Part shown: piece by piece, positions 1 through 64,000 of the stretch
Layout: each line of letters opens with the position of its first letter
Numbering within the stretch: the stretch's first letter is position 1
Source of the DNA: Flavobacteriales bacterium
GTDB taxonomy: Bacteria > Bacteroidota > Bacteroidia > Flavobacteriales_F > PHOS-HE28
NCBI GenBank assembly: GCA_016717305.1
Contig: JADKFY010000002.1
Coordinates: 346,351 to 410,350, forward strand
Length of the DNA: 64,000 nt
Direction of reading: 5' to 3'
Program-made: the position numbers and the translations under genes
Notes under the pieces: generated by a model
What the model saw: the letters and a program-made list of their open reading frames with translations, nothing else
Told to the model about the DNA's origin: nothing
Database searches by the model: none

Positions 1-3000
1 TGGCCACGCTGAGTTGCGGCCCGTTGTTGGCGGCGATGCTGCATCCTGTCGGCAGGCGCTTGGCGATATCCGCTTCAGCTGCGCGAATGCTCAACATGGA
101 ACCGCTCGGCAACGCCTGCATCATTTTGCCTCGGTTCGCCACGAGGGTGACCGCATCCTTGAGCGAGAACACACCTGCCAAACAAGCGGCTGCGAACTCG
201 CCGATGCTGTGGCCCATCATGGCCTCGGGTACAATGCCCCAATGCATCCACAATTTGGCCAAGCTGTAATGCATGGTGAAGAGCGATGCCTGCGTGTACA
301 CCGTTTGCTTCAACTGTTCGGCAACTTCCTCTTCCTTGCCTTTCGAGGGGAAGACTATGGACTTGAGATCAACGCCCAATTCGGCATTGAACAGGCCGAT
401 GCATTCATCGAAATGCTGTGCGAAATTTGGTTCACTTTCGTACAGGTCGCGCCCCATGTTCACGTACTGCGAACCTTGCCCCGGGAACATGAACACCACG
501 CCCGGCGCGGCTTCGTGCAATTCACGTGTGGATATCGCGGCAACATCTTTGTTCGCAATGGCATCGATCACCTCCTGGTGCGTACCCCCCACGATCACCC
601 TTCTGTGCTTGAACGATCGCCTTCCTACTTTCAGGGTGTAGGCAGCATCAGCCATAGAGGCATCAGGGTTCTTTTCGAGCCAGGTCCGCAGGTTTTCGGT
701 CATGGCATCCAAGCTCACTTTGGTCTTGGCGCTCAAAAAGAACACCTGCTTACCACGTGAATTGCTGGAAGGTACGGGGAGTGGTCCTTCACCCAGGATC
801 ACATGGGCGTTGGTGCCGCCGACCCCGAAAGAAGAAATCCCAGCGACGCGAGGTTTGGAACCACGGGGCCATTTAATGTTCTCATTGGCCACACGGAATG
901 GGCTGTTCTCCAGATCGATCGCCGGGTTGGGCTTCTCAAAACCGAAGTTTGATGGGATCATACCCCGTTGTAACGCCAAGGCCGTTTTGATCACACCTGC
1001 TGCACCTGCAGCGGCCGTGAGGTGGCCGATGTTGCTCTTGACCGAACCGATCGCACACCAATGCGGATCGCTACTGTTCGGAGCATCAACTCCTTTGAAT
1101 GCAAGCGTGAGTGCTTCCACTTCAATGGGGTCGCCCAAAGGGGTGGCGGTGCCGTGCGTTTCCACGTAGGTGATCTCCGAGGCTTGCACGCCTGCATCGG
1201 CCTGTGCCATGGCGATCACGTCTGCTTGGCCGCGAACGCTAGGTGCGGTGAAGCTTGCCTTTTCACTGCCGTCGTTGTTCAACGCGCTTCCTTTTACGGT
1301 GGCGTAGATGTGGTCATTGTCGCGAATTGCATCGTCCAATCTTTTCAGGACGATGATGCCGACCCCATCGCTGAAGCTGGTCCCTTTTCCATTGGCATCG
1401 AAGGTGCGTGTGCTGCCATCAGGGCTATACATGCCGCCGTCGTTGTACACGATGCCGCTGTTGAAGGGCACGGTCAGTGCGATGCCGCCCGCCAGCGCCA
1501 TGTCGCACTCGCCATCGCGCAGTGCCTTGAACGCTTGTGCGATCGCCACCAGCGATGTGCTGCACGCCGTGTGGATGCTCAAAGCAGGGCCACGCAAGTC
1601 GAATTCGAAAGCCAGGCGCGTGGCGATGTAATCCTTCTCGTTGCCGGTCATTACCTGGAATTCGCCCACCTGTTCGATCAGTTCAGGATGGCCGATCACG
1701 TTCTTCGTGAAGTAGGTGTTGTTGCCCATGCCGGCGTACACGCCGATCAACCCGTCAAATTGAGCGGGGTCGTAAGCGGCATCTTCCAACGCGCCCCAAG
1801 CGGTTTCCATGAACACGCGTTGCTGCGGGTCCATCAAGGCGGCCACCCGGGGATTGATCCCGAAGAAACCAGCATCGAACTTGTCCGCATCGGTGATCAC
1901 GCCGCGAGCGGGCACGTAGTCCGGATCGTTCTTAACGGCATCGGGAATGCTCGGGTCCAATTGGTCCTTGGTCCAGGTGGAAACACCATTCTTTTTGTCC
2001 AGCAGGTTCTGCCAGAGTTCTTCCACGTTCTCAGCACCTGGGAATCGCCCTTTCATGCCGATGATGGCGATCTCGCTGCGACGTTTTTCGGTGATGGCGG
2101 CCTGGCGTGTGCGGGCCATTTCGGCGGGCGAAATGCCGCTGTTGCCTCCTGTCAGGAATTCCGCGCAGGCACGGATCGTAGGGTGTTGGTAGAGCTTCAC
2201 GATCGGGAGTTCGAATCCGCGTGATTCCAATTGGGCCACGCATTGGATACTGAGCAGTGAATTTCCGCCGAGGTCGAAGAAATTATCATCGATCCCCACT
2301 TTGTCAATGCCGAGCAGACTGGCCCAAACGGCAGCAACGGCTTCTTCCAGTTGGGAAGTGGGTCGTGCGTAGGGGATATCCAGGTCCGGCCTTTTGATAT
2401 CCGGTGCTGGCAACCCTTTGCGATCGATCTTACCACTTGGGGTACGCGGTAGTTCCGGCACTTTCACGAACGCACTGGGCACCATGTAATCGGGCAGCAA
2501 AGCGCCCAAGTGCTTGCGCAGGTCGTTTGTGGAAACGTGTTCCGTGGCTACGAAGTACCCGACCAAACGCTTAAGGCCGGGTGTGTCTTCACGCACGGTC
2601 GTTACTGCTTGTTGCACCAGCGGATGCTTCTCCAAGGCCACTTCCACCTCGCCCAGTTCAATACGATAACCGCGGACCTTCACTTGACCATCCATTCGAC
2701 CTTTGTAGTCTATGTTGCCGTCGGGCAATTCCACAGCGCGGTCGCCAGTGCGGTACAAGCGGCCTCCTAGGGTGAACGGGTCAGCAAGGAAGCGCTCTGC
2801 TGTAAGGTCTTCTCGATTGATGTAGCCAGCAGCCACACAAGCGCCACCCAAGAACAGTTCGCCTTCCACCTCTTTCTGGACCGGCTGCATGGAATCGTCC
2901 AGGATGAGCAATTTGACATGGTCGATGGCCTGACCGATCGTTGGAAGGCTGGGCCATGATGCGGGATCCCCTTTCAGTTCAAGTTCGCTGACCACATGGC

Positions 3001-3919
3001 CTTCTGTGGGGCCATACTGGTTGCAGAAACGGCACCCGGGAAGTTGGTTGAACAGTTCGGTGATGGCAGGGGTGATCTTCAACTGCTCGCCACTGGTGAA
3101 CACTTCCCGTAAGGAGGTCGGCACTTCGCCGGTACGCTGAACGGCCTCGGCCAGGTATTGGAGTGCCACGAAAGGCACAATGATGCGGTTGATCCCTTCG
3201 GCGATGATCTTCCGCAGGAGTTGGCTGCTGTTCAATCGATCTTCGTCGGTGATAAGGACCAAGGTCCCGCCTTGGGCGAACGTCGTGAAGAGCTCTTGGA
3301 ACGAAACGTCGAAGCTGATGGGGGCGAATTGCAGGGTCTTGGCGCCTTCGTTCAACACGGAAGTGCGCAGCTGCCATTTGATCAGGTTGATCAGCGGAGC
3401 ATGATGCATGGCCACACCCTTCGGCCTGCCGGTGCTGCCTGAAGTGAATAGTACGTAGCACAGATCATCCGGATCCGTTTCGCGCAACTCCATCTTGTTA
3501 GAGGCTGCGGCATTGTCGAGTGCCAATTCTTCGATCAGTAGGACCTTCGCTTTGGAGCCAGCGAAAAGGTGAGCGTGAGCTCTATCGGTGATCACTACTG
3601 GCGGGGCCGCATCCTCCAGCATCAGGGCAATTCGTTCGGAAGGATAGGTCGGGTCGATGGGCACATAAGCCGCACCAGCCCTCAGAATGCCTAGAACGGA
3701 TTTTATCAGATCCGGGGACCTCTCCAAGCAGATGCCTACCGTCCGGTCTTCACCTGAGACCATTGGGGATATGAGAATGGCAAGGCGCTCAGCCTGTTCC
3801 TTTAGCGCTGAATACGAAACGCCATCGGTTCCAAATTGAAGTGCGATCCTTTCACCGTGCACCGAGGCGGTGTGCTCAAAGAATTCATTGACGGAGCGAA
3901 TTGGTCCAGCTACTTTCAT
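1..3919 (-). CDS. Hybrid NRPS-PKS megasynthase, N-terminal part (adenylation - PCP - ketosynthase - acyltransferase ...); runs off the window start
   Basis: Hand translation of the reverse strand from the ATG at 3919 (TAA stop immediately upstream) gives one open frame to position 1. It carries AMP-binding core motifs (LFTSGSTGRPKGV, YRTGD, GRMDGQVKVRGYRIELGEVE, PDYMVP, PSGKIDRK), a PCP motif (FFDLGGNSLL), a KS start (IAIIGMKGRFPGA) with the active-site TACSTS region, and AT motifs (FMFPGQGSQY ... GHSIGE). The ORF track misses it only because it is open-ended. Confidence 0.85.
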   Translation of the reverse strand, partial: MKVAGPIRSVNEFFEHTASVHGERIALQFGTDGVSYSALKEQAERLAILISPMVSGEDRTVGICLERSPDLIKSVLGILRAGAAYVPIDPTYPSERIALMLEDAAPPVVITDRAHAHLFAGSKAKVLLIEELALDNAAASNKMELRETDPDDLCYVLFTSGSTGRPKGVAMHHAPLINLIKWQLRTSVLNEGAKTLQFAPISFDVSFQELFTTFAQGGTLVLITDEDRLNSSQLLRKIIAEGINRIIVPFVALQYLAEAVQRTGEVPTSLREVFTSGEQLKITPAITELFNQLPGCRFCNQYGPTEGHVVSELELKGDPASWPSLPTIGQAIDHVKLLILDDSMQPVQKEVEGELFLGGACVAAGYINREDLTAERFLADPFTLGGRLYRTGDRAVELPDGNIDYKGRMDGQVKVRGYRIELGEVEVALEKHPLVQQAVTTVREDTPGLKRLVGYFVATEHVSTNDLRKHLGALLPDYMVPSAFVKVPELPRTPSGKIDRKGLPAPDIKRPDLDIPYARPTSQLEEAVAAVWASLLGIDKVGIDDNFFDLGGNSLLSIQCVAQLESRGFELPIVKLYQHPTIRACAEFLTGGNSGISPAEMARTRQAAITEKRRSEIAIIGMKGRFPGAENVEELWQNLLDKKNGVSTWTKDQLDPSIPDAVKNDPDYVPARGVITDADKFDAGFFGINPRVAALMDPQQRVFMETAWGALEDAAYDPAQFDGLIGVYAGMGNNTYFTKNVIGHPELIEQVGEFQVMTGNEKDYIATRLAFEFDLRGPALSIHTACSTSLVAIAQAFKALRDGECDMALAGGIALTVPFNSGIVYNDGGMYSPDGSTRTFDANGKGTSFSDGVGIIVLKRLDDAIRDNDHIYATVKGSALNNDGSEKASFTAPSVRGQADVIAMAQADAGVQASEITYVETHGTATPLGDPIEVEALTLAFKGVDAPNSSDPHWCAIGSVKSNIGHLTAAAGAAGVIKTALALQRGMIPSNFGFEKPNPAIDLENSPFRVANENIKWPRGSKPRVAGISSFGVGGTNAHVILGEGPLPVPSSNSRGKQVFFLSAKTKVSLDAMTENLRTWLEKNPDASMADAAYTLKVGRRSFKHRRVIVGGTHQEVIDAIANKDVAAISTRELHEAAPGVVFMFPGQGSQYVNMGRDLYESEPNFAQHFDECIGLFNAELGVDLKSIVFPSKGKEEEVAEQLKQTVYTQASLFTMHYSLAKLWMHWGIVPEAMMGHSIGEFAAACLAGVFSLKDAVTLVANRGKMMQALPSGSMLSIRAAEADIAKRLPTGCSIAANNGPQLSVA

Positions 3920-4537
3920 GCGTTAGAGTCAAAGGTCCGTGTTTCGGGCCATACTGTAGCGTGATCGTGAATGTTCATAACCCTCAAATGGAGGATGATC
4001 TGGTACGGATCCATCAGGCAAAAAGTTCCATTCGTCGGAAAGTTCATAGGCGCTCCGAACTCATTTGACCTCGGCTCAGGAAAATGCTGATCCGTAGGAT
4101 AAAAATAGGCATTGGGCGAAATATTTGAGGAGTTGGACGTCAACATTGTTCACAACTTCATATGATCTAGTCGGTTACAATCGTTCATTGGGCGTTCAAA
4201 ATGGGTCAGTGGCAAGCAATAGAGCATTTCGAAAGGTTATCCACAATACTGGCACGGCGTGGTGTGGTCCTCTACTTTCGCGGCCTTGAACAAGGAAATT
4301 GCTTTGATCGCGACAAGTTCCAGTCTGATATTCAGGCTTTTGAAACGGTCATTGTGAGGACCTAGTACAACTCGAAGAAATCCGTCTCCCGGTCCTCATG
4401 TAACCCTAGCACGCAGTATTTCGATAAACGGACCAACCGATCCGTTCTTGTTTTTCGTTCCGATGCGCACTGCCTGGCCGCCGGAACTCAAAGGAAAGCA
4501 AGATGGTAGGTCGGATCGTTCTCCAACTTGGAACAAT

Positions 4538-7500
4538 ATGGCACGCAGTCTTCTCACCCTTTTCTTGAGCATCGTGGCCTCCTTGGTCATGTCCCAAAGC
4601 AGTTCGGAACGCGCTGCTGTTCGCTTGAACGCAACCGTACAAGCCTCCCCAGCGAGCATTACACTTTCCTGGACAGCGCTTTCCAGTACCAGTTCCATTA
4701 CAGTTTATCGTAAGTTGAAGAGTGCCACAAGCTGGGGCTCTTCGATCGCGAACCCTTCGGCCAGTGCGACCACCTGGACGGACAATAGCGTTGCTTTGGG
4801 TACGTATTACGAATACAAGGTAGTTCGTAGCTCAGGAGGCAAGACAGGCACCGGGTATGTTGCCACAGGTGTCCAAGTTGCACCGACGGATTATCGAGGT
4901 AAGTTAGTTCTCTTGGTGGACAACACCTTGGCTCCTTCGTTGGTCACCGAATTGGGCCAATTGACCCAAGACCTTCGAGCCGATGGTTGGGCCGTATTGC
5001 GAAATGATGTGGCGCGTAATGCCTCTGTGTCGAGTGTCCGAGGCATTGTCCAAGGCCACTACAACAGCGATCCGACCAACGTGAAGGCAGTGTACATTGT
5101 TGGTCACGTTCCGGTACCATACAGCGGCAACACGATGCCTGATGGGCACGCGGAATTCTTTGGTGCAAGGCCGACGGACGGTTACTATGCAGAAATGAAC
5201 GGTTCCTGGACGGACAACAGCGTGAACAATACCTCTTCGAACCGTCAAGAGAATTGGAATGTACCGGGTGATGGAAAATTCGATCAAAGCGAGTTTCCTG
5301 GTGCCATTGAACTTCAAGTTGGCCGTGTTGATATGTATGACATGCCCGCATTCTCTGCAAGTGAAGTGCAGTTGATGAAGAACTACTTGAACAAGGCACA
5401 CAGTTTCAAGCTGAAAGGATGGGCGCCTACCGCCCGTGGGCTCCAGTTCGATAACCTGCAATGGGTAGCGGACCCGCTCGCAGCGGGTGGCTGGAGGAAC
5501 CTTGCACCATTGGTGGGGAATAGTAATATAACTGAACTTGCTCCGTACGGTGCGTCTTTCGGGTCCATGGTAAATAACCAGAGCTACTTGTGGACGAATT
5601 GCAGTTCAGGTGGTCTGTTGGATTTCCAGAACAATTTGTGGCTTTTCATTGGTCAGGACAATGCCGCGATCACCTCGGAACTTGCCACGACCATCTCTGT
5701 GGGTGGTGTCTTCAACATGGGCTTGGGCAGCTACTATGATGATTTCGACAACAAGAACAACTACCTGCGTGCATTGATCGCACGCGGCGATGCCTTGACC
5801 AACTGTTGGTCCGGAATTCCGACGTGGTATTTCCACCATATGGGCATGGGTGACAACATCGGGTACAGCACCATGGTCTCCATGAACAACACAAGCGTGT
5901 ATGCTCCGCTGCACGATGGGTGGCAGTCCAGCATTGGCCACACGCATATCAATTTGATGGGTGACCCCTCGTTGCGCATGAAAATGGTTGCCCCACCTAC
6001 CGCGCTGGTGATCAGCAATTCCGGTGGGCACCCAGCTTTCAGTTGGACGGCATCCACCGAGAGCGTGCTAGGTTACCATGTTTACCAGATCGAAACATCC
6101 GGGTCGGTCACCCGACTAACGACGACGCCCGTCACAACGACCAACTATTCCGATCCCGCGATTCCTTATCAGTCCGGGCGTGAGTACATGGTACGTGCCG
6201 TGAAATTGGAGACGAATTACAGTGGTAGTTACTACAATTTGTCACTTGGTGCAATGGCCACTGCTCCTGGGGGAGCACAGCCGGATTGCTTGGGTGTTTC
6301 CGGCGGAACTGCCACCCCCGGTACTTCCTGCAATGATGGCAACGCGAACACGATCAACGACGTTTGGAGCAATAGCTGCAACTGTACCGGAACACCTGTT
6401 GTTTTTGACTGCCTCGGTGTAGCTAACGGAGCCGCCACTCCAGGTACTTCGTGCAACGATGGCAATTCGAACACGATCAACGATGTTTGGAGCAACAATT
6501 GCAACTGTACCGGAACACCTGTTGTTTTTGACTGCCTCGGAGTTGCTAACGGAGCCGCCACCCCTGGTACGTCCTGCAATGATGGCAATTCGAACACGAT
6601 CAACGACGTTTGGAGCAACAGCTGCAACTGTACCGGAACACCTGTTGTTTTTGACTGCCTCGGTGTAGCTAACGGAGCCGCCACCCCTGGTACTTCGTGC
6701 AATGATGGCAATGCGAACACGATCAACGACGTATGGAGCAACAATTGCAACTGTACCGGAACACCTGTTGTTTTTGACTGCCTCGGTGTAGCCAACGGAG
6801 CCGCCACCCCAGGTACTTCGTGCAATGATGGCAATGCGAACACGATCAACGATGTATGGAGCAACAATTGCAACTGTACCGGAACACCTGTTGTTTTTGA
6901 CTGCCTCGGTGTAGCCAACGGAGCCGCCACCCCAGGTACTTCGTGCAATGATGGCAATGCGAACACGATCAACGACGTATGGAGCAACAATTGCAACTGC
7001 ACCGGAATACCAGTGGTTTACGATTGCCTGAGTGTACCGAATGGTCCTGCCGTGCCAGGAACCGGCTGTAACGATGGCGACCCTAATACGACCAATGACG
7101 TATGGAGCAACAACTGCAATTGTGCGGGGATCCCGGTTGTTTACGATTGCCTAAGTGTACCGAATGGTCCTGCGATGCCAGGAACAAGTTGTAACGATGG
7201 TGACCCCAATACGACCAACGATACATGGAGCAACAACTGCAATTGTGCCGGCACTCCTGTTACGCAAGATTGTTTGGGTGTACCCAATGGCACGGCCCTA
7301 CCAGGTACTTCGTGCAATGACGGCAACGCCAACACGATCAACGATGTTTGGAGCAACGGATGCGCCTGCGCCGGAACGCCAGTTGTCTTTGATTGCCTCG
7401 GCGTTGCCAACGGAACTGCAATACCCGGTGTATCTTGCGATGATGGTGATACACAAACGACCAACGACGTTTGGAGCAACAACTGCAATTGCGTAGGGAT

Positions 7501-9604
7501 ACCTGTTGTATTCGATTGCGCAGGTGTTGCGAATGGTCCGGCGCTACCTGGAACGCCATGCAATGACGAGAACTCGGCCACGGGCAACGACCAGTGGAAC
7601 GCGAACTGCCAATGTGTTGGTCAGTTGATCGATTGCACGGGCACAGCTGGTGGTCCAGCATTGATCGGCACGCCTTGCAACGACAACAATGCGAACACGA
7701 TCAACGATGTGTGGGGCAGTAACTGCAATTGTGCTGGCACTCCTGTTCCTCAAGATTGTTTGGGCGTACCGAATGGCGCGGCCTTGCCAGGAACACCATG
7801 CGATGATGGGGACGTGAACACGACCAACGACGTTTGGAGCAACAACTGCAATTGCGTTGGAATACCTGTTGTTCTCGATTGCGTAGGTGTTGCGAATGGT
7901 CCGGCCCTACCTGGAACGCCATGCAATGACGAGAGCTCGGCCACGGGCAACGACCAGTGGAACGCGAGCTGCCAATGTGTTGGTCAGTTGATCGACTGCA
8001 CGGGCACAGCTGGTGGTCCAGCATTGATCGGCACACCATGCAACGACAACAATGCGAACACCACGGGTGATGTTTGGAACAACAACTGCAATTGCGTAGG
8101 GATACCTGTTGTATTCGATTGCGCAGGTGTTGCGAATGGTCCGGCCCTACCTGGAACGCCATGCAATGACGAGAACTCGGCCACGGGCAACGACCAGTGG
8201 AACGCGAGCTGCCAATGTGTTGGTCAGCTGATCGACTGCACGGGCACAGCTGGTGGTCCAGCATTGATCGGCACGCCATGCAACGACAACAATGCGAACA
8301 CCACGGGCGATGTATGGAACAGCAACTGCAATTGCGTTGGAATACCTGTTGTATTCGATTGCGCAGGTGTTGCGAATGGACCTGCCCTACCTGGAACGCC
8401 ATGCAATGACGAGAACTCGGCCACGGGCAACGACCAGTGGAACGCGAACTGCCAATGTGTTGGTCAGTTGATCGATTGCACGGGCACAGCTGGTGGTCCA
8501 GCATTGATCGGCACGCCATGCAACGACAACAATGCGAACACCACGGGCGATGTATGGAACAGCAACTGCAATTGCGTTGGAATACCTGTTGTTCTCGATT
8601 GCGTAGGTGTTGCGAATGGTCCGGCGCTACCTGGAACGCCATGCAATGACGAGAACTCGGCCACGGGCAACGACCAGTGGAACGCGAGCTGCCAATGTGT
8701 TGGTCAGTTGATCGACTGCACGGGCACAGCTGGTGGTCCAGCATTGATCGGCACGCCATGCAACGACAACAATGCGAACACCACGGGCGATGTATGGAAC
8801 AGCAACTGCAATTGCGTAGGGATACCTGTTGTATTCGATTGCGCAGGCGTTGCGAATGGTCCGGCCCTACCAGGCACGCAGTGCAATGACGAGAACTCGG
8901 CCACGGGCAATGACCAGTGGAGCGCGAACTGCCAGTGTGTTGGTCAGTTGATCGACTGCACGGGCACAGCAGGTGGTCCAGCACTTCCAGGAACCCCCTG
9001 TGATGATGATGATGCCACTACGGTAGGCGATGTATGGTCCACGAACTGCAATTGCTCAGGATCTGCGTTGCCACCCCCGGCGGATTGCGCGGGTGTTGCA
9101 GGTGGTAGTGCCTTCCTGGATGACTGTGGAACATGCGCTGGTGGATCAACAGGGATCGTACCTAATGCAGATGTGGACTTCGATGACCTTATCCCGTGCG
9201 AGGATAATTGCAGCGGGGTCTGGAATCCGCAGCAAACGGATTATGATGAGGACAACATCGGTGATGCCTGTGACAATTGTGTGTGGGTCTACAACCCGTC
9301 CCAAGCCGATGAGGACGGGAACGGTATCGGTGATGCGTGTGATGTACGAGTTGGGATCGCCGAGTTGACCGATGGTTCCAATTTCGGTTTCTTCCCCAAC
9401 CCGACCAATGGCAATGTGAACATGGTATGCACGGTCGCTGGAGCACGAATGCTCAAGTTCTACAATGCAGTGGGTGCCTTGGTCTTTGAGGCCCCAGTTC
9501 GGAAACAAATGGATCTCCGCGAACTTGCGATGGGGGTCTACACGGTGCTTGTGCTGGATGCGGAAGGCAGCCCGCTGGCACAGACGAGGCTCGTTCGCCA
9601 ATAA
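4538..9604 (+). CDS. Giant secreted T9SS cargo protein: signal peptide, FN3-like domain, gingipain (C25)-like domain, about 24 tandem 40-aa Cys-rich repeats, thrombospondin-type-3-like Ca-binding repeats, T9SS C-terminal sorting domain
   Basis: Track ORF 4448..9604; the likely true start is the Met of [21 protein letters not shown] (signal peptide). N-terminal region shows C25-like landmarks ([11 protein letters not shown] ..., ELQVGRVD, ... [10 protein letters not shown]). The repeat consensus is [41 protein letters not shown]. The Ca-binding repeats read [14 protein letters not shown] / [12 protein letters not shown]. The C-terminus [12 protein letters not shown] ... [23 protein letters not shown] is a type-A T9SS sorting domain. 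Confidence 0.8.
6281..9060. repeat. Coding tandem repeat array, 120-bp period (40 aa, 4 Cys per unit), about 24 units
   Basis: Directly visible 120-nt periodicity. The first six units are nearly identical. The minus-strand long ORFs 6232..7002 and 7701..8984 are artefacts of this periodicity. Confidence 0.9.
7860..8990. repeat. Near-identical 240-bp super-repeats (two alternating 40-aa repeat variants), about 5 copies
   Basis: Units beginning ATACCTGTTGT(A/T)TTCGATTGCG... at about 7872, 8102, 8342, 8582 and 8822 differ by only a handful of nucleotides. A diverged copy lies at about 7499. Confidence 0.85.
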
Positions 9605-9617
9605 CGGGCCGAAGTTG

Positions 9618-9662
9618 GAAAAAGGGCTCTCTGGCAACAGGGGGCCCTTTTCATTTATTGCC
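9618..9662 (+). terminator. Putative rho-independent terminator of the giant cargo gene
   Basis: Stem aaaagggc ... gccctttt with about a 16-nt loop, followed by ttttcatttatt, just after the stop at 9604. Confidence 0.45.
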
Positions 9663-9738
9663 CCGTGCTCCGGCGTGCATCACCCCAAAAGAATGGTGCC
9701 GATCCATAGTCGGATCGTAGGTGGTCACCCTGACGTCG

Positions 9739-10722
9739 TCAGGTCGCCAGAATTGCCAACACGCGGAACAGGTCTGTATTCAAGGACTTTACCTTCCCGA
9801 TGGATTGTGTGAAAGGGGTGAGGGTTATTTGACCATTGACCACACCGATCATCTTATCGTGCTCCCCAGCGATCAAGGCATCCACAGCCGCAACTCCCAA
9901 TCTACTCGCCAACAACCTGTCCTGCACGCTGGGAGATCCACCACGTTGGATATGGCCGATCACAGACACCCGGATATCGGCATTGGGTATACGTTCCTTC
10001 ACTTTTCGTGAAACGTCGTACGCACCGCCTTCTTCTTCTCCTTCGGCAACTACCACAATGCTGGATGATTTCGTCCCAGATCCTTTACTCAGCGCTTCAA
10101 CGAGTTCATCAATGTGCTCCGGTCGTTCAGGTACCAGCACGAATTCGGCACCCGCGGCAACAGCGCAAGCCAACGCGATAAATCCCGTATCACGGCCCAT
10201 GACTTCCACAAAGAACAAGCGGTCGTGGGAGGAAGCTGTATCACGTATCCGATCGATGGCTTCAACGGCCGTGTTGATCGCCGTATCATAACCAATGCTG
10301 TAGTCTGTTCCGGCGAGGTCATTGTCGATCGTACCGGGAAGGCCGATCGTGCGGACCCCATGCTCCTTGAAAAGAAGGTTGGCACCAGTGAAGGTTCCGT
10401 CGCCCCCAATGGCAACTAGCGCATCCATACCAAGTTCACGAATGGCAGCGGCTGCTTTCACTCTGCCTTCAATGGTCCTGAACTCTTCAGAGCGAGCCGA
10501 TCGAAGGATCGTGCCACCACGTTGTACGATGTTGCTCACGTCGCGTGGCCCGAGGGTTCGGACGCGGCCGGTCAACAAGCCATCGTAACCACCAATTATT
10601 CCACTTACTTGGATCCCTTGCAACGCTGCCGCCCGGACCACGGCCCTGATCGCAGCATTCATGCCGGGACTGTCACCTCCCGAAGTGAATACGCCGATGT
10701 GGCGGATCACCTCAGAACTCAT
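9739..10722 (-). CDS. pfkA: ATP-dependent 6-phosphofructokinase
   Basis: IGVFTSGGDSPGMNAAIRAVV ... GGDGTFTGA ... MGRDTGFIALA ... IGHIQRGGSPS are PFK hallmarks. The start at the internal Met (MSSEVIRHIGVF) gives an ATGA overlap with the upstream gene stop at 10719. Confidence 0.9.
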   Translation of the reverse strand: MSSEVIRHIGVFTSGGDSPGMNAAIRAVVRAAALQGIQVSGIIGGYDGLLTGRVRTLGPRDVSNIVQRGGTILRSARSEEFRTIEGRVKAAAAIRELGMDALVAIGGDGTFTGANLLFKEHGVRTIGLPGTIDNDLAGTDYSIGYDTAINTAVEAIDRIRDTASSHDRLFFVEVMGRDTGFIALACAVAAGAEFVLVPERPEHIDELVEALSKGSGTKSSSIVVVAEGEEEGGAYDVSRKVKERIPNADIRVSVIGHIQRGGSPSVQDRLLASRLGVAAVDALIAGEHDKMIGVVNGQITLTPFTQSIGKVKSLNTDLFRVLAILAT

Positions 10723-11990
10723 TCCGCGATAACACGACCTAAGCTGCGCATAGCACCGGAACTCGGGTCGAGGAACACGCACTGGTACACACCAGCACCC
10801 AAACTGCCGCGTTCGATCCGCAACGGTGAGGCGGGTACATTTCCGTGACGCAGCACCTCCCTGCCACTGGCATCCAACAAAAGCACGGTTGCACCTGCTT
10901 GCTGGGCGGACAGATCAACGGTGAAGTGGGTGCCGAATGCAGTTGGATAGGGTACGGGAAGGTCAGCGGCCTTCAATTCATCCGTTCCGATGAATGAGCC
11001 TTCAAGGGAATATGAATCGAACAAACAAGCGATGTAAAGCATGTTCCCGTTGGCGTGGAATTCCTCCTGGGAAAACAGATCTGCTTGGTCAACGATCCCG
11101 TCGTTGTAAGGCTCCCAATTGATCCCACCATTCAGTGTCCGGTAAATACCCAAGGTGCCCGACTTGGTGGTGGCGTAGAACTTGCCATCGAACGCGATCA
11201 GATCAGCACCGGCAACCGGCGCTGCCACAGGGTAGTTTACGCTAGGTGTCCATGTTGCGCCGCCATTCGTTGACCAGCGGGCCCCAAGAGACGTGATGGC
11301 GACGATCCTGTCATTCACGGATTGGACAGCAAATACAGCGAAATTGGCAGTTCCGGCTTGGTTCCAGCTCTGTCCGAAGTCTGTGGATTGCATTAGAGAT
11401 GTGCTGGTGGAGGCATACAAGGTGGTGCCATCCAACGCCAAATTATATACGGTCATGTTCGCACTGAGCCCACTGTATCCAGCGAGCCAGGAAGTCCCGT
11501 CATTGATGGTCCTGAAGATGCCACCACCCATGTTCAAGCTGTTCTGCACCATTCCAGTGTACACTACAAAAGTGGTATTCCCGAAGGTGTAGATCTTGTT
11601 CGCATAAAGATCATCGTTAACGGGCAAGCTAGCGCCGACCGGGCCATTTGCAGGTTCCCAACTGGCACCATCATTCAAGGACCTGTACACGCCTGACTGC
11701 GTTCCGCACAACAATGCAGTGGCACTGTGTCCCACGGAGCGAGCGTTCACACTCCCATTGGTAACGGGCAGTCCGTTGTTCACAATGGTCCATGTAGCAC
11801 CATCATCCGTGCTTTTACGCACACCGGTAGGGTATGTGGCCACGTATATGGCCCCATTGAAGGTGGTGATGCTCTGGCTGCCGGATACAGCCACAGGAGG
11901 GGCACCCACATTTAGATGTTCCCACTGGGCGTGTGCCATTGAAGTGATCAGAATAAGCGCGGCAACGGAAGCGTAACGTGCAAGGACCAT
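10719..11990 (-). CDS. BNR/Asp-box repeat beta-propeller protein with signal peptide and T9SS C-terminal sorting domain
   Basis: Six S-x-D-x-G-x-(T/S)-W Asp-box repeats (STDDGATW, SLNDGASW, TINDGTSW, STDFGQSW, STNGGATW, TLNGGINW). N-terminal signal MVLARYASVAALILITSMAHAQ. C-terminal 80 aa has T9SS sorting-domain character. Confidence 0.75.
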   Translation of the reverse strand: MVLARYASVAALILITSMAHAQWEHLNVGAPPVAVSGSQSITTFNGAIYVATYPTGVRKSTDDGATWTIVNNGLPVTNGSVNARSVGHSATALLCGTQSGVYRSLNDGASWEPANGPVGASLPVNDDLYANKIYTFGNTTFVVYTGMVQNSLNMGGGIFRTINDGTSWLAGYSGLSANMTVYNLALDGTTLYASTSTSLMQSTDFGQSWNQAGTANFAVFAVQSVNDRIVAITSLGARWSTNGGATWTPSVNYPVAAPVAGADLIAFDGKFYATTKSGTLGIYRTLNGGINWEPYNDGIVDQADLFSQEEFHANGNMLYIACLFDSYSLEGSFIGTDELKAADLPVPYPTAFGTHFTVDLSAQQAGATVLLLDASGREVLRHGNVPASPLRIERGSLGAGVYQCVFLDPSSGAMRSLGRVIAE

Positions 11991-12477
11991 GTGGTTCGGA
12001 TTTGGCGTAAAAGTAGGACTATTGGACTTTCCGAAACCGAACAGTTACCGTTCTTACCGATCGCTCTTCGTTCAAAACCATTGATCGGGTTCATCCGGGT
12101 AACCGTAACTTTGGTACGTGATCAAACGGGAAGGGATCGTGATCGGTGCATGGTGGCTATTGTTGCTTTTTGCAACATTGCTTGTTCCACGCGACCTCTT
12201 GCACCATTGTGCGGACGATCATGATACCGAGCTAGGGCATTCTTCGGAAACCGGTTCAGTCCATGGGTCTTGCTCGATCTGCCAAATGGCAGCCTCGGTC
12301 TTAGGGCCTCATGTTGAAGCGGTGTTCAGCGGTCCATTGCTTTCAATTCACTTGGAGCCGTCGATCATAGCGCACAGCTTTCCATTGGTCGACTTGGAAG
12401 CGTTGAGCGGAAGGGGGCCACCTCCTTTGGGCTGACCCCAACTGGGTCGTTTTGGGCTGGCTTGGCCTTAAAGTGCC

Positions 12478-14871
12478 GTGCCTACTTTCTTCAATTTCAG
12501 GGTTCTCCTTTTTCAGTCCGTTCGGATGCTGATACTTCGGCTTTGTGCTGTGACCTTCTTCTATTTCATCTCCTTCAGCTCGTTTGCGCAAAGAACACAG
12601 GCGGGTTGTGATCTTACACTGAGCGGCTCGGTGATCGATGAGCACGACAAGGATGGACTCTCCTTTGCGGAGATCTACTTGCCGGAATTGTCGCGTGGAA
12701 CCGTCGCTGATGAGAAGGGGCACTTCAGGATCGATGGGCTTTGTAGTGGGCGGCTGTTGGTCCGGGCCATGCATTTGGGTTGCGAACCTGTTGAACGGAT
12801 GCTCAACTTGACCAAGCACGAAGTGGTCCAATTCAAGTTGGAACACCACGCCCACGAGTTGAAGGAATTCGAGGTGGCGCGCAACCGGCCTGATGAGAAC
12901 GTGGGCCAAGCACGTAACGTATTGGACAAGGCCGATATGGAGAAGAATGGTGGTAGGAACATGGCGGAAATGCTCGGTCGGCTCCCTGGTGTCAATGTGC
13001 TTTCCACGGGCCCGACCATTGGCAAGCCGGTGATCCATGGGTTGAGCGGCAACAGGATATTGACCTTGAACCAAGGGATCCGTCAAGAAGATCAACAATG
13101 GGGTACGGAGCACGCACCCAACTTGGATCCCTTCAGCAGTGATCGTATTACCGTAGTAAAGGGGGCTGCAAGCGTGCAATACGGCAGTGATGCCATCGGT
13201 GGGGTGATCGTTACCGAACCGATCGCCCTTCCGCGGTCGGCTGGAATGAGCGGTGAACTGCGCGCAGGCGGCCAACTGAACGGGGCGGGTGGTGGTGGCA
13301 ACGCCATGTTGCAGGGTGGAATGAAAGGAGTTCGGGGTGTCGGTTGGCGCGTGCAGGGCAGTGGCAAGTTGCTCGGTGATTCCCGATCACCTTACTACGT
13401 ATTGAGTAATACTGGCATGAATGAACAGGGCTTTTCAGGCGGGATCGGATATCGGAACATGCGTTTCAATGTTAGCGGTTACTACAGTTGGTTCGCTCGT
13501 GAACTTGGGATACTTCGCGCTTCGCACATCGGCAACCTCACCGATCTGGAGAGCTCGATAACGACCGGAACGCCGTGGTATATAGATGACTTCACCTACA
13601 CCATTTCTTCACCAAGACAACGAGTACAGCACCACTTGGCCAAAACCGAACTGGGTTATGCCGTTAGCGACCGGGGCAGAATAGTGCTCACCTACGGTTT
13701 CCAAACCGATGCGCGCGCAGAGTACGACATTCGGAGGGGGAACAGAAGCGGGGTACCGGCATTGGACCTCTCCCTTACCTCACATACCGGTGAACTAGTG
13801 TTCAACCATTGGTTGGGGCGGAAAGTGCATGGTAAGATCGGAGGTAGCGGACTCTTCCAGCGGAACATCAACCAACCGGGCACGGGGATCCGTCCACTTC
13901 TCCCGAACTACGAGAAGAGGAGCGGGGGGGTATTCGTTGTCGAGCATTTTCCGCTATCGGAAAAGTTGGAATTGGAAGCGGGAGCCCGGTTGGAAGGGAC
14001 CTTCATCGAGGTGGCGAGGTATACGCAGGAAGGTTTGTACGAAAGGCCACATCACCAGTATGTGAACCATGCATTTTCCGCAGGTGCGAATTGGACCGTT
14101 AAGGATAGTGTTCGGTTGCGTGCGAATTTTTCAAGTGCATTCAGGCCACCGCATGTAAGTGAATTGTACAGTGAAGGTTTGCACCATGGGGCCGCAGCGA
14201 TCGAGAACGGCGATCGCCTTTTGGGCAGTGAACGGTCCACCAAAGCGACCTTGGATGTAGAAGCGCGTTGGTTCGGCGGTAAACTGCGCACGGATGTCAC
14301 CCTGTACGTTGACCGGATCAACAACTACATTTATTTACGCCCCAATGGTACAGCACTAACCATTCGTGGCGCATTTCCGGTATTCAATTATGTCGCGACC
14401 AACGCGAACCTTTACGGAATGGACGCCTCGTTGCAATATGCCTTCACACCTCGCTGGAGCTTGCGCTCGCGAACCAGCATTGTGCGTGGCCGCGATCTGG
14501 TACGGAATGAATGGCTGTTCCAGATGCCTAGTGACCGCACGGAGAACAGTTTGGTCTGGTCGAAGGAACGTGCGGGTAAATGGAGTGCCTTGGAGTTCGG
14601 GTTGATCAGTACCTACGTCGCACAACAGCTCCGCGTTCCGGCAGACTTGGACTACACAGCTCCGCCCGGATCGTACCACCTCGTGGGCTTTCAAGCCAGC
14701 GCTTCAAAGTCCATGGGAAAGCACGAACTCCGTTTCGGGGTGAACGGATACAACCTTTTCAACACAGCCTACCGCGATTACATGGATCGGTTCCGTTATT
14801 ACGCCGATGCTCGGGGTATGGACCTTGCGATCTGGTTACGTTTCAGCTTCGGCAAGAACAACAAGGACTGA
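12478..14871 (+). CDS. TonB-dependent outer-membrane receptor (CarboxypepD_reg-like N-domain + plug + 22-strand barrel)
   Basis: N-terminal LSGSVIDEHDKDGLSFAEIYLPE...GHFRIDGL (carboxypeptidase-regulatory-like), plug motifs (MAEMLGRLPGVNV, HGLSGNRILTLNQGIR), long barrel region. Likely true start at the internal Met of MLILRLCAVTFFYFISFSSFAQ (about 12526). Confidence 0.85.
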   Translation: MPTFFNFRVLLFQSVRMLILRLCAVTFFYFISFSSFAQRTQAGCDLTLSGSVIDEHDKDGLSFAEIYLPELSRGTVADEKGHFRIDGLCSGRLLVRAMHLGCEPVERMLNLTKHEVVQFKLEHHAHELKEFEVARNRPDENVGQARNVLDKADMEKNGGRNMAEMLGRLPGVNVLSTGPTIGKPVIHGLSGNRILTLNQGIRQEDQQWGTEHAPNLDPFSSDRITVVKGAASVQYGSDAIGGVIVTEPIALPRSAGMSGELRAGGQLNGAGGGGNAMLQGGMKGVRGVGWRVQGSGKLLGDSRSPYYVLSNTGMNEQGFSGGIGYRNMRFNVSGYYSWFARELGILRASHIGNLTDLESSITTGTPWYIDDFTYTISSPRQRVQHHLAKTELGYAVSDRGRIVLTYGFQTDARAEYDIRRGNRSGVPALDLSLTSHTGELVFNHWLGRKVHGKIGGSGLFQRNINQPGTGIRPLLPNYEKRSGGVFVVEHFPLSEKLELEAGARLEGTFIEVARYTQEGLYERPHHQYVNHAFSAGANWTVKDSVRLRANFSSAFRPPHVSELYSEGLHHGAAAIENGDRLLGSERSTKATLDVEARWFGGKLRTDVTLYVDRINNYIYLRPNGTALTIRGAFPVFNYVATNANLYGMDASLQYAFTPRWSLRSRTSIVRGRDLVRNEWLFQMPSDRTENSLVWSKERAGKWSALEFGLISTYVAQQLRVPADLDYTAPPGSYHLVGFQASASKSMGKHELRFGVNGYNLFNTAYRDYMDRFRYYADARGMDLAIWLRFSFGKNNKD

Positions 14872-14893
14872 TAAACTTAAGAAAGCACGACAA

Positions 14894-15457
14894 ATGAAAA
14901 TGAAATACCTCCTGATCGTTCTCGGAATGACCCTCGTTCATTCGGCCTGTAAAAAGAAGGACGACCCCATCGCGCCTATTGGGCCGGTCACCAATGAAGA
15001 AGAAGTCATCACGAACCTCACGCTCACGTTCACGGACCCATCGGATGCAACCGTACAATACCGGTTCCAATTCAACGATCAGGATGGAGAAGGTGGTGCC
15101 GACCCTGTGATCACTGCGGACACTCTGCCTTCCGACACAACCCTATTGCTTTCGCTCGCCTTGGCGAACGCAAGCGGGTCGATCACACAAGAGATCAGCA
15201 ACGAAGGCACGGACCATCAGTTCTTCTTCCAACGGACAGGAGTCCCTTTCTTCGTTGTGTACGCTGATGCGGATGCCAATGGCCTACCCATTGGGTTGAG
15301 CAATGTTGCATCCACCGGCGCGCCCGGAACAGGCACGTTGCTTGTGACCCTAAGGCACGAAGCGATAAAGGATGCACCTGATGTGTCCAGTGGCGATATC
15401 ACCAATGCCTTCGGGGAAACGGACATTGAAGTGCTTTTCCCCTTGGTGGTCGAGTAG
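14894..15457 (+). CDS. Small lipoprotein of unknown function, immediately downstream of the TonB-dependent receptor
   Basis: MKMKYLLIVLGMTLVHSACKKKDD has a lipoprotein signal and lipobox-like Cys. It lies 22 nt after the receptor stop. No recognisable family. Confidence 0.5.
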   Translation: MKMKYLLIVLGMTLVHSACKKKDDPIAPIGPVTNEEEVITNLTLTFTDPSDATVQYRFQFNDQDGEGGADPVITADTLPSDTTLLLSLALANASGSITQEISNEGTDHQFFFQRTGVPFFVVYADADANGLPIGLSNVASTGAPGTGTLLVTLRHEAIKDAPDVSSGDITNAFGETDIEVLFPLVVE

Positions 15458-15492
15458 TTGATCGTTCGATCAGCGCTCAGTGTTCCGTTCAA

Positions 15493-16017
15493 CTACTTGT
15501 CGAAGCCGTTCGGGAACTGCTGCTTCAGGGCGTTGATGCCGTCGCGTACTTTTGCGTCCTGGTCGGCTTTGAAGGCTTTCAGTTTTTCAGCGAGGATCTT
15601 ATCTGCCGTGGCCAGGATCTGCACAGCTAGGAGACCGGCGTTGCGTGCACCGTTCACCGCCACCGTGGCCACCGGCACACCTGCGGGCATTTGTACAATG
15701 GAGAGCAGTGAGTCCCACCCATCGATGGAATTGCGGCTCTTGATCGGCACACCGATCACTGGTAAAGTTGTAAGTGAAGCCACCATGCCGGGCAAATGCG
15801 CCGCCCCACCGGCACCGGCCACGATCACTTTCAGGCCCCGGTCCGTAGCGCCCTTCGCGAACGTGAACATCCGGTCCGGTGTCCGGTGTGCACTGATCAC
15901 CGTTAATTCATGAGCGATACCGAACTCCTTCAGGGTATCGGCGGCCTCACGCATGATCTCGAGATCACTCCGGCTGCCCATGATAATGCTTACCAAGGGT
16001 TGGTTCTTTTCACTCAT
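15493..16017 (-). CDS. purE: N5-carboxyaminoimidazole ribonucleotide mutase
   Basis: [15 protein letters not shown] ... [18 protein letters not shown] ... PVIGVPI is a canonical PurE. Confidence 0.9.
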
Positions 16018-17167
16018 GTGGTGCAGTGCTTGGTATCACGTTACAGTGTTTTCGTGTGTTGCTGATCAAAGCATCAAGATCTAGTGGGTCAGTCGCGGTC
16101 ACGGTAATGTGTCCCATCTTCCGTCCATTCCTTGTACGCGCCTTGCCGTAGAGGTGAACGAAGGTGTTCTTTTTAGCAAGCAATTCGGTCATTCCCGGCA
16201 CCGTTGGAACACCGTCACCACCGGATCCCACGAGATTGATCATCGCCGCTGGTGATCGCAACATGGGATCACCCAAGGGCCAGCCCATGTAAAGGCGCAA
16301 CAACTGATCGAACTGGGAACTGCCGCACGCCTCAATGGTGTGGTGTCCACTGTTGTGCGCACGAGGAGCGGTTTCGTTCACCAACAGTTCGCCCTTGCGG
16401 TCCAGAAATAGTTCAACCGCATAGATCCCAGAAGCATTGAACGCCATGGCAACTTTACTTGCGAGGTCTTGAGCTTTTTGTGCTAAAGCGGGAGGGATCC
16501 GTGCTGGCGCACGCAAGTGGTCCACGAGGTTGTACTGCGGATCGAACACCATTTCAACTGGATCGTAGACCACTTGCACGCCAGATGCATCACGCACCAC
16601 CAGAACCGCGAGCTCCAGTTCGATCTCCACGCGCTGTTCGATCACGCAAGCGCAAGCGAAGGCCTGATCAATGTCCTTCAACCTGTTCAGTGGCATTACA
16701 CCTTTTCCATCATAGCCGCCGCTTCGGGTCTTCAGGAAAGCAGGGAGCAAGTGGGCATGTTGTTCATTTATTTCTGATGGAGCGCTGACCAATGCAAAGG
16801 GTGCGGTGGGAATGCGATGCTTTAAGTAGAATTCCTTTTGGAGCCCCTTGTCCTTGATGGTGTGCAACACGTCGGGGTCAGGTATTACCTGCTTCCCTTG
16901 GTGCTTCAGTTCGAGCAATGCTTCCACGGAAACATGTTCGATCTCGATACCCACCACGTCAGCATCCTTAGCGAAATGCAATACAGTATCCCGATCATTG
17001 AGGTCGCCTACTGCGAATTGATCCGCAAGTTGGGCACACGGCGCATTCGGGTCCGGGTCGAGGACGATCACATGTACGTTATAGCGCAAGGCATTTTCCA
17101 AGAACATCCGGCCCAGTTGGCCTCCACCCAAAATGGCGATCGTGCGCCTGCCTTCCATGGGTGCCAA
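16010..17167 (-). CDS. purK: N5-carboxyaminoimidazole ribonucleotide synthase
   Basis: ATP-grasp PurK signature ([13 protein letters not shown] ... ); overlaps purE by 8 nt. Confidence 0.9.
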
Positions 17168-17190
17168 AGATAGCGGGGTGGCGGGAGTGA

Positions 17191-17802
17191 TCAGCGCCTA
17201 CGATAGAACGACTTCTTGCGCTTGAATTGGACGAACCGATATCCTATGGTGAACTGCGCGGAACGATTCTTCAGGAATAGGGTTTCATCATTCCGCAAGG
17301 CGCGGGTCATGCCGCCATATGCGCGCAAACCAAGGTCCACTCCGGAGCGCAGATCCAGTCCGATCCCGCCAACGAAACCCATATCCATGGATCTGTATTG
17401 ATCGGTCACGTTGCTCTGGTCATCCCCAAGGCGTTCCCCCGCATGAAGTAGCCACCCGAACTGGTACCCGCCGGAGAAATGGAAGGCGTTGGATAGGTAG
17501 ACCTTGACGGTAACGGGCAGTTGGACGTACACCGAGCGCAATGTCCTTTGCGCACCTTCATTTCCACGGAACTCCGCTCCCATCATGGTCGCCAATAGTT
17601 CCGGTTGCAGTTCGACCCGAGGTCCAATGCCCCATGGGAAATAGAGCCCCATGGTGCCACCGACCAGTGGGGCGGGGCGTTGACCCAGGACCTTCGTACT
17701 GCTTAGTACTACTCCGCCTTTTAGGCCAAGTCCGGTCGACTGTGCTTGGGAAAGCGAGGAAAGTGCGAGGACCGGTATAAGGATGAATGCACGCACGTAC
17801 AT
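17191..17802 (-). CDS. Small outer-membrane beta-barrel protein (OmpA-like/OMP_b-brl family)
   Basis: Signal peptide MYVRAFILIPVLALSSLSQAQ; alternating hydrophobic beta-strand pattern over about 180 aa; no specific family recognised. Confidence 0.55.
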   Translation of the reverse strand: MYVRAFILIPVLALSSLSQAQSTGLGLKGGVVLSSTKVLGQRPAPLVGGTMGLYFPWGIGPRVELQPELLATMMGAEFRGNEGAQRTLRSVYVQLPVTVKVYLSNAFHFSGGYQFGWLLHAGERLGDDQSNVTDQYRSMDMGFVGGIGLDLRSGVDLGLRAYGGMTRALRNDETLFLKNRSAQFTIGYRFVQFKRKKSFYRRR

Positions 17803-17959
17803 GAAAATGGCACTTTGAACCCGTTCTTACGGAGAGGGACGATCAAGGTTCCAGCGAACTCCTCGTATTCGGCAAATTTGTGACCGAGGCCGATGGATCA
17901 ACAAATGACAAGGACCGGACACCAAGTCGAGGTGTCCGGTCCTGTTATGGCAGGATCGT

Positions 17960-20557
17960 TCAACGCCCTTGACGTAGCACTTCCACACGTTGGGTGTGGA
18001 TGGACGGGCCTTGTTGGATCTGCAAGAGATATACCCCTTCGGCAAGTGCCGAGAGGTCCATGGAGACCATTTCAGCATTCCCTTGCACGCTATGGGCGAG
18101 TCGCCCTTGAAGATCGAGGATGGAAATGGACGAACGTGTACTTGCGGGCAGGATCAGAGTCAATTTCCCGGAGGTCGGATTGGGATACAACATCACCTCG
18201 GTCGGAACGAGTTCTTCAAGGTCAGTGCTGGTGTCGATGATGATGCCATAGTCTTCAGTTTCCCCGTACACATAGTTGAAGCATGGATCGGTAGGGGATG
18301 GTTCGGTTCCTAGATGGAAAACGCCCCGGACTCTCATCCGAGTAGAACCAAGGACGGCATTGACCGGCACATTGAACGCCATGGAAACGACCTGGCCGGC
18401 CGCTGTTGTAGCCACCTCGCCGAGCTTCTCGGAAGCCTCAAAAACATCATCTTGATCGTAATCTATCCAAGCTGCATAGTTGTCCGCCTCGTATGAACCT
18501 CCTTCAATGAACAAGGTCTGGTCGGTGCCGACCCCGATCGGGGTGAATTGCGTGGCTACATAATTGTTGTAGGTCGGCCCATCGGTACCTCCTGTATTGC
18601 TGTTGTTGATCGCTGCGAGTTCCACGCCGTTGATATAATCACCATCCGCAGGGCCTGTAAGGGATGTTGGAATGCAAGGGCCTGCGATGGGAGTAGTGAT
18701 GGTGATCCCGTAATCCTCGGTCTCGCCATATGCGTAGTTGAAACAAGGATCGGTCGGTGTTGGTTCCCCGGTCCCGTGGTACACACCACGGACACGCAAA
18801 GTCGTTGTGCCCAAAGTAGCACCTGCAGGAACTAGGAAGTTGATCGCCTGTGTTTCACCGACAGTTGTAGTAGCAAATTCGCCCAGTTTCTCGGAAGCCT
18901 CGAAACTGTCGTCCTGATCGTAATCGATCCACGCTGCATAATTGTCGGGCTGAAAGTCGCCTGATGTAATAAAGATGGTTTGGTTGCTACCCCGGGCCAA
19001 CGAAGTGCTGAAGGAAGAAGTGTAGTTGGTATACGTCGGTCCGGTATTGCTGCCGCTGTTCACATTGTTGATCGTAACCAATTGCACCCCGTCGATGAAG
19101 TCGTCATCCGCTGTGCCATTCGCCGATGTGGGGATACAGGGACCAGTTACGGGCGTGGTGATCGTGATCCTGTAATCTTCCGTTTCACCAAAAGCATAGT
19201 TGAAGCAGGGGTCCGTCGGCGTTGGTTCTCCAGTGTTATGATAGACACCTCTTACCCTCAGGACGGTGTTGCCCAATGCAGCCCCGGCGGGTACCACGAA
19301 GTTTATCGCCTGCACTTGACCGATCGCGGTGGTTGCGAATTCACCGAGTTTCTCTGAAGCCTCAAAGGTCTCATCACCATCATAGTCGATCCATGCAGCG
19401 TAGTTGTCAGGTTGGTAATCTCCTGCAGTGATGGTTATGGTTTGATTACTGCCGCGTACCAATGAGGCTGAAAGAGTAGCAGTATAGTCGGTATAGCTCG
19501 GCCCGGTATTGCTGCCACTGTTCACGTTATTGATCGTACCCAATTGCACGCCATCAATGAAATCATCTTGGGTGGTCCCGGAGGTTGATGTGGGTATGCA
19601 GTAACCGGTCGGGGTGGATTGGCACGCATTGGTGTTCAGCAATTGGCTACGTACCCCGGTAAGGACACCGGCCATATAGCTGGACTGTTGATTGGTGAAC
19701 ATGCGTGTGCAGCTCGCGTAGTCCATGAAATTCTCATACTGCGTTAATGTCCCGCACTTCATTAGGTTCGTGTTCGAGCAGGAATAAGTTGGGCTGTCCG
19801 TGGTTGGTGTATCGGCGAAGCCATCCGCGTTAACGCAACCACCGTCATCATCGAAGGTGTGCTGGAGGCCGAAGTAGTGCCCGATCTCATGCGTGGCCGT
19901 GCGGTCGCCAGGTTCCGTTCCGTAGTCGTAGTCGATCACCAATCCATCAATGTTGCTTCCCACCACGCCACCAACTGGCAAGTACGCATAGCCCACGGTA
20001 ATGAAGCCACCTGTGGCACCACTTGCGATGTCGCATATCCAGATGTTCAAATAACGATCCGTGTCCCATGGAGCACGGCCATCGGGAGCCGATTTCATAT
20101 CGTTTGTCTCCGTGTCAGGATCGAACCACGTTTGTGTCGTTTGTGTTCGCGTGATCCCTGTGGTGGCAGCTCCGTTCGGGTCCACTTGGGCAAGGCAGAA
20201 GTTGAAACCGACATTCCCAATGCTGCTTGTAAATTGGGAACGCACACTTCCGATGTCCGTATTGCTCGCGGAATAGTCCGCGTTCAATTCGTCGATGATC
20301 GCTTGGATGGTTCCAGTGGAAACGTTTTCGGGGGTGGTATTGTAGACAACATGGACCACAACGGGAACGGTGTACGTGCCACCGCGCTGGACAAGATCAA
20401 CCCGGGGTAATGCATCAAGAAGGTTGGTGGACAAGCCTTGCGACTGCAAGTACTGTTGCGTGTGCTTCTGTGCACTGCAGGTCCGGTGTTGTTGGGACTG
20501 GGCATTCAAGACCGCAGCGGTGAACAGCAGGCCTCCGAGAAGTATGGTTCGTGTCAT
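17960..20557 (-). CDS. Secreted zinc metalloprotease (metzincin, M43/cytophagalysin-like) with three GEVED domains and T9SS C-terminal sorting domain
   Basis: HEIGHYFGLQHTF is the HExxHxxGxxH metzincin motif. Three repeats of about 125 aa each end in (F/Y)GE(T/V)EDY(R/G)ITI, the GEVED-domain signature. The C-terminus MLYPNPTSGKLTLIL ... GVYLLQIQQGPSIHTQRVEVLRQGR is a T9SS sorting domain. Signal peptide at the N-terminus. Confidence 0.85.
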   Translation of the reverse strand: MTRTILLGGLLFTAAVLNAQSQQHRTCSAQKHTQQYLQSQGLSTNLLDALPRVDLVQRGGTYTVPVVVHVVYNTTPENVSTGTIQAIIDELNADYSASNTDIGSVRSQFTSSIGNVGFNFCLAQVDPNGAATTGITRTQTTQTWFDPDTETNDMKSAPDGRAPWDTDRYLNIWICDIASGATGGFITVGYAYLPVGGVVGSNIDGLVIDYDYGTEPGDRTATHEIGHYFGLQHTFDDDGGCVNADGFADTPTTDSPTYSCSNTNLMKCGTLTQYENFMDYASCTRMFTNQQSSYMAGVLTGVRSQLLNTNACQSTPTGYCIPTSTSGTTQDDFIDGVQLGTINNVNSGSNTGPSYTDYTATLSASLVRGSNQTITITAGDYQPDNYAAWIDYDGDETFEASEKLGEFATTAIGQVQAINFVVPAGAALGNTVLRVRGVYHNTGEPTPTDPCFNYAFGETEDYRITITTPVTGPCIPTSANGTADDDFIDGVQLVTINNVNSGSNTGPTYTNYTSSFSTSLARGSNQTIFITSGDFQPDNYAAWIDYDQDDSFEASEKLGEFATTTVGETQAINFLVPAGATLGTTTLRVRGVYHGTGEPTPTDPCFNYAYGETEDYGITITTPIAGPCIPTSLTGPADGDYINGVELAAINNSNTGGTDGPTYNNYVATQFTPIGVGTDQTLFIEGGSYEADNYAAWIDYDQDDVFEASEKLGEVATTAAGQVVSMAFNVPVNAVLGSTRMRVRGVFHLGTEPSPTDPCFNYVYGETEDYGIIIDTSTDLEELVPTEVMLYPNPTSGKLTLILPASTRSSISILDLQGRLAHSVQGNAEMVSMDLSALAEGVYLLQIQQGPSIHTQRVEVLRQGR

Positions 20558-20666
20558 GCCGCGAAATTACCGTTCTGCAACGACCCATCATAGGGCGAAT
20601 GGTTGGGTTTTCAACCATGACCGTTGTTCTCTTCAAGTCATTCCGATAAGAAGGCGAATGATCCCT

Positions 20667-21317
20667 TCAAGCAGCCATAAGTGCTTTGATCGCAGACACC
20701 GGGTCATTTGCACCGAACACACTGTTCCCGGCAACAAGCACATCTGCACCGTTCTTCAACAGTTCATCCCGGTTGTCCATTCCCACTCCACCATCCACCT
20801 CGAGCAATGCATGGGACCCCTTCTGTGCTCGCAGGTCGCGTAGTCTGTTCAACTTGGAATACGTATTGGCAATGAACTTCTGGCCACCGAATCCAGGGTT
20901 CACGCTCATGACCAATACAAGGTCGAGGTCGGCGATGATGTCCTCCAACCCGTTCACTGAAGTATGCGGGTTGAGAGAAACCCCTGCTTTCATTCCGGCG
21001 GCCTTGATCGCTTGGACCGTTCTATGCAAATGGGTGCAAGCTTCCAAATGCACAGTGAGCACATCGGAGCCGGCATCTTTGAACACAGAGATATAGCGGT
21101 CAGGGTCCACGATCATCAAGTGTGTATCGAACACTTTCTTGGTCAACGGGCGGATCGCTTTGATAAGCGAAGGGCCATAGCTGATGTTAGGAACGAAGAC
21201 GCCATCCATCACATCCAAGTGCAGCCATTGCGCAGGACTTTCATCCACCAGTTTTACTGCGCTACGGAGATCTGTGAAGTCCGCAGACAATAGGGAAGGG
21301 GCGAGGATGTGGGCCAT
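20667..21317 (-). CDS. rpe: Ribulose-phosphate 3-epimerase
   Basis: ILAPSLLSADF ... HLDVMDGVFVPNIS ... DTHLMIV ... VDGGV are Rpe motifs; start at the internal Met (MAHILAPS). Confidence 0.9.
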   Translation of the reverse strand: MAHILAPSLLSADFTDLRSAVKLVDESPAQWLHLDVMDGVFVPNISYGPSLIKAIRPLTKKVFDTHLMIVDPDRYISVFKDAGSDVLTVHLEACTHLHRTVQAIKAAGMKAGVSLNPHTSVNGLEDIIADLDLVLVMSVNPGFGGQKFIANTYSKLNRLRDLRAQKGSHALLEVDGGVGMDNRDELLKNGADVLVAGNSVFGANDPVSAIKALMAA

Positions 21318-21383
21318 GGGGCGAAAGTAATTGTTCGTTGCAGTTGCGCTTGAGCAAGATCCATCCGGAAATAGACTCCCCCC

Positions 21384-21433
21384 AAAAAAAAAGAAGCGCA
21401 GGGTCATTGCCGGAAAGCAAAGGACCCTGCGCG
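21384..21433 (-). terminator. Rho-independent terminator downstream of rpoD
   Basis: On the minus strand: GCGCAGGGTC-loop-GACCCTGCGC followed by TTCTTTTTTTTT (the plus strand shows cccccc aaaaaaaaa at about 21378-21392). Confidence 0.6.
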
Positions 21434-21458
21434 GAAAGGTTGAAGGTTCAACTGTAGT

Positions 21459-22334
21459 CTAACCCAAGTATGCTTTCAAGACCGTGCTGCGGCTTGTGGA
21501 CTTCATGCGTCGAATGGCCTTTTCCTTGATCTGGCGAACGCGCTCCCGAGTAAGGTCGAATTTTTGTCCCACCTCTTCCAAGGTGTGAGGTTGGTTGCCG
21601 TTCAACCCGAAGTAAAGACGGATCACATCGGCCTCACGTCCGGCCAGTGCATTCAATGATCGTTCGATCTCAGCACGCAGGCTATCGGTCATCAGGCTTT
21701 CGAGGGGACTTGGAATATCGCCGTTGGAGAGCAGGTCCAACATGTTGCCACTGTCATCGCCATCGCGCAACGGTGCATCCATGCTCAGGTGCCTTCCGGT
21801 ATTGTTCAGGCTCACCTTGACCTCTTCCAGGGTCATTTCCAATAGTTCGGCCAGTTCATTTGCGGTCGGTGGTCGTTCATGCTCCTGTTCCAACTTGGCA
21901 AACGCCTTGTTGATCTTGTTGATGGAACCGATCTTGTTCAGGGGCAGTCGCACAATGCGGGCTTGCTCGGCCAAGCTCTGGAGGATCTGTTGCCGGATCC
22001 ACCAAACCGCGTAGCTGATGAATTTGAAACCGCGCGTTTCGTCGAAGCGACCTGCGGCCTTGATCAATCCCAAATTGCCCTCGCTGATGAGATCAGGCAA
22101 GCTCAATCCTTGCCCTTGGTATTGCTTCGCTACGGATACGACGAATCGGAGGTTGGCTTTCGCCAATTGTTCCAATGCGTCATGATCGCCCTGCTTGATC
22201 TTGCGTGCAAGCTCCACCTCTTCTTGAGCGGTGATCAACTTCACTTTCCCGATCTCCTGCAGGTATTTGTCGAGGGACGGAGTATCCCTATTGGTCACCT
22301 GCTTGGTGATCTTCAACTGCCTCATCCTTGCCAT
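21459..22334 (-). CDS. rpoD: Primary RNA polymerase sigma factor (sigma-70/SigA, Bacteroidota short form)
   Basis: Regions 2-4 are conserved ([35 protein letters not shown] ... [28 protein letters not shown]); 291 aa is typical of Bacteroidota sigma-A. Confidence 0.9.
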
Positions 22335-22465
22335 TGTGTGTGCGCTGTTTTTGCGAAGAGTGGTCCTTCAACGCTGGCAGGGAAGGGATAGTTACGGCAG
22401 GGGTCCTATTCGATAAGGATCGGCTGTGGGTCGCTGATGTAACTGCTGAAGGTGTTCAACGAAAA

Positions 22466-22497
22466 AGCCGCCCGTTAAGGCGGCCTTCCCATCAATA
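22466..22497 (-). terminator. Putative rho-independent terminator after pnp
   Basis: Minus strand GCCGCC-TTAACG-GGCGGC followed by TTTTT, just downstream of the pnp stop (22511). Confidence 0.45.
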
Positions 22498-22510
22498 TTC
22501 AGTTATCGTC

Positions 22511-24730
22511 TTAGTCACGACGTGGTCCACGGTCGCGGAATTCGCGACGCGGACGATCACCTCCACGGCGATCATCTCCTTCCATGGCGGGTTCGCGCTC
22601 CACATAACCTTCTGGCTTCGGCATCAGCACACGACGGCTCAATTTCAGCTTGCCGCTGCGCGGGTCCTTTCCGGTCACTTGGAATTCCACGATCTCACCT
22701 TCCTTCAAAATATCTTCAACACGATCAACGCGTTTCCAATCCAATTCGCTCACGTGCAAAAGGCCGTCCACGCCGGGCATTACTTCCACGAACGCACCGT
22801 ATGGCATGATCGTTTTCACTTTGCCTTTGTACGTTGCGCCAACTTCGGCTTGCGGTGGGTTCGCGATCGCATTTACGCGAGCGAGGGCAGCATCGATGCT
22901 GGCCTTGTTCTCGCTCATGATCTCCACGTGGCCCATGCCATCCACTTCGTCGATGCTGATATGCGCACCGGTTTCCGCCTGGATCTCTTGGATCACACGG
23001 CCACCGGGTCCGATGACGGCACCGATGCTCTCTTTCGGAATGGTGATCGTGATGATGCGCGGTGCATGTTCCTTGTAGTCGGCGCGTGGAGCGTCGAGCA
23101 CTTTGTTCATTTCACCAAGGATGTGCAGGCGGCCAACGCGCGCTTGCTCCAATGCTTGTGCCAGCACTTCATATGGAAGGCCGTCCACTTTCATATCCAT
23201 CTGGGTTGCGGTAACACCTTTCGCGGTGCCGCAGATCTTGAAGTCCATGTCGCCAAGGAAGTCCTCGTCACCAAGGATGTCGCTGAGGATCGCATGACGC
23301 GTGCCATCGCTGATCATGCCCATGGCGATACCGCTCACTGGTGCTTTGATCTTGATGCCGGCATCCATCAAAGCAAGCGTGCCGCTGCACACGGTGGCCA
23401 TTGAGCTGCTGCCGTTGCTTTCCAGGATGTCGCAGTTCAAGCGAATGGTATATGGATTCTCCGTTCCTGTGGGGATCACCGGCTTCAAAGCGCGCAGCGC
23501 CAAGTTGCCGTGGCCGATCTCGCGACGACCAGGACCACGCATTGGGCGGGCCTCACCGGTGCTGAAGCTTGGGAAGTTGTAGTGCAACATGAAACTATCG
23601 CTGCCCTTCTTGGTGGCAAGGTCCACGGTCTGCTCGTCCATCGAACTGCCCAAGGTCACTGCATTGATGGCCTGGGTCTCACCACGTGTGAAGATCGCGC
23701 TGCCGTGTGTGCCTGGCAATACATCCACTTCGCCCCAGATCGGACGGATCTGATCGGTCTTGCGACCATCCAAACGCTTGCCGTGGTCCAATACCACATT
23801 GCGAACGCCTTTCTTCATGGCCTTCTTGAAGTAGCGGGCCAACATCACGTTGTCCGTCTTCTCCTCGTCGGTGAGGGTGGCCATGCACTCCTCCTTAATG
23901 GCTTTGAACTTGTCAGCGCGTACTTCTTTTGCGCTGGCTTCCATGGCCACATCGTAGTACTTCTGGTAGCAGAAGTCCATGATCTTCTTCTCCAGGTCCG
24001 CGTTGGCGTTCTCGTGGCTGTAGGTGCGTTTCACATGGCTCTTCGCCACGGCCTCACCCAGTTCCTTGATCACACGGCACTGGTTCTTGATGGCTTCGTG
24101 CGCCAATTTGATCGCTTCGATCATATCGGATTCTTGCACTTCCTTCATCTCACCTTCCACCATCATGATGTCGGTACCGTTACCGGCAACCACCATTTCG
24201 ATGTCGGCGCGCTCGATGTCGGCCACAGTAGGGTTGATCATGAACTTGCCATCCACACGGGCCACGCGCACTTCGCTCACAGGACCGTCGAAGGGGATAT
24301 CGCTCACGGCGATGCATGCGGAAGCGGCAAGGCAGGCGAGGGAATCACCTGGATTCTTCTTGTCGCTGCTCATCATGGAGATCACCACTTGGGTATCGCC
24401 ATGGAAATCATCGGGGAACAGGGGGCGGATCGCACGGTCCACCAGACGGCAGGTCAGGGTTTCATGATCGCTAAGGCGTGCTTCACGCTTGAAGAAGCCA
24501 CCGGGAAAACGGCCGGCAGCGCTGAATTTCTCGCGGTACTCCACGGTAAGTGGCAGAAAGTCGATGCCATCGCGGGCTTCTTTGGTACTCACCACGGTGG
24601 CGAGCAGGATCGTATCGCCCAAACGAACGGTAACGGCGCCATCGGCTTGTTTTGCCAGCACACCGGTCTCGATGGTGATGACATTGCCATCGCCCATGTC
24701 AATGGTCTTGATAATTGCTTGTGGTTTCAT
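22511..24730 (-). CDS. pnp: Polyribonucleotide nucleotidyltransferase (PNPase) with Arg/Gly-rich C-terminal tail
   Basis: Two RNase-PH domains, a KH domain and an S1 domain are all recognisable; likely start MKPQAIIKTIDMGDG (internal Met of track ORF 22511..24766). Confidence 0.9.
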   Translation of the reverse strand: MKPQAIIKTIDMGDGNVITIETGVLAKQADGAVTVRLGDTILLATVVSTKEARDGIDFLPLTVEYREKFSAAGRFPGGFFKREARLSDHETLTCRLVDRAIRPLFPDDFHGDTQVVISMMSSDKKNPGDSLACLAASACIAVSDIPFDGPVSEVRVARVDGKFMINPTVADIERADIEMVVAGNGTDIMMVEGEMKEVQESDMIEAIKLAHEAIKNQCRVIKELGEAVAKSHVKRTYSHENANADLEKKIMDFCYQKYYDVAMEASAKEVRADKFKAIKEECMATLTDEEKTDNVMLARYFKKAMKKGVRNVVLDHGKRLDGRKTDQIRPIWGEVDVLPGTHGSAIFTRGETQAINAVTLGSSMDEQTVDLATKKGSDSFMLHYNFPSFSTGEARPMRGPGRREIGHGNLALRALKPVIPTGTENPYTIRLNCDILESNGSSSMATVCSGTLALMDAGIKIKAPVSGIAMGMISDGTRHAILSDILGDEDFLGDMDFKICGTAKGVTATQMDMKVDGLPYEVLAQALEQARVGRLHILGEMNKVLDAPRADYKEHAPRIITITIPKESIGAVIGPGGRVIQEIQAETGAHISIDEVDGMGHVEIMSENKASIDAALARVNAIANPPQAEVGATYKGKVKTIMPYGAFVEVMPGVDGLLHVSELDWKRVDRVEDILKEGEIVEFQVTGKDPRSGKLKLSRRVLMPKPEGYVEREPAMEGDDRRGGDRPRREFRDRGPRRD

Positions 24731-24954
24731 CTTCTTTTCCTCTTTTACATCTTCCCGGAACATCATTCAGGCGATCGGTCCGGGAACCCGACTGCCGTGG
24801 TTGGCCGAATGGCCAGGTATGTAGAAGGGGCGACCGTTGCTCACGATCGCCCCCTGTATTCGATCAATAGGTTTCGCTGAATGATCACAAGTCTGGTCGA
24901 AGCCAGCGTAATGTCAGTCCGAGCGAACCTGCCTACCGCAGGCAGGGCCGAGGA

Positions 24955-25224
24955 CTACTTACGCAGGCCGAGTTTACCGATGATCGCACGATACCGTTCG
25001 ATATCGTACATCTTCAGGTAGTTCAGCAATTGCTTGCGCTTGCCCACCATGGTCATCAGCGCCTTTTCAGTGCCGTGATCCTTCTTGTTCACTTTCAAGT
25101 GACCGGTGAGGTGATTGATACGTGTGGTGAACAACGCGATCTGGCTTTCGGAACCCCCGGTGTTCTTGTCAGAACCCCCGTGTTCCTTGAAAATATCGCG
25201 CTTTGCTTCAGTGGTCAGGTACAT
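24955..25224 (-). CDS. rpsO: 30S ribosomal protein S15
   Basis: MYLTTEAKRDIFKEHGGSDKNTGGSESQIALFTTRINHLTGHLKVNKKDHGTEKALMTMVGKRKQLLNYLK ... aligns with S15; start at the internal Met of the track ORF. Confidence 0.9.
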   Translation of the reverse strand: MYLTTEAKRDIFKEHGGSDKNTGGSESQIALFTTRINHLTGHLKVNKKDHGTEKALMTMVGKRKQLLNYLKMYDIERYRAIIGKLGLRK

Positions 25225-25353
25225 GGTCTTTTTTGGTAACGGACGGCAAATATAGGGTTTTTGGGGATCCCTTGGTTGGGTTCTACATCCTGTGGGGACT
25301 GCCGTACTTATTTGGCAGCGAAGAATTGCGGTCAACTCTGTCAAAAGGGGTCT

Positions 25354-26199
25354 TCACCCCCTCAACATCCCAAACGTCTTCGCCAGGAACCCTTTGAGTT
25401 CCTTCCGGTGAACGATCTTGTCCAAGAAGCCATGTTCCAGCACGAATTCGCTGGTTTGGAAGCCTTCGGGCAGGTCACGGCCAATGGTTTCGCGCACTAC
25501 GCGTGGGCCGGCGAAGGCCACCAAGGCCTTGGGTTCGGCGATGTTGAGATCGCCCAGCATGGCAAAACTGGCTGTAACACCACCAGTAGTGGGGTCGGTG
25601 ATCACGCTGATGTACGGTAGTTTCTTTTTGGCGAGCAGAGTGAGCTTGGCACTGGTCTTGGCCATTTGCATCAGGCTATAGCCGGCCTCCATCATACGGG
25701 CACCACCGCTTTTGCTGATGATCACCAACGGGCATTTCCGTTTGATCGCCTGATCGGCGGCCATGGCGATCTTTTCACCTACCACGCTGCCCATACTACC
25801 GCCGATAAAGCGGAAATCCATGCAGGCGATCACCACATAGTGCTTGTCCAGCTTGCCTTCCGCGGCCCGCAGCGCATCATTCAGCCCGCTGTCCTGTCGG
25901 CTTTTCACCAAACGGTCCGCGTATTTCTTGGTATCCTCGAACTTCAATGGATCCCCGGCCACCAAGTCCTTCCCGATCTCGGTGAATTTGTGATCATCGA
26001 AAAGCAGTGCGAAATATTCCTCACTTCCGATCTTCTCGTGGTGCTCGCATTTGCTGCAAACCCAAAGGTTGTTCTCGTGCTCTTCAGAGGTCATTACCTC
26101 CTTGCACTCAGGGCATTTATACCAAAGCCCTTCGGGAGTTTCCTTCTTCTCCTCGGTACTGGTGGTAATGCCTTCTTTTACGCGTGTGAACCAGCCCAT
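25354..26199 (-). CDS. accD: Acetyl-CoA carboxylase carboxyltransferase beta subunit
   Basis: N-terminal Zn-ribbon CPECKEV...CSKCEHH and carboxyltransferase core ([20 protein letters not shown] ...). Confidence 0.9.
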
Positions 26200-26337
26200 G
26201 GTGAATCGCTCGTGTTTGACGAAGATAGTGCCTTAGTAGGTTGAAGGTTGGCTGCTGGCCTTTTGCTGTTGGCTACCAGCTACATGTTCTAAAATGAACA
26301 AATAGCTAGTAGCCAGAAGCCAGTAGCCGATCCTGAA

Positions 26338-27408
26338 CTAAGCTACGGCGATCTTCTTGTCCAAATAAACATCCTGCACTGCATTCAACAGGGCGATGCC
26401 TTCTTTCAATGGGCGTTGGAACGCCTTGCGACCACTGATCAGTCCTTGGCCACCGGCGCGTTTGTTGATCACGGCCGTTTTCACCGCCTCGGCCATGTCA
26501 CTGGCTCCGCTGCTGGCACCACCGCTGTTGATCAGGCCTATACGTCCCATGTAGCAGTTGGCCACTTGGTACCTGCACAGGTCTATCGGATGGTCTGTTG
26601 TGAGTTCACTGTAGACCTTCGGATGGGTTTTGCCGTAGCCCTTCAGTGCGTTGTAGCCACCGTTGGTCTCGGGCAGCTTTTGTTTGATGATGTCGGCTTG
26701 GATAGTAACGCCCAAGTGATTCGCTTGTCCGGTTAGATCGGTTGCAGTGTGATAGTCCTTGCCGTCCACCTTGAAGCCGTTATTGCGGATATAGCACCAG
26801 AGGATCGTGGCCATGCCAAGCTCGTGCGCATATTCGAAGGCCTCGGCGATCTCGGTGATCTGGCGCGTGCTTTCCTCACTGCCGAAGTAGATGGTTGCAC
26901 CAACTGCCACAGCGCCCATTTCCCACGCGCTTTTCACATCACCAAAAAGGACCTGATCGAACTTGTTGGGGAAAGTCATCAGTTCATTGTGATTGATCTT
27001 CACGATGAAAGGGATCTTGTGGGCGTACTTCCGGCTGTTGGCCGCGAGCACCCCGAAGGTGGAAGCCACCCCGTTACAACCGCCTTCGATGGCGAGCTTA
27101 ACGATGTTCTCTGGATCGAAGTAAGCGGGGTTGGGTGCGAAACTGGCCCCGGCACTGTGCTCAATGCCTTGGTCCACTGGGAGAATGCTTACATATCCGG
27201 TGTTCGCCAACCGACCGTTTCCGTACAGGGCTTGCATGCTGCGGAGCACTTGCGGGTTCCGGTTCGTTTGAGCGAAACTGCGATCCACGAAATCTGGACC
27301 CGGCAAATGCAACATGCTTTTGTCGATGGTCTTGCACTTGTGTTCCAATAGGCTTTTCGCCTCTTTGCCAAGGAGTTCGTCGATCTTGCCGGTCTTAAGC
27401 GTAGCCAT
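26338..27408 (-). CDS. fbaB: Class I fructose-bisphosphate aldolase (FbaB/DhnA type)
   Basis: Near-collinear with E. coli FbaB ([32 protein letters not shown] ... [18 protein letters not shown] ... [20 protein letters not shown]). Confidence 0.9.
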
Positions 27409-27570
27409 GCGGGATTCCCGTTTTTGTGAATGGGCCGCGAAGGTATGAAATGGGTCGAGGGGATGTAAAGGGGGCTAATAAGTTGCGGGTTGAAGCGGTT
27501 GGTACAGGGTATTGGGTGCAGAGTGCCGGATCCGCTGCGGGGCAGTACGCTGTACTCGGTTCCTGCTACC

Positions 27571-30027
27571 CTAAAATGGATACCCGATCCCCAGGTTGAA
27601 ATTCAACTGCGGCCCATAACGCACCTCCTTGCCTTCCAGCTCGCTCATACTTGCTTCCCATTGGTCCTTTGGCTGGAACAACCAGCGTTCACCTTTGGGC
27701 AATGCGGGGTCTTTGGTTTGGAGTCCGAGATCGAACCGAACAATGAAGAAATCGAAGTTGAATCGCGCTCCTGCACCCGTGCCGACAGCAAGCTCTCCAA
27801 GGAAGCGGTCCACGGCGAAGTCGGCTCCGGGTCTTCGCGGATCTTTTGAACGGTTCCAGATGTTGCCGATATCAGCGAACAGCGCACCTTCCAGGAACCC
27901 GATCAGTTTGAATCGGTATTCAGCATTGTATTCCAGCCGGATCTCCCCGATACGATCGTAAGCAACCAACGGTGCGGAATATGAGCCGGGACCCAATGTT
28001 CGGGATCGCCATGCCCGCATGCCGTTGGCACCACCGCCGAAGAAGCTGACCTCGAACGGAAGTACCGGCAAGTTCCCGTATGGAACTCCAATGCCCGCAG
28101 CCAACCGGAACGCAAGGCTGCTCTTGCTGTGGATGATCTTTCGCCAGCGCAGGTCGCCGTCCACTTTTACGAACTCGGCATAACGAATGTTTCCCACCGT
28201 GTAGAATCGATTGCCGAGCGTATCGCTGGCTTCTTTGCCAAATGCCTTCAAGGAAGGGGCCCATTCACCCGTTACCCGCAGGTAGAGCACATTGCGTTTG
28301 GCAATATTCGCTTGTGTGTTGCGAATGAACTGGGCACGTGGACCAATGATCAAGTGGTTGGTATAGCTGTCCAATAGCACTGGGTCATTGGAACGTTGCA
28401 GATAGGTGTTGAATGTTTCGCTTTTCTGTGGGATCTTGATGATATTGACATCGATGGGAAAGACGCCGATCGTATTGTATGTGGACTCTTGCCATTCCAT
28501 GCCAATGGAGGCCTTCGCCAGGGTGCGTGTGAAATCCGGCCTCTGCTGGAAATTATAGAGTGCGTTTATCAGTAACTTGGAACTGCTGCTTTTGGAGAAA
28601 AGTCGGGCGAACGGCCGTGGGAATCCGATGGTCACCTCGGGGCCGATGTTCACTGTGTTGAACAAGGTAGTGGAGCCCAATTGGTTCTGACCTGGGACAT
28701 CGGCATCTCCGCGTGCAGTGAAACTCTGTTGTGCTTCCAAGCCGAGGTTGAGCTGGGTTTGGATATAGCCCAAGGATTTGAACAAGTTGCGGTGCCGATA
28801 TCCGAAACTGAGCGTGGTGCCGAAGAATCCGCCACGGTTGGTACCATAGCCTTCGATGGACATGTTCTGTTGCTTGCTTGGCAACAAGTTGATCCGTGCG
28901 TTGGCGACTCCGCGTCCTGTTCCTGTGGTATCATAACTGATCTCCACGCGATCGAATACGCGCAAGCCGGTCAACCGCTTGTAGGTATTATCGGCCGCGC
29001 TCTTCTCGAACCGTTGCTGAGGTTTCAGGAAGACAGCGCTCAACAGTGCTTGCGGCCGGTATGGGAGCTTGCCTTGGTGTAAGAGCCGATAACCTTGGAA
29101 TAGCGTGGTATCCATCACGGTCCCTTGGCTGGTCCTAACTGAGCGGATGGAAATATCCCCGATGGTGTAGACCGTGCCTTCCGGAGTACCCTGCAAACCT
29201 CTATCGGTGCGGGAGTATGGCCTTTCTATGCGCATGGTCAGGTCCACCTCGTGATCACCTACGGTCGGGTTGGCATCGTACATGACCAATTCCCGAGTAA
29301 AGAAGAGGTACCCAAGTTCCTTCATGCGATCGGCCACACGGGTTCGTTCGGCATCGAGCACATCGGCATCGAAGCGGTCTCCTGACTTCAGCAGGGTGTT
29401 GCCCCAATATTCCTGCATATAATGCGCAATGGCGGGGTCGTCCACGGTGTAGGAGATCTTCCGAAGGCGGGAAACCGGACCCGGAACGATCGTGTAGACA
29501 ACTTCAGCCTTTGGCTGTTTGAAAGGCCGCCCGCGCTTTTTGCTGAACCATTTGCGATGGGTGTAGTGGATACTGTCCTTAACAGTTGCCTCGAAATACC
29601 CTTCCTTTTTCATGAATAGCCGGAGCTGCTCACTTGATCGATGGGTCTGGCTGCTATCCAATACCACCGGTGGTTCGCCGTTACGCGATCGGGTGGTCTG
29701 GTCGCAGATCCGTGGCTTTTTGCCCTTCTCCAGTCGTTTTTCATTCTTCACGGCACACAGGCTGTCCTTCTCTTCGCGCTTCAATTGCACTTTCTGTGGG
29801 TCGCGCAGGTTGTAAAGGCCCAAGTAGAACGGAACGCCCAGGATCCGTTTATTCGGTTTCTGTTTGATAATGGGCAGAAGTTCAGAGGGTTCCACGCTTT
29901 TCCCGGACACCACGACGTGGTTCCTTTTCAAGAGGTGATTTCCCTCGGCTACACGACGGGTCGGGTCACAGCCAACAAGCAATAACAGCACGAATGCAAA
30001 GAGGATATGGCGGATCTTGGGGCGCAA
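27571..30027 (-). CDS. Omp85-family outer-membrane protein (BamA/TamA-like; surface antigen D15 barrel)
   Basis: 818 aa, signal/lipoprotein-like N-terminus (LLLLVGCD). Long soluble POTRA-like region, then a C-terminal barrel ending ...NLGIGYPF (aromatic terminus). Confidence 0.75.
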   Translation of the reverse strand: MRPKIRHILFAFVLLLLVGCDPTRRVAEGNHLLKRNHVVVSGKSVEPSELLPIIKQKPNKRILGVPFYLGLYNLRDPQKVQLKREEKDSLCAVKNEKRLEKGKKPRICDQTTRSRNGEPPVVLDSSQTHRSSEQLRLFMKKEGYFEATVKDSIHYTHRKWFSKKRGRPFKQPKAEVVYTIVPGPVSRLRKISYTVDDPAIAHYMQEYWGNTLLKSGDRFDADVLDAERTRVADRMKELGYLFFTRELVMYDANPTVGDHEVDLTMRIERPYSRTDRGLQGTPEGTVYTIGDISIRSVRTSQGTVMDTTLFQGYRLLHQGKLPYRPQALLSAVFLKPQQRFEKSAADNTYKRLTGLRVFDRVEISYDTTGTGRGVANARINLLPSKQQNMSIEGYGTNRGGFFGTTLSFGYRHRNLFKSLGYIQTQLNLGLEAQQSFTARGDADVPGQNQLGSTTLFNTVNIGPEVTIGFPRPFARLFSKSSSSKLLINALYNFQQRPDFTRTLAKASIGMEWQESTYNTIGVFPIDVNIIKIPQKSETFNTYLQRSNDPVLLDSYTNHLIIGPRAQFIRNTQANIAKRNVLYLRVTGEWAPSLKAFGKEASDTLGNRFYTVGNIRYAEFVKVDGDLRWRKIIHSKSSLAFRLAAGIGVPYGNLPVLPFEVSFFGGGANGMRAWRSRTLGPGSYSAPLVAYDRIGEIRLEYNAEYRFKLIGFLEGALFADIGNIWNRSKDPRRPGADFAVDRFLGELAVGTGAGARFNFDFFIVRFDLGLQTKDPALPKGERWLFQPKDQWEASMSELEGKEVRYGPQLNFNLGIGYPF

Positions 30028-30095
30028 GCAGGAGGCTTTGATAGTTTTGCGCTCCTACCCGTAAGGCAGATCTGCCTGCCAAGCCAAACGCAGGA

Positions 30096-30869
30096 GTGGC
30101 AGCGCCAAATATACCCAGCACCGTGAGCACGAAGAACGAATTGAAACTTGCACGGTCGCTTCAACAGAAGAAGTTCCGCGATCAGCTTGGGTTGTTCCTT
30201 GTGCAAGGTCCGAAGCTGGTGGGCGAATTAGTGCGAAGTTCGTGGCCGGTGGAAACGATCTACGCCACCGGGATCGCCATGGTCAAGCACGATCTGCCAT
30301 CCGCCATTGCGCTACCGCCGCACGAATTGGACCGGATAGGGACCTTGGAAAGCGGCAATGAAATGATCGCAGTAGCACGCAAAGCGGCAGTAGGCCCATT
30401 GAAGGACCTCGGGCCTGAAGAACTCGTCTTGGCCATGGATGGCATAACCGATCCCGGCAATTTGGGTACTGTTCTTCGTGTTGCGGATTGGTTCGGGATC
30501 AAGAGGGTCTGGTGTAATTCAGGCAGTGTGGATGTGTACAATCCGAAATGTGTGCAGGCCAGCATGGGCGCGATCTTCAGGGTAACTGTCGACCAGGTGG
30601 ACTTGCCGGAACTTCTCAAACGACAACAAGTTGAAGGCGCCACGATCTTTCATGCGACCATGGGGGGGGCTTCGGTCTTCAGTAAGGACCTGGCGCGCAA
30701 AGCGATCATTGTACTGGGGAGCGAATCGCATGGAATTTCTGCGGAAGTTCTGCAGGTTGGCGGCCAAGCGATCAGTGTGCCCGGTTCGGGTGGAAGTGAA
30801 TCGTTGAACGTGGCTATGGCGGCGGCGGCGCTCTGCACGGAATTCAGCCGTCAGCGGGGTTTGCGGTAA
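30096..30869 (+). CDS. TrmH/SpoU-family RNA 2'-O-methyltransferase
   Basis: SPOUT motifs (LVLAMDGITDPGNLGTVLRVADWFG ... IVLGSESHGIS ... VPGSGGSESLNVAMAAA). The start codon is uncertain (GTG at 30096 or a later start). Confidence 0.75.
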   Translation: MAAPNIPSTVSTKNELKLARSLQQKKFRDQLGLFLVQGPKLVGELVRSSWPVETIYATGIAMVKHDLPSAIALPPHELDRIGTLESGNEMIAVARKAAVGPLKDLGPEELVLAMDGITDPGNLGTVLRVADWFGIKRVWCNSGSVDVYNPKCVQASMGAIFRVTVDQVDLPELLKRQQVEGATIFHATMGGASVFSKDLARKAIIVLGSESHGISAEVLQVGGQAISVPGSGGSESLNVAMAAAALCTEFSRQRGLR

Positions 30870-32398
30870 TGCACGTGGATCGCATCGGCCGCGCGTTGCC
30901 CGTCCATGGCAGCGCTCACGATGCCCCCGGCGTAACCGGCCCCTTCACCACAGGGATAGAGACCTTCCACTTGATCATGCTGCAACGAAATGGCGTTGCG
31001 TGGGATGCGGACCGGCGAACTGGTGCGCGATTCAACCGCTACAACCACGGCTTCGTTGGTGCGGTATCCGCGCATCTTTTTCCCGAATTCCTTCAACCCT
31101 TCACGCAAGCGGACCGCTATTTCCTGCGGAAGTAGTTCGTGTACGTTGTACGGTACGATCCCCGGTGGGTAGCTGCATTCCGGAAGGTCCCGTGAAAACA
31201 CTCCATGGATGAAATCCTCCATGCGCTGTGCCGGTGCGGATTGCCGCTTTCCCCCAGCGATCCAAGCGGCGTGCTCGGTGGTCCTTTGGTAGGCCACTCC
31301 ACCTAAAGGATCATCACTGTTGTTCATGGGTGCGGTTACCACTACCCCCGAGTTGGCGAACGGGTTGTTGCGTTTACTGGGGCTCCAGCCATTGGTCACC
31401 ACTTCATCGTTGGCCGTGGCGCAGGGGGCGATGATCCCACCAGGGCACATGCAGAACGAATAAACGCCCAAGCCCCGCACTTGCTGTACCATGCTGTAGC
31501 TGGCTGGAGGCAAATACGGATCGCGAACGGCGCAGTGGTACTGGGCGGCATCAATGATCGCTTGCGGGTGTTCGATCCGCACCCCCATGGCGAATTCCTT
31601 GCGTTCGATCCGGATCCCCTTGGTGTGCAATAAGCTGAAAACATCTCGCGCAGAGTGTCCTGTTGCGAGCACAACTGCGGGTGCCAAGTATTCCTTGCCA
31701 TCTGCGGTCAGCACTCCGCTCATGCCACCGTTCTGGATCAGCAGGTCGGTAACCCGCGCGTTGAAATGGACCACGCCACCGGCTTGTTCGATCGCTTCCC
31801 GCATGCCGGTGATGATGCCGGGCAGCTTGTTCGTTCCAATGTGCGGGTGCGCATCGATCAGGATGTCGGGTGGTGCACCGTAGGCCACCAGTGTATCCAG
31901 CACCGAACGAATATCCCCGCGCTTATGGCTACGTGTGTAGAGCTTGCCGTCGCTGTAAGTACCCGCACCCCCTTCGCCGAAGCAGTAGTTGCTGTCACCA
32001 TCCACCACATGGAGCTTATTGATCGCGGCCAGATCGCGTCGCCTTGCACGCACATCCTTGCCGCGTTCCAGAATGATCGGTCGCAACCCGTGTTCGATGC
32101 ACCTTAGAGCCGCAAAAAGCCCGGCGGGCCCGCACCCGATTATGATCACCGGATCGGCATTGTGCACATCGGGTAGGGCAGGGGGAGCGATATTTTCGGC
32201 AGGTAGCTCCTGATCGGAAACCTGGACACGCAACCGCACCAAGGGTAATTTGCTGCGGGCATCGATGGATCGTTTCAGAACAGTGGATGCGCGCACTTCC
32301 TCGAGTGGCAGATCGGCGGCTTGGGCGGCCGCTTCGCGCACGATCACGGGGTCGCTGGCCTCACGGGGTGAGAGGGCGATATCGACCACCCGGTCCAT
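30851..32398 (-). CDS. FAD-dependent oxidoreductase (uncharacterised NAD(FAD)-utilising dehydrogenase family)
   Basis: Rossmann GxGxxG (VIIIGCGPAGLFAA) and a second dinucleotide motif; 19-nt convergent overlap with the TrmH gene. Confidence 0.7.
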   Translation of the reverse strand: MDRVVDIALSPREASDPVIVREAAAQAADLPLEEVRASTVLKRSIDARSKLPLVRLRVQVSDQELPAENIAPPALPDVHNADPVIIIGCGPAGLFAALRCIEHGLRPIILERGKDVRARRRDLAAINKLHVVDGDSNYCFGEGGAGTYSDGKLYTRSHKRGDIRSVLDTLVAYGAPPDILIDAHPHIGTNKLPGIITGMREAIEQAGGVVHFNARVTDLLIQNGGMSGVLTADGKEYLAPAVVLATGHSARDVFSLLHTKGIRIERKEFAMGVRIEHPQAIIDAAQYHCAVRDPYLPPASYSMVQQVRGLGVYSFCMCPGGIIAPCATANDEVVTNGWSPSKRNNPFANSGVVVTAPMNNSDDPLGGVAYQRTTEHAAWIAGGKRQSAPAQRMEDFIHGVFSRDLPECSYPPGIVPYNVHELLPQEIAVRLREGLKEFGKKMRGYRTNEAVVVAVESRTSSPVRIPRNAISLQHDQVEGLYPCGEGAGYAGGIVSAAMDGQRAADAIHVHYRKPR

Positions 32399-32401
32399 GG
32401 C

Positions 32402-33133
32402 TCAGCCCTCGAAAGTGAGCGTCAGTACCCACGTTTTGGACCGCAGACTTTGGATCGGGGTACTGAAACGGGTACCGTCATCGATCAGCAGGTTGGGGAT
32501 CCCGATAGCCGCCTTCAACTCCACACCGAATTTGAAATAGGTCAGGAACATATCCGCACCACCACCCACCTCCACGGCGTAATCGTTGCGTGCCATCTTC
32601 ACCACCACATCCTCGTCCAGGTTGTTGTTCACATCCTTCTGGCTGGCCATATCGATGCAGAACTTGCCACCGCCGAGCATGTAAACGGCGAAATTCCGGA
32701 TCCGTGCACTGCGGTATTTGAACAACAAAGGGAACTCCAAGTACGTGCTTTCCACGGGTTTCTGGAAGAACACTTGGCTGCCGTCCGGTTGCAGGAATTT
32801 GTACAAAAGGATCCGTTCTTGGAATGAGAGGGTAGGCAAAAATCGAAGGCTCACATATTCATTCAAGTTGAAGGAGGCCACGATACCCAAATTGAAGCCC
32901 GGTTGCTTCTGGTGTTCCAGGACGAGCAGCGAATCACGCACATTGGCCGTGGGCTTCAGCCGGACGAACAGGTCGCTCGTATTGTAGCTCAGCGCAAAGC
33001 CGAAATGGAATCGGTGTCGGTCGAAATTGGGCATATTCTCCACCTTGATCCGCTTCTGCGCGACCACCTCCTGAAAGGGTAGGAGCACGAGCACGAAAAG
33101 AAGTGGGAAAAGACCGGACCGGATGGATCGCAT
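32402..33133 (-). CDS. Outer-membrane beta-barrel protein (PorT/OmpA-like family), 3 nt upstream of the FAD-dependent gene
   Basis: Signal peptide MRSIRSGLFPLLFVLVLLPFQEVVAQ (internal Met of track ORF 32402..33178); amphipathic beta-strand pattern. The family call is tentative. Confidence 0.5.
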   Translation of the reverse strand: MRSIRSGLFPLLFVLVLLPFQEVVAQKRIKVENMPNFDRHRFHFGFALSYNTSDLFVRLKPTANVRDSLLVLEHQKQPGFNLGIVASFNLNEYVSLRFLPTLSFQERILLYKFLQPDGSQVFFQKPVESTYLEFPLLFKYRSARIRNFAVYMLGGGKFCIDMASQKDVNNNLDEDVVVKMARNDYAVEVGGGADMFLTYFKFGVELKAAIGIPNLLIDDGTRFSTPIQSLRSKTWVLTLTFEG

Positions 33134-33407
33134 GGTAGTGTCGTTACCCATTGATCCGTTAACTAACGCTCGCCTCAATTTCTTCTTTATGCAAGGCGGA
33201 ACATGCGCGTCGTAGCTGGAGCTACGACGAAATGTTCCAACGCTGCAGGAAGGAGGAAGTGAGGATGAGATGGCTAACGGATTAATGGGTTACGACACTG
33301 GAGGCAACGAAAGTAGGGAACGATCTTGTGCGGTCAGGCGATAAACGTTCATGGGATCGTTTTCGTGGCCCGGTCCAACGGCCGTTCACAATGCTTCAGG
33401 ACCTTGT

Positions 33408-34124
33408 TCATTTCCGCGCGGCGTACAAGGTGGCAATACCACCGGTCAGTGGCTTTGCTGTAGCCTCTTTGGCCCCGGCTTCCTTCAGCATACTAACGAA
33501 CGCATCGCCTTCGGGAAAAGCATCAACGCTCTTCGGAAGGTAGGTATAGGCCTCACTGTCCTTGCTCACGGTGCGGCCGATCAACGGCATTATCCGGTGA
33601 AAATAGAACCGGAAGAGCTGACGCATTGGTGTGTGTTGGGGCTTGGAGAACTCCAGAACGAAGAGCCTTCCGTTGGGTTTGAGCACGCGGAACATTTCCA
33701 ACAGACCACGTTGCAGGTCCTCGAAGTTGCGCACCCCGAAGGCTACGGTAACGGCATCGAACGTTCCGTCCGCAAAGGGCAGGGCGGTGCTATCCGCCTG
33801 TTGCAAAGTGACCTTCTTCTCCAGTTGCCGCTTGGTCACTTTAACACGACCGTGGGAAAGCATTCCTTCGGATATGTCGATCCCCGTGACCCGTTCCGCC
33901 TTTGGCGCCGCCATGATCGCGAGGTCGGCCGTTCCGGTTGCCACATCCAAAAGGTGTTGTACAGGTTCGGCACCCAACAAGCGCACCACTTTGCGCCGCC
34001 AGCCTTGATCGATGCCCAAGGAGAACAAGCGGTTCAGTAGGTCATACTTGGGGCTGATCGCATCGAACATGCGTTCCACCTGCTCGCGTTTGGAGCCTTC
34101 TTCTGAATATGGGGTCACGGTCAT
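33408..34124 (-). CDS. ubiE: Demethylmenaquinone / ubiquinone C-methyltransferase
   Basis: VERMFDAISPKYDLLNRLFSLGIDQGWRR ... LDVATGTADLA ... VLKPNGRLFVLEFS are UbiE/MenG motifs; ATGA overlap with the upstream kinase gene. Confidence 0.85.
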   Translation of the reverse strand: MTVTPYSEEGSKREQVERMFDAISPKYDLLNRLFSLGIDQGWRRKVVRLLGAEPVQHLLDVATGTADLAIMAAPKAERVTGIDISEGMLSHGRVKVTKRQLEKKVTLQQADSTALPFADGTFDAVTVAFGVRNFEDLQRGLLEMFRVLKPNGRLFVLEFSKPQHTPMRQLFRFYFHRIMPLIGRTVSKDSEAYTYLPKSVDAFPEGDAFVSMLKEAGAKEATAKPLTGGIATLYAARK

Positions 34125-35118
34125 TTCAGTAATTCGAGACGCTTTGCTTCAGCTTGGAACCGTACGGGATCGATCGGCACCACGCCGACTTCTTCACAGA
34201 CCAAGCCACCGGCCAAGTTCGCCAAGGCGGTCATTTGCTCGATCGGGAGTTGCTGCGCCAATGCCAATGTGGCCACGGCGATCACGGTATCTCCGGCACC
34301 GCTTACATCGGCGATCTTCCGATGATGGGCCGGCAGTAGGTGTTCTTCGGTAGCATTGTGGACGTAGGCCCCATGTTCACTCATGGTGACCATGGTAATG
34401 GCATTGTCGAGGGTCGACTCCAGCGCTTTTACGGCATTGCGCACACTTCCAAGGTCATCACCGGTCACTTCCAACTTCATGCCTTCTCGCAGTTCCTTCA
34501 AGTTCGGTTTGAAGAGATCCACTCCACGGTACGCCAGAAAATTTGCGGTCTTCGGATCTACGGCGACGGGTATCCCCGCCTGCTTCGCGAGATCGATCAC
34601 GGCTTTGATCGTGTTCGGGGTCAACACCCCTTTATTGTAGTCCTCGATCAAGATCGCGGCGGGTTTCCTGAAATCGATGGTCTCCTTCACCCGTTTGATG
34701 AAAGCGGCCTCGTCTTCCGCTGAAAGCGGGTGCGTATCCTCCTCATCAACGCGTACCACATGCTGATGCCCACTGATCACGCGGGTCTTTACCGTGGTGC
34801 GACGGTCCTTGCTCCGCAACAAGCCGACGCTGTCCAATTCCATTTCCAGGAAACGTTCGGCCATGGTTTCCGCGGAAGCATCCTTTCCGATCACGCTCAC
34901 GACCACAGGTATTGCACCCAATGCGCGCAGGTTCAAGGCCACATTGGCGGCACCGCCGAGCCGGGCATTCCGGTCCGTCACCTGCACGATGGGCACTGGC
35001 GCTTCGGGTGAAATACGTGCCACTTTTCCCAGAGGTAGGCATCCAACATCACATCACCGACCACCAGAACGGTGGTGCCTTTTGCACGTTGCAGGAAGGC
35101 GTCCAGGGCAGTGCTCAT
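34121..35118 (-). pseudogene. hldE: PfkB-family sugar kinase, HldE/RfaE domain-I-like (D-glycero-D-manno-heptose-7-P kinase type), interrupted by a single-base frameshift after codon ~31
   Basis: The N-terminus MSTALDAFLQRAKGTTVLVVGDVMLDAYLWEK (ATG at 35118, ATGA overlap with the aminotransferase stop) is in a different frame from the rest (ARISPEAPVPIVQV ... DVSGAGDTV, track ORF 34121..35023). One extra A in the A4/T4 run at 35024-35027 would give the contiguous consensus ...GDVMLDAYLWEKVARISPEAPVP. Confidence 0.7.
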
Positions 35119-36299
35119 CTTGATGCCAGTTGGGCGATCCCTTTGGCAACGCGTTCCATAGCCTCGGTCAATTTCGCATCGCTGGTGGCGTAGCTGATCC
35201 GCAGCGTGCCTTCTGCACCGAAGGACTTTCCTTCAACCAAACTAACCCCAGCGGTATCGAGCAGGTAGAGGCTCAGATCAACAGAACCTTTAATGGTGCG
35301 TCCATCGATGGAGGCGCTAACATCCGGTAAGAGATAAAAGGCACCTTGTGGCACGTTGCATTTCCAACCGGGGATCCGTTGCACGGCGGCCAATACGAGG
35401 TCGCGCCGGCGGAGGAAGTCGTTGCGCATGGGCAAGAGCACTGCGGGGTCGGCTTCCACACATGCTTTCGCTACACGTTGGGCGATGCTGTTGGTCCCAC
35501 TGGTGAATTGTCCTTGCACTTTGTTCGCGGCCTGTGCGATCCAAAGTGGTGCGCCGATGTAGCCCAAACGCCAGCCGGTCAATGCGAACGCCTTGCTGAG
35601 GCCGTTCACGGTAATGGTGCGTTCGGCCATACCGGGCAGGGAGGCGAAACTGATGTGCTCACCTTCGAAGATAATGTGCTCGTAGATCTCATCAGCGACC
35701 ACGTAGATGTCGGGATGTTTTCGGACCACTTCCGCCAGAGCCTCCAACTCGGGGCGGGTAAGCACCGAGCCACTTGGATTGCACGGTGAGCTGAACATGA
35801 TCAGACGTGTGCGAGGGGTGATCGCTTGTTCAATGCGTTCGATGGGTGCTTTCCAATCCTCTTCCAATGAGGAGTGGACCAACACCGGAGTAGCACCGGC
35901 CAAACGGACTTGGGCAGAGTAACTTACCCAATAGGGTGCAGGAATGACCACTTCATCGCCGGGCCCCACCAAGGCCATGATCACGTTGATCAAGGCCTGC
36001 TTTGCACCGGTGCTCACCACGATCTGATCGGGCGTATAGGTCAGTCCGTTGTCCCGTTCAAACTTATTGGCGATCGCCTTGCGCACATCCAAGTAGCCGT
36101 TCACGGGCGGGTACTTGTGCCAAGGGCCTCGAATGGCTTCTTGTGCTGCTTCAAGGGCAAAGGCGGGTGGGTCGTGGTCGGGTTCGCCCAAGCTCAGATC
36201 AATGATGTCCTTTCCTTGTTCGCGCAATTCCCGGGCGCGTCGCGCCATGAGCAGGGTTGCAGGTTCAGTAATAGCGGATACAGTGGGCGATAGGTGCAT
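35115..36299 (-). CDS. PLP-dependent aminotransferase class I/II (aspartate aminotransferase-like)
   Basis: Full-length fold-type-I aminotransferase (LSLGEPD ... NPSGSV ... SKAFALTGWRLGY). Confidence 0.85.
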   Translation of the reverse strand: MHLSPTVSAITEPATLLMARRARELREQGKDIIDLSLGEPDHDPPAFALEAAQEAIRGPWHKYPPVNGYLDVRKAIANKFERDNGLTYTPDQIVVSTGAKQALINVIMALVGPGDEVVIPAPYWVSYSAQVRLAGATPVLVHSSLEEDWKAPIERIEQAITPRTRLIMFSSPCNPSGSVLTRPELEALAEVVRKHPDIYVVADEIYEHIIFEGEHISFASLPGMAERTITVNGLSKAFALTGWRLGYIGAPLWIAQAANKVQGQFTSGTNSIAQRVAKACVEADPAVLLPMRNDFLRRRDLVLAAVQRIPGWKCNVPQGAFYLLPDVSASIDGRTIKGSVDLSLYLLDTAGVSLVEGKSFGAEGTLRISYATSDAKLTEAMERVAKGIAQLASR

Positions 36300-36419
36300 G
36301 ACGGCGAACTTCTGGGTCGACCCGAACGGTCGTTCGGGGCGGCAAAACTACGAAGGCATGCGGGGAGGTCGTTCGTGTAACCGTTGGACTCCCGATATTC
36401 GTGCTCTTCTTCCACACAC

Positions 36420-36944
36420 ATGAACGATCCTGTCATTCTGGTCCTGGTGGCCGTCCTGCCATCCATTGTTGTATTTCTCACGGCTTTCTTTTTGTTGAAG
36501 CAGGTCTTGGCGGGCCAAGCCGGTCAACGGTCCATGGATGTGCGCAAGGAGGACCACAAGCACTTATTGCCTTTGCGTTTACAGGCCTACGAACGGTTGA
36601 CCTTGTTCTCCGAACGGATCAATCCCGGTGCGCTGGTGTTGCGTGTGCACAAAGGAAGCATGGGTTCACGCACCTTCCATGGAACATTGGTGGCCACCAT
36701 TCGTGAGGAGTACGAGCATAACGTAACGCAACAGGTCTACGTGGGGGACAAGGTGTGGAGCAAAGTGAAGCAAGCGAAGGAAGAGACCATCCGATTGGTC
36801 AATTTGAGCTACGAGCAAACGGGCGATACACCATCAGGTACCGAGCTGAGCAGAAGGATATTCGAGAACGTATCAAAGCTCTCGCACACTCCTTCGCAGG
36901 AATGCCTCGTGGCGATCAAGGAAGAGGTACGTCGCCTTTTCTGA
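36420..36944 (+). CDS. Hypothetical membrane-anchored protein
   Basis: N-terminal TM helix (MNDPVILVLVAVLPSIVVFLTAFFLL); no recognisable family; 29-nt convergent overlap with meaB. Confidence 0.45.
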   Translation: MNDPVILVLVAVLPSIVVFLTAFFLLKQVLAGQAGQRSMDVRKEDHKHLLPLRLQAYERLTLFSERINPGALVLRVHKGSMGSRTFHGTLVATIREEYEHNVTQQVYVGDKVWSKVKQAKEETIRLVNLSYEQTGDTPSGTELSRRIFENVSKLSHTPSQECLVAIKEEVRRLF

Positions 36945-37914
36945 TCTTCTCCAAGAGCACGTTGGCGGCTTGGAATGGGCCGATCGCACCATCCCGTACG
37001 CGGGCACGAAGATCCATTTCCGCTTTAGCGAATTCGGGGTCTTGTTGAACGAATTCCAACAGCCCTTCCCGAAACGCGTGCTGCATCCAGTGTACGTTCT
37101 GGTCTTGTCTGCGCTTGGTCAAATGACCGTTGTTCCTGTCGGTCGAATGCAGTTCCAGCACATGGTCCATCAGTTCGGTGATCCCATTGCCAGCAAGGGC
37201 ATCGGTGAGCAGTACCTTGGGTTGCCTACCACTTTCGCGCATGGGCAGGAAAGGGATGGCATTTGCCAGCGCACTTTGTGCGGCGTTGAGTTGCTCTTTC
37301 TTGGAGTCGCTGGTCTTCGTCAACACGATCACATCGGCGCTTTCCATGATCCCACGCTTGATCCCTTGGAGTTCATCCCCGGCTCCGGGGATCATCAGGA
37401 GCAAGTTCAAGTCGGTCATTTGATCCACCTCCAATTCGCTTTGGCCAACGCCCACGGTCTCGAGCAGGATCATATCATAACCGGCGGCCTCGCACAAGAC
37501 GATCGTTTCACGCGCCATGCGGGCCATACCGCCCAAATGACCAGAGCTGGGCGTCGGCCGAATGAAGGCTTGTTCCGAACGGGAAAGGTCCTCCATGCGC
37601 GTCTTATCGCCCAGGATACTGCCGCCGGACCGCGTACTACTGGGATCCGTGGCCAGCACGGCAACGCGGTGACCTGCCGCAATAGCCTGTGCTCCGAGGG
37701 AATTGATCAAGGTGCTTTTACCCACTCCGGGAATTCCGGTGATGCCGATCCGGATACCTTTTCCACTCAACGGCATGGCAAGGGAGATCAAGTCCGCGGC
37801 TGCACTGCGGTCCTTCAGCTGGGTGCTCTCGATCAAGGTTATGGCCCTGGCCAGTGCGCCACGATCACCATTCCGTAGCAGCTCGAACAAGCTGTTGGTA
37901 TCTGCGAGCGCCAT
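36916..37914 (-). CDS. meaB: Methylmalonyl-CoA mutase-associated GTPase MeaB/ArgK
   Basis: P-loop GITGIPGVGKST plus ... LETVGVGQSE ... VLTKTD-like motifs; start at the internal Met (MALADTNSL...). Confidence 0.85.
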   Translation of the reverse strand: MALADTNSLFELLRNGDRGALARAITLIESTQLKDRSAAADLISLAMPLSGKGIRIGITGIPGVGKSTLINSLGAQAIAAGHRVAVLATDPSSTRSGGSILGDKTRMEDLSRSEQAFIRPTPSSGHLGGMARMARETIVLCEAAGYDMILLETVGVGQSELEVDQMTDLNLLLMIPGAGDELQGIKRGIMESADVIVLTKTSDSKKEQLNAAQSALANAIPFLPMRESGRQPKVLLTDALAGNGITELMDHVLELHSTDRNNGHLTKRRQDQNVHWMQHAFREGLLEFVQQDPEFAKAEMDLRARVRDGAIGPFQAANVLLEKIRKGDVPLP

Positions 37915-37922
37915 CGGGCGGG

Positions 37923-38501
37923 TCACGAACCTCGTCGGTATTTCTCCACCCACGTGCTGTCGGCCACGTCGTGCAGCAGGTTAAAGGCACTCTCACCACG
38001 GGCAAGATCATTAAGGTGAAGCATACCATATTCGGTTAGCATGATCAACTGCCGGGGTGAAGGTGCTTCCCTATTCTCGGCCCAGCCTTTTCCGGGGTGC
38101 TGGCCATCGGAAAGTCGAAAAGGATATTCCCAGAAACGGATCTTCCACAAATTGTCGAAGACCTCACAATCCAACAAAAAGTGGTCCACGGTGTCCGGGT
38201 TCTCCGAGAGGCAGATGTCCACGTTGTATTTGCGGAACAAGTTGATCCCTTCAGGATTCGCCTTACTGGGCACCACACCTTGTGCCTGGAGCACGAACTG
38301 GTCGCGGGTCATCGGTTCGGCTTGTAGCACACGGCCTTCGAATTCCTTCACCGTGAACAGGGTAAAAAGCTGATTGTTCAGACCGGTATTGAGGCTAATA
38401 CCGAACGTATAGGTGGCGAACGGCGGACTGAAGAGCCCTTTGCCGCTCATGAGCGGGGTGAGGCCCAACAGAAGAAGTAGGGTTCTAAGTGGAACGCGCA
38501 T
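37923..38501 (-). CDS. Hypothetical secreted protein
   Basis: Signal peptide MRVPLRTLLLLLGLTPLMSG; no family recognised. Confidence 0.4.
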   Translation of the reverse strand: MRVPLRTLLLLLGLTPLMSGKGLFSPPFATYTFGISLNTGLNNQLFTLFTVKEFEGRVLQAEPMTRDQFVLQAQGVVPSKANPEGINLFRKYNVDICLSENPDTVDHFLLDCEVFDNLWKIRFWEYPFRLSDGQHPGKGWAENREAPSPRQLIMLTEYGMLHLNDLARGESAFNLLHDVADSTWVEKYRRGS

Positions 38502-38553
38502 CCACCGCGAAGGTACCGGGTTTACAGGGAATAGGAGGCAAGACCCGAATGGC

Positions 38554-41500
38554 TCACTCCTTCACGAAGCGTGCGCTGGAAAGCTGACCTCGCACGTCCT
38601 GAAGTTGGAACGTGTAGCTCCCAGCTCCCAAACGAGGTAGAGCGATCGACCTTTGGTTCAACCCATCGTCCATCAACAACGGACCTGAAATGGCGATACG
38701 ACCCGTATTGTCAAGGATCCTGTATTGCCCGGAACCTTCGCTCATGCCTTTGAATTCGAGCCCCAATTGCTCGCCGACCGGATTTGGCCGAATGGTGATC
38801 TTTCCAGCGGACGGGCCATGGAAAGCCGTTACCACCCTGGAGAATTCCTCTGAACCTTGGGCATCGATCAGTGCGATCCTGTAATGGTTGGTGCCGATCA
38901 GTGGGGTCGTGTCCATGAATTTATAGGCTTGGGTCCCCGATGTAATCACCGGCACTTCGATAACGCCGATCCCGGCAAAGGTTCGACCATCCGCCGATCG
39001 TTCAATGCGATAACTGCCGGTGTTGTGCGTGCCGGAAGTAAGCCAGTCCACCGAAATTCCCTGTTCCCCTGCGGTTGCGAATAGGTCCAACAGGTCCAGT
39101 GGGGTATAGATGCAATCGATCGAGGCGCCCCCCTGTGTATTCCAATTGAGGGTGAATCCATTGGTGGTGAGGTACCAGTTGTCCAAGAACAGGGTGTACC
39201 ATTGTCCGGGCAATACATCCAAATAGCGTGTCCATCCATCACCGAAAACGCCTTCGGAAATGTCGGTAGCAGTAAAATTCAGACCGGTCACGGCAGCACC
39301 ATCGGCCCACGAACAACGGATCGGCAAGCTATTGGGTGGGCAGGTAATACCACCGGTGTATGGACCCCAAACACCGTAGTCGTAATCGGTGTTGCCCGGT
39401 CCCACGCTGAATCCCAATTATCCGCCGAGATAGACGTAGAAGCTGTACCAGACCCCCCTACGTTCATTGGTGATCAAACAGCCCCGGTTGCTGAAGTTCA
39501 AGTCTTGGACATCACCGATGTTCAGGGGTGTTGCGCTTAGGGATGCATCGCCGCAAACTTGTTCCGCACCAAGGCAATCTTCTTGCGGAGCTGGAGGAAC
39601 GTTGCACAAATTGTCCACCACGAATAGAAAGAAGGGGGTGCTAGGAGGCGTTCCGCTATTCAGCAGCAGTCCACCGTTCTGTGCCCTCACGGTATACCCG
39701 ATCTGGTTCTGGAACCCACCCACCGGTGTATAGGTGATCTGGAAGATATCGGTCGGGTTCCCACCGAAAATTACACTGCCCACCGCACCTGTGATCGTGT
39801 AGTTCGTTACAATGGGTGGCCCGATCCCCAAGGGGAACCGATTGATGGTGACCGTCGATCCGTCCCAGCCATCACCGCCAAGGTCGGTCATGCGCAAGGT
39901 GTACGAACAAGCGCCCGGAGGTGGGTCTGTGCGGCTTGCACAGATCTGGAAGCTGCTCGCCACTGCGGTTCCTTGTCGCCAAACCCGGATATAGACCAGT
40001 TGGCCTGCGGGGGGTAGACCGGCAAGGATGGTCAACTTTGGCATGTCCGTGCCGTTCTGGCTCCCATTGGTGATGCATTGGCCGATCGCAGCCAAACTCA
40101 AGTTGCCACCACCGCAGGTACCGGAGACCACACGGTACACTTCCATGGCGGCATCGGTGAGCGCCCCATCATCAGTATCCAACACCAATTGGCCGTTGGG
40201 GGGCACCACGGCAGTGAACCAGACATCGTTGTTCGCGGCGCCTCCACAACTGGGGTTGGGTACATTGATCGTTCCTGCGGGGGGCGGGGCATTGACAGTG
40301 GTTGTGGCATTCCCCATTGTGGCGCTGTTGAGCGAACAGCCATATTGGACGGTAAGGGGTAACGCCCCGCATGGATCATCGTTAGGTGGTGGTGATGTGG
40401 GTTTGGCGCAGATGGTGAACGTACCGAAGACCGTGGTCTTGTTCCATACACGGACATAAATGACGGTGCCCTGTGGTACAGTAGGTGGGACCAAGGTGAT
40501 CGTGGGCAGCGCAGCACCGCCGGGATCACTGCATGCCACTTCTGTCAAGGTGCCATTGCATGTTCCGGTATACACGGCCATGGCGGCATCGGTCAAGTTG
40601 GCGCTGGGGATATTGATCACCGTACCCACGCTCGGGGTCATCGGAGTTACCGGTGTGGTGAGGGTGAACCACACATCGCGCAAGGGTGCCACGTTGCCAC
40701 ACGTTGGCACGGCAGGGAGGTATGTAGGCCCGGTAGATGGCGTTGCATTCTGCGTGGATGAATTGATCGTTGTACAAGCGGCATCCACGGTAATGGGAGT
40801 AGCGTTGCACGGTTCGTCGTTCACGGGCAAAACCGGGTTGTACGCACAGATCTCGAAAGATCCACCGTTCAGGATATTGCTCTCGGGCCAAACGCGGATA
40901 TAGATCACGTCCCCCGGCGTTAGCCCGGTCCGAAGAAGATAGGGTTGAAGACTTCCGGGAGCGATGTCATCGTTACAATCCAAAACGGTCCAATTGGAAG
41001 CTGGAAGGGCCGGTGCACTGCAAACGGGCGGTATGTACCAAGCCATGCCAATGTTGGTGGCCACGACCAAATTGGTCTCTACGGCCAAATTACCGCTAGG
41101 GGGCACCACGGCGGTAAACCACACGTCCGCATTGTTGGGGTAATTGCCGCAAGGTGGAGTTCCGATACCGGATGTCGCCGTTGCCCAGGTGGTGCCGGAG
41201 GTGATCATGCTGCATGAGTTCCCTACGTTAAGGACTATGGCGGTACACGGGTTGTCGTTCACCGGGGGCGGAGGTACGGGTGAGCAGGTGATCTGGATGG
41301 TTCCGCAAAGGGCTGTGTTGTTCGCACACGTAGGCGGTGGGCCTGAAATGCGGATGTTGTAGCTGGCATTTACCGACGGGTTGAACGTTACGGTGCTCAA
41401 TGGACCACCGCAGCCGTTATCATCCCATACATAGCCCGTGGTTGTACCATTGGAAATGGTCAAGTACGAATTCCAGGATGTATTCGTCGAACTACAAAGT

Positions 41501-41886
41501 GAAATGGTGTACACGTTCGATGCACACATGTAGATGGGGATCCGTTGGCCTTCGCAAACGGTGGTCGTGAACAATGTTGGGCAAGCGGCACACGCACCCG
41601 TTATGGACGCCGGTGGCCAATTCTGAACCCATGTATTCGGTGGAGAAGATACGAGTGGGTTCGGCCAACCGGTCGCATTGGCAGGAACGATGGTGGCGGC
41701 CGTATAACACTGGGCTCTTAATTCCCTGTTGCCCTGCAGTACCACAAAGCCCGCGATCAAGATCACAACCCATCGGTCCATGCTCCACTTTCCACTGCGC
41801 TTTTCACGCGTGCGGTGCAGCGTGCAGTTCTTCGGAGCCGTCCGTGTAACAGTGGGATTTTCGGGTGGTCCTTGTGGCATCGACAA
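38554..41886 (-). pseudogene. Giant modular T9SS cargo protein, paralog 1 (PPC-like beta-sandwich repeats, conserved C-terminal region, Ig-like domain, T9SS sorting domain), interrupted by an in-frame TAA at 39418-39420
   Basis: Track ORFs 39418..41886 and 38554..39417 are in the same frame, separated only by a TAA. Aligned with paralog 2, ...WYSFYVYLGG*LGFSVGPGNTDYDYGVWGPY matches ...AAAGNLAFTISPGGYADYDFAVWGPY, so the stop sits where the paralog has Asn. The downstream 'start' is a TTG in the track. Confidence 0.7.
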
Positions 41887-42021
41887 GCGAAGATAGCTGG
41901 ATCTTAACAGCTTGCAACTTATGTTGAAAACGTTCGATCGCCAGCCGGGTTGCCTTGTTGGGAAGCCACCGGCTCATCTCATACACGGAATGTCCAAAAA
42001 GAAGCATGCGGGTCCCGAAAA

Positions 42022-42060
42022 TGGAACGGGGCCGCCTCGTTTGAGACAGCCCCGTTCGAA
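42022..42060 (-). terminator. Putative terminator between paralog 2 and paralog 1
   Basis: Minus strand GAACGGGGC-(16 nt loop)-GCCCCGTTC followed by CATTTTC, directly after the paralog-2 stop (42077). Confidence 0.4.
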
Positions 42061-42076
42061 TTGCATTTGTTCTTTT

Positions 42077-45000
42077 CTACTGCTTCACAAAGCGCACGTT
42101 GCCGATCGGCACACCTTTTCCTTCGAGCACCTCGAGGGCGTAGCTGCCTGATTCTAATTTACCAACAGGCACTGTGAACCGTGTGGTGCCTTCGCTATTG
42201 GTCAACGAACCTTCACCCACTTGGCGGCCGCTCATGTCCAAAATGCGCCAGCGAACCGTGCCTTCAATGGCTTTGCCCAAGGAGGCGTTCAGTGTTTCGG
42301 TGGCCGGGTTGGGGAACACGAACAAGGTGGTGGTGGTTTGGAAATGAACGTTAACGGTACGTGAGATATAGCTTGAACCATCAATGTCCACCTGTTCCAG
42401 ACGATAGTAGTTCATACCATCCTTGGGTGCCCTATCGATGAACTTGTAATCGGTGCGATCCAAGCTCGTGCCAGCGGCACTCACTCTTCCGATCGCTTCA
42501 AAATTGATGCCGTCCACGGACCGTTCAACGATGAAGTGCGAGCTGTTGACCTCTGATCCAGTTGCCCAATCCAGTTCCACATGTTTATCTATCGGTCGAC
42601 CATCAAAATCCAACATTTGGACCGGCAAGACCGTACAGCCCACAGGCCCCGTGAATGTCATCGTGAAGTTGATCGCATTGCGTGACCAGTTATCCACATA
42701 CAAGATGTACTGGGCTCCGAGCGGGGCATTGAGAAATTGAACGAAGCGATCTCCTCCGGCACCTTCAGACAAATCTCCGGAGGTCATGTTCAATCCTGTA
42801 GGTCCACCACCTGCGGCCCATGAACAACGCAACGGTGTACCCAGCGGCCCATTGGGACAACTCGGAATGCCGGAGTATGGTCCCCAAACTGCAAAGTCAT
42901 AATCCGCATAGCCACCTGGTGAAATGGTAAACGCCAAATTTCCGGCTGCCGCTGCGGTGAAACTGTACCACAATCCTACACTTTCACCTGCTAGACACCC
43001 ATCATTGCCCGAATTCAGATCCGCAACAGCACCGGAATTGGCAGGGGCTCCCGCGAGTACGGAAGAAGAACTACAGATACGGAATGCGGACAGGCAGTCA
43101 GCCGGGTTGGGCGGTGGTGCATTGCAATCCGCTGATCCAGAAGCGTTGAAACCCGGTGTTGGCCCTCCTGGAGGGCTGGAGTAAATGAGTAGTCCCAAGT
43201 TGCTTTGAAGACTGTACGAGATCTGGTTCTGGAAGCCTCCTAAGGGGAAATAATCCACTTGGAACGCCGCCCCGTTGGCAACAGGGAAACTCACGGTTCC
43301 ATTAGCGCTCACGATGGTGTAATTGGTGGGCACACCCGCCACGGTTATCCTAACATAGCCGCCATTCCATCCATCCCCACCGGAATCGAACATGCTCAGT
43401 GTGAAATAGCACGCACTAGGTGGAACGAATGGTGGCGTGTCCGTGCGGCTGACACAGAGAAAAGCATTACCCGGAACACCCGTGCTCTGATGCCAGACCC
43501 GAATGAATACCGTATTACCGGGTGTGAGCCCGGTAACGGTTCCGGCTGGCATACCCGAGTTGGTACTGCCAGCTGCCCAACAACCAACCTGCGTAAAGAC
43601 GCTGGCGCAGTTGTTGTTTATGGATGTGGTATAAATGGCGGCGGCGGCATCCGTCATTTGCGCATCATCCATATCGAGGCGCAGCTCTCCGTTTGGGGGT
43701 ACCACGGCCGTGTACCATACATCGGTGTCCGCTGGACCACCACAACCCACTGCAACCCCAGGTATCGCTCCGCCGGTCGGCGTGGCAAGGCCCGTGGTAA
43801 TACCTCGCATCAAACAGCCGTACGGTACAGGGCTGGCTAAAGCAATGGCCCCGCAGGGTTCATCGTTCGGTGGTGGCTGGGACATATAGGCACAGATCTG
43901 GAAGGTGCCGAAGCCAGTTGTCTCGCTCCACATGCGGACATACAGGACTTGCCCTGCGAAGTAGACCGAGGGTGTGAACGTAGGCATTCCAACGCCACCG
44001 TTCTGACATTGGAGGAGTATAAGCGAAGCGCATGAACCGGTTGAACAACCGGGTGCGGAACCGGGCAGAACACAAGGCGAGTAGACCGCCATGGCCATAT
44101 TGGTCAAACTTCCGGCCAAGGTGTTGATGTTCAACGTGCCTGTACTGGGAACTGTGAGCCTGAACCAAACATCGTTGTTTGCCGTACTGCAGCCAGGGTT
44201 TGGGATCACACTGTTGGTGGCATCCTGCGTATTGAAGCTCACAGGCACGCAACCAGGATTGGTAGCAATGAGCGTGGTCGGCGTACAGGGGCTGTCATTG
44301 ATCGGTGGCACCGGGTAATAAGCACACAGCGTGAAGGTACCTCCATTGGTTATGTTGTTTGATGGCCAAACCCGGATGTAGTACAACGCATTGGGAGTTA
44401 AGCCACTCATACTGATGAACGGTGACCGGTCAACACCGGGGATCAGATCACCATTGCACGCGCCTGGTACTTCGGTGAAGCCGCCTGTCACACAGCCGGT
44501 CGTACTCGTATAAAGCGTCATGGCCAGATCTGTTGCGTTGATATGGTCCACATCCAAGGCCAACGTGCCTGTGGGCGAGGCATTCGCACTGAACCATACA
44601 TCGCCGCCCGCCGGGTAACCACCACATACTGGACTAACGCTGATACCTGAAGTTCCAGATGCTCCAGCAGTTGAACCGGGCAACGTAGTGCAGGTAGGTC
44701 CCAGCCCTGTAAAGGCAACTGCACCGGGAATAGCCGGACACGGCGTGAAGAACTGATTACACGGTAAAGGAGGGGTCGTTGGGCAAGGGTCGTCTCCTGC
44801 AGAAGGGCACGCTGCTTGGCCACAGGTAATTTGTACCACAGTACCCGGGATCCCAACCGGACAAAGTGCAAAGGCAGCATTGATATTGATGAAGTAGGAA
44901 CCGGAAGTTTGCGGGGTGAAATTTACGGTGGCATGGGTACCACAGCTGTTGGCATCAAATTCCAAAATTACTGAGGTGGCTGTGGACACGGTGATCGCCG

Positions 45001-45367
45001 AACTGGCTGTGGGCGATCCACAGGTGGTGATCGTATATTGATTGCCGAAGCACATGTACATGGGTATTTTGTACTGTGTTCCGGTCAGTGTGACCGACCA
45101 GGACGCCGGGCAGCTCTCACAATTCTTCTTGTAATTCGCTGGGCTGCACAACGTCATATTGGCACCAGGTCCATTTGGTGCATTTGTCGCAGCATACGAT
45201 CCGAAAGGAGCTGCACCGGGAGACCATGGATAGATCGGTGTGGCCCAAGCAGGACCAGGTCCAACGAGGTTCGGCCCGGCCCCGTTGGTGCAACCTTGCG
45301 CTTGCACGTGATCGGTGTTCACCACGAACAATGTGAAGGCAAATAGAAGAGCGGAAAGTTGCTTCAT
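42077..45367 (-). CDS. Giant modular T9SS cargo protein, paralog 2 (1096 aa, intact)
   Basis: Signal peptide MKQLSALLFAFTLFVVNTDHVQAQG; Cys-rich N-terminal module. Four repeats share ...CGG...DVWF...P..G.L.(L/I)D.....TD.AM.VY...C....T(E/Q)V.C......P......L..G...Y(I/V)R(V/M)W.......GTF..CAY. Also present: a CYFTLSMFDSGGDGWNGG module, a conserved CL..E..G.WYSF....G.L.F.I.P....DYDFAVWGPY....CP.....P.RCSWA block, an Ig-like domain (LDWATGSEVNSSHFIVERSVDG ... NYYRLEQVDIDGSSYIS) and a T9SS sorting domain. Confidence 0.8.
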   Translation of the reverse strand: MKQLSALLFAFTLFVVNTDHVQAQGCTNGAGPNLVGPGPAWATPIYPWSPGAAPFGSYAATNAPNGPGANMTLCSPANYKKNCESCPASWSVTLTGTQYKIPMYMCFGNQYTITTCGSPTASSAITVSTATSVILEFDANSCGTHATVNFTPQTSGSYFININAAFALCPVGIPGTVVQITCGQAACPSAGDDPCPTTPPLPCNQFFTPCPAIPGAVAFTGLGPTCTTLPGSTAGASGTSGISVSPVCGGYPAGGDVWFSANASPTGTLALDVDHINATDLAMTLYTSTTGCVTGGFTEVPGACNGDLIPGVDRSPFISMSGLTPNALYYIRVWPSNNITNGGTFTLCAYYPVPPINDSPCTPTTLIATNPGCVPVSFNTQDATNSVIPNPGCSTANNDVWFRLTVPSTGTLNINTLAGSLTNMAMAVYSPCVLPGSAPGCSTGSCASLILLQCQNGGVGMPTFTPSVYFAGQVLYVRMWSETTGFGTFQICAYMSQPPPNDEPCGAIALASPVPYGCLMRGITTGLATPTGGAIPGVAVGCGGPADTDVWYTAVVPPNGELRLDMDDAQMTDAAAAIYTTSINNNCASVFTQVGCWAAGSTNSGMPAGTVTGLTPGNTVFIRVWHQSTGVPGNAFLCVSRTDTPPFVPPSACYFTLSMFDSGGDGWNGGYVRITVAGVPTNYTIVSANGTVSFPVANGAAFQVDYFPLGGFQNQISYSLQSNLGLLIYSSPPGGPTPGFNASGSADCNAPPPNPADCLSAFRICSSSSVLAGAPANSGAVADLNSGNDGCLAGESVGLWYSFTAAAAGNLAFTISPGGYADYDFAVWGPYSGIPSCPNGPLGTPLRCSWAAGGGPTGLNMTSGDLSEGAGGDRFVQFLNAPLGAQYILYVDNWSRNAINFTMTFTGPVGCTVLPVQMLDFDGRPIDKHVELDWATGSEVNSSHFIVERSVDGINFEAIGRVSAAGTSLDRTDYKFIDRAPKDGMNYYRLEQVDIDGSSYISRTVNVHFQTTTTLFVFPNPATETLNASLGKAIEGTVRWRILDMSGRQVGEGSLTNSEGTTRFTVPVGKLESGSYALEVLEGKGVPIGNVRFVKQ

Positions 45368-45379
45368 GTTCGGTTGGTA

Positions 45380-45826
45380 TTAGCGGTCGTTGGTATGGAG
45401 CGGGGCAACAGAATACGGCTGCTCAGGATGTGCGGCGTTCCAAGTGCCCACAGCGATGCGGTAGCGTTCTTGATCCTCCACCTCATTTCCAGAAACCACG
45501 TAGACCGGTGGCGCATTCGGGTCCGCAGCAGGCAAATAGGTAGAGAGGTCCGCGAGCCCTTCGCGCAATTGGAGCCCGGTGCTTTCGAGCGCTGTGCGCA
45601 TCTCGGCTTCGGAAAGCTGAGCGCTTTTCACCTGCACGATCCGCATGTCGTCGGAGTAGGTCACATTGGCCATAGGGTCGACGTTGGCGACTGCTTCGAT
45701 CATGAACTTCAGGGCCGATCGGTCAAAGGTGTCGGCCACCTCGAAGGAACGGGTCACTGGAGCCTGTGCCAAAACAGAAAAGCCCATAAGTAACAGGGCT
45801 GTTGAGAGGATTGCGCGATACCTCAT
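45380..45826 (-). CDS. Small secreted protein A (HMA-like fold + conserved C-terminal motif), 12 nt upstream of paralog 2
   Basis: Signal peptide MRYRAILSTALLLMGFSVLAQA. The central region has a ferredoxin/HMA-like pattern but lacks CxxC. C-terminal PPVYVVSGNEVEDQERYRIAVGTWNAAHPEQPY is shared with the two other small proteins. Confidence 0.6.
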   Translation of the reverse strand: MRYRAILSTALLLMGFSVLAQAPVTRSFEVADTFDRSALKFMIEAVANVDPMANVTYSDDMRIVQVKSAQLSEAEMRTALESTGLQLREGLADLSTYLPAADPNAPPVYVVSGNEVEDQERYRIAVGTWNAAHPEQPYSVAPLHTNDR

Positions 45827-46007
45827 GGTCGTATTGGAATTTAGAGTTGGCTTAAAGATAGTCGCTTTTTAACGTAAGAAGGCACCAATTTGTTCTTAAT
45901 GTGTTGATCCAACGTTCAAAACACGCATCCTATTTGGACGATAGACGGCATCATGGACCAAGGGTTGCCTAGGTGTTGAAAAGTGGGTCATTGGCAGACG
46001 AACCGGT

Positions 46008-48107
46008 CTATTGCCGTACGAACGGAACCCTTCCGACCACCTCTCCTTTCGCGTCCAGGACCTGCAGGAAATACGAGCCGGGTTCCAGCGTGGCCACAGG
46101 GAATTCCAACCTGATCTCGCCAACGTTGTTCACTTTCCTGAGCTCGTGGACCATGCGGCCACTGGCATCCATGGTACGCAGAGTGATCTGTCCTTGCAAA
46201 GGGGTGTCCAAGAAGAGCGTTGCCGAAGCTGTAACGGGGTTGGGCACCACCAGCAAACCGGTCTTGCCGGTAAGCAGGGCACTGGCCATAGGAGAGTATT
46301 GTTGGGTTCCTGAACGTCCAACGGCAAGGATCCGGTAGTAATTGATGCCCCCTTTTCGCCGTGTGGTCCTCCAGGGAGTAGTTCGTGGTAGAACTGGACT
46401 GGCCCACAGCGGGTAGTCGGCCGACATCCTCAAAGGATATTCCATCGGTGGATCGCTGTGCGATGAAGTGATCGCTTTCACGTTCGGTAGAGGTGGTCCA
46501 TTCAAGTACCACACGGTCCATCTTGGGCTTCGCTTTCAAGTTGATCTCCCCACGGAGAGAACGGTACAGTCCAAGGAAGCCCCACCGCCCAATTGCCAAG
46601 AGAGGTCGAACGCCTGTCCATTGGTTGAGAAATTATCAATGTACATGATGTAGATCTGCCCGGTAGTCGCGGTAATAGGAGCTACCCAGCGGTCGCCGAA
46701 TGCATCTTCGGAATTGTCCACTGACCCATTGCCTGCCCCGGTGCTGCCTGTGGGTGCCGCGTAGGAGCAGCGCAAAGGCGGACCGGGCGGTGGGCAACTT
46801 ACGGAGGCCATTGGTCCCCAAACGGCAAAATCGTAGTCCGTGGCCACAATCGGTGCTATAGTGAAGCCGATGCTGCCGCCGGCACTGGGTGAGAAGTAGT
46901 ACCATGTACCTTGCCGTTCACCGGCCAACAGACAGCCCGCGTTGGTGCCGTCCAGATCCACAACATTGCCGGTGTTGGCACTGTTGTTATTGAAGGACTG
47001 GCCCCCGCAAATGGTGGCCCCGCCAGCACAATCCTGCGGTGCAGCAGGCGGTGGTTGGCAATTGATGGTTTGTGTGAAGGAGATCCCCGCAGCGGGTGAG
47101 GTACCGGATTGGAAGAGTTGACCCCCGCCTCCGCTGATACTGAGGCTATACCGGTTCTCGTATTGGAAAGGACCGGAGTTGTTATAAGTAAGTACGATCA
47201 CCTGCCCAATATTGACCCCGATAAGCACTTGCCTTGAGTACCCGGTAACCGAATAATAGGTGAATGCTCCCCCGTTGATGCTGACCCCGACATTGGACGA
47301 ACCCCAACCATCGCCGAACGAATCGAAAAGGCTGAGCACGTAAACGCAATCGCCTGCTGGAGGAGGAACGGGCGGAGCACAGGAAATACTTGCCGTCCAA
47401 CCCGGGTAGGGGATGCTCCCATCCGAAGAAAAGCCCAGCGTTAAACAGCCACTGGGGTCGGTGGATGTAAAGGGTCCGGGACTACCGGTTCCACTGAAGG
47501 AACCCAAGGGAGGAGACCCGGCGTTGGGGCCATTGAATATCGTAACGATATCGAAGTTCGCTTCGGTACTGAATTGCGAAAAGGTCATGGTGACCACATC
47601 TCCGGGTGTTGAAGGGCAGTAGGTGGTGTACGTGGTGCTGTTGTTGGCATAGTTGCCAGCGGCGCCGCCGCTATCGTAAATGGTGGAGCCACATGCGGGC
47701 GGTGGCGGCACGAGCGGTGCGCACGAGATATTGATGGCCCAGCCGGCGTAGTTGATCGAAAGATCGGAGGTGAACCAGAGCGTTACACAGCCCCCTGCCA
47801 CGGTACCGGAAATGGCGGGTGGAAGTCCGGTTCCGTCGAACAGACCCAGCATTGGTGCCGCGTTGGTCGCACCATCATGAATGGAAAGTTGATCGTACCC
47901 AGCTTCCGTATTGAATGCGGTAAAGGTGAGCGTGACCACTTGGCCCGCGGGTGCGCAGTAGGTCCATGTATAGTTTTCGTTGGCCCCGTAATTGCCTCCT
48001 GCACCACCGGTATCATAAACGGTGGTACCGCATTGTGCCATCATGGAAACTTGTGCGGCGCAGCCGGCTAAGCAGCACAGAAGAAGGGTGCGTGCATAGT
48101 TATTCAT
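46008..48107 (-). pseudogene. Giant modular T9SS cargo protein, paralog 3 (two N-terminal CUB-like domains), C-terminus split by two single-base homopolymer frameshifts
   Basis: Track ORF 46536..48107 (523 aa) carries two CUB-like domains (CGTTVYDTGGAGGNYGANENYTWTYC ... ; CGSTIYDSGGAAGNYANNSTTYTTYC ...). It ends ...GGASLDCTVLSVGRST*. The Ig-like domain continues in a second frame (VLEWTTSTERESDHFIAQRSTDG..., ORF 45988..46599) and the T9SS sorting domain in a third (GINYYRIL ... LLVVPNPVTASATLF ... GSYFLQVLDAKGEVVGRVPFVRQ, ORF 46008..46514). One extra C in the C4 run at 46548-46551 and one fewer in the C5 run at 46348-46352 restore a single frame matching the paralogs. Confidence 0.7.
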
Positions 48108-48561
48108 AGGGCACAGGTTGAATGTTGCGTTGTGCCTGTCTTAGCGCATCGTGAGCTTCGGGGTTTTCCAAGCGCCACGCTTGTTTTGCTTGTACAAAAG
48201 CCGCTTCATCCGCATCGGGGTGGCCTGTATCCAAGTATTGAGGGAACGGGGATCCCACCTCCACTGTTCCTTGCTTTACGGACCGGTGGGAAGGGTCATG
48301 GGTGAAGGTACCCTGCTCCAACCTGTTCAACGTCTTTTCCGTTCGCGAAGGAAGGATACGGCTGTCCATACGAACCTTGAGTTGTGTCTCTTGGATGGAA
48401 ACCATCGCCTGTGGGTCCAAGGAAGCGATCGCTGCACGGACGAATTTCTCGGCTGGACGAATGTCCACCGAGCAATTGAACCGATGCACCACTGTTGCCC
48501 CCTGCGCAAAGGACAGGAATGGGATCAGTGACAAAATGAAGATAAAGTAGGGTCTCATCAT
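48100..48561 (-). CDS. Small secreted protein B (HMA-like fold + conserved C-terminal motif), overlapping the start of paralog 3 by 8 nt
   Basis: Signal peptide MMRPYFIFILSLIPFLSFAQG (internal Met of track ORF 48100..48597). C-terminal FPQYLDTGHPDADEAAFVQAKQAWRLENPEAHDAL. Confidence 0.6.
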   Translation of the reverse strand: MMRPYFIFILSLIPFLSFAQGATVVHRFNCSVDIRPAEKFVRAAIASLDPQAMVSIQETQLKVRMDSRILPSRTEKTLNRLEQGTFTHDPSHRSVKQGTVEVGSPFPQYLDTGHPDADEAAFVQAKQAWRLENPEAHDALRQAQRNIQPVPYE

Positions 48562-48597
48562 GCGAACTTGGATCGTTTCCCCCCGAAAAACATGCAC

Positions 48598-49171
48598 AAT
48601 ATAGGAAAATGTTGTTTCGTGCTTTCACGTTTCCGACCACAGTAGTTGAACGTATCGAGCGGCCCGAGTGAAAAGCGTCCTTCCATTGGAAAGACGCATG
48701 TGGTTCGAAAAGGTTGCCAGCAAGCGTCTTGGACGCGTTCGTGCACCATGCGCATTGGTGTAAACCTAAGATGCTCAGAAAGCCGGTTATCCCCAGCGCT
48801 TTTGAGCCTTGCAAGGGCAACATAGCACAGCGATGGGCCTTCGCCCATTGTTCCAGAATGACGCGACGTTTCCAAGCCCTGGAAGGGCGAAATAGCACGG
48901 ACCTCCTAGATCTATTGGAGCGTATTGGCGTGGAACTATTACGCCCCTGTAGGGCTCCAAAGAACATTGCCTGCGCAAAACGATGGGTTGATCCCGCAGT
49001 CCGATACGACTGGCTGCGGGACCATCGCTTAGCTATGCCGGCCTCTCAGGGCTGTCCTTCAGGTAGTAACCCGCTCTTAGGTATACGCCAATGTGTACAA
49101 TGCGGGAGCACCGGGACCAGTGCGGACGAGGAGCGGGGAACGGACAGTTCAACCCAAGGCCACCGTATCGG
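48598..49171. promoter_or_regulatory. 575-bp non-coding spacer between cassette units with repeated motifs and palindromes (probable promoter/regulatory region for unit B)
   Basis: Two copies of a 26-nt motif, gccttgcaagggcaacatagcacagcg (about 48801) and gccctggaagggcgaaatagcacggac (about 48876). Also a palindrome atgggccttcgcccat (about 48826) and an inverted repeat cccgcag ... ctgcggg (about 48985-49015). No convincing ORF. Confidence 0.3.
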
Positions 49172-51139
49172 CTAACTTTTCTGGAAGCGCGCAGTGCCTG
49201 GTGCACTGCCATCGGGAAGGGAAAGGCGCACCAAATAGGTCCCTTGCACCAACTCGCCGATCTCCATCATCAGGAGACCGTCATCCAGTATGTTCATTTT
49301 CCGCTTCAGCACGATACGCCCGGTGAGGTCGAGCACTTCCACAACTGCCGTGCCCGTTACATGTTTCGGGGAAAGGATCTGTATGCGGTCCGTTGCTGGA
49401 TTGGGTACTACGCGGATCGCATTTTCCGAATGTAGGATCATGGCGGTGACCACGGGTGAGTATTCGAAACTACCGTCAAGATCGAGCTGCTTGACCCTGT
49501 AATAGTTCAAACCTGCGTATGGTGTGCGGTCCACGAGATCGTAATTGATCCGCTCTCTGGACTCACCAGCAGCGTCCATTTGCCCGATGGGGCTGAAAGA
49601 AATGTTATCGGAGGAGCGTTCCACGATGTAGGATGCGGAACCCCTTTCGGTAACGGTGGTCCATTCCACGAGTACTTCTTCTCCAACCGCAGTTGCCCTC
49701 ATGTCCACCAATTCAATGGGCAGCACATTGCAGTCCAACGATGCCCCGCCGGAGAGGCTCCAATTCAGGGTGAATGCTTGTCCGGTAATGTCGAAATTGT
49801 CGATGTACATGACGTACTTCTGCCCGGCGGTCACCGTGATGGCGGACGTGAATCCATCCACTGTGCTCATGGACCCATCACCCTCACTGGGGTCGCTTGA
49901 CGTGGTGCGCATACCGAGCTCGAAAGCGGAATTGGCGGGGTAGCCGGCCACGTTGGGAGGATAGGCCCAAGAGCAGCGCAAAGGTGGATCCGGCGGAGGG
50001 CAGGCAATGGTGTTATAGGGCCCCCAAATAGCGAAGTCATAGTCCACGTTCCCGGTCGGTGCAATGATGAGTCCGATAGTGCCGCTCACCGAGGGTGAGA
50101 AGAAGTACCAGGTCCCTTGTCGTTCATTCCCCATGAGGCAGCCACGGTTGGTCCCTGAGAGGTCTGATGTGCACCCGGTGTAGTCCGTGGAGTTGTTCAA
50201 TTGTTGATCACCGCAAACGGTATAGCCGCCTGAACAATCTTCTTGTGGTGTGGCAAAGTTGCTGATGCTGCCGACACATAGACCGAAGGTGCCAGTGGCG
50301 CCTGAGCGGCCCCAATAGCGGATCATGTAGGGTGCATTGGGGGTCAAGGTGAGGCAGCGCCGATCGATCCTTGGCATTCTCCCGACGCCATCATCGTCGT
50401 CACATTCCACATTGGCAAAGGAGGTGCAGTTGCCTGATACGAGCTGCATGACGCCGTCCTGCAAGGTGCCCGGCACAGAATTGATGATCACCACGCCATT
50501 GGAGGGTGCGGTGAAGCTGAACCAGACATCGCGGGAATTGGCATTGTTCCACGTACCGCCGCATGTCGGGTTGGGCGTTTGCGTGGAACGTGAAGCCCCC
50601 ACATTGGAATAGGTCTGCATGAAACAGCCATCGAGCACAAGCAAGGGGATGGCACCGCTGCATTCGTTGTTGGTCACTGCAGGTGGTGTGGTGGCGCAGG
50701 TAATGATCAGTGTTGCGCATAGGTTATTGCTCGCACAATTGTACCGATCAACCAGCACCCTCAATTGCCCGGTGAAGGTTGCGGTCCAGACCAGGTAGGA
50801 TGTGACACCTCCGCAGTAGCCACTATCGTCATTGAAGCCCAGACTTCCGCCGCCCGCATTGTTGTAGATCGTGATCTGGGTATCGAAGGGTGCACCGCAG
50901 GTGGAGAACGTATAGTTGCGACCTGTGGTCACGTTCACCAGAGCGTATTCTCCCCCGGTAATACACGAGATCGTTGTTTGGCCCGGGCAGTTCGGCGATA
51001 TGGTACCACCGGCCAGCAACGTATTGTTATTCGTGCACTGCCCAAAGCTGCCGATGTTCGAGGAGGCGATCACCAATGCCAGTAACAGTGCGGTTGGGAG
51101 CACCAATGGGCCGGCTTGGAAATTGGTCTGTGTTCGCAT
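49172..51139 (-). CDS. Giant modular T9SS cargo protein, paralog 4 (655 aa, intact)
   Basis: Signal peptide; N-terminal Cys-rich module; two PPC-like repeats. The conserved block reads DCSGGYTVCGDQQL ... RGCLMGNERQGTWYFFSPSVSGTIGLIIAPTGNVDYDFAIWGPYNTIACPPPDPPLRCSWA. An Ig-like domain and a T9SS sorting domain follow (... GTYLVRLSLPDGSAPGTARFQKS). Confidence 0.8.
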   Translation of the reverse strand: MRTQTNFQAGPLVLPTALLLALVIASSNIGSFGQCTNNNTLLAGGTISPNCPGQTTISCITGGEYALVNVTTGRNYTFSTCGAPFDTQITIYNNAGGGSLGFNDDSGYCGGVTSYLVWTATFTGQLRVLVDRYNCASNNLCATLIITCATTPPAVTNNECSGAIPLLVLDGCFMQTYSNVGASRSTQTPNPTCGGTWNNANSRDVWFSFTAPSNGVVIINSVPGTLQDGVMQLVSGNCTSFANVECDDDDGVGRMPRIDRRCLTLTPNAPYMIRYWGRSGATGTFGLCVGSISNFATPQEDCSGGYTVCGDQQLNNSTDYTGCTSDLSGTNRGCLMGNERQGTWYFFSPSVSGTIGLIIAPTGNVDYDFAIWGPYNTIACPPPDPPLRCSWAYPPNVAGYPANSAFELGMRTTSSDPSEGDGSMSTVDGFTSAITVTAGQKYVMYIDNFDITGQAFTLNWSLSGGASLDCNVLPIELVDMRATAVGEEVLVEWTTVTERGSASYIVERSSDNISFSPIGQMDAAGESRERINYDLVDRTPYAGLNYYRVKQLDLDGSFEYSPVVTAMILHSENAIRVVPNPATDRIQILSPKHVTGTAVVEVLDLTGRIVLKRKMNILDDGLLMMEIGELVQGTYLVRLSLPDGSAPGTARFQKS

Positions 51140-51148
51140 CGCAGGGTC

Positions 51149-51652
51149 CTATGGTGTGTCGCAAGGCGCGCTCAATATCAATTGCTCGTACGCTTCGGGA
51201 TAGCGGTCGATCCAGCGTGACTTTTCCGTGTCATAGGTTGCGGCATCCTGATCGGGGTTGCCGGTGTCGGGGTAGACGGGAAAAGGTTCAGCGGCAGGTA
51301 GCGGTGCGGGCCCGTTGGCGGTATCGCGAAGGGTGATAAGGCGCATGCCGGCCACCTCCAATGCGGCACCCATTTGGCCATAGCTAAGCGGGTACGGTGG
51401 TGAGATGAGCAAGTGCGTGGGTTCGCGGAGGAATTCGATCTCCGATCCCGGGAAGGAATTCAAGAGGGCAGAGAGCACCGGCTTGGTAGCACGATCCATG
51501 TTGCCGGTCCCCAAGATCATTTCATACACGGGAGCACCGGTCCCTTGAGCTTGAACACTGCTGTACACGCCCATGGTCAAGACGAGGCACAAGACCTTTA
51601 CGGAACGCGCAACGTGCCAGTGGGATGGGGAGAAAGTGCACAAATGTGTCAT
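51149..51652 (-). CDS. Small secreted protein C (HMA-like fold + conserved C-terminal motif), 9 nt upstream of paralog 4
   Basis: Hydrophobic signal-like N-terminus (... VKVLCLVLTMGVYSSVQAQG). C-terminal FPVYPDTGNPDQDAATYDTEKSRWIDRYPEAYEQL. Confidence 0.6.
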   Translation of the reverse strand: MTHLCTFSPSHWHVARSVKVLCLVLTMGVYSSVQAQGTGAPVYEMILGTGNMDRATKPVLSALLNSFPGSEIEFLREPTHLLISPPYPLSYGQMGAALEVAGMRLITLRDTANGPAPLPAAEPFPVYPDTGNPDQDAATYDTEKSRWIDRYPEAYEQLILSAPCDTP

Positions 51653-51964
51653 CTTCAGTTGACCCTCATACGGTGGATATGGACAAGACGTTACATTTTG
51701 GCGATAGTTGCTTTATAATCAACGTTGGAACAACGAATTTCATCGACGGAGTAAATCTTGCCTCATGAAAGGTGCTCAAATTCACCACTTGGCCCTAATT
51801 TATTCGGGCAGAAATTGATGTATAACGTAGCAATGATGATATCCGAATGGAGGTCAAATGAATTCCGTCAAAAGAGGAATTTATGGCCAACCACGTGCCA
51901 TGAGCACGAAGGAGCACCGTGCCGCGTTGATAGCGCGGACCTAAACACTACGGTCTATTGGGGG

Positions 51965-53170
51965 TCAAGGTCGTTCCGCTACGCCGGAATACGCCTTTAA
52001 TGCTTCTTTGAGCACGACCACCGCCCGTTGCAGGAGGTCTTTTTCGAGCACGTAGGCCAATCGAACTTGTTTCTTGCCCGATTCGGGTTGGGCGTAGAAA
52101 CCGGTGGCAGGTGCCATCATTACGGTGTAGCCATCAAGTTGGAACGACTCCAGCAGCCATTGGCAGAAATAATCGCTATCCGCAATAGGAAGTTGGGCCA
52201 CACAATAAAATGCGCCGTTGGGTTTCGGGCATATCACTCCGGGTATACCGTTCAGTCCATTTACCAGGATATCGCGGCGTTGCACATACTCGGCGGTAAC
52301 TGCTTCGAAATAGCTTTTTGGCGTGTTGAGAGCCGCTTCCGAAGCGATCTGTCCGAAGGTCGGCGGGCTGAGGCGAGCTTGGGCGAACTTTAGCACGGCA
52401 TCGTACAATTCGGCGTTGCGAGTGATGAACGCGCCCACGCGCGCACCACACATGCTGTACCGTTTGCTCACGCTATCAATGAGCACCACTTGTTGGTCGA
52501 TGCCTTCCAGCGTCATGCAACTTATGTGCTTGGCTCCGTCATAACAGAACTCGCGGTACACTTCATCGGCAAAGAGAAAGAGGTCGTGCTCCTTCACGAT
52601 ATCGCGCAGTCGTTGGAGCTCCTCAGCACCGTAGATCCGGCCGGTTGGATTACCGGGGTTGCAGATCAGGATCCCTTTGGTGCGTGGGGTGATCAACGAC
52701 CGGAACGTGCTTATGGGGGGCAGTGCGAATCCGTCCTCAATGGTGGTGGGCAGCGGGACCACCTTCACACCTGCGGCCAATGCGAAACTGTTGTAATTGG
52801 CGTAGAACGGTTCGGGAATGATCAATTCATCGCCTGGTTCAAAACACGCCATCATACCGAACAAGAGCGCCTCACTACCGCCGTTGGTGATGATGATCTG
52901 TTCGTGGTTGATATGGATGTCGTGCTCGGCGTAATAGGAAACCAGCCCCTTTCGGTAGCTCTCGTAGCCTGCCGAGTGGCTGTATTCGATCACGGTGCGG
53001 TCCAGGTTGCGGATCGCATTGAGCGCAACCTCGGGCGAGGCGATATCCGGTTGACCGATGTTGAGGTGGATGACCTTGGTGCCTCTAAGTTTTGCCGCCT
53101 CTGCGAAGGGAACGAGCTTGCGTATCGGCGAGGCGGGCATTAAGCGCCCTTTGGTGGAAATGGATGGCAT
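51965..53170 (-). CDS. PLP-dependent aminotransferase class I/II
   Basis: Full-length fold-type-I aminotransferase with the canonical NPxNPTG region (ICNPGNPTG), a Lys-bearing SVSKRYSMCGARVG motif and a C-terminal domain. Confidence 0.85.
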   Translation of the reverse strand: MPSISTKGRLMPASPIRKLVPFAEAAKLRGTKVIHLNIGQPDIASPEVALNAIRNLDRTVIEYSHSAGYESYRKGLVSYYAEHDIHINHEQIIITNGGSEALLFGMMACFEPGDELIIPEPFYANYNSFALAAGVKVVPLPTTIEDGFALPPISTFRSLITPRTKGILICNPGNPTGRIYGAEELQRLRDIVKEHDLFLFADEVYREFCYDGAKHISCMTLEGIDQQVVLIDSVSKRYSMCGARVGAFITRNAELYDAVLKFAQARLSPPTFGQIASEAALNTPKSYFEAVTAEYVQRRDILVNGLNGIPGVICPKPNGAFYCVAQLPIADSDYFCQWLLESFQLDGYTVMMAPATGFYAQPESGKKQVRLAYVLEKDLLQRAVVVLKEALKAYSGVAERP

Positions 53171-53204
53171 GAGCTGTAAATGGGCGACGAAGATCGTGGT
53201 TATA

Positions 53205-53280
53205 AGGGAATGCTTCGACTTCGCTCAGCACAAGTGAGAAGAATGCTTCGGCTTCGCTCAGCACAAGTGAATAAATGAAT
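53205..53280. repeat. Tandem direct repeat, 2 x about 33 bp, in the intergenic region
   Basis: gaatgcttcgacttcgctcagcacaagtgagaa / gaatgcttcggcttcgctcagcacaagtgaataa, about 2 mismatches. Confidence 0.5.
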
Positions 53281-53469
53281 GTGTTCCGGGTCCCGGCTTG
53301 GTGGCCGGGATGACGGGATGACGGGAATGAATGGAGTTCAGGAATACTTCGTTGCTCTGCCCGGTTCAGTTGCGGAGATTGCCAGTACATATGTGGAAAT
53401 GCAAACTAGCCCAACGAAAAAGGCCCTTCCACCGAACGGGGAAGGGCCTTTTCACAAGGAATTGACCGA

Positions 53470-53940
53470 TCAGTTCTTTTCAACAGGGGCCATTGGGCTG
53501 GCCTCTTTTACTGGTGATGTCGGTGTTGTAGGGGCAGTTTCAACCGTGCCTTTGATGCGGATCACTTTTTCGGGCGTGTTCACGGCGTTGCTGGAAACCG
53601 TCACGCTCTTGTTGATCGGGCCGGGACGCTTGGTGTCGTACTTCACGGTGATGGTGGTCTTGGCGCCGGGCAGGATCGGTTCGGTATCGCACTTGGGCAC
53701 TGTACAGCCGCAACTGCCTTTGCAATTTGTCAGGATCAGCGGTGCATCGCCGGTGTTCGTCACCGTGAATTCGCAAGTGCCGTTCGCACCTTGTGCAATG
53801 TCACCATAGTCATGCACCTCCTTGTCGAAGGAGATCTTGGGGCCTGGGCCATTTGGATCGGGGGCTGTGGCTGGAGCGTCTTGGGCGTTTGCCGCGAACA
53901 TGGAAAAGGCAAGGCCGAGGGTAAGTAGGAACTTGTTCAT
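53470..53940 (-). CDS. DUF1573-domain secreted protein
   Basis: Signal peptide; HDYGDIAQGANGTCEFTVTNTGDAPLILTNCKGSCGCTVPKCDTEPILPGAKTTITVKYD is the characteristic DUF1573 core; Pro/Thr-rich tail. Confidence 0.75.
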   Translation of the reverse strand: MNKFLLTLGLAFSMFAANAQDAPATAPDPNGPGPKISFDKEVHDYGDIAQGANGTCEFTVTNTGDAPLILTNCKGSCGCTVPKCDTEPILPGAKTTITVKYDTKRPGPINKSVTVSSNAVNTPEKVIRIKGTVETAPTTPTSPVKEASPMAPVEKN

Positions 53941-54003
53941 GGTCTTCGTTCTTCAGAATTGGTTGTTCGTGAAAATGCAGTTATCGTGCCAAAGCGGCAA
54001 GGA

Positions 54004-54468
54004 TCAATGAGGCACTGCGGTTGGGGCCATTGGTGCGGCGGGCTTTACCGGGGAGGTAGGCGAAGAAGCCGGAGCTTCGATCATTCCTTTGATGGTGATC
54101 ACCTTGCTGGGCGCATTGGTGGCATTGCTGGTGATCGTTACGCTCTTGGCGATAGCACCAAGGCGTGAAGAATCATACTTCACCTTGATGATGCTCGTTG
54201 CTCCGGGTTTGATGGGGGCGGTTTCGCATTGGGGCACGGTGCAACCGCAACTGCCTTGGCACTGTGAAATGATCAAGGGTTGATCGCCGGTATTGGTCAC
54301 CACGAATTCGCATTCGCCATTACCGCCTTGCGTGATGGTGCCGTAGTCATGCACTTCCTTGTTCAAGGACAACATCGGTCCGGTTCCGCCAACTGGTTTC
54401 ATTTCAGGCTGGGCCATGGCCGCAAAGGAAAGGAAGCTGAGGCCAAGGGTAAGGATCACGTTTTTCAT
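54004..54468 (-). CDS. DUF1573-domain secreted protein (paralog)
   Basis: HDYGTITQGGNGECEFVVTNTGDQPLIISQCQGSCGCTVPQCETAPIKPGATSIIKVKYD; start at the internal Met MKNVILTLGLSF of track ORF 54004..54531. Confidence 0.75.
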   Translation of the reverse strand: MKNVILTLGLSFLSFAAMAQPEMKPVGGTGPMLSLNKEVHDYGTITQGGNGECEFVVTNTGDQPLIISQCQGSCGCTVPQCETAPIKPGATSIIKVKYDSSRLGAIAKSVTITSNATNAPSKVITIKGMIEAPASSPTSPVKPAAPMAPTAVPH

Positions 54469-54769
54469 GCGGTGATAAGGTTGTTTCAAGTTTGTACGAC
54501 GAAAGTAGAGAGGTCGGTTCCGCGCCATCAAGACCTTAACAGGACATTAACAGGTGGCCGACCGCCCTTCTCCCAGGGGGAGGCCCTCCCGGCAGTTGCA
54601 GTGGTCTGGTACCAACAGCTGGGTCCTTGGCGTCTTTGCGGTACGATGCTGGAATGAACGGTTCACCGGGCGGGCATTCAACTTCCGCTGTTTTGACCTT
54701 GGGACGGAGTGAAGCCTTCGGTTACTTTTGCGATCCGCCGAAAACCGGTGGTCATGGAAGCGAAGGAAG

Positions 54770-57422
54770 ATGGAAAGCAAGGAGATCCCCAAACGATTCG
54801 AGCCGGGCACGAGTGAAGCGAAGTGGTACGCGCACTGGATGCAGAAAGGCTACTTCCGCAGTGTGCCCGATGAGCGTGAGCCATACACGATCGTGATCCC
54901 GCCGCCCAATGTGACGGGTGTGCTGCACATGGGCCACATGCTAAACAACACCATCCAGGACGTGTTGGTGCGCCGTGCGCGTATGCAGGGAAAGAACGCA
55001 TGTTGGGTACCGGGCACGGACCATGCATCCATCGCCACGGAAGCCAAGGTGGTTCGTTTGTTGGGTGAACAAGGCATCAAGAAAAGTGTGATCGGTCGCG
55101 AGAAATTCTTGGAACATGCTTTTGCTTGGAAAGAGAAATACGGCGGTGTGATCCTGGAGCAGTTGAAGAAGTTGGGCGCCAGTTGCGACTGGGAGCGCAC
55201 GCGCTTCACCATGGAGCCTGACCTGAGCGAGGCGGTGATCGATGTGTTCATCGACCTGCACAAGAAAGGGTTGGTGTACCGTGGCCTGCGCATGGTGAAC
55301 TGGGATCCAGTTGCGTTGACGGCGGTGAGCGATGAAGAGGTGATCCACAAGGAGGTGAACTCGAAGTTGTACTACGTTCGGTACAAGGTCGAAGGCGCCG
55401 CAGAAGGAGTGGGTGACCATTGCTACAACGCGTCCGGAAACGATCTTAGGTGATACAGCGGTGGCGGTGCATCCGGAAGATGAACGTTATGCGCACTTGA
55501 AAGGGAAGCGCGTGTTGGTGCCCTTGTTGGATCGAAGCATCCCGATCATTTTCGATGAGTACGTGGAGCGTGAATTCGGTACCGGTGCGTTGAAGGTGAC
55601 TCCTGCACATGACGTGAATGACCAAGAGTTGGGCAAGAAGCACAAGTTGGAAACCATCGACATTCTGGAGCCGAACGGAACCTTGAGCGCAGCGGCACAA
55701 CTGTACGTTGGGGAGGACCGCTTCATCGTTCGCAAGAAGATCGTAAAGGAGCTGGAGGAGAAGGGCTTTCTGGTGAAGACGGAAGACATCAAGAACAAGG
55801 TGGGTTATAGTGAGCGCACCGATGCCGTGATCGAGCCGCGCTTGAGCTTGCAGTGGTTCGTGAAGATGAGCGAGTTGGCAAAACCGGCGTTGGACGTGGT
55901 GATGGACGGCACAGTGAAATTGCATCCGCAGAAATTCGCGAACACCTATCGCCATTGGATGGAGAACGTGCGCGATTGGTGCATCAGTCGCCAGTTGTGG
56001 TGGGGTCAACGGATCCCTGCGTGGTACAACTCGAAGGGTGATGTAGCCGTGTGCAAGACCGAGGCCGAAGCGATCACTTACTTCACTTCGAATGGACTTT
56101 CAACAGAAGGGCTGAGACAGGACGAGGATGTCATGGACACCTGGTTCAGCAGCTGGTTGTGGCCGATCAGTGTGTTCGATGGATTCAAGGATCCGAACAA
56201 TGCGGACATCAAGTACTACTACCCAACGAACGACCTTGTTACGGCACCGGAGATCCTCTTCTTCTGGGTGGCACGCATGATCATGGCGGGCAAAGAATAC
56301 CGTAACGAAGTGCCGTTCAAGAACGTGTACCTCACAGGCATCGTACGCGACAAGATCGGTCGCAAGATGAGCAAGAGCTTGGGCAATAGTCCGGACCCCT
56401 TGGAGTTGATCGAGAAGTTCGGTGCGGATGGTGTGCGCGTGGGCATGCTGCTTACATCACCTGCGGGAAATGATCTGCCGTACGACGATTCGTTGTGCGA
56501 ACAAGGACGCAACTTCAGCAACAAGATCTGGAATGCATTCCGACTCGTGAAGGGCTGGAGCGTTGATGACCGCGAGCAACCGGCGAGCAGTGCCATTGCA
56601 GTTGAATGGTTGCAAAGCAGGGTGGAACGCGCCACCACAGAGATCGATGGCTTGTTCGCGCAATTCCGGATCAGCGAAGCCTTGATGGCGACGTACAAAC
56701 TGATCTGGGACGATCTGTGCAGTTGGTATTTGGAGAGCGTGAAGACCGGCTTCGTGAAGAATGCTGAGGGCGAAGGTGTTCCTGAACCGATCGATCGCAA
56801 GACCTACGAAGCGACGGTCGCGATCTTTGGATCCGTGATGAAATTGCTCCATCCGTTCATGCCCTTCCTGAGTGAGGAGCTGTGGCATTTGCTGAGCGAG
56901 CGTAAGGAAGGTGACGATATCATCGTAGCCAGTTGGCCGAAGGGTGGTGAAGGCGATCCGCAATTGGAGAGCGAGATGCAACATGCGTTCGAGCTGGTCA
57001 CAGCAGTGCGCAATGTGCGCAATGAACGCGGCATGAGCCCGAAGACCGCGATCGAAGTGCAGGCCATGGGCACTGCTGCTATGCGAGAAGCCGCGGTCGA
57101 TGTTGCGAAGAAATTGGCGAACATCAGCGAAGTGCAAAACGTGGCGCAGGCCAAGTCCGGTTCGGTCGTGTTCCTAGTGGGCACTACGGAATATGGCGTT
57201 GACCTTGGTGGGAACATGGACACGGTGGCCGAGGTGAAGAAAGCCGAAGCTGAACTGGGCCATTTGCGCAACTTCCTATCCAGTGTGGACAAGAAGCTGA
57301 GCAACGAGCGCTTCGTGGCCGGTGCACCACCGCAGGTATTGGAGACCGAGCGCAAGAAGAAGAGCGACGCAGAGTCGAAGATCAAGGCATTGGAAGAACG
57401 GATCGGGCAGTTGGCGGGATAG
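54770..57422 (+). CDS. valS: Valyl-tRNA synthetase, open reading frame broken by a +1 frameshift near 55404-55413
   Basis: Track ORFs 54728..55453 (HIGH motif [14 protein letters not shown]) and 55413..57422 ([22 protein letters not shown] ... KMSKSLGN ... C-terminal coiled coil) together form one collinear ValRS. The junction ...[13 protein letters not shown] / VTIATTRPE shifts by one base in a GG/GGG context. Start at the internal Met ([12 protein letters not shown]). Confidence 0.85.
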
Positions 57423-57431
57423 ACTTTCCAC

Positions 57432-58955
57432 CTACGGCATGAACATCGGCGCACCCGGTCCGATGGGCAGTTCCAACAATACCCAAATGATCAGGAGCAA
57501 GCTCCAGCCGATCAGGAATACGACGGAGTAGGGGAGCATGGTGCTGATCACTGTACCGATCCCCGCTTTCTTGTCGTAACGTGCAATGAAGGCCACGATC
57601 AACGCGAAATAGCTCATCATCGGGCTGATGATGTTCGTGACGCTATCGCCAACGCGGTACGCCATCTGGGTGAATTCCGGTGAGTAGCCGAGGAGCATGA
57701 ACATGGGAATGAAGACCGGCCCCATGATCGCCCATTTTGCGGAGGCGCTGCCCATCACCATGTTGATCGTGGCGCTCACGAGCACGAAGCTCAGCATCAA
57801 GGGGATCGGTCCGAGGTCGGCGGCTTTCAGCACATCGGCACCTTTGATGGCGAGGATCAGTCCGAGGTTGGTCCAATTGAAGTAGGCAACGAACTGCGCG
57901 GCAAAGAACACGAGAACGATGTAACTGCCGAGCGTCTCCATGCTCTTGGCCATACCACCCATCACATCGCTGTCGTTCTTGAAGGTCTTGGCACCGATGC
58001 CATAAGCGATACCAGCGATCGCGGCGCTCACGAAGATCAAGGCGACGATCCCGCTCATGAATGGTGAGTGTAGCACCTCGTGTGTTTTCGGGTCGCGCAG
58101 GAAGCCCTCCGAAGGCAATAGTCCGGCAAGGATCACTGCCGTGAAAAGCAATGCAGCGACCAGTGCCCATTTCATGCCGCGCTTTTCCGCTGCGGTCGCG
58201 TTCCGCAGTTCCTCGGGTTTCTCATCGCCGGTGTATTCACCCAAGCGCGGAATGACGACACGCTCTGTTACCCACGTGCCGAGTCCCGCGATCACGAAGG
58301 TGCTCACGAACATGAAGTAGTAGTTGCATGCCGGATTCACCAAGTAGGTTGGGTCTATGATGCGTGCAGCCTCTTGGCTCAATCCGGCCAGAAGGGGGTC
58401 GATCGTGCCCAGCAGCAGGTTTGCGCTGTAGCCGCCGCTCACTCCAGCAAATGCAGCGGCGAGTCCTGCTAGCGGATGACGACCTGCGGCCAGGAAGATC
58501 ACAGCCGCTAATGGAACGAGAAGCACGTATCCGACCTCGCTGGCGGTATTGCTCATCACACCGGCAAAGACGATCACGAAAGTGAGCAGCTTCTTCGGTG
58601 AAGCCATTACAAGCGCGCGCATCACGGCGCCGATCAAGCCACTGCCTTCGGCGATCCCGATGCCGAGCATGGCTACGAGCACGGTGCCCAGCGGTGCGAA
58701 TGCTGTGAAATTCACCACCATCTTCGTAAGGATCATGTGGAGGCCTTCCACCGAAAGCAGGTTGAACGGCGTGATCGTTTCGCCGGTACCGGGGTGCAGC
58801 GCCGAGAACCCGGTCAGGCTGAACAAGCCGCTGAGCAACACCACGATGAATGCCAATAGCGCGAAGAGCGTTGCCGGGTGCGGCAAGGCGTTGCCCGCTT
58901 TCTCGATGATGGAAAGGAAGCGATCGACGCCACTGCGCTTGACTGTTTCGGCCAT
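57432..58955 (-). CDS. AbgT-family transporter (p-aminobenzoyl-glutamate / MtrF-type)
   Basis: 507 aa, about 12 TM segments; the N-terminus, overall length and hydropathy match the AbgT family. Confidence 0.8.
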
Positions 58956-59260
58956 GTGTTCCGAGTTGGGTGAAAGGCAAAGAAAGGAAAGTCGATCACA
59001 TCACTCTTCCTCCACTAAATGGACCAATGGATCACAGCTCCACGAATTGCTCTCGGACGAATTTCCGTTGTTCAAGGAGGTAACGATGAAATAGGAACCC
59101 GATCGCAAGAAGTATCGAGATCGCATCCACCGTTCGATCAACAGTGATCCCCTAGCTGATCCAACAACGGATCCGCTACCATAACGGAATGTCGAGAGGA
59201 GCTTGCTGGACGTTCAATTTCCGTGCTGAACTCATCCACGAACACACTTGGGGTCGAAAC

Positions 59261-61626
59261 CTACGGCAACTGCTGCAACACCACATTGGACGCAATGGAC
59301 CCACCGATATTCACCAATATCGGATCACGGTCATTGTTGATCCCGGTGTACTTAACGATTCCATCCATATTCACATCATCGCGGTAATAGCCAGTTGTGG
59401 TGTTTGATGCGATCGCTCCACCGATCCGTACGAGGATCAGGTCGCGATCATTGTTGATGCCGGTATACTTTAAGTTTCCATCGCCACGGCAATCGCCAGC
59501 CCAGAGTACCCGGCGCGTGCCAATAGTGGCTTGCGCATTGGTCCCATACGTTGTTGTTGTGGTCAAGCTGAAGTCGACCACGGTGGTCGTCGTGCTCAAT
59601 GCTCTGGATGTATTGGTCATTACCCCCAAGTGGTTGCGGTGACGAATAGCAACGCGATAGTTCCCTGCGGGTCTATTGAAGAGCACGGGGCCTGTGCCGG
59701 AGGCTGCCACTACATCGCCATCGCGTTGCACCAAAGCACTTTTGGTTGCTACTACAGCGTACGGCGATGTTGTGTTGCGCAATTCAACCACCACCCAATC
59801 CACGATCGCGTTGTTGCCGGTAACGGCGAGTGCTGCTGCGGTTGTTGTTTCGCCACCACCGCCATTCACGTAGGTGTAGCCGAGCGCGGTATAGGGCTCG
59901 GTGAAGGCAGGGTGTCGGTGATCACCACGTTGAAGGCCGTATCCGTACCGGTGTTCTGGAAGCGGATGGTGTAGTCGACCCACTCGTCCTCCTCCAAGGT
60001 CCAGCTGCTGGAACTTCCAGAAGAGGTGGTGGCGAGCTTGTCGTTGGGGTCGTAGGCACCGGTAACGATGCGCGTTACGCTTGCGCTGTTGTTGCCCAGG
60101 TCCACATCGGTGTTGGCGCTCGATACGGTCGCCGTAGCGATCAGCTCAGTCCCCAGCAGGCCCACATCCGGCGGCACTTGGAAACGCACGTTGATGGTGC
60201 GCTGTTGGAAGGCGTTCATCAGGCTGAATGCGGGGGCTGTCCAGGTAAGGGTGTTGCCCGCGATGCATGAGGGTGCGGGAATGGCGCTGAGGAAGCTGAT
60301 CAAGGGGTCGACCGTCATGGAGAGGGTGATGGTGCCCGTGGCCGCAGGCGAAAGGTTGGTGAGCGGTCATCGATTGGGCCATCTGGAATCCGGGCCGTGC
60401 CGCACCGGCGCCCATGAGCAAGCGCAGGTCGAGCGGATCGCCGGGAGCGCAGCCCACGTTGCGCGTCATGGGCGTGCCATTGCTCACCGTGGTCGTAACG
60501 GTGCAACTCTGCTCCAGCACGGGATGCTGCTCGGTGAAGGTGTAGTTGCCGAAGGGAAGCGCGATGCTGAATTGCCCGCTGGAATTGGTGTTGGTGTAGT
60601 ACGGGCCCGGCGTGACCTGGATGACCGTGTTCGGCACATTGTTCTCTCCACCGTTGTACGAGCAGTTGCCGTTGCCATCCACGTAAAGCCGACCGTTCAC
60701 CAGTCCGCAGGTGGCGCCGATGTCCTCGATCACCACCTGCACGGAATCGCGGCAAGGGGGCTGCGTTCCGTACATGGTGAACTCATCGGTGCTGACCATG
60801 GCGTAGTAGGTGCCCGGTGCCAGGTTGTTGAAGGTGATCACACTGGGCGTTTCGCTGGCCGTGAAATACGTGTTGCAGGGGGAGCCAACGAAGGTGCCAT
60901 CGGCATTCTTCAACTTGATCGGTAATCCGCTGTTCATGGGTGCGGCACCAACGGAAATGATCGCGCTACCGATCGAGGAATTGGTGCATGAACCCGTGGT
61001 GGAGAGCACCTGCAGTTCAGGAAGGTCCACCAAGGGTGGCAGGTAGATGTCGAAAGTTCCGGGGCAGCCACTGCCGTCGGTGTAGTTCACAGTGACGTTT
61101 TGCTGGGGTGCTGCACCAACGATGGTGACATCGTAGTACGAGTAGTACGTGCAGGCATCGGGCAGCTCCTGCCAGGTAGCGGCATAGCCCACCGGCTCGA
61201 AGGTGTACGGTCCTGGACCGTGCTGAGTGGCGGTCCCGGGTGGCGGAGGCATGCCGTTCTCTGTACCGGCGAAGAAGATCGCACGCGAGTAGGTTCCGGT
61301 GCAAGAATAGCCGGGCACCACTGTGGAATAGGGGTAGCTGTTCACGTTCTCGATCGTGCCCGACCCGGTAGCCTGCTCCCCCATGGCATCGGTTACCGTG
61401 ACCTGGTACGTCCCTGCCGCCAATCCAGCAAGTTGTGGCGTGTTCTCGCCCGTGCTCCACATGTAGCTGTACGGCCCAGTGCCTCCGCTCGCATAGGCGT
61501 ACATTATGCCCAGGGGCTGACCGCAAATGGCGAATCCGTTCACTAGCCATCCACTGTAAGGGCCATCAACAGGCAACCATGGAAGGCCAGCAGGAAGGTG
61601 GATGTGAGCCGCAGGTGTTTCATCAT
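59261..61626 (-). pseudogene. SprB-repeat / SdrD-B-like / DUF11-domain cell-surface protein with C-terminal dockerin-like repeats, fragmented over at least 4 reading frames
   Basis: Signal peptide MMKHLRLTSTFLLAFHGCLLMA (ORF 61543..61812). A SprB repeat (CGQPLGIMYAYASGGTGPYSYMWSTGENTPQLAGLAAGTYQVTVTDAMG) and SdrD-B-like motifs (LVNGRLYVDGNGNCSYNGGE ...) follow in ORF 60146..61576. DUF11 conserved-repeat pieces (ITLSMTVDPLISFLSAIPAPSCIAGNTLTWTAPAF ... YDPNDK ... WVDYTIRFQNTGTDTAFNVVITDTLP) sit in ORF 59866..60318. Dockerin-like repeats (GDCRGDGNLKYTGINNDRDLILVRIGG, DVNMDGIVKYTGINNDRDPILVNIGG) sit in ORF 59261..59983. One junction (about 60352-60362) is a 1-nt indel in a CC/GG context. Confidence 0.6.
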
Positions 61627-63786
61627 AGTTCGGTCTTGGTGAAGGGCATGGTGAAGGTCGGGATCATCGAACACGCGTAAAAAGTAAAGTCCGGTGACAA
61701 GTTCGCTCCGTATCGAAGGGCTTTCATCCATGGCTCTGGTGCCCTCATCAAGCAAGCGGCCATCACTGGAAAGATAGCCCACGAACAAGGGCTGGTGATC
61801 GGTGTGATCCACCGGATGAACAGTTGGTCGTTTGCCGGGTTGGGGTACGCTGGGTGGGATTGCATTATGAGCCTGGATGCCGTACTGAACTCCGCCACGA
61901 GCACGCTTGGCTCGGTGATCATGGTGGGTTGAAGTCGAAGTAGATCGGGCTGTATTCGTGATCTCGGCACCGGGTAGGAGACCGCTGCGTGGTTTTCATT
62001 CGGAAAGCGATGAAGCCTTGACTCCCCAGCAGGTCGGTCGTGCTGTCGGGTAGCAGGATGTCGGCGAAGGTGAACACCAGTTCGCGGCCGTCGCCAAAGG
62101 AAGGTACAAAGGCATGCGAAGCGGCGAGGATCTCCAGGCTTTGGATGTCGAGGTCCGCTTCGAGCTCATCCCGGATCACAACGGTGAAAGCGGTATCCGT
62201 ACCCGTGTTCTGGAACCGCACAACGTAGTCGATCCAGGTGTCGACATCAAGGAAGAACTGTTCGTTGCTGCCGGTCACGTCGGTGGTGCCGTGCTTGTCG
62301 TTGGGGTCGTAGCTTCCAGTGACGGTCCGTGTCAGTACCTTGGTGTTGTTTGCCACCGAAGTTTCGCTGCTGGAGTTCGTGGCAATGGCTGTGATCATCA
62401 ACTCTTCACCCAGGAGACCGATATCCGGTGGCAAGGTCCCGCTGATCCGAAAGCCTGCAACGAGAAGGCGGATACAACTGGGAAGTTCCACAGTCCATTT
62501 CCTCCGGTTGCCGTACCGCCATCAGAGGTGGAAACAGGATCCAGCAGAGCAGGGTAGTTCAACGATAGCGAAATCGTCCCACTTGGATACGCAGTATTGT
62601 TGCGCACCGAGCCCCCAGATGGTGAACGGGAAACCGGGCCGGAACGCGGTGGTGTGAGAGCAGCACTTCCACATCATGCGGGACGAAGCTGCTATCGGCA
62701 AGGTCGATGGTGAGTGACGGGGTTCCACCGTTCACCGTGAAAGGCACGGGCGCCAAAATTGGGCAGAGCTGTGCTTCATCCACCAATGGCTGCGCCAAGG
62801 TGTACAATCCGAAGGGCATGCCGATGAAGTAGTCGCCCTGCGCATCGGTCATGCCGTAACGCGGCCCGGGTTGCACTGTGAGGATGCGATAAGGAAGTCC
62901 CGGTTCGTCGGTATCCTGGACACAATCCTGATCGGCATCGTTGAAGATGGTCCCGGAAACGCCCCCGCATGGTGCTGCTATCTCGGGGACGTTGAAACCT
63001 CCTGCGGGATTGGTGCAATAGGGTTGCCCATCCCATCCGTTCACCCAGGAAGAGATCGTGTAATCCCCAGCTGCAAGGCCGGTGATCGCATAAGGTGTGT
63101 TCAGCGGTGGGTAGAACAACTGCTCGTTCTGCGTCGAAAAGCTGTACAGCCGCACGTAAACTAAGCCCTGCCTCCCAGCAGGGTCACGTTCATGGTGCGT
63201 TCGCTTGACCTTCGCAGGATCCCGTGATGGCGTTCACCTGCACAACGCTATTCTCCACGTTACTGACAATACTTCCCAGATCCACCTCGCCAGGGCATCC
63301 GTTGAGGTCCGCGATGGTGATCACGTTCGGAGTACTTGAACAGACCCATTCGTAACCGAAGTGGGAGGGGAACGACTGTGGCGCTTCACTATATATGTAA
63401 GGGGGTGTTCCGCTCAGTGAACTCTCGAAGACATCCACCAGCCCCATACAATTGAAAGAGCAATCCGGTTGGTACTCCATGAAGCTGCCTTCGATCGCCA
63501 GTTCGAACAGGGCCACTACGGTGGCTGAACCGTTGGCGACCCCTCCGATCGCATCCGTGACGGTCACGTCATAAGTTCCAGGCGCAAGACCGCCGATCGT
63601 TTGTGTGGTCGCTCCGGTACTCCACGAATAAGTATATGGGGGAATACCATTGGCCGGCATGGCACGGGCGCTTCCATTGTTCAAGCCGCATCGAGCGGGG
63701 AACGCTTGCATGGTAACGGTAACGCTGTGGCCAAGTGCAGCGAAAAGCAAGGCGATCAGTAAAGTGATGGATCTTGCGTGTGTCAT
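61623..63786 (-). pseudogene. SprB-repeat / SdrD-B-like / DUF11-domain T9SS cargo protein, fragmented over at least 4 reading frames
   Basis: Signal peptide MTHARSITLLIALLFAALGHS. A SprB repeat (CGLNNGSARAMPANGIPPYTYSWSTGATTQTIGGLAPGTYDVTVTDAIGG) lies in ORF 63190..63810. An SdrD-B-like segment (VSGTIFNDADQDCVQDTDEPGLPYRILTVQPGPRYGMTDAQGDYFIGMPFGLYTL) lies in ORF 62559..63155. A DUF11 segment (YDPNDKHGTTDVTGSNEQFFLDVDTWIDYVVRFQNTGTDTAFTVVIRDEL ...) lies in ORF 61919..62491. A T9SS sorting domain is split between ORF 61623..61970 (HPAYPNPANDQLFIRW) and ORF 61543..61812 (... LVTGLYFLRVFDD). The frame carrying the garbled last residues (...FTKTEL*, ORF 61623..61970) stops with TGA at 61623-61625, overlapping the ATG (61626-61624) of the next gene's MMKHLRL signal peptide (ATGA). 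Confidence 0.6.
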
Positions 63787-63796
63787 CAGTGTGGAT

Positions 63797-64000
63797 CTAA
63801 TGGCGTTCAATGATCAATGGAAGTCGTGTGGCGCCTCCGTTGCGTAAGGTCAATTCAACGAGATAGGCACCACTGGGAATACCGCTGAGCATGAATCGAC
63901 GTTCGCCATTGGCGTTCGAGAAGGATCGAACGGTTCGTCCATCGATGGACAACAGGGTCACGCGCGACGGATCCTGGCTCAGCCCACGGATCTCAAATGC
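63797..64000 (-). CDS. C-terminal end (T9SS sorting domain) of a further secreted protein whose body lies beyond the window
   Basis: Reverse-strand translation ...FEIRGLSQDPSRVTLLSIDGRTVRSFSNANGERRFMLSGIPSGAYLVELTLRNGGATRLPLIIERH* (stop TAG at 63797-63799) has T9SS sorting-domain character. Confidence 0.6.
   Translation of the reverse strand, partial: AFEIRGLSQDPSRVTLLSIDGRTVRSFSNANGERRFMLSGIPSGAYLVELTLRNGGATRLPLIIERH

Follow-up and report, generated by a model that had tools for sequence, protein, structure and literature searches.

The window, by which is meant the whole stretch of 64,000 nucleotides analysed here, opens inside a gene, and the question raised by the locus is what this gene and those beyond the window edge make. 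The sequence-only reading had proposed that a hybrid NRPS-PKS megasynthase (A-PCP-KS-AT) starts here and belongs to a cluster continuing past position 1, with a flexirubin-like pigment or a siderophore-like lipopeptide as its product.

Translation of the minus strand of positions 1-3919 gave 1306 codons with zero stops, from an ATG at 3919-3917 to a frame still open at window base 1, where the gene is cut by the edge. Codons 1-1306 of gene 1 thus occupy 2..3919 (minus strand), approximately 60% of the gene, with the remaining 864 codons lying beyond position 1. The adenylation domain A1 (aa 14-497, 2429..3880) matches AMP-binding PF00501 and AMP-binding_C PF13193 in Pfam with an E value of 5.5e-67, and scores 400 bits against the NCBIfam model for amino-acid adenylation domains, TIGR01733, for which the cut-off is 317. 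It is followed by a PCP (aa 527-589, 2153..2341; PP-binding PF00550) with its attachment serine, S553, in DLGGNSL, and by a KS (aa 615-994, 938..2077) that matches the N-terminal ketoacyl-synt profile PF00109 at 1.2e-69 and the C-terminal profile PF02801 at 2.5e-38. The Cys-His-His triad of the KS is intact (C787 in TACSTS, H922 in HGTAT and H966 in NIGH). A KS-AT linker (aa 997-1122, 554..931; PF16197, PF22621 and PF22336 in Pfam) leads to the N-terminal half of an AT (aa 1142-1306, 2..496; Acyl_transf_1 PF00698), whose match at aa 1142-1302 spans only profile positions 1-156 of 319, so that the window edge truncates the AT as well. This AT is in cis: its GHSIGE motif lies inside the window and a malonyl-type HAFH motif lies just outside, at aa 1334 of the complete protein described below. 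A 1306-codon frame with domain scores of this order is far beyond chance. Positions 2-3919 are therefore the uninterrupted start of a hybrid NRPS/cis-AT type I PKS gene with the order A-PCP-KS-linker-AT, and the proposals of a hybrid gene start and of a loading unit made of an amino-acid A-PCP fused to a PKS module were borne out.

The remainder of the gene is found on a metagenome contig (L001), positions 1-5001 of which match window positions 5001-1 at 99.3% nucleotide identity. On this contig gene 1 stops approximately 2.6 kb past the window edge, and the complete protein, P0001, has 2170 aa with the order A-PCP-KS-AT-ACP-AMT. It is 99% identical to the window part over 1306 aa (7 differences). 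In P0001 the AT is complete at aa 1142-1444; the ACP, with the attachment-serine motif MGLDSL, and an Aminotran_3 domain (AMT, aa 1710-2069) both lie outside the window. The AMT is an embedded class III aminotransferase homologous to that of MycA, matching the MycA AMT structure 6KFM at 2.5e-119 over 445 residues, while free-standing GSA aminomutases match far more weakly (about 1e-48) and the NCBIfam BioA models match weakly, at 1.6e-26, well below their cut-off. The PLP lysine is conserved, in YGK, when aligned to the MycA AMT. All the catalytic residues of gene 1 are thus intact: KS C/H/H, AT GHSIGE and HAFH, both carrier serines and the AMT lysine. The 2170 aa contain A, PCP, KS, AT, ACP and AMT domains and no KR, DH or ER; the AT-ACP linker of about 90 aa is too short for any reductive domain.

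The cluster does run beyond position 1, as had been claimed, though for a short distance. On L001 the start of gene 2 (C-A) sits 40 nt past the gene 1 stop codon; the gap in the clade is 12-60 nt. Gene 2 is visible to residue 863 in the window's own species and to residue 1194 in a relative at 91% identity (L081), where the contigs end. In relatives at 73-83% identity it is a single NRPS module, C-A-PCP-TE, in which the TE can be seen, and it is directly followed by an Sfp-type (ACPS-type) PPTase; no relative above 83% identity shows the PPTase. Beyond the PPTase the relatives carry housekeeping genes (a PIF1-type helicase, DUF3822, RsmD and CoaD). A few loci have two downstream NRPS modules rather than one. 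As judged from these relatives the cluster is compact, with three genes in about 11.5 kb, and the picture of a megasynthase in a large cluster has to be given up. There is no gene for a fatty-acyl ligase or starter C domain in the cluster, so that nothing points to a lipopeptide.

More than 100 protein clusters and about 36 species-level genomes contain gene 1 at 74-83% amino-acid identity, and its synteny is conserved; this indicates purifying selection. Given this synteny the cluster looks vertically inherited within a Flavobacteriales lineage that has not been cultured and is known mostly from activated sludge and fresh water, and its conservation across dozens of species argues for a real physiological role. 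The sequence-only reading had laid itself open to a match with a known biosynthetic gene cluster, flexirubin for example. None was found: no NCBIfam equivalog reaches its cut-off, and in a survey of activated-sludge MAGs, including MAGs of this lineage, none of its BGCs clustered with MIBiG entries (PMC9765116). No characterised counterpart of the cluster was found; the type of assembly line is familiar, but this variant of it is uncharacterised.

Judged by colinearity and domain content, it is likely that the three genes, A-PCP-KS-AT-ACP-AMT, C-A-PCP-TE and the Sfp-type PPTase, make a diamino pseudo-dipeptide. The domain order, the intact catalytic residues, the content of the cluster in relatives and its conservation are what was observed, and from these we infer the substrates, product, release mode and biological role. 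L-Proline or a closely related cyclic imino acid would be loaded by A1 onto the PCP, and the KS would condense this starter with malonyl-ACP supplied by the malonyl-specific AT. The beta-keto group would be kept since there is no KR, DH or ER domain. The AMT would then turn the ACP-bound beta-keto thioester into a beta-amine, as in MycA. The expected unit, 3-amino-3-(pyrrolidin-2-yl)propanoyl-S-ACP, is a vicinal (beta,gamma) diamine. Gene 2 would couple it, through a C domain with an intact HHxxxDG motif, to a hydrophobic amino acid, and the TE would free a pseudo-dipeptide of approximately 240-272 Da, either linear or cyclised via a free amine. The product is thus probably a small diamino pseudo-dipeptide and not that of a giant pathway, a pigment or a siderophore. 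A more far-reaching version can be offered tentatively: a new small metabolite, either a proline-derived vicinal-diamine pseudo-dipeptide or its diazepanedione/aminopyrrolizidinone form, might be a lineage-wide, vertically inherited compound expressed from an ECF-type promoter, with a variable second residue giving species-specific versions that could, for instance, act in signalling, bind a metal or inhibit a peptidase.

The identity of the starter depends on the A1 pocket. The specificity code was taken from an alignment to GrsA-PheA, the sequence of which was checked against PDB 1AMU residues 225-526, and it reads D235 V236 Q239 (I or F)278 F299 S301 Q322 V330 V331 K517, i.e. DVQ(I/F)FSQVVK, with position 278 being I or F depending upon the alignment. 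The residues picked out by eye in the sequence-only reading, D-V-Q ... V-V-(K), were correct, and its suggestion of a proline-like code is supported: the code is a variant of the proline pocket DVQFIAHVVK, differing at three of the nine variable residues (I299F, A301S and H322Q). The pocket is therefore proline-like but, given these three differences from authentic proline domains, the starter may differ from proline itself. The same architecture could use an imino acid that is hydroxylated or has a different ring size, or else a small polar amino acid, selected via F299, S301 and Q322, and so make another diamino acid conjugate. The code is invariant in about 30 Flavobacteriales clade loci/genomes, including the three changes, which suggests selection for a distinct substrate, and some sources annotate homologues as DltA-like, with NCBIfam DltA models matching gene 1 below their cut-offs. 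However, D235, V236, Q239, V330, V331 and K517 are as in proline domains, and the best single-domain match of A1 in the PDB is the proline-activating module 1 of TycB. Outside the clade, proteins of the same architecture from Kiritimatiellales, Bacteroidia, Bacteriovorax and a proteobacterial MAG retain the canonical proline code, DVQF(I/T/L/V)AHV(V/T)K (one Bacteroidia locus ends ITK), which agrees in alignments with the pocket residues of the proline-activating GrsB1 and TycB1 structures. Furthermore, none of the genes in the conserved three-gene unit would serve to make a modified imino acid. A starter other than proline is possible in the light of this evidence, but we consider it unlikely. 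In gene 2 the second A domain has the code DAFLLGMYSK in this species; most relatives have a Val-like code there.

A prolyl-carrier-to-pyrrole pathway of the pyoluteorin/prodigiosin type was also considered and rejected: the cluster has no gene for a prolyl-S-carrier dehydrogenase (acyl-CoA-dehydrogenase-like), the A and PCP are fused to a PKS, and the PltF-type ligase 6O6E is only a distant match to A1 (E value 1e-50).

The mode of release could also differ from that proposed. Colinear processing is not guaranteed since two loci (L034 and L035) have a gene 1 homologue (A-PCP-KS-AT-ACP-AMT) with no NRPS, C or TE nearby, and in those lineages release in the absence of a TE must be possible. The proline-derived beta-amino or beta-keto thioester might close via the pyrrolidine nitrogen to give a bicycle of the 1-amino-pyrrolizidin-3-one type, with the NRPS module decorating this bicycle or taking a different nucleophile; on chemical grounds a secondary amine gamma to the thioester would favour such closure to a five-membered lactam. 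Against this, gene 2 begins 12-60 nt after gene 1 with an intact C domain, as is usual for direct chain transfer, and in one locus (L028) the two genes are fused as a single ORF. Self-release as the normal outcome is improbable. Even so, the pyrrolidine nitrogen, being free and gamma to the thioester, could form a lactam before condensation takes place.

The surroundings of gene 1 bear on its expression and on the claim of a large cluster. The sequence-only reading had gene 1 share a 618-bp divergent region with a giant T9SS cargo gene. The divergent neighbour exists, as an ORF at 4448-9604 (plus strand), which probably starts at ATG 4538, where a signal-peptide-like stretch follows, although the gene caller on a near-identical contig picked ATG 4463; the gap is thus 543-618 bp depending upon the start. 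Taking the likely start, the intergenic region is 3920..4537 (47% G+C) and the neighbour is a secreted protein of 1688 aa (4538..9604). Its match to Pfam Por_Secre_tail, at the extreme C-terminus, is 19.3 bits and so below the 27-bit cut-off, but an 'FPNPTNG' stretch can be aligned to the C-terminal domain of an unambiguous T9SS cargo encoded elsewhere in the window. The neighbour is probably a T9SS cargo, with a weak but plausible C-terminal domain. Homologues at 42-70% identity lie upstream on the opposite strand in those clade loci that have upstream flank, so the neighbour is syntenic with the cluster throughout the clade. Neither a sigma-70-type match nor the strict Bacteroidetes TAnnTTTG motif was found in 3920..4537. 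A 35-nt element, CCGACGAATGGAAC-N17-CGTA, is present at 4004..4038 (minus strand), 86-120 nt upstream of the gene 1 start codon; it occurs once in the 64-kb window and forms an island of conservation amid diverged upstream DNA in seven relatives (L081, L024, L021, L022, L006, L009 and L025). It resembles an ECF-sigma promoter (GGAAC / CGT) and may act as one.

A reading of gene 1 as the opening module of a large multi-modular NRPS-PKS cluster for a flexirubin-like pigment or a siderophore-like lipopeptide would be in keeping with its running off the window and with a TonB-dependent receptor at 12478-14871. This is now very improbable. In the near-identical contig and in more than 30 relatives the gene stops at about 2170 aa, and then come one (in a few loci two) C-A-PCP-TE module, a PPTase and housekeeping genes. 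What loads the starter is an amino-acid A domain, with Asp235 and Lys517 in place, rather than a fatty-acyl ligase. The genes for the cargo, a phosphofructokinase and a BNR-repeat protein separate gene 1 from the receptor, 8.5 kb away, and among about 30 loci there is a single one in which a TonB-dependent receptor adjoins the cluster. Neither flexirubin-type nor chelator-building genes were found in the window or flanks. A flexirubin-type cluster is marked by Dar-type and type II FAS-like KS genes and an aromatic ammonia-lyase; such pigment genes are absent from the Pfam matches of ORFs between 9.7 and 24.8 kb in the window and from the gene tables of contigs L002 and L003. Neither the pigment nor the siderophore-like lipopeptide is supported as product, and an NRPS siderophore cluster was rejected as no genes for chelating groups were found and the receptor lies behind unrelated genes; nor does the cluster carry lipid-loading genes. 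Finally, that gene 1 is a decaying or silent remnant, for which one could cite the absence of a canonical promoter, is scarcely credible against an intact 1306-codon frame with every catalytic motif present and the purifying selection described above.

The proposed diamino pseudo-dipeptide is of interest since little of the natural-product chemistry of the Bacteroidota has been charted and no member of this lineage is in culture. The machinery is ordinary, NRPS-PKS with known domains, and its value is for genome mining and not as a new principle of biology. At about 11.5 kb the three genes are small enough for direct synthesis and expression, and an invariant first A domain with a varying second one amounts to a natural analogue series. 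An amino-acid starter with MycA-type transamination predicts a beta,gamma-diamino acid block for which no characterised biosynthetic precedent was found.

Several known systems share parts of this logic. MycA receives a long-chain fatty acid via an acyl-AMP ligase domain, relies on the trans malonyl transferase FenF and feeds a seven-residue lipopeptide line, whereas here there is a canonical amino-acid A-PCP with a proline-like code, a cis AT and a separate C-A-PCP-TE protein adding one amino acid. An iturin-family lipopeptide synthetase was rejected on account of this loader, the likeness to MycA being at the amination step. There, mycosubtilin/iturin MycA (6KFM/6KFU) and gene 1 have KS-ACP-AMT in common, which in MycA converts, and in gene 1 would convert, a beta-keto to a beta-amino thioester on the ACP ahead of an NRPS C domain; the role of the MycA AMT domain has been described (PMC3870968). 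The microginin (mic) and microcystin McyE-type modules likewise combine a PKS with an aminotransferase so that a short peptide begins with, or contains, a beta-amino acyl unit. Microginins themselves are short peptides that inhibit proteases, and their cluster uses an octanoate starter, a free-standing FAAL and ACP, several NRPS modules and tailoring genes (PMC9594780); unlike mic, the present cluster has no fatty-acid loading, halogenase or monooxygenase.

The domain order of gene 1 is identical to that of Pedobacter heparinus C6XWU5, catalogued as 'A-CP-KS-AT-CP-PLP1' in a survey published in 2013 on the PLP domains of assembly lines (PMC3870968) and with no known product. Loci in Pedobacter, Mucilaginibacter, Mariniflexile and Euzebyella are 39-46% identical over the full length and have C-A-PCP-TE directly downstream, followed in Pedobacter sp. 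BAL39 (L051) by a PPTase. These relatives differ in having non-proline A1 codes (e.g. DAQFTGIVCK and DAMFIGIVCK) and Gly-like A2 codes, and so probably make different compounds.

The modules for detoxinine (detoxin/rimosamide) and dolaproine extend a carrier-loaded proline by one malonyl or methylmalonyl unit and reduce the beta-keto group to a hydroxyl with a KR. Gene 1 has no KR but has an AMT, and the amino analogue is predicted. The KAPA-to-DAPA step of biotin synthesis (BioF/BioA) follows a like logic, by analogy and not by pathway homology: the enzymes are free-standing and act on free acids, whereas the intermediates of gene 1 would be carrier-bound, but in biotin synthesis an amino acid is taken through a Claisen-type condensation to an alpha-amino ketone, which a class III aminotransferase turns into a vicinal diamine, and for gene 1 the like is predicted.

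The minus strand of window positions 1-3919 was found on translation to hold 1306 stop-free codons, from an ATG at 3919 until the frame leaves the window. Pfam divides the product of this gene (gene 1) into an adenylation domain (residues 14-497, hereafter A1), a PCP (527-589), a ketosynthase (615-994), a KS-AT linker (997-1122) and the first half of an acyltransferase (1142-1302, profile positions 1-156 of 319). TIGR01733, the NCBIfam amino-acid adenylation model, gave 400 bits against a cut-off of 317. The stop-free frame, the Pfam domains and this score are together far beyond chance, and the A-PCP-KS-AT order given in the sequence-only reading is therefore correct. The KS triad is complete (Cys787, His922 and His966) and the AT shows the motifs GHSIGE and HAFH, the latter of the malonyl type.

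A protein search with the window protein returned P0001, a protein of 2170 residues which is 99% identical across all 1306 residues, and more than 100 further protein clusters at 74-91% identity, nearly all of about 2150-2180 residues and carrying Aminotran_3 in addition to the Pfam families named above. The contig encoding P0001 (L001, 10.2 kb) matches window 5001-1 with 99.3% nucleotide identity and therefore represents this locus from a sister strain. On this contig the full gene 1 is A-PCP-KS-AT-ACP-AMT, where AMT is an aminotransferase domain; the attachment serines of both carriers are intact and there is no space in the gene for a KR, DH or ER. The AMT aligned over 445 residues with the structure of the MycA AMT of mycosubtilin synthetase, 6KFM (E 2.5e-119), was matched some 70 orders of magnitude less well by free-standing GSA aminomutases, and keeps the PLP lysine (YGK). 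None of the NCBIfam equivalogs SolG, MxcG, AusA, EntF, Pks13, PigJ, GntE and others passed, all being far under cut-off. The window and L001 differ at 35 nucleotides, 31 of them within 400 bp of the KS domain (window 1427-1826). Here the window protein is identical to that of a more distant relative, L059, and another variant is common to L001 and a relative at 91% identity (L081). This stretch is probably a tract of homologous recombination.

A second gene (gene 2) starts on L001 40 nt past the gene 1 stop codon and opens with C and A domains. In L002 and L003, contigs of more than 200 kb from a relative at 82%, gene 2 is C-A-PCP-TE (1321 aa) and is followed in order by an ACPS/Sfp-type PPTase, a PIF1-type helicase, DUF3822, RsmD and CoaD. 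The C domain carries HHxxxDG and the TE, seen in relatives, GYSFG. The parts of the cluster were searched by tblastn against 80 loci from species-representative genomes. The order gene 1-gene 2-PPTase is kept throughout the Flavobacteriales clade (about 36 genomes at at least 70% identity), as are the flanks: a homologue of the divergent cargo gene borders the cluster at one end, PIF1, DUF3822, RsmD and CoaD at the other. Past the cargo gene, on the window side, lie PFK, a BNR-repeat protein, a TonB-dependent receptor, PurK and an outer-membrane protein, then an M43 peptidase, Rpe, RpoD and PNPase, the whole run being housekeeping or unrelated. Because the conserved three-gene order stands between housekeeping or unrelated genes, this is a small cluster and not the start of a megacluster; the large cluster first thought to begin here reduces, as seen in relatives, to one further synthetase gene and a PPTase. 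Flexirubin-type and siderophore products, also suggested in that reading, find no support in the window neighbours or in the gene tables of L002 and L003. On these genome comparisons the cluster is taken to be a chromosomal, vertically inherited unit of three genes and about 11.5 kb. Gene 2 is by far the less conserved part, its C and A domains being 54-59% identical between L001 and L002 where the parts of gene 1 are 78-91% identical.

Adenylation codes were read against GrsA-PheA, the copy used being confirmed as equal to PDB 1AMU residues 225-526. The A1 code, DVQ(I/F)FSQVVK, does not vary across about 30 clade loci. Proteins sharing the six-domain architecture of gene 1 were found in Kiritimatiellales, in other Bacteroidia, in Bacteriovorax and in a proteobacterial MAG, with the code DVQF(I/T/L/V)AHV(V/T)K, one Bacteroidia locus ending in ITK. 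The D-V-Q, I-A, H and V-V pocket residues of that code recur in alignments to the structures of the proline-activating first modules of GrsB and TycB, and TycB1 is the best single-domain structural match for the window's A1. The low-confidence proline-like code of the sequence-only reading was thus right in kind, but three pocket substitutions are fixed in the clade (I299F, A301S and H322Q), so that either proline or one of its close analogues may serve as starter. Homologues from the cyanobacteria Nostoc, Tolypothrix and Aulosira (L040-L049, L052, L055, L071, L075 and L080) are 44-50% identical over the full length; their A1 codes are of the Val type (DAFWLGGFTK and similar), and they lie in larger multi-module clusters with unusual A codes such as DISPITLIWK and DTENMGALTQ. 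The code of the second A domain (A2, in gene 2), read in L001 (9078-10223), L081 (9205-12786) and loci L002-L033, is species-dependent. It is Val-like in most species (DALWLGGTFK or DALWLGGFTK), Gly-like in a few, and DAFLLGMYSK in the window's species and its 91% relative, with DAFLLG(M/I)(Y/F)SK as the form in this lineage. With A1 invariant and A2 changing, the loci make up a natural analogue series.

The domain order suggests a route in which the PCP would be charged with the proline-like starter, and one decarboxylative condensation with malonyl-ACP would give a gamma-amino-beta-keto thioester. From this the AMT would make a beta,gamma-diamino thioester, in the way that MycA acts on fatty beta-keto thioesters (PMC3870968). 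The C domain would then pass the diamino unit to the second amino acid and the TE would hydrolyse or cyclise the product. The main mechanistic rival is that the diamino or keto intermediate plausibly also leaves the enzyme unaided, by lactamisation through the ring nitrogen. In two Bacteroidia MAGs (L034, 9860-16675, and L035, 9911-16639) neither an NRPS nor a TE lies near the A-PCP-KS-AT-ACP-AMT gene, which stands by itself, and in a Kiritimatiellales MAG (L028, 1106-11377) genes 1 and 2 are fused in one ORF of 3423 aa. These standalone and fused variants of the cassette suggest that the intermediate can self-release. With a proline starter the expected product is a pseudo-dipeptide with a calculated mass of about 257-271 Da, or a cyclic form of it that has lost water; the calculated [M+H]+ values are 258.181 with Val and 272.197 with Leu/Ile for linear products, and 240.171 and 254.186 for the cyclised ones.

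The divergent neighbour of gene 1 is an ORF at 4448-9604 (+) with an ambiguous start. ATG 4538 precedes a signal-peptide-like stretch and ATG 4463 is called on the near-identical sister contig, therefore the intergenic gap is 543-618 bp; the 618 bp originally reported holds for ATG 4538 but not for ATG 4463. The assignment of this gene as T9SS cargo is weakened by a Pfam score for the C-terminal domain of 19.3 bits, under the 27-bit cut-off, but the domain is rightly placed and aligns with its counterpart in another window protein that is clearly T9SS cargo. Cargo homologues adjoin the cluster throughout the clade; a functional link was set aside, as only synteny within one clade was shown and it reaches equally to the housekeeping genes on the far side. 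An M43 metallopeptidase of 865 aa (17960-20557, minus strand) has three GEVED domains together with a C-terminal sorting domain that is clearly of the T9SS kind, and a TonB-dependent receptor is encoded at 12478-14871 (+); neither is tied to the cluster by conserved synteny.

The intergenic region contains neither a sigma-70-type promoter nor the strict Bacteroidetes TAnnTTTG (-7) motif, and Rfam gave no match in the whole window at gathering thresholds. A 35-nt element, CCGACGAATGGAAC-N17-CGTA, at 4004-4038 on the minus strand (86-120 nt upstream of the gene 1 start codon), occurs once in the window and forms an island of conservation in the otherwise diverged upstream DNA of seven related loci (L081, L024, L021, L022, L006, L009 and L025). 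Its likeness to an ECF-sigma promoter is a lead and not a finding, because only about one in four upstream regions of the clade contain the element. A search with an HMM of this motif gave no extra copies in the window or in upstream regions outside the training set, and the motif is therefore a sub-clade element and not a regulon marker. An ORF of 76 aa (3916-4146, minus strand), whose stop codon overlaps the gene 1 start codon (ATGA), was considered as an MbtH-like or leader gene. It had no Pfam or NCBIfam match and, compared with the 91% relative, was only 49% identical as protein and 77% as DNA; it was rejected as a gene and is probably spurious.

The identical domain string was catalogued in 2013, without a product, for Pedobacter heparinus C6XWU5 (PMC3870968). 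A survey of activated-sludge MAGs, which takes in a MAG series also met among these loci, found NRPS-PKS hybrids mostly in Flavobacteriales and none of its BGCs clustering with MIBiG entries (PMC9765116). No characterised counterpart emerged from a search of part of the literature that covered this domain string, its specificity codes and Pro-KS-AMT pathways. Microginin was dropped as a candidate, its loading being by a free-standing FAAL and ACP (PMC9594780). The system is a compact, conserved NRPS-PKS-AMT with a proline-like starter, provisionally described as uncharacterised, and a good target for genome mining which will not surprise a specialist. Although the defining lipid loading of the iturin family is absent from this cluster, its proposed working at the amination step is like that of the mycosubtilin/iturin, microginin and McyE modules.

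Follow-up and report, generated by a model that had tools for sequence, protein, structure and literature searches.

A probable T9SS-sorted surface protein of an uncultured Flavobacteriales bacterium with a tandem array of four-cysteine repeats and a gingipain-fold head

Background

What kind of protein is built when a small cysteine-rich unit is repeated in tandem behind a domain that resembles a protease, and which of the two parts is likely to do the work? The question is raised by a gene in a 64,000-nucleotide stretch of DNA from a Flavobacteriales bacterium (hereafter the window), which a first-pass annotation made from the letters had described as a T9SS cargo with about 24 copies of an unassigned repeat. 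Among MAGs from activated sludge and freshwater, environmental Flavobacteriales are abundant, and surface proteins of the "periscope" type have so far come mostly from Gram-positive sortase substrates and autotransporters. Annotation pipelines now name the proteins that carry this repeat solely by their tail, FN3 or thrombospondin type-3 (TSP3) parts.

Here, we describe two candidate new domain families from this gene, the four-Cys repeat and the gingipain-fold head. The reading that we favour, and hold to be moderately probable, is that of a C-terminally anchored T9SS surface protein in which a disulfide-stapled, length-variable repeat stalk holds a non-proteolytic binding head off the cell. 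Three other readings, concerning the repeats, the head and the repeat count, are weighed below where the evidence for each is presented.

Gene and domain order

The open reading frame covers 4448..9604 (+) and, from the ATG at 4538, gives a product of 1,688 aa plus stop codon (4538..9604, by ORF listing and translation); all features below lie on the same + strand. The domain order is signal peptide, FN3-like domain, gingipain-fold head, second FN3-like domain, repeat array, short Cys motif, TSP3 repeats and sorting domain. A putative Sec-type signal peptide (aa 1-20, 4538..4597) was recognized by reading the sequence, with a basic n-region, a hydrophobic stretch and MSQ. The first FN3-like domain (aa ~29-101, 4622..4840) matches the Fn3-like structure 3mpc_A through its family profile (E = 4.4e-08; E = 0.034 with the single sequence), and the second (aa ~486-575, 5993..6262) matches the FN3 domains of titin and PTPRD at profile positions 469-542 (E = 2.8e-07 to 5e-04).

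The four-cysteine array

Unit parsing, supported by HMM, Tandem Repeats Finder and AF2, resolves the array (aa 583-1515, 6284..9082) into 23 complete units, 16 of 41 aa, 6 of 39 aa and a last one of 43 aa, each with exactly four Cys (92 across the array) and an HMM E-value between 1e-19 and 1e-24. The earlier count of about 24 was thus slightly too high: the supposed 24th copy is a short CGxC motif (aa 1516-1540, 9083..9157) that follows the repeat profile over positions 1-11 only (E = 12) before passing into a different sequence, DDCGTCAGG; this short Cys motif recurs in the proteins P0125 and P0138 and has no Pfam match. The consensus proposed at first pass, DC.GV.NG.A.PGT.CNDGN.NT.ND.W..NC.C.G(T/I)PVV(F/Y/L), proved accurate.

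At the DNA level, the array shows periods of 123 and 240 nt in Tandem Repeats Finder (scores 1,132-2,067), which is far beyond chance; the longer period runs for 4.8 copies with 95% matches. Units 1-6 (6284..7021) form a near-identical block with pairwise nucleotide identities of 83-97%. Within units 11-22 (7514..8953), the odd unit 13 breaks the alternating pattern after units 11-12, and units 14-22 make up a two-unit super-repeat of 240 nt in which 39-aa and 41-aa types alternate; units of the same type share 91-99% DNA identity, with the exception of unit 12 (83-87%). An AF2 model of three units reaches a pLDDT of 96.2 with one beta-hairpin per unit and a pTM of 0.61, which is compatible with a defined geometry but falls short of proof. 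Because of this confident model and because single isolated units are present in paralogues, the unit is predicted to be an autonomous fold.

The first-pass annotation could not place the repeat in any known family, and the searches agree, as neither Pfam-A nor NCBIfam returns a match even at E <= 10, the sequence profile finds none in the PDB, and a full-text literature search for the repeat motif strings is likewise empty. TSP3 repeats resemble the unit in being short, Asp/Asn-rich and disulfide-containing (in the unit by prediction) and in belonging to extracellular proteins, but a TSP3 identity is ruled out because TSP matches are confined to aa 1544-1604. A preprint on diatom adhesive proteins that mentions T9SS and repeats rich in Cys deals with another module, namely DUF4215 and repeats with six Cys. 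An exhaustive profile search of representatives places the repeat in 2,073 representative proteins, and 118 of the 150 best-scoring ones end in a Por_Secre_tail or CHU_C domain; elsewhere, the units lie between CBM-like, HYR, CARDB, F5/8-C and TSP3 domains. The four-Cys module is therefore common in nature, yet missing from the domain catalogues and without a solved structural relative. Its wide occurrence, the T9SS tails of most of the top-scoring carriers and its position between other domains together indicate, at the sequence level, an association with T9SS, whose cargo the unit would serve as a generic extracellular spacer.

The unit has some resemblance to the Dictyostelium CTDC repeat (PF00526). 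Each occurs outside the cell as a tandem array rich in Cys, the unit has "NACT" variants that share the core C-[ND]-D-G-N-x-C-T-x-[ND] and touch CTDC profile positions 1-10 at sub-threshold E-values of 0.035-5.6, and in P0125 a genuine CTDC repeat (30.9 bits) directly follows a unit. However, the CTDC period is 24 aa against 39-43 aa here, the Cys pattern differs, and the window units read N-A-N-T, with Trp at the CTDC Cys position, and have no match to the 24-residue PF00526 profile at E <= 10. Any kinship would be remote at best.

An alternative reading makes the repeats themselves the functional part, i.e., small Ca2+- and/or glycan-binding modules, so that the array would adhere multivalently to mineral or polysaccharide surfaces and would be no inert spacer. 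Such a role would suit the conservation seen across 2,280 aligned units, in which the acidic and polar positions D1, D18, T23, D26, [DN]17 and [DN]20 are invariant and position 28 is aromatic (W 76%, Y 16%), as well as the co-occurrence with carbohydrate-binding-like domains and the adjoining TSP3 repeats, which are truly Ca-binding. The repeat profile nevertheless shares no sequence similarity with TSP3 or any other solved Ca-binding module, the conserved Asp and Asn may just cap turns, and in other proteins the units sit like linkers between recognizable binding domains. Together with the variation in copy number described next, these points lead us to regard the binding role as unlikely.

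Variation in repeat number

Whether repeat number varies among homologues had been raised at first pass, and sequence comparison indicates that it does: 80 loci with the same head carry between 0 and 43 units, as would be expected more of a dispensable spacer than of an essential binding element. The nearest relative (P0275/L081, ~97% nucleotide identity) is syntenic, with the same upstream neighbour. This conspecific genome lacks exactly two units, an in-frame difference of 246 nt that falls within units 1-6, and its contig ends inside the array, so the difference could be an assembly collapse.

The same concern extends to the window itself, in which the count of 23 may be partly an artefact if near-identical repeats of 123 or 240 nt were collapsed or expanded in metagenome assembly. 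The identity of 91-99% over 117 nt among same-type units would favour such errors, as would the L081 difference, and most of the relatives come from MAGs. On the other hand, the frame stays open across 5 kb with four Cys in every unit, and arrays of 19-43 units occur in relatives from many independent assemblies. We consider an artefact of this kind somewhat unlikely, and it would alter the count alone, leaving the module itself and its nature unaffected.

The gingipain-fold head

The N-terminal region (aa ~118-483, ~365 aa; 4889..5986) had been proposed to be C25-like from two landmarks and to be perhaps non-catalytic, and both suggestions gain support here. The first landmark lines up with YVLLVGDHKDIPAK of RgpB within sub-domain A; the GH in it is a motif of that sub-domain rather than the catalytic histidine. 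The second, LMGDPSL, corresponds to VFGDPSL of RgpB in the alignment. Against PF01364 the head scores 18.5 bits (E = 0.0013), below the gathering cutoff of 23, and about half of the relatives (18 of 40) have weak Peptidase_C25 matches at E <= 0.01, the best at 4.7e-08. Since the head profile matched FN3 domains alone in the PDB and not gingipain, the link to gingipains needs structure comparison; the fold is the gingipain-type (C25, clan CD) two-sub-domain caspase-hemoglobinase fold. The head is only 12-14% identical to RgpB and Kgp (MEROPS C25, clan CD), and in the window protein an FN3-like domain at the N-terminus stands in for their propeptide, with no Propeptide_C25 match. In addition, sub-domain A carries a large and highly conserved insertion (aa ~198-258), rich in invariant Asp, His and Asn, that is absent from RgpB. 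Searching the literature for T9SS proteins of Flavobacteriales that resemble gingipains brought up nothing relevant.

Several attempts were made to carry the comparison through to the catalytic residues in sub-domain B. Alignment of the family profile with RgpB by hhalign covered sub-domain A only, hhalign limited to sub-domain B recovered only LMGDPSL/VFGDPSL, and the addition of RgpB by MAFFT --add was rejected as it put strand s7 on a predicted helix. As a result, the assessment of the dyad rests on strand order and family-wide conservation. Among 305 relatives, the most conserved Cys column (position 356) reaches 58%, with Ser there in 34%, and there is no conserved His after the relevant sub-domain B strands. 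The residue after strand s7, at the place of RgpB His211, is Gly in 98% of these relatives and Ser357 here, and strand s8 is followed by G397-S398; with Ser at both 356 and 357, the window protein departs from the family consensus. In contrast to RgpB and Kgp, neither Cys nor His is thus conserved where the dyad would lie in the head, which is probably non-catalytic as a Cys protease.

Some 14 polar residues are nevertheless invariant in the family, D305, S398, D402 and H470 among them, a pattern that would fit an enzyme too. The head might then be an active hydrolase with another catalytic set, e.g., one in which Ser398 replaces Cys244 and acts with D305, D402 or H470, presented as a stalk-mounted surface enzyme. 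Besides the gingipain fold and the weak C25 matches, G397-S398 and D402 are 100% conserved within a motif, F-x-x-x-x-G-S-Y-F-G-D-W, that by eye matches RgpB F-I-F-D-V-A-C-V-N-G-D-F, D305, which follows strand s5 close to the place of RgpB Glu152, is likewise 100% conserved, and the Cys/Ser alternation at position 356 could be read in the same sense. The equivalence of S398 and C244 follows from strand order only, however, because no profile method aligned sub-domain B residue by residue, and the Gly in place of His211, the missing propeptide domain and the off-consensus Ser356 and Ser357 of the window protein all speak against catalysis. An active head seems to us quite unlikely. We attach a similarly small likelihood to two separate novelties. 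The four-Cys unit may be a new fold, a disulfide-stapled and possibly Ca2+-loaded rod module on which Bacteroidota build the stalks of length-variable T9SS surface proteins. The head, for its part, may belong to a large and so far unrecognized branch of the gingipain fold (>1,500 members) in which the Cys/His dyad has given way to another conserved active site, made up of S398, D305, D402, H470 and/or a cluster of Asp and His (aa 202-265), which would amount to a new catalytic type on the clan-CD scaffold.

Sorting domain and proposed architecture

Both C-terminal elements named at first pass find support in homology. The TSP3 repeats of Ca-binding type (aa 1544-1604, 9167..9349) match thrombospondin-2 (E = 1e-20) and COMP (3e-12) by phmmer against the PDB, with aligned DxDxDGxxDxCD motifs, and the fragment scores a sub-threshold 12.2 bits with the Pfam TSP_3 model. 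The divergent T9SS type-A sorting domain (aa 1619-1688, 9392..9601) lies below the cutoffs of both Por_Secre_tail (PF18962; 19.3-23.1 bits, cutoff 27) and TIGR04183 (12.1 bits, cutoff 23), though it is clearly homologous to tails that pass, being matched by BLASTP to the tail of P0125, itself above cutoff (E = 2e-16), and by hhalign to a profile of tails (probability 96.5%). No T9SS machinery genes were seen in the window; the host genome does use a T9SS, because three other window ORFs (17960-20557, 42077-45367 and 49172-51139) carry Por_Secre_tail domains above cutoff.

The predicted signal peptide would direct Sec export to the periplasm, where the protein would fold and the 92 repeat cysteines would be joined in disulfides, and the sorting domain would then take it through the T9SS. 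By analogy to the type-A cargo of Porphyromonas, for which cleavage of the C-terminal domain and A-LPS anchoring are known (PMC4560394, PMC8545088), the sorting domain may be cleaved and the new C-terminus joined to the outer-membrane surface. With the anchor at the C-terminus, the 23-unit array could act as a stiff, protease-resistant stalk with TSP3 at its base and the FN3/gingipain-fold/FN3 head at its far end. The head would keep the gingipain scaffold with the His/Cys dyad gone, most likely binding a ligand rather than cutting protein. The disulfides, the rod shape, the surface anchoring and the binding role of the head are all inferred. To our knowledge, A-LPS anchoring has not been demonstrated in Flavobacteriales, in which part of the type-A cargo is released.

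Surface proteins that combine a stalk with a distal domain and vary in repeat number have been described (PMC8286594, PMC9704523). Like the Periscope proteins and fibrillar adhesins (SasG, Rib and SHIRT-repeat proteins), the window protein is a single chain with a C-terminal attachment signal, a stalk of near-identical tandem repeats with high DNA-level identity, a distal N-terminal functional domain, individually folding units (here by prediction) and, probably, a repeat number that differs among close relatives. Stalk length may accordingly shift, as in those proteins, through recombination between near-identical units. In contrast, the units here are of 39-43 aa and presumably disulfide-based, against the ~50-165 residues of the repeat folds described in review, and a Bacteroidota T9SS takes the place of sortase/LPXTG or an autotransporter barrel; the rod shape is an inference in our case, and strain-level variation amounts to the one two-unit difference from the contig that ends in the array.

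Taken together, the two families suggest that environmental Flavobacteriales make periscope-type length-variable surface proteins via the T9SS. Both would gain a definition: the small Cys-rich repeat, whose >2,000 representative carriers are nearly all T9SS cargo, and the gingipain-fold domain, which lacks the protease dyad and occurs in >1,500 proteins. This fills an annotation gap and does not overturn current understanding. The predicted 40-residue disulfide module, with a confidently predicted fold that is unmatched, would also be a tractable structure target and might serve protein engineers as a rigid spacer.

Flanking sequence

No copy of the Bacteroidota -7 promoter box TAnnTTTG was found upstream of the gene, and an Rfam search of window positions 1-12000 gave no match. 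The 4.4 kb upstream of the gene hold a PKS ORF that runs off the window edge. Downstream, a terminator-like hairpin (9620..9651, consensus match only) starts 16 nt past the stop codon, with a stem of 14 pairs followed by a T-rich tail.

Architecture of the window protein

The window ORF (4448..9604, + strand) encodes, from an ATG at 4538, a 1,688-aa protein that is best read as a stalk-and-head surface protein secreted by the T9SS, a reading that we regard as reasonably probable. Its N-terminus resembles, from the sequence, a typical signal peptide and is followed on the same strand by a first FN3-like domain (aa ~29-101; PDB 3mpc_A is matched by the family profile with E = 4.4e-08), a ~365-aa head domain at aa ~118-483 (window 4889-5986), another FN3-like domain (aa ~486-575, matching FN3 domains of titin and PTPRD), an array of 23 four-cysteine units delimited by unit parsing at aa 583-1515 (window 6284-9082), a short CGxC motif at aa 1516-1540 (window 9083-9157), two to three thrombospondin type-3 (TSP3) repeats at aa 1544-1604, and a C-terminal tail of ~70 aa. 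The TSP3 assignment proposed in the first-pass annotation was borne out by matches to thrombospondin-2 (E = 1e-20) and COMP (3e-12), with DxDxDGxxDxCD motifs aligned. The tail scores below the T9SS sorting-domain cutoffs (Pfam 19.3-23.1 bits versus 27; TIGRFAM 12.1 versus 23), but judged by its similarity to the tail of the related protein P0125 (BLASTP E = 2e-16), which itself scores 36.4 bits, and to a profile dominated by cutoff-passing tails (hhalign, 96.5% probability), it is clearly homologous to T9SS tails above the cutoff, as had been supposed. A terminator-like hairpin lies 3' of the stop codon at 9620-9651.

The four-cysteine unit

Overall, the original finding is real and its interpretation essentially right. 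The consensus derived for the repeat agrees with the parsed units, and the tandem array stands, but the count of about 24 copies does not, as there are 23 complete units (sixteen of 41 aa, six of 39 aa and a last one of 43 aa) and the "24th copy" has only its first 11 residues in common with the unit before a different motif begins. Every unit contains exactly four cysteines and matches the unit HMM with E = 1e-19 to 1e-24; Tandem Repeats Finder resolves the array at periods of 123 and 240 nt (scores 1,132-2,067), and the HMM search found the unit in no other window gene. The motif at aa 1516-1540, DCxGVxGGxAxxDxCGxCxGG(S/T)TG, also occurs in P0125 and in P0138, a giant unit-bearing protein (4,654-aa type-B T9SS), and is found among unrelated giant T9SS proteins; a Pfam search with it gave no match, and it may be a sister module of the unit.

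As first noted, the unit is unassigned, with no match in Pfam-A or NCBIfam even at E <= 10 and none for a three-unit profile in a sequence-profile search of the PDB; yet it is common. An exhaustive HMM search across 1.84 billion representative proteins recovered 2,073 unit-bearing proteins at E <= 0.001, of which 286 reach E <= 1e-30; a single protein can have as many as 39 matched stretches. The 2,280 distinct units share the signature D1-C2-x-G4-x-x-G-G8-x-A-x-P-G13-x-x-C16-[DN]-D18-x-[DN]-x-x-T23-x-x-D26-x-[WY]28-x-x-x-C32-x-C34-x-G36. Within the last 90 residues of the top 150 proteins, Por_Secre_tail occurs in 107 and CHU_C in 11, and many of the remainder visibly stop within a repeat and are therefore truncated. 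Existing NCBI names cite only the tail, FN3 or TSP3 parts, so the unit has gone unrecognised by annotation pipelines. P0125 and P0127 combine the unit with the same head as the window protein, and some other unit-bearing proteins carry different N-terminal domains. In P0129 and P0149 a shorter 29-aa form alternates with CBM-like domains. In many paralogues a lone unit directly follows the second FN3 domain, and the unit can therefore be regarded as an autonomous module. We propose it as a candidate new domain family, with a confidently predicted fold that has no solved relative. The array likely serves as a stalk. That the units themselves bind Ca or glycan is an unlikely alternative reading of their role.

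The sole hint of kinship is the Dictyostelium CTDC repeat, whose profile is matched by N-A-C-T variant units over the first ten positions only (E = 0.035-5.6). In P0125, moreover, a unit is directly adjoined by a genuine CTDC repeat. The window units instead read N-A-N-T, have Trp at the CTDC Cys position and do not match CTDC.

P0174, a eukaryote-like ENA metagenome protein of 2,813 aa with a C-terminal TM helix and basic tail, contains 39 copies of a ~28-aa core (GTxCxDGDxxTxxDxC...) and had no match in a Pfam search; the core may extend past Bacteroidota. In nine loci (L011, L014, L015, L026, L029, L035, L050, L063 and L066), same-head paralogues carry one lone five-Cys 'NNACT'-type unit, downstream of which lies a different Ig-like repeat with a single Cys per copy and the motif FCxGGSVxL.

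Copy-number variation

Repeat number does vary in related genomes, from 0 to 43 units downstream of the head across 80 head-bearing loci. Within the window protein, units 1-6 are mutually 83-97% identical in DNA, and units 14-22 are organised as a two-unit super-repeat of 240 nt, both types of which recur as units 11-12, with the odd unit 13 in between. Same-type units are 91-99% identical in DNA, except unit 12 (83-87%), and this identity points to recent amplification. The closest relative, P0275 at locus L081 (GCA_017990115.1; ~97% DNA identity, same PKS upstream), matches at 647/649 positions over aa 1-649 and 408/415 over aa 733-1147, and between these segments is shorter by precisely two units (246 nt). 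As contig L081 stops inside the array, the gap is compatible both with real strain variation and with assembly collapse. The exact count of 23 could likewise be an assembly artefact, which we consider possible but rather doubtful; this is independent of the other alternatives, does not compete with them and would leave the nature of the module unchanged.

The gingipain-fold head

A search with aa 110-489 recovered 1,501 relatives of the head, most of ~650 aa with the layout FN3, domain, FN3 and T9SS tail. Weak Peptidase_C25 matches occur in 18 of 40 sampled relatives (best 4.7e-08), and the window protein remains sub-threshold (18.5 bits versus 23). Both C25-like landmarks noticed earlier align with the gingipain RgpB, whose sequence was checked against the PDB before use: LMGDPSL aligns with VFGDPSL, and the first landmark with YVLLVGDHKDIPAK of sub-domain A, a position that rules out its GH as the catalytic His211.

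Because no method tried gave a residue-level alignment of sub-domain B, the dyad was assessed by strand order and conservation. All six strands expected for sub-domain B are present in the head model. After the third, where RgpB has His211, 98% of 305 relatives have Gly and the window protein has Ser; after the fourth, the Cys244 position, Gly397-Ser398 is invariant. No column across the head exceeds 58% Cys, position 356 alternating between Cys (58%) and Ser (34%). This argues that the canonical His/Cys dyad is absent, as had been suspected, with equivalence judged by strand order and family conservation. About 14 polar residues are invariant among the 305 relatives, including D202, H204, D214, D226, N241, D245, D249, R263 and D265, all within a stretch inserted into sub-domain A and missing from RgpB, and D305, S398, D402 and H470 in sub-domain B. 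Such conservation indicates strong selection on some site, whether it serves binding or catalysis. That the head is an enzyme whose active site has been replaced seems to us quite improbable. The window protein yields two candidate new domain families, the four-cysteine unit and this head, the latter with >1,500 gingipain-fold proteins.

Proposed mechanism

In the stalk-and-head reading, the protein would be exported by Sec, acquire its putative disulfides in the periplasm and be translocated by the T9SS, after which, if it behaves like Porphyromonas type-A cargo (PMC4560394, PMC8545088), its tail would be cleaved and its new C-terminus would presumably serve as the anchor. The array would form a stiff, protease-resistant, probably rod-shaped stalk of variable length, with Ca-binding TSP3 repeats at its base and a non-proteolytic gingipain-fold head, which may have a ligand, at its tip. 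Fibrillar adhesins/Periscope proteins follow the same logic (PMC8286594, PMC9704523), but differ in unit size (~50-165 aa versus 39-43 aa), in secretion system and, probably, in the disulfide stabilisation proposed here.

Genomic neighbourhood

Divergent from the gene lies a large FAAL-ACP-KS-AT polyketide synthase module (2-3922, - strand) that extends beyond the window start; the gene's other neighbours are a convergent phosphofructokinase gene and genes for a BNR-repeat protein, a TonB-dependent receptor, PurK and an M43-GEVED T9SS cargo protein. Housekeeping genes and two additional T9SS cargo genes lie farther into the window. The surroundings are those of an ordinary chromosomal region in a bacterium that uses the T9SS, and the nearest relatives all come from uncultured Flavobacteriales MAGs. 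T9SS cargo genes are unusually dense in the window, and a cluster of three ORFs at 39418-51139 (- strand) carries GBD_T9SS_assoc galactose-binding-like domains, two of the three with T9SS tails above cutoff. A valyl-tRNA synthetase ORF (55413-57422, + strand) of only 669 aa, in which the class-I synthetase profile is matched from position 184 on, may have lost its N-terminus to a frameshift or to a miscalled start site. The gene at 46536-48107 (- strand) encodes a bacterial protein of 523 aa in which Pfam clearly identifies a CUB domain (E = 3e-18), a domain known mostly from animals.

Follow-up and report, generated by a model that had tools for sequence, protein, structure and literature searches.

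In many bacterial surface proteins, copies of a stalk repeat are gained and lost by recombination. In SasG/Aap, G5 and E sub-domains alternate. The Periscope Proteins show stalks of highly identical tandem domains, the number of which is changed by intragenic recombination, and reliable repeat counts in these proteins need long reads (PMC8201768, PMC9704523). Size variation through intragenic repeats is also found in the streptococcal M protein (cited in PMC9704523). T9SS and Bacteroidota go unmentioned in the two Periscope Protein accounts PMC8201768 and PMC9704523.

The locus reported here lies in a 64-kb stretch of DNA, termed the window, from an uncultured Flavobacteriales bacterium that appears to be an inhabitant of activated sludge. 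The largest open reading frame of the window has a mechanical start at TTG 4448 and ends at position 9604 on the + strand. ATG 4538, chosen by inspecting the translation, is the likely start codon, as a signal-peptide-like N-terminus comes next. Read from this codon, the complete gene (4538–9604, + strand) is 5.07 kb in length and encodes 1688 aa plus a stop; it is large, but the term "giant" used in the earlier note overstates its size. A search for paralogues of the gene elsewhere in the 64-kb window found none.

The gene carries a repeat array, which with high confidence is taken to be the stalk part of a T9SS-secreted, outer-membrane-anchored protein, with blocks that are homogenised by ongoing intragenic recombination and with a length that varies. 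The stalk would be made up of 23 small beta-hairpin modules in a row, each of the disulfide type and 39 or 41 aa long, and would be situated between a gingipain-fold head on its N-terminal side and thrombospondin type 3 (TSP3) repeats plus a T9SS sorting domain on its C-terminal side. Two blocks, one of five 123-nt units and one of five 240-nt dimers, would be kept near-identical by unequal crossing-over and gene conversion, and recombination would add or remove whole units in frame. Such in-frame gain and loss of units would make the stalk differ in length between lineages, and probably between strains.

The putative product resembles the Periscope Protein class in several respects. It would be an exported protein of a single chain, with an N-terminal head, a tandem-domain stalk and a predicted C-terminal surface-attachment signal. 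The 594-aa head is predicted to be distal to the anchor, with the anchor signal at the C-terminal end. The most identical blocks vary in copy number between related lineages. Rod-like behaviour and population-level length switching, which are features of the class, are candidate properties of the window protein. An alternation of two unit types in the stalk, described below, recalls the G5/E alternation of SasG/Aap. The window protein differs from the Periscope Proteins in that attachment would be via a T9SS C-terminal domain, in Bacteroidota, and in that the organism is environmental and no pathogen. The folds listed for the class are 50–165 residues (PMC8201768, PMC9704523), whereas the module found here is 39–41 aa and cysteine-rich.

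The head (594 aa, 4538–6319, + strand) displays an FN3-like domain, a gingipain R-like fold and a C-terminal beta-sandwich, as seen with AF2, Foldseek and a family profile. The AF2 model of the head has a pLDDT of 92.5 and a pTM of 0.91. When the head is compared with the PDB by Foldseek, the top matches are to RgpB (4ief/1cvr), with E-values of about 1e-11 (1.2e-11), a probability of 1.0 and TM = 0.56–0.59 on the target. The head is flanked by FN3-like domains and the family profile matches FN3 domains in the PDB.

RgpB is the gingipain R (C25) of Porphyromonas gingivalis and a T9SS cargo, and it is similar to the window protein both in the predicted fold of the head and in the T9SS C-terminal domain. 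In addition, one member of the family and one repeat-bearing protein match PF01364. By its sequence, the window protein itself appears to differ from RgpB in having neither a C25 match nor the conserved His-Cys dyad. A search of the window protein for PF01364 (C25) gives no match with a cut-off as permissive as E<=10, and a profile built from 71 relatives finds no gingipain in the PDB. Among the 71 sequences of the head family, His190 is conserved in 69 and His204 in all 71, but no invariant Cys column is present; the best candidate, position 213, is Cys in 49 of the 71 and Thr in the window protein. With no C25 sequence match and no invariant cysteine, the protein is therefore not called a cysteine protease, and a Cys-His protease mechanism does not appear to be supported for it.

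The 39/41-aa Cys-rich unit has no relative found in Pfam or the PDB. An AF2 model of four stalk units (pLDDT 91.8, pTM 0.46) predicts one beta-hairpin per unit and leaves the orientation between units undefined. A word-indexed protein search with four repeat units gave just 17 matches, mostly C-terminal fragments. An exhaustive profile search shows the stalk module in 1629 clusters (50% identity) among 1.84 billion proteins. Six of the module-bearing proteins were scanned. Three display different heads (reprolysin, Peptidase_C25 and galactose-binding-like), and three of the six end in a T9SS tail (Por_Secre_tail or CHU_C). The occurrence of different heads together with T9SS tails is consistent with a modular stalk or spacer of T9SS cargo, and the stalk of the window protein may function as such a rod or spacer.

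Downstream of the array are two TSP3 repeats of the calcium-binding type (residues 1545–1604, 9170–9349, + strand). These match thrombospondin-2 (1yo8) with E = 1e-20 in a phmmer search against the PDB. They share motifs of the DxDxDGxxDxxD type with the type 3 repeats of TSP/COMP, which form a calcium-binding wire, but there are just two of them here and they are located after the array, outside of the 240-nt repeats. The 39/41-aa Cys-rich units represent a separate module.

The C-terminal segment (9392–9601, + strand) is a predicted T9SS C-terminal sorting domain (Por_Secre_tail). On this segment PF18962 reaches 22.8 bits (E = 1.1e-4), a score below the 27-bit gathering cut-off, and NCBIfam shows no C-terminal-domain match at E<=0.1. 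Precomputed PF18962 matches exist for homologues that share this C-terminus, and other family members are named T9SS type A sorting domain proteins in the sources. The window protein is probably anchored at the cell surface. In the Porphyromonas T9SS, the type A C-terminal domain is cleaved off, and the C-terminus that results is attached to anionic LPS. By analogy, such processing would leave the head at the end away from the cell.

The repeat units were delimited by cutting the translation at the conserved motif G-x-x-C-[ND]-D. This gives 23 consecutive units at 6320–9124, each of 41 aa (A) or 39 aa (B), of which 22 can be scored, unit 23 being without a defined end. The reading frame is intact over all 23. 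The basic period is 123 or 117 nt (41 or 39 codons) and not the 120 nt and 40 aa that had been read from the sequence earlier.

The units are not uniform along the chain. The segment at 6320–6934 (+ strand), termed block 1, is a second homogenised array and consists of five near-identical 123-nt (41-aa) units of the A type with identities of 90–99%. Units 4 and 5 of this block are 99% identical, have a dS of 0.036 and share a 122-nt exact repeat at 6731 and 6854. Block 1 is absent from the earlier note. Units 6–10 (6935–7549, + strand) are also 123-nt units of the A type but are diverged, with a mutual identity of 64–79% and saturated dS (>1.2). There follow, on the same strand at 7550–7789, the unit B11 (7550–7666) and a diverged unit A12 (7667–7789). 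B11 is 100% identical to B18 (8393–8509), with dS = 0. The two are 843 nt apart and belong to an exact repeat of 131 nt (at 7544 and 8387), which no other exact repeat of the window strain exceeds in length, but the A units that flank them are just 72–76% identical. B11 is array-like sequence found outside of the main array of dimers.

The main array has a 240-nt period at 7828–8983 by TRF, with 4.8 copies, 95% matches, 0% indels and a score of 2067. In codon register it consists of five dimers, each an A unit (41 aa) followed by a B unit (39 aa), comprising units 13–22 at 7790–8989 (+ strand). The dimers are bounded at 7790–8029, 8030–8269, 8270–8509, 8510–8749 and 8750–8989. The identity of this array, together with that of block 1, shows at the DNA level the repeat identity characteristic of Periscope Proteins. 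Any two of the three inner dimers differ at 8–11 of their 240 nt; differences from the other dimers number 21–40 nt for the first and 19–40 nt for the last. Past the array, unit splitting gives a terminal degenerate Cys-rich unit, unit 23 (8990–9124, + strand).

The earlier note had described about five near-identical 240-nt units with two variants alternating, and this is borne out by TRF and by the five A+B dimers. Its contrast with more diverged units at 7000–7500 is likewise correct, as units 6–10 show. The few differing positions that it mentions are seen among the inner dimers; the two edge dimers are more diverged. Relative to the limits given to the array, 7860–8990, array-like sequence begins earlier, with B11 upstream of 7860.

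Homologues of the head domain are present by the thousands in uncultured Flavobacteriales, 2643 of them at E < 0.001 among the candidates scored. At 80 genome loci the number of Cys-rich units downstream of the head ranges from 0 to 43, and the complete homologues that share the same type of C-terminal tail display 7–43 units. The largest numbers (43, 36 and 27) are found on contigs of 214–960 kb, one of them 'tig'-named, which are presumably of long-read origin. Nineteen of the 80 loci run off the contig end, at least 15 of these inside the Cys-rich repeat as judged from the tails; none of the 12 'tig'-named contigs runs off its end. The strict 41/39 alternation is found also in loci L006, L020, L023, L040 and L049, and TRF shows 240-nt arrays of 3.3–19.5 copies with 85–90% identity in L006, L020, L040, L049, L074 and L078. 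Since both the alternation and the 240-nt period recur in other species, the A/B dimer is an old architecture. The A and B consensus sequences of the other species differ from those of the window, yet are internally homogeneous. The Cys, Asp, Trp and Gly positions of the unit are invariant across species. The scan was of one genome per species and had no genome of the same species as the window, the best match being 74% identical.

A sister lineage, L092, has 87% nt identity to the window. Its stalk shows 14 A units before the first B unit, followed by about 2.5 dimers. The diverged middle units retain one-to-one orthology between the two, e.g. unit 8 of the window and unit 11 of L092 are 92% identical, and several of units 6–10 have such orthologs. 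The homogenised blocks, by comparison, have been reorganised between the window and L092.

Ten contigs from wastewater and other metagenomes that are ~99.5% identical to the window were found via a neighbouring sialidase-like gene. With L091 and L094, there are 12 same-species contigs that reach the gene. Eight of the 12, namely seven of these ten and L091, end in the 240-nt array, at 8293, 8451, 8493, 8521, 8588, 8601, 8710 and 8941. In the MAG GCA_017995035.1, 100 Ns replace 8364–8492, and L094 ends within the head domain. Exact stretches of up to 131 nt are common to copies of the repeat, so that short-read assemblers are unable to find a path through the array and in most cases stop within it. 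A longest exact repeat of 131 nt is a difficulty for 150-nt reads; reads of a few hundred bases can be placed. The earlier note had warned of possible mis-assembly in the array. The hazard is real, but it appears mostly as contig breaks, and collapse is not proven.

Two contigs traverse the array, L081 with two dimers (−720 nt) and L087 with three (−480 nt). L081 also has four units in block 1 and not five (−123 nt), and L087 ends at 6743 in block 1. All of these length changes are in frame. The same-species dimer counts are thus 2, 3 or at least 4, versus 5 in the window. The earlier note had proposed a comparison with sister strains and predicted copy-number polymorphism. Both the same-species contigs and the sister lineage do differ from the window in unit number, and differences across species and in the sister lineage are clear; those between strains, 2 or 3 dimers versus 5, may come from collapsed short-read assemblies.

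It is possible, if somewhat doubtful, that, although array and homogenisation are both genuine, the shorter same-species versions are collapses of this kind, with no true polymorphism. The two- and three-dimer versions come from MEGAHIT k141 contigs (L081 from ERZ27280359 and L087 from ERZ27275390), and in most of the other short-read contigs the sequence just breaks off within the array. In addition, what is missing is always a number of complete units flanked by near-identical copies, the place where an assembly graph would take short-cuts. However, the exact repeats of the window strain are 131 nt or less and thus shorter than k = 141. Both L087 and L091 carry a B-unit variant, GSPC..., that is missing from the window, and its presence shows that the strains truly differ inside the array. 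Clear differences in unit number are also seen in the sister lineage and in other species, some of them on large contigs of probable long-read origin. On the reading favoured here, the length differences within the species would represent real alleles.

That the window itself is mis-assembled, i.e. collapsed, expanded or blended in polishing, and that its five dimers and five block-1 units match no real allele, is unlikely. The full arrangement of the window is reproduced by none of the 12 same-species contigs, and a protein look-up gave no record of the exact full-length protein with either ATG 4538 or ATG 4463 as the start. On the other hand, exact records of the neighbouring proteins (MBK9762565.1 and MBK9762572.1) lie on a 439,258-bp NCBI Flavobacteriales MAG contig, which is probably from a long-read assembly and would span the 2.8-kb repeat region. 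The array is also tiled by independent contigs from both sides. L091 is colinear with positions 1–8601 of the window at 99.24% identity with two gap openings, includes units 1–18 and then ends, and L082 is colinear with the window from 8293 onward. Variants specific to single units recur exactly in independent contigs (0 differences): L091 and L088 both have those of units 15 and 16, and L081 and L087 have those of unit 22. The intact frame across the 23 units also argues against an assembly error.

Homogenisation by recombination, the process proposed here for the stalk and also put forward in the earlier note, is seen in the relationships among the units. All 22 of the scorable window units have their closest DNA relative in their own gene, with a mean best identity of 0.918 versus 0.744 to units of other species. 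In L020, L049 and L040 the closest unit is in the same gene for 40/40, 34/35 and 23/24 units, respectively. The units thus display concerted evolution. Across the five dimers there are nine parsimony-informative columns, which support four conflicting groupings, {1,2}, {1,4}, {2,5} and {3,5}, and 17 of the 36 pairs of informative sites fail the four-gamete test. The dimer copies therefore form a mosaic. Private differences number 17, 2, 3, 1 and 14 in dimers one to five, and the larger numbers at the edges are the classic edge effect of homogenisation by unequal exchange. Exact repeats 720 nt apart point to a putative higher-order duplication of three dimers. In its likeness within the genome, its diverged edges, its mosaic of variants and its whole-unit, in-frame changes, the array follows the concerted-evolution model of tandem arrays; there is no difference in principle, and the window array is an instance of this model.

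The inner dimers are 3–5% diverged, with dS = 0.10–0.19 and dN/dS of about 0.06–0.16, and each unit copy appears to be under purifying selection. The near-identity reaches silent sites and thus cannot be accounted for by selection at the protein level alone. Strong selection on the sequence is a very improbable source of the near-identity in place of recombination or recent duplication: the dN/dS of 0.06–0.16 and the Cys, Asp, Trp and Gly positions invariant across species do show that the protein sequence of each unit is constrained, but synonymous sites are near-identical within blocks (dS 0–0.19) and saturated (>1.2) between units 6–10, which are similarly constrained, the A and B consensus sequences of other species are not those of the window yet are homogeneous within each species, and shared variants have a mosaic spread.

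The age of the homogenisation that is favoured here can be calibrated with the non-repetitive head domain, which shows a dS of 0.03 versus a same-species contig and 0.53 versus the sister lineage. By this calibration, the array was mostly homogenised after the split from the sister lineage and mostly before the present strains diverged. The recent expansion proposed earlier is thus recent relative to the sister lineage, but the dS of the inner dimers exceeds the 0.03 seen between strains. In most of the array, the last homogenising events are not very recent when compared with strain divergence.

The locus adds an environmental, putatively T9SS-anchored case to the concept of variable-length surface proteins and points to a small uncharacterised Cys-rich stalk module. 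Tentatively, and at a little under an even chance, it may represent the first described T9SS-anchored system of variable-length surface proteins of the Periscope type in Bacteroidota. This system would have an undescribed 39/41-aa disulfide beta-hairpin and a strict A/B stalk, common to gingipain-fold, reprolysin and galactose-binding-like heads, and would vary in length within activated-sludge populations. Variation of this kind is commonplace, its basis is well understood, and general principles are left unchanged. The locus is of use mainly as a caution for MAG gene models and for the stalk module that it brings to notice. When genes for large T9SS surface proteins of this family of Flavobacteriales are modelled from short-read MAGs, most of the models are cut short or carry a gap in the repeat. 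Counts of repeat units from short-read MAGs are not to be trusted, and the count of 23 units in the window itself awaits confirmation by long reads.

Open reading frames are also found antisense to the array. The one of 427 aa (7701–8984, − strand) lies wholly within the repeat array; it is not a gene but an artefact of a repeat that has no stop in this frame. The antisense open reading frames in the array were rejected as genes on the basis of the conserved Cys pattern in the sense frame and of the sense dN/dS of 0.06–0.16. The array gene also has an M43 protease gene as a neighbour.

The head of the repeat protein (positions 4538–6319) has a gingipain R-like fold in the predicted structure. 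Across 71 sequences of the head family, invariant residues include H204, D214, D226, D245, D249, E258, R263, D265, S398, and D402, and no cysteine is invariant. Position 213 is a cysteine in 49 of the 71 and a threonine in the window protein. The head may be a non-protease or represent a non-canonical use of the C25 fold.

Many family members in other species, e.g. those at loci L003, L004, L005, L013, L054, and L073, carry another repeat type of 49 aa, which consists of the Cys-rich unit plus a thrombospondin-3-like insert of the DSDGDG type. Its periods are 147, 294, and 441 nt; this type often shares one stalk with the 41/39-aa units.

Five homologous genes in other species (L024, L026, L060, L078, and L080) end within the repeats in tails that look like frameshifts, which suggests either indel errors or real pseudogenes. 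All five are on large contigs, three of them with "tig" names, and the assemblies are probably long-read. If these are indel errors in long-read assemblies, this would be a failure mode opposite to the contig breaks of short-read assemblies.

Two metagenome contigs of the same species stop within the non-repetitive head domain, L081 at the window equivalent of position 5195 and L094 at 5892. Strain variation and low coverage are both possibilities for these ends.

Two minus strand open reading frames, of 256 aa (6232–7002) and 427 aa (7701–8984), lie antisense to the repeat gene and wholly inside the repeat region. They were rejected as genes and are stop-free by-products of the repeat, open to being mis-called as genes. 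Several antisense calls of this kind are present on L088, a contig of a same-species MAG.

Near the repeat gene is a second T9SS cargo gene (17960–20557, minus strand), with Pfam matches on same-species contigs to M43 metallopeptidase, GEVED, and Por_Secre_tail. A partial hybrid NRPS/PKS gene (2–3919, minus strand) extends past the left end of the window; its encoded domains are AMP-binding, PP-binding, ketoacyl-synthase, and acyltransferase. In the same-species MAG, the product called at this locus is >2170 aa.

Follow-up and report, generated by a model that had tools for sequence, protein, structure and literature searches.

The window analysed here, a 64,000-nucleotide stretch of a single Flavobacteriales contig, carries on its plus strand two overlapping open reading frames (ORFs) that lie one base apart, 54728..55453 in frame 2 and 55413..57422 in frame 0. 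The NCBIfam model for valine--tRNA ligase (PRK05729, 860 positions) matches the first ORF over positions 2-202 and the second over positions 207-859, and the two are therefore consecutive pieces of one valyl-tRNA synthetase (ValRS) that jointly cover positions 2-859 of the model. Taken alone, the downstream ORF passes the model cut-off (776 versus 704 bits) and the N-terminal ORF falls below it (318 bits). A database search with the fused protein returned P0001, an 883-aa protein annotated as 'valine--tRNA ligase' in the Flavobacteriales MAG GCA_017995035.1, at 99% identity, and the contig that encodes it aligns with window positions 44741-59391 at 98.5-99.6% identity. Searching the window with P0001 by tblastn gave one valS locus, in which residues 1-212 lie in frame 2 and residues 212-883 in frame 3. 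The 5' part of the gene (54770..55405) encodes residues 1-212 at 99.5% identity to P0001; these form the first half of the Rossmann fold and run as far as VEGAAE, the variable loop that precedes CP1. The 3' part (55408..57422), at 99.3% identity, encodes the CP1 editing domain, the remaining half of the catalytic core, the anticodon-binding domain and the C-terminal coiled coil. The first-pass annotation had proposed that valS is split into these two ORFs by a shift of one nucleotide, and the ORFs, the PRK05729 matches and the tblastn alignment all confirm it.

The lesion itself is a single additional G at 55406/55407, which turns GAAGAG into GAAGGAG (relatives GCAGAAGAGTGG, window GCAGAAGGAGTGG) in the variable loop directly before the CP1 editing domain. 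It is the sole length difference in valS between the window and the P0001 contig. A GG/GGG context had been described for the break at 55400-55416; the GG is indeed the extra G, whereas the GGG of TGGGTG is unchanged. With one G deleted, an open 883-aa ORF is obtained that differs from P0001 at five amino acids (99.4% identity). The repaired protein thus resembles an annotated bacterial ValRS (PRK05729 / TIGR00422) very closely, but the gene as written has no uninterrupted reading frame, as the extra G shifts it. Intact proteins of the window have the NCBI accessions MBK9762572.1 to MBK9762600.1, with names of the form 'MAG: ... [Flavobacteriales bacterium]'. No protein accession was assigned to valS, and the accessions of its neighbours are consecutive (MBK9762599 for a DUF1573 protein and MBK9762600 for an AbgT transporter), from which it follows that the depositor's annotation had no valS protein call.

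For comparison, we recovered about 40 contig loci using neighbouring proteins as handles, some of which are views of the same record. These comprise contigs with megahit- or SPAdes-style names as well as JGI and NCBI MAG contigs, and their sources are several wastewater and activated-sludge metagenomes. Contigs of at least 96% identity covered window positions 11458-32335, 33408-37622 and 39172-62266, about 48 kb in total. ValS is intact in every contig that carries it (at least 15 recovered) and encodes either 883 aa or 892 aa, and the extra G is missing from 13 of 13 independent short-read contigs that are at least 96% identical across the site. A 30-mer spanning the frameshifted valS had no match in JGI metagenome contigs, a search of low power given that a 29-mer of the intact allele matched only once. 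Among the matches listed in a scan of genome contigs, relatives reach 82% identity.

The comparator contigs fall into two haplotypes, A (seven contigs, 883-aa ValRS) and B (eight contigs, 892-aa ValRS), the latter distinguished by a 27-nt insertion in the same ValRS loop. Each haplotype is uniform within valS, and alternation between them occurs in the window alone. At 215 sites in valS that are diagnostic of A or B, the window carries the A base at 162, the B base at 53 and a private base at none, with 11 switches between the haplotypes in 2.46 kb. Since there are no private bases at the 215 sites, the extra G is the only lesion in valS and would, if real, be extremely recent. Over the 5' part of the gene, the window matches haplotype A contigs letter for letter, save in a short B-type tract at 54859-54904. 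The extra G falls where A gives way to B, within the switch interval 55404-55424, which is also where the 27-nt length polymorphism has its 3' edge; here haplotype A reads GAAG-AGTGG, haplotype B GAAGACGAGTGG and the window GAAGGAGTGG. The region of a kinase gene further upstream in the window shows 18 switches in 1.47 kb, and a one-base deletion in that gene sits in a switch interval of its own (35024-35038). Switch intervals take up 10% of valS and 22% of the kinase region, and the joint chance that both frameshifts fall inside them is about 0.02. A mosaic of the window type was not found in any short-read contig compared.

Substitutions outside the diagnostic set point in the same direction. 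Relative to the contigs of at least 96% identity, the window carries 234 'private' substitutions that are tightly clustered and mostly at codon third positions, and these clusters are consistent with short tracts from another haplotype. The consensus of the window thus appears to be chimeric on a fine scale, with sequence from two or more coexisting populations, as in a strain-collapsed assembly. Such a consensus would resemble the window in its alternation, every 80-250 bp, between two haplotypes that coexist in the same samples and that independent short-read assemblies each recover cleanly, in the two frameshifts placed in switch intervals, one of them at a length polymorphism, and in the lack of private bases at diagnostic sites, with the caveat that genuine recombination between coexisting strains could yield a similar mosaic.

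Overall, about six of the roughly 41 genes in the window are disrupted. The kinase gene, on the minus strand, is intact at 332 aa in relatives and has a one-base deletion at 35028..35031 (C4 to C3 on the plus strand, G4 to G3 in the gene) that is absent from 5 of 5 contigs and cuts the first 31 codons from the rest. The model TIGR02198 matches the upstream 31-aa piece over positions 3-23 and the remaining 300-aa ORF over positions 27-307, the latter scoring below the cut-off (276 versus 345 bits). The product would be a PfkB-family kinase resembling rfaE domain I, for which the label 'hldE-like' seems fair. The first-pass annotation was right that this gene is disrupted, but had placed the break at a T4 run (35024-35027); the deletion is in the adjoining C run. 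A gene for a CUB-domain T9SS protein (46008..48107, minus strand), intact at 678-699 aa in relatives, bears two homopolymer indels 195 nt apart (46353..46548), T3 to T4 at 46353 and C5 to C4 at 46548, compared with 9 of 9 contigs. This gene, earlier listed as a giant paralog broken at C4/C5 runs, does carry the C5 to C4 change, and the T3 to T4 change is a further lesion. We also considered whether haplotype junctions explain all of the indels, and rejected this: the single-nucleotide polymorphisms flanking both CUB-gene indels are all of the main haplotype, so that these indels lie in an unbroken stretch of it and are plain homopolymer changes.

The densest damage was found in tandem genes for CLIPPER(DUF11)/DUF7619/SprB-repeat surface proteins (59261..63813, minus strand), where the multiple shifts reported earlier for the SprB locus were borne out. 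One CLIPPER/DUF7619 gene, whose 911-aa ortholog is intact at four comparator loci (L096, L098, L099 and L101), is missing a unique 373-nt segment at 59904|59905 and changes frame near 60365 and 61548. In a patch of 450 bp at 61548-61996 there are 11 or more indels of one or two bases; the patch extends across the junction with the upstream paralog, which is itself scattered over three frames. At 39418-39420, a gene for a 1108-aa T9SS protein has TAA in place of CAA, a nonsense substitution (relative to one comparator). Outside genes, private insertions occur at 21383 (C5 to C6 adjoining an A9 run, compared with 10 of 11 contigs) and at 24817 (G to GG, CCAG-T to CCAGGT, compared with 8 of 8 contigs of at least 96% identity and a haplotype group at about 91%). 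The 24817 insertion matches the valS lesion in kind. Further frameshifts were considered in four pairs of overlapping ORFs (a TonB receptor and a 187-aa gene, PFK and a BNR protein, MeaB and its neighbour, and PurK and an OMP gene), and were rejected on the basis of Pfam coverage and the gene lengths of relatives, by which all of these genes are intact.

The contig thus bears, besides the patch, six isolated private one-base indels. A check for homopolymer enrichment of the disruptions had been suggested, and run within the window it gave a positive result: four of the six lie in runs of at least 3 bases (13% of the sequence; p = 0.004), and three in runs of at least 4 bases (3.7%; p = 0.001). 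Homopolymer enrichment by itself leaves error and biology undivided, because genuine mutations favour homopolymers too. The lesions are absent from all independent short-read contigs that cover them (13/13 for valS, 5/5 for the kinase and 9/9 for the CUB gene), which supports the earlier advice that all pseudogene calls in the window be treated as provisional.

We infer strongly, from comparison of sequences rather than read mapping and short of proof, that the valS frameshift arose as a consensus error of one base in a MAG of mixed strains and is not biology (probability of about 0.92); the organism itself almost certainly encodes a single intact ValRS of 883 aa. The first-pass annotation had attributed the disruptions to uncorrected homopolymer indels of a MAG or long-read assembly. 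Assembly or consensus error is retained, but the valS lesion, G1 to G2, is not a classic homopolymer miscall, and because it falls exactly at a haplotype switch and at the edge of a length polymorphism, strain-mixed consensus building or polishing is the better mechanism for this site. In the proposed sequence of events, reads from two or more closely related, co-occurring populations would have gone into building or polishing the consensus of a long-read-style contig, and this consensus would accordingly flip between haplotypes A and B every 50-700 bp. At the 27-nt loop, the sole A/B length difference in valS, it would have moved from A to B while retaining one surplus base, and this surplus G may be what remains of the extra 'ACG' of B-type reads after it was taken up only in part. 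Ordinary homopolymer-length errors and one unpolished-looking patch occur in other parts of the window.

The sequencing platform, the pipeline and the exact origin of the extra base are our inferences. Judged from the 439-kb contig, the error signature and the accession-number neighbourhood, and not from the record, a combined Nanopore and Illumina-Racon pipeline may be the source. Indels in unpolished Nanopore consensus sequences give frameshifted, fragmented gene calls (PMC9262707), and a widely used pipeline for activated-sludge MAGs combines CANU, Racon and medaka with a single Illumina Racon round run with --include-unpolished (PMC8012365). A pipeline of this design would leave unpolished windows and would mix strains in polishing. 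Residual long-read indels (Nanopore R9.4.1-type) resemble what we observed in that the private one-base indels of the window are homopolymer-enriched, conserved genes are split into adjacent ORFs, a dense and mostly deletion patch lies in a repeated gene region, and the contig, at 439,258 bp, is very long for a complex wastewater community. Unlike such residual indels, the valS lesion adds a base to a 'run' of one and coincides with a haplotype switch, and the platform is itself presumed.

ValRS is essential and normally single-copy in bacteria. This bears on the reading that the frameshift is real and very recent, with valS inactivated and the strain surviving through a second valS copy or representing a dead-end variant. 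The lesion is present in the sequence as given, and strains of this species do differ by genuine intergenic indels, but we consider a real inactivating mutation very unlikely: the window has only one valS locus, valS is intact in 13 of 13 related contigs, and at none of the 215 diagnostic sites does the window carry a third base. Five other genes within 64 kb, including a conserved kinase, are disrupted as well, and with the indel-dense patch (11 or more in 450 bp) such damage is unlike genuine pseudogenes in free-living Flavobacteriales. A real insertion could instead leave ValRS functional as a 227-aa N-terminal and a 669-aa C-terminal piece that assemble non-covalently, with translation restarting at a GTG at 55413. 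Class I synthetases can withstand being cut within CP1 or close to it, and precedents for the non-covalent assembly proposed here are the two-subunit LeuRS of Aquifex and class I synthetases split by engineering; the chain is broken in a variable surface loop that leads into the CP1 insertion, and the extra G yields a perfect Shine-Dalgarno (SD) hexamer, AAGGAG, followed by TGG, 3 nt before the in-frame GTG. If true, this would be a naturally split class Ia synthetase caught at birth. That spacing, however, is too short. Of 23 verified gene starts in the window, all are ATG and only 3 have an SD-like motif ahead of them, so that the organism does not appear to rely on SD-led initiation. Initiation without such reliance is typical of Bacteroidota. 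Neither a functional downstream start nor a conserved split was found, no relative being split, and the same contig bears many other error-like indels, which together make a naturally split ValRS extremely unlikely.

The hexamer also bears on programmed +1 ribosomal frameshifting of the prfB type, in which AAGGAG would act as an internal stimulator and full-length ValRS would be made from the shifted gene. A +1 shift is the direction required and the SD-like motif is at the site. In contrast to prfB, the window has no slippery P-site codon able to re-pair in the +1 frame (GCA GAA GGA GTG GGT GAC). Neither a stop nor any other evident signal for pausing stands at this point, and in the 0 frame a stop is first reached 13 codons downstream; a shift-prone codon followed by a slow or stop codon was thus not found. 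Nor are the signals conserved: 15 relatives, including some at 98-99.6% identity, keep the reading frame, and both the sequence and the length of the loop are hypervariable. To our knowledge, no aminoacyl-tRNA synthetase uses programmed +1 frameshifting. As slippery and pause signals are absent and the site is not conserved among relatives, we rejected this explanation, which retains almost no probability.

Read as a consensus error, the valS break is not a biological feature, and its value lies in what it says about data quality. About 15% of the genes in the window look like pseudogenes only through consensus errors, and inference of gene loss or pseudogenes from this MAG would mislead. Analyses at the level of single-nucleotide polymorphisms, or of recombination or selection, would be misleading as well, because the consensus is apparently a fine-scale chimera of two or more coexisting populations. 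Frameshifts at haplotype switches beside length polymorphisms are a useful signature by which to flag this class of error in other long-read MAGs.

The damage is uneven along the window and concentrated in 35-63 kb. The assembly is not uniformly poor, and within the first 32 kb (1-32 kb) we found no coding frameshift; ORFs of 1307+ and 1718 codons are open there, and PFK, PurK, PNPase, RpoD, S15 and others are full length.

By comparing the window with related contigs, we found that, from 11458 to 62266 and wherever comparators exist, haplotypes that occur together alternate along its consensus as a fine-scale mosaic. In valS, the valyl-tRNA synthetase (ValRS) gene, the haplotype switches 11 times in 2.46 kb; in the region of the frame-disrupted PfkB-like kinase gene it does so 18 times in 1.47 kb. 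Comparison with contigs of at least 96% identity left 234 clustered 'private' substitutions in the window. Any analysis of SNPs, recombination or selection that uses this MAG would be compromised. A contig of the sister MAG (GCA_017995035.1, JAGOJQ010000030.1; loci L081, L112 and L116) has identities to the window of 91.7%, 97.7% and 99.6% in successive blocks, and therefore different populations have been joined along one contig in this short-read MAG, in the window, or in both. Two intergenic stretches (53317-53377 and 54559-54685) carry clusters of small indels and substitutions relative to all 9-10 close contigs; these may be tracts of a third haplotype rather than errors.

The coexisting populations are also separated by a 27-nt (9-codon) insertion, ...LTPNPSPKERED..., which gives ValRS proteins of 883 versus 892 aa (window 55398-55410; comparator loci L082-L085, L098, L100 and L102). 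The insertion site is a surface loop directly before the CP1 editing domain, and since further loop lengths occur there in more distant relatives, this loop is a hotspot of length variation.

Most of the disrupted genes in the window belong to a repetitive class whose products are very large, secreted and equipped with T9SS sorting domains, encoded in series at 38554-51139 and 59261-63813 (domains: GBD_T9SS_assoc, Por_Secre_tail, CUB, CLIPPER/DUF11, DUF7619 and SprB repeats), and such genes are the hardest targets for short-read polishing. Where two tandem paralogous surface-protein genes meet, at least 11 indels of one or two bases, chiefly deletions in short runs, fall within 450 bp (61548-61996). 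Indels this small and this dense suggest that short-read polishing missed this stretch of the consensus. Within the 911-aa CLIPPER(DUF11)/DUF7619 gene, a unique 373-nt segment present in four independent contigs, its length not a multiple of three, is missing from the window at 59904|59905. No direct repeat was found flanking this gap, and the segment could have been lost either by a genuine deletion or through mis-assembly. An in-frame TAA on the minus strand (39418-39420) cuts a giant T9SS-type protein of 1108 aa into 38554..39417 and 39418..41886, where L116, the sole covering comparator, has CAA; as a substitution without any indel, this stop lies outside the homopolymer-error pattern.

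All 23 gene starts in the window that were verified by orthologs use ATG, and only three of these 23 have an upstream Shine-Dalgarno-like tetramer. This pattern is consistent with Shine-Dalgarno-independent initiation, which is typical of Bacteroidota.

Follow-up and report, generated by a model that had tools for sequence, protein, structure and literature searches.

In an uncultured Flavobacteriales bacterium, the end of the 64,000-nucleotide stretch of DNA under study (the window) carries a locus that belongs to an array of surface-adhesin paralogs arranged in tandem. Two adjoining genes, gene 1 and gene 2, are tandem paralogs with a signal peptide, an SprB repeat, transthyretin-like sandwiches, DUF11/CLIPPER and DUF7619. 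From comparison with related sequences, the breaks in their reading frames are best explained as assembly or consensus errors, while gene 2 ends in a module that does not appear to be a dockerin and may act as an alternative sorting or retention domain; taken as a whole, we consider this account quite likely. Each paralog would be exported by its signal peptide and would carry the SprB repeat and sandwiches on a CnaA-like stalk of DUF11/CLIPPER and DUF7619, with the C-terminal domain deciding its fate at the cell surface.

The locations of the features are listed in the table. An earlier note on this DNA had described two adjoining adhesin genes split into at least eight ORFs, and its coordinates hold: 16 frame changes in gene 1 and 3 in gene 2 result in more than 10 ORF pieces. 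The position that it gave as the start, 63810, is a TTG farther upstream in the same ORF as the ATG of gene 1. The overlap that it reported between the upstream stop and the downstream start codon can be read in the ATGATGA junction, in which the TGA of gene 1 overlaps the ATG of gene 2, and this junction is identical in the intact locus L087. The start codon of gene 2 is 61626-61624 or 61623-61621, and the orthologous protein P0121 begins with MMKHL. Upstream of gene 1 is the end of a further paralog, with its stop codon TAG at 63799-63797 and the remainder of the gene outside the window; its ORF 63797-63961 matched TIGR04183 (E=1.5e-4) and PF18962 (E=0.003), and this end aligns with a 170-residue partial gene of L087.

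Features of the adhesin array in the window
Feature	Position	Strand	Basis
3' end of further upstream array paralog, T9SS type A sorting domain	63797..64000	minus	profile matches
Gene 1, adhesin paralog	61623..63786	minus	ATG 63786 to TGA 61625-61623
Gene 1, 16 small indels	~63198, 63167, 63160, 62656, 62616, 62448, 61996, 61946, 61921, 61881, 61848, 61772, 61720, 61709, 61664, 61659	minus	comparison with intact contigs
Gene 1 part expected to encode T9SS type A sorting domain	61623..61945	minus	homology to L004
Gene 1/gene 2 junction ATGATGA	61620..61626	minus	sequence; same in L087
Gene 2, adhesin paralog	59261..61626	minus	ATG 61626 or 61623 to TAG 59263-59261
Gene 2 breaks	~61547 (-1), ~60366 (+1), 59904/59905 (-373 bp)	minus	comparison with intact contigs
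373-bp deletion junction in gene 2	59904..59905	minus	gap against all intact copies
C-terminal module of gene 2, remaining 213 codons	59264..59904	minus	homolog searches, alignment
Two 39-residue internal repeats (earlier "dockerin-like" segment)	59264..59506	minus	DNA repeat, family alignment

Domain architecture of the two paralogs

Reconstruction of gene 1 by three-frame reading gave the order signal peptide, SprB repeat, transthyretin-like sandwich, DUF11-like region, DUF7619 and T9SS type A C-terminal domain (CTD). When its ORF pieces were searched with Pfam, the SprB repeat (PF13573) scored 30.5 bits against a gathering score of 28, and DUF7619 was found above its gathering score with 112 bits (E=2.7e-32). 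Gene 2 has the order signal peptide, SprB-like repeat, sandwiches, DUF11/CLIPPER, DUF7619 and a C-terminal module of ~250 residues. In its pieces DUF11 scored 49 bits (E=8.7e-13, above the Pfam gathering score) and DUF7619 scored 47 bits over profile positions 1-46 of 133 only, the match stopping there because of a 373-bp deletion; in the intact gene 2 protein the scores were 139 bits for DUF7619 and 54 bits for DUF11. Pfam reports no SprB in gene 2, and residues 23-91 align at 49% to the repeat of gene 1; therefore, this repeat is SprB-like by homology only. The domain order proposed in the earlier note stands for SprB and DUF11 and does not stand for SdrD-B-like domains: SdrD B-like (PF17210) reached 15 bits (E=0.02-0.03) in both genes, under the gathering score of 29.7, CarboxypepD_reg and SpaA were likewise below threshold, and by profile comparison the transthyretin-like clan is the only assignment supported for the putative sandwich domains. 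DUF11/CLIPPER and DUF7619 are CnaA-like stalk domains with predicted intramolecular isopeptide bonds (PMC12617251). Both genes thus have the architecture of the SprB-repeat/DUF11 (CLIPPER)/DUF7619 fibrillar adhesins of Bacteroidota, in which the passenger part is ordinary and the C-terminal module of gene 2 is the sole departure.

The upstream gene had been said to end in a T9SS sorting domain, which is borne out by homology: window positions 61626-61945 have 97% DNA identity to positions 3879-4208 of contig L004, which encode the Por_Secre_tail end (residues 689-754, E=1.2e-8) of an intact 764-residue paralog. On this evidence, gene 1 has an ordinary T9SS type A sorting domain at its end, a true member of Por_Secre_tail. 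A search of the broken window ORFs of gene 1 with PF18962 and TIGR04183 detected no T9SS CTD, because seven indels fall within the 320 bp concerned. The intact ortholog of gene 1 on L087 (P0268; 697 aa, 97% identical) contains SprB, DUF7619 and Por_Secre_tail; gene 1 itself is a recombinant hybrid of the 697 and 764 types, and the same hybrid is intact in L001. Among the 120 closest homologs of gene 1, approximately 100 end in Por_Secre_tail, while four (about 3%) end in the gene-2-type module at the same position.

Gene 2 is the ortholog of an intact 911/912-residue protein. With the 911-residue protein of L004 as query, tblastn aligned four frame pieces of the window at 97-100% identity, and P0121 is 100% identical to gene 2 across the last 212 residues. 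The claim that gene 2 is without a T9SS sorting domain also agrees with our searches, since neither the window pieces nor the intact 911/912-residue protein matched TIGR04183, PF18962 or TIGR04131.

Frame breaks and intact copies in related strains

Seven independently assembled contigs hold intact orthologous genes at 97-99.5% DNA identity (~97% over the adhesin genes and about 99% or more over the downstream flank), with uninterrupted genes of 697, 764 and 911/912 codons. For example, L087 has the order 697-764-911-abgT with every gene intact, L088 has an intact 912-codon gene, and in short-read contigs looked up through AbgT the 764- and 911-codon genes and valS (883 codons) are uninterrupted. 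In comparison with the intact contigs, the window differs by 18 indels of 1-2 bp, about 11 of which are homopolymer-length changes, and by one 373-bp deletion. Gene 1 has 34 substitutions, 21 of them synonymous, and gene 2 has 38, of which 26 are synonymous. The essential valS gene of the window is also frameshifted, by one base at ~55407. Because of the intact relatives, the 1-2-bp indels, the mostly synonymous substitutions and the frameshifted valS, the breaks are best attributed to assembly or consensus errors, a reading that is based on other assemblies of closely related strains and not on the same DNA. It had been proposed before as the most likely one and, the 373-bp deletion apart, is upheld by these data. 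The adhesin genes would thus be intact in the natural population and would have been corrupted in this assembly by the 18 small indels and the 373-bp deletion, the small indels being most likely consensus errors of an unpolished and presumably long-read consensus.

The density of breaks had been noted as higher than elsewhere, and the counts agree: 19 lesions lie within 3.3 kb (59905-63198), compared with one coding frameshift in the adjoining 12 kb when near-identical references are used, and there are no indels relative to the references in 56667-59904 or 63199-64000. The cause suggested for this, a low-complexity region, does not fit, as there are no tandem repeats in the region, only paralog similarity. 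Strains fall into a three-paralog haplotype (L087 and L004) and a two-paralog haplotype (the window, L001 and L006), the latter carrying the recombinant hybrid gene, and of six contigs retrieved by way of AbgT, five end within or right beside the array. The local clustering of errors may go with this variation among strains in the number of paralogs.

The concentration of 19 lesions within 3.3 kb between clean flanks could also be expected if the locus were truly decaying, in which case both adhesin genes would be real pseudogenes here and the indels real mutations. The 373-bp deletion also speaks for this. It has no homopolymer context. Lost with it are one base and residues 575-698 of the 912-residue protein, and thereby the C-terminal two thirds of DUF7619, including the strand expected to bear the isopeptide Asn, as well as ~35 residues at the start of the module; a deletion as blunt as this might render gene 2 a true pseudogene in the window strain, and loss is plausible because adhesin arrays differ in copy number among strains. 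However, natural decay would give a ratio far from the 16 indels to 34 substitutions of gene 1, the substitutions are still mostly synonymous, no break requires an in-frame nonsense substitution, homopolymer-length changes make up more than half of the small indels, valS bears the same type of lesion, and the genes are intact in seven other assemblies. The indel-to-substitution ratio together with the mostly synonymous changes is, as read from the alignments, the pattern expected of a gene under selection that carries errors of the sequencing type, and not of decay, which we regard as improbable. As to the deletion itself, the same gap was seen against L001, L003, L004, L006 and L087, and there is no microhomology at its edges. 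Being blunt, it is untypical of a consensus error. A real strain variant and a polishing or assembly artefact are about equally probable explanations for it.

The C-terminal module of gene 2

The module begins with a beta-sandwich, continues with two 39-residue repeats and closes with QLP. The part remaining in the window comprises most of the beta-sandwich (with the motifs DWVxVELR, QRDGD and HRNH) and the repeat tail, and ends with QQLP. The repeats have the consensus [GD]-D-x-[NR]-x-D-G-x-[LV]-K-Y-T-G-x-N-N-D-R-D-x-I-L-V-x-I-G-G-x-I-A-S-N and are visible as an 80-nt direct DNA repeat (59286-59365 and 59403-59482; 117-nt spacing, 73% identity); the core conserved across the family is Y-x-G-x-x-N-D-R-D-x-x-L-x-x-x-G. 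Residues 657-911 of the intact protein had no Pfam or NCBIfam match, and the module had no match in the PDB. In AF2 models the sandwich had a pLDDT of about 85-97, while the repeat tail, for which no helices were modelled, was below 50, so that AF2 models its fold with low confidence only.

These repeats had previously been called dockerin-like, which stands as far as two 39-residue C-terminal repeats are concerned, and does not stand as to dockerin identity. A divergent dockerin, docking the adhesin onto a cohesin-like scaffold protein, would account for the C-terminal position of the repeats, for a D-x-N-x-D-G-type loop in each of them at ~39 residues, near the dockerin spacing, and for the superposition of the two loops by hhalign; in addition, one of 34 family tails touched Dockerin_1 (PF00404), at E=0.024 and below the curated cut-off. 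Against this, the intact 911-residue protein had no Dockerin_1 match at E≤1, the tail profile found no PDB chain, and so no PDB dockerin, at E≤10, and hhalign of the tail with verified dockerins (1ohz_B, CelD) gave a probability of 2.9%. The loop of a type I dockerin is defined by D1, N/D3, D/N5, G6, an acidic residue at position 12 and a helix after it, and the full pattern is absent: repeat 2 has D1, N3, D5 and G6 with G at position 12, and the loop of repeat 1 is degenerate, with positions 1, 3 and 5 varying across the family. Thus, the module resembles type I dockerins in being C-terminal and internally duplicated with similarly spaced loops, but it differs in its invariant core Y-G-xx-NDRD-xx-L-xxx-G, which has no dockerin counterpart, in lacking the acidic position-12 ligand, in the absence of predicted helices where dockerins have a helical F-hand, and in that the repeats, among the matches seen, never occur without the preceding 170-residue sandwich. 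A dockerin was therefore rejected by the profile tests, is in our view very improbable, and with these negative tests the suggested binding of a cohesin-like partner loses its ground; because the segment belongs to a distinct, unannotated module family, it is effectively a different repeat family.

Sequence searches with the module retrieved 1359 homologs and then 8549 cluster representatives (E≤1e-3), 1631 of the latter at E≤1e-30. Of the best 150 cluster representatives, nearly all have the module up to their last residue, and it lies at the C-terminal end in 107 of 114 ORFs from GTDB loci; at least 586 copies were found in species-representative genomes, several per genome. An N-terminal hydrophobic segment is present in 102 of 132 complete representatives, and the passengers are typical of secreted proteins and T9SS cargo, among them a "T9SS-dependent M36" peptidase and "choice-of-anchor" domains. 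Thousands of exported Flavobacteriales proteins thus have the module at their extreme C-terminus, and copies on otherwise unrelated proteins share 50-65% identity. As delineated by these searches, it is a large, highly conserved C-terminal family unannotated in Pfam and NCBIfam. Among the passenger families listed for module-bearing proteins there was no type A or B CTD, and at 80 loci no conserved neighbouring gene was found.

This distribution is that of the T9SS type A CTD (PF18962/TIGR04183), which likewise occupies the extreme C-terminus of unrelated Bacteroidota proteins, surface or secreted, that have a signal peptide and several domains, in many copies per genome; in the paralogs of this array it comes immediately behind DUF7619, the very place that the module takes in gene 2. 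The module thus stands in for a T9SS CTD on exported proteins of many kinds. In contrast, the type A CTD has 70-100 residues, is less conserved, and is without the QLP end and the duplicated 39-residue tail; hhalign of the module with the type A CTDs of the paralogs gave 3%, and there was no TIGR04183 or PF18962 match. Type B (TIGR04131/CHU_C) and type C (ChiA-like, cl41395) CTDs are alternative secretion signals beside type A in Flavobacteriia (PMC10202324). TIGR04131 had no match in 63 module-bearing proteins, and type C, a region of ~100 residues (PMC10202324), is set apart from the ~250-residue module by description only. From its architecture and distribution, the module might well be, with about an even chance, an alternative domain for sorting or surface retention at the C-terminus; it would bind a single conserved partner or a ligand on the cell surface, perhaps with calcium. 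More tentatively, it could represent a previously undescribed sorting or anchoring class, parallel to type A CTDs and with one conserved partner. If so, hundreds of different exported proteins of an uncultured Flavobacteriales lineage would be directed or tethered by means of this module.

Alternatively, the module may be a functional passenger, for instance an enzyme or a lectin that depends on calcium, whose C-terminal position is no more than a tendency and which gives no sorting or anchoring signal. Its invariant polar motifs (HRNH, QRDGD, DW and NDRD) resemble a ligand- or metal-binding site, and its larger size, far better conservation and want of detectable homology to type A CTDs would be in line with such a function. 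A passenger of this kind is nevertheless rather unlikely, given that almost every protein with the module ends in it, down to a conserved QLP, that unrelated proteins including "choice-of-anchor" families carry it, and that in paralogs its position is taken by the T9SS CTD. Furthermore, a ligand-binding anchor and a sorting role are compatible with each other.

Adhesin genes and their intact counterparts

Between positions 59100 and 64000 the minus strand contains three adjacent genes belonging to one family, of which the last two, gene 1 and gene 2, are frame-broken tandem paralogs, with the start of gene 2 overlapping the stop of gene 1 (see the table). Pfam searches with the ORF pieces identified SprB (30.5 bits, the cut-off being 28 bits) and DUF7619 (E=2.7e-32) in gene 1, and DUF11 (E=8.7e-13) and DUF7619 (E=2.6e-12, profile positions 1-46 of 133 only) in gene 2. 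Matches to SdrD_B, CarboxypepD_reg and SpaA were all sub-threshold, which supports a putative transthyretin-like sandwich and not SdrD-B specifically, and the last ORF of 240 codons had no Pfam match. The passenger architecture of both genes is that of fibrillar adhesins. Because of its type A sorting domain (Por_Secre_tail), gene 1 is assigned by sequence to the class of T9SS cargo. This domain is absent from gene 2, which carries another C-terminal module in its place.

Features of the locus (window positions unless another contig is named)
Feature	Position	Strand	Remark
Upstream paralog, 3' end	stop TAG 63799-63797	-	last 54 codons match type A CTD (TIGR04183 E=1.5e-4, PF18962 E=0.003)
Upstream paralog, T9SS sorting domain	63797-63961	-	
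Gene 1	ATG 63786 (MTHARSITLLIALLFAALGHS...) to TGA 61625-61623	-	
Gene 1 indels, first part	63198 (-1), 63167 (-2), 63160 (+1), 62656 (+1), 62616 (+1), 62448 (-1)	-	alignment to contigs
Gene 1 indels, second part	61996 (+1), 61946 (-1), 61921 (-1), 61881 (-1), 61848 (-2)	-	alignment to contigs
Gene 1 indels, third part	61772 (-1), 61720 (-1), 61709 (+1), 61664 (-1), 61659 (-1)	-	alignment to contigs
Copy-number variation site	61880-61945; L087 2435-4663		contig comparison
Gene 2	start within ATGATGA 61626-61620; end TAG 59263-59261	-	
Gene 2 lesions	61547 (-1), 60366 (+1), 373-bp deletion 59904/59905	-	alignment to contigs
Gene 2 divergent patch	60200-60800	-	
Last 240-codon ORF	59261-59983		
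AbgT-family transporter gene	57432-58955		downstream of gene 2
valS	54728-57422	+	downstream of adhesin genes
Further T9SS cargo	46536-51652	-	

A look-up of exact matches to the adjacent AbgT protein found the NCBI MAG GCA_017995035.1 and six contigs of other metagenome assemblies, in which the genes at this locus are uninterrupted. These contigs encode an intact 764-residue protein with DUF11, DUF7619 and Por_Secre_tail, followed directly, with a one-base overlap, by a 911-residue gene with DUF11 and DUF7619 and without Por_Secre_tail, and their ValRS has 883 residues. A search with the conceptually repaired gene 1 found a 697-residue protein (P0268), 97% identical to gene 1 and containing SprB, DUF7619 and Por_Secre_tail, whose contig (L087) has the order 697-764-911-abgT with every gene intact. 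A 912-residue homolog of gene 2 (P0121), from a contig of yet another assembly (L088), is 100% identical to the window over its last 212 residues.

Origin of the gene fragmentation

Lesions were mapped by aligning the window to matching contigs from other assemblies, which revealed 16 small indels in gene 1. About 11 of the 18 small indels in the two genes are run-length changes in runs of two to five identical bases, and the local density in this patch is about one per 175 bp; the same alignments contained no indels in 63199-64000 and 56667-59904. Of the 34 substitutions in gene 1, 20 are at third codon positions and 21 are synonymous, as are 26 of the 38 in gene 2. Purifying selection thus persists despite one indel per two substitutions, which argues for sequencing errors of the indel type in a sound gene and not for decay. 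The same is favoured by the essential valS gene, in which lies the sole coding frameshift in 47402-59391 (at about 55407, relative to the 98.5-99.7% identical MAG contig L002): a one-base insertion, C to CC, splits into two ORFs a gene whose 883-residue product is intact in near-identical contigs, showing that assembly indel errors also occur outside the adhesin locus. The earlier note had considered assembly error most likely, and the intact genes elsewhere, the selection-type substitutions, the 1-2-base size of the indels and the valS frameshift bear this out; the fragmentation of the adhesin genes is an artefact without biological meaning. The assembly therefore has a local indel-error patch, in which gene calls need repair and not pseudogene annotation. 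Suspected split genes elsewhere in the window proved to be separate genes, and two further exact-protein look-ups, intended to extend the error-rate comparison across the window, gave no match.

The low complexity that the same note held responsible for the errors is ruled out, since the region has no tandem repeats and the paralog patches within the window are short (~80% identity). A methylation-linked nanopore error signature is too weak to be accepted, with 6 of the 18 indels within 6 nt of GATC against 15% expected (P=0.04). Comparison of the contigs points instead to the adhesin array itself. The number of paralogs upstream of abgT is three in two contigs (L087 and L004); the window and two others (L001 and L006) are without about 2.2 kb of this region, roughly L087 positions 2435-4663, and have a recombinant gene, with a 697-type body and a 764-type sorting domain, which is intact in L001. 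Judged from these sequences, the array is structurally heterogeneous in the population, copy number differing between strains. Five of the six AbgT-linked contigs end within or just beside the array, while the window runs through it. These features would fit a long-read assembly in which short-read polishing failed where reads from different haplotypes or paralogs map ambiguously, a possible cause of the error cluster.

The divergent patch in gene 2 contains 32 of the gene's 38 substitutions, relative to all references, and looks like an imported allele segment; outside the patch, gene 2 and the 3 kb downstream of it match the references at about 99.5% identity. Within the upstream paralog's sorting domain, all five substitutions relative to the L087 counterpart are non-synonymous, in contrast to the mostly synonymous ones in the gene bodies.

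The 373-bp deletion in gene 2 is seen identically against five references, and its ends are blunt. Slippage is excluded as its origin, because GATCACCGA, which is found near both ends, is not used by the junction and microhomology is absent. The lost segment comprises residues 575-698 and one base (124 codons plus one nucleotide). It includes the initial ~35 residues of the C-terminal module and that portion of DUF7619 in which the isopeptide Asn is expected, DUF7619 being a CnaA-like domain with a predicted Lys-Asp-Asn isopeptide (PMC12617251). The deletion may be a genuine in-frame variant, the odd nucleotide then reflecting another single-base error, it may be real and frameshifting, or it may be a polishing artefact.

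The C-terminal module of gene 2

The fragmentation is ordinary, and the residual interest of the locus is an unannotated C-terminal module family. The last ~250 residues of the gene 2 protein form one module, which starts with LEGPY...LMxDxLR...EPYTALGY, continues with DWVxVELR, QRDGDVV and RHRNHLG, and then has two repeats and an R-x-x-QLP end. The two repeats are real, with 39 residues each and about 72% mutual identity, and appear in the DNA as an 80-nt direct repeat with 117-nt spacing. Their earlier description as dockerin-like, with cohesin binding implied, found no support. Dockerin_1 was not found at E<=1 in the intact 911-residue protein, and a Pfam scan of 34 diverse family tails gave one match, whose E=0.024 is about chance level for 34 scans. 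A profile of the tail matched no PDB chain at E<=10, though the PDB contains many dockerins, and hhalign against two verified dockerins gave 2.9% probability, with only the two D-x-N-x-D-G loops aligned. On the scan, the profile search and hhalign, membership in the dockerins is rejected. These loops are common to the tail and type I dockerins, but the core of the tail differs: its family-invariant residues are Y-x-G-x-x-N-D-R-D-x-x-L-x-x-x-G, the repeat 1 loop is degenerate (GDVTFNG, GNVVRDG and others), and the acidic ligand at position 12 is missing. The AF2 model of the tail has pLDDT below 50 and no helices, and the preceding sandwich has 85-97.

A sequence search found 1359 close homologs of the module, and a library clustered at 50% identity contained 8549 representatives with E<=1e-3, of which 1631 reached E<=1e-30. 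Nearly all of the best 150 matches run to the final residue of their protein, in proteins of 255-3228 residues, and 238 of 267 retrieved sequences have the QLP terminus. At least 586 copies are present in GTDB species representatives, all from Flavobacteriales or Bacteroidota MAGs. Individual genomes have several copies, and these are often grouped, two or three module genes lying inside 12 kb in 25 of 80 loci; five of the best 80 loci are from one MAG. The window has one copy. No Pfam or NCBIfam model covers the module and no PDB sequence matches it, so that a very large (thousands of 50%-identity clusters) and strongly conserved family is without a counterpart in these databases.

Possible role of the module

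The position of the module is that of the T9SS sorting domain in close paralogs. About 100 of the 120 closest gene 1 homologs end in Por_Secre_tail, and in four the module is found in its place behind DUF7619. The N-terminal passengers of 63 module proteins are typical secreted-protein domains, including delta-60/DUF5122 propellers, GEVED, Kelch, PKD, fn3, reprolysin and M36 peptidases (one match to 'T9SS-dependent M36', E=7e-234) and choice-of-anchor J, Q and GloVer domains, and type A or B CTDs are absent from the families listed for these proteins. Most complete module proteins have an N-terminal hydrophobic segment. The module is set apart from type A CTDs by hhalign (3%, a generic strand pattern only), which rejects distant homology, and from type B by profile; type C (ChiA-like) CTDs are described as having ~100 residues (PMC10202324).

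We give about an even chance to the module being a sorting or surface-retention domain that does a job equivalent to the type A CTD and has a single conserved partner or ligand recognising it. Such a role would explain the strict C-terminal position, the conservation across unrelated passengers, the presence on 'choice-of-anchor' families and the multiple copies per genome. No conserved partner gene was found beside the module genes in 80 loci, where ORF clustering gave antisense artefacts and passenger families only. Invariant polar motifs and the D-x-N-x-D-G loops suggest that the module may bind a metal, possibly calcium, or a glycan. Should the module prove to be a signal for sorting or anchoring, Flavobacteriales that are abundant in wastewater and freshwater would have a second route of surface display, and their secretomes would become predictable. 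The further T9SS cargo nearby includes a 655-residue protein with GBD_T9SS_assoc and Por_Secre_tail and a CUB-domain protein for which Por_Secre_tail is present in related contigs; type A sorting domains and the module are thus in use in the same genome.
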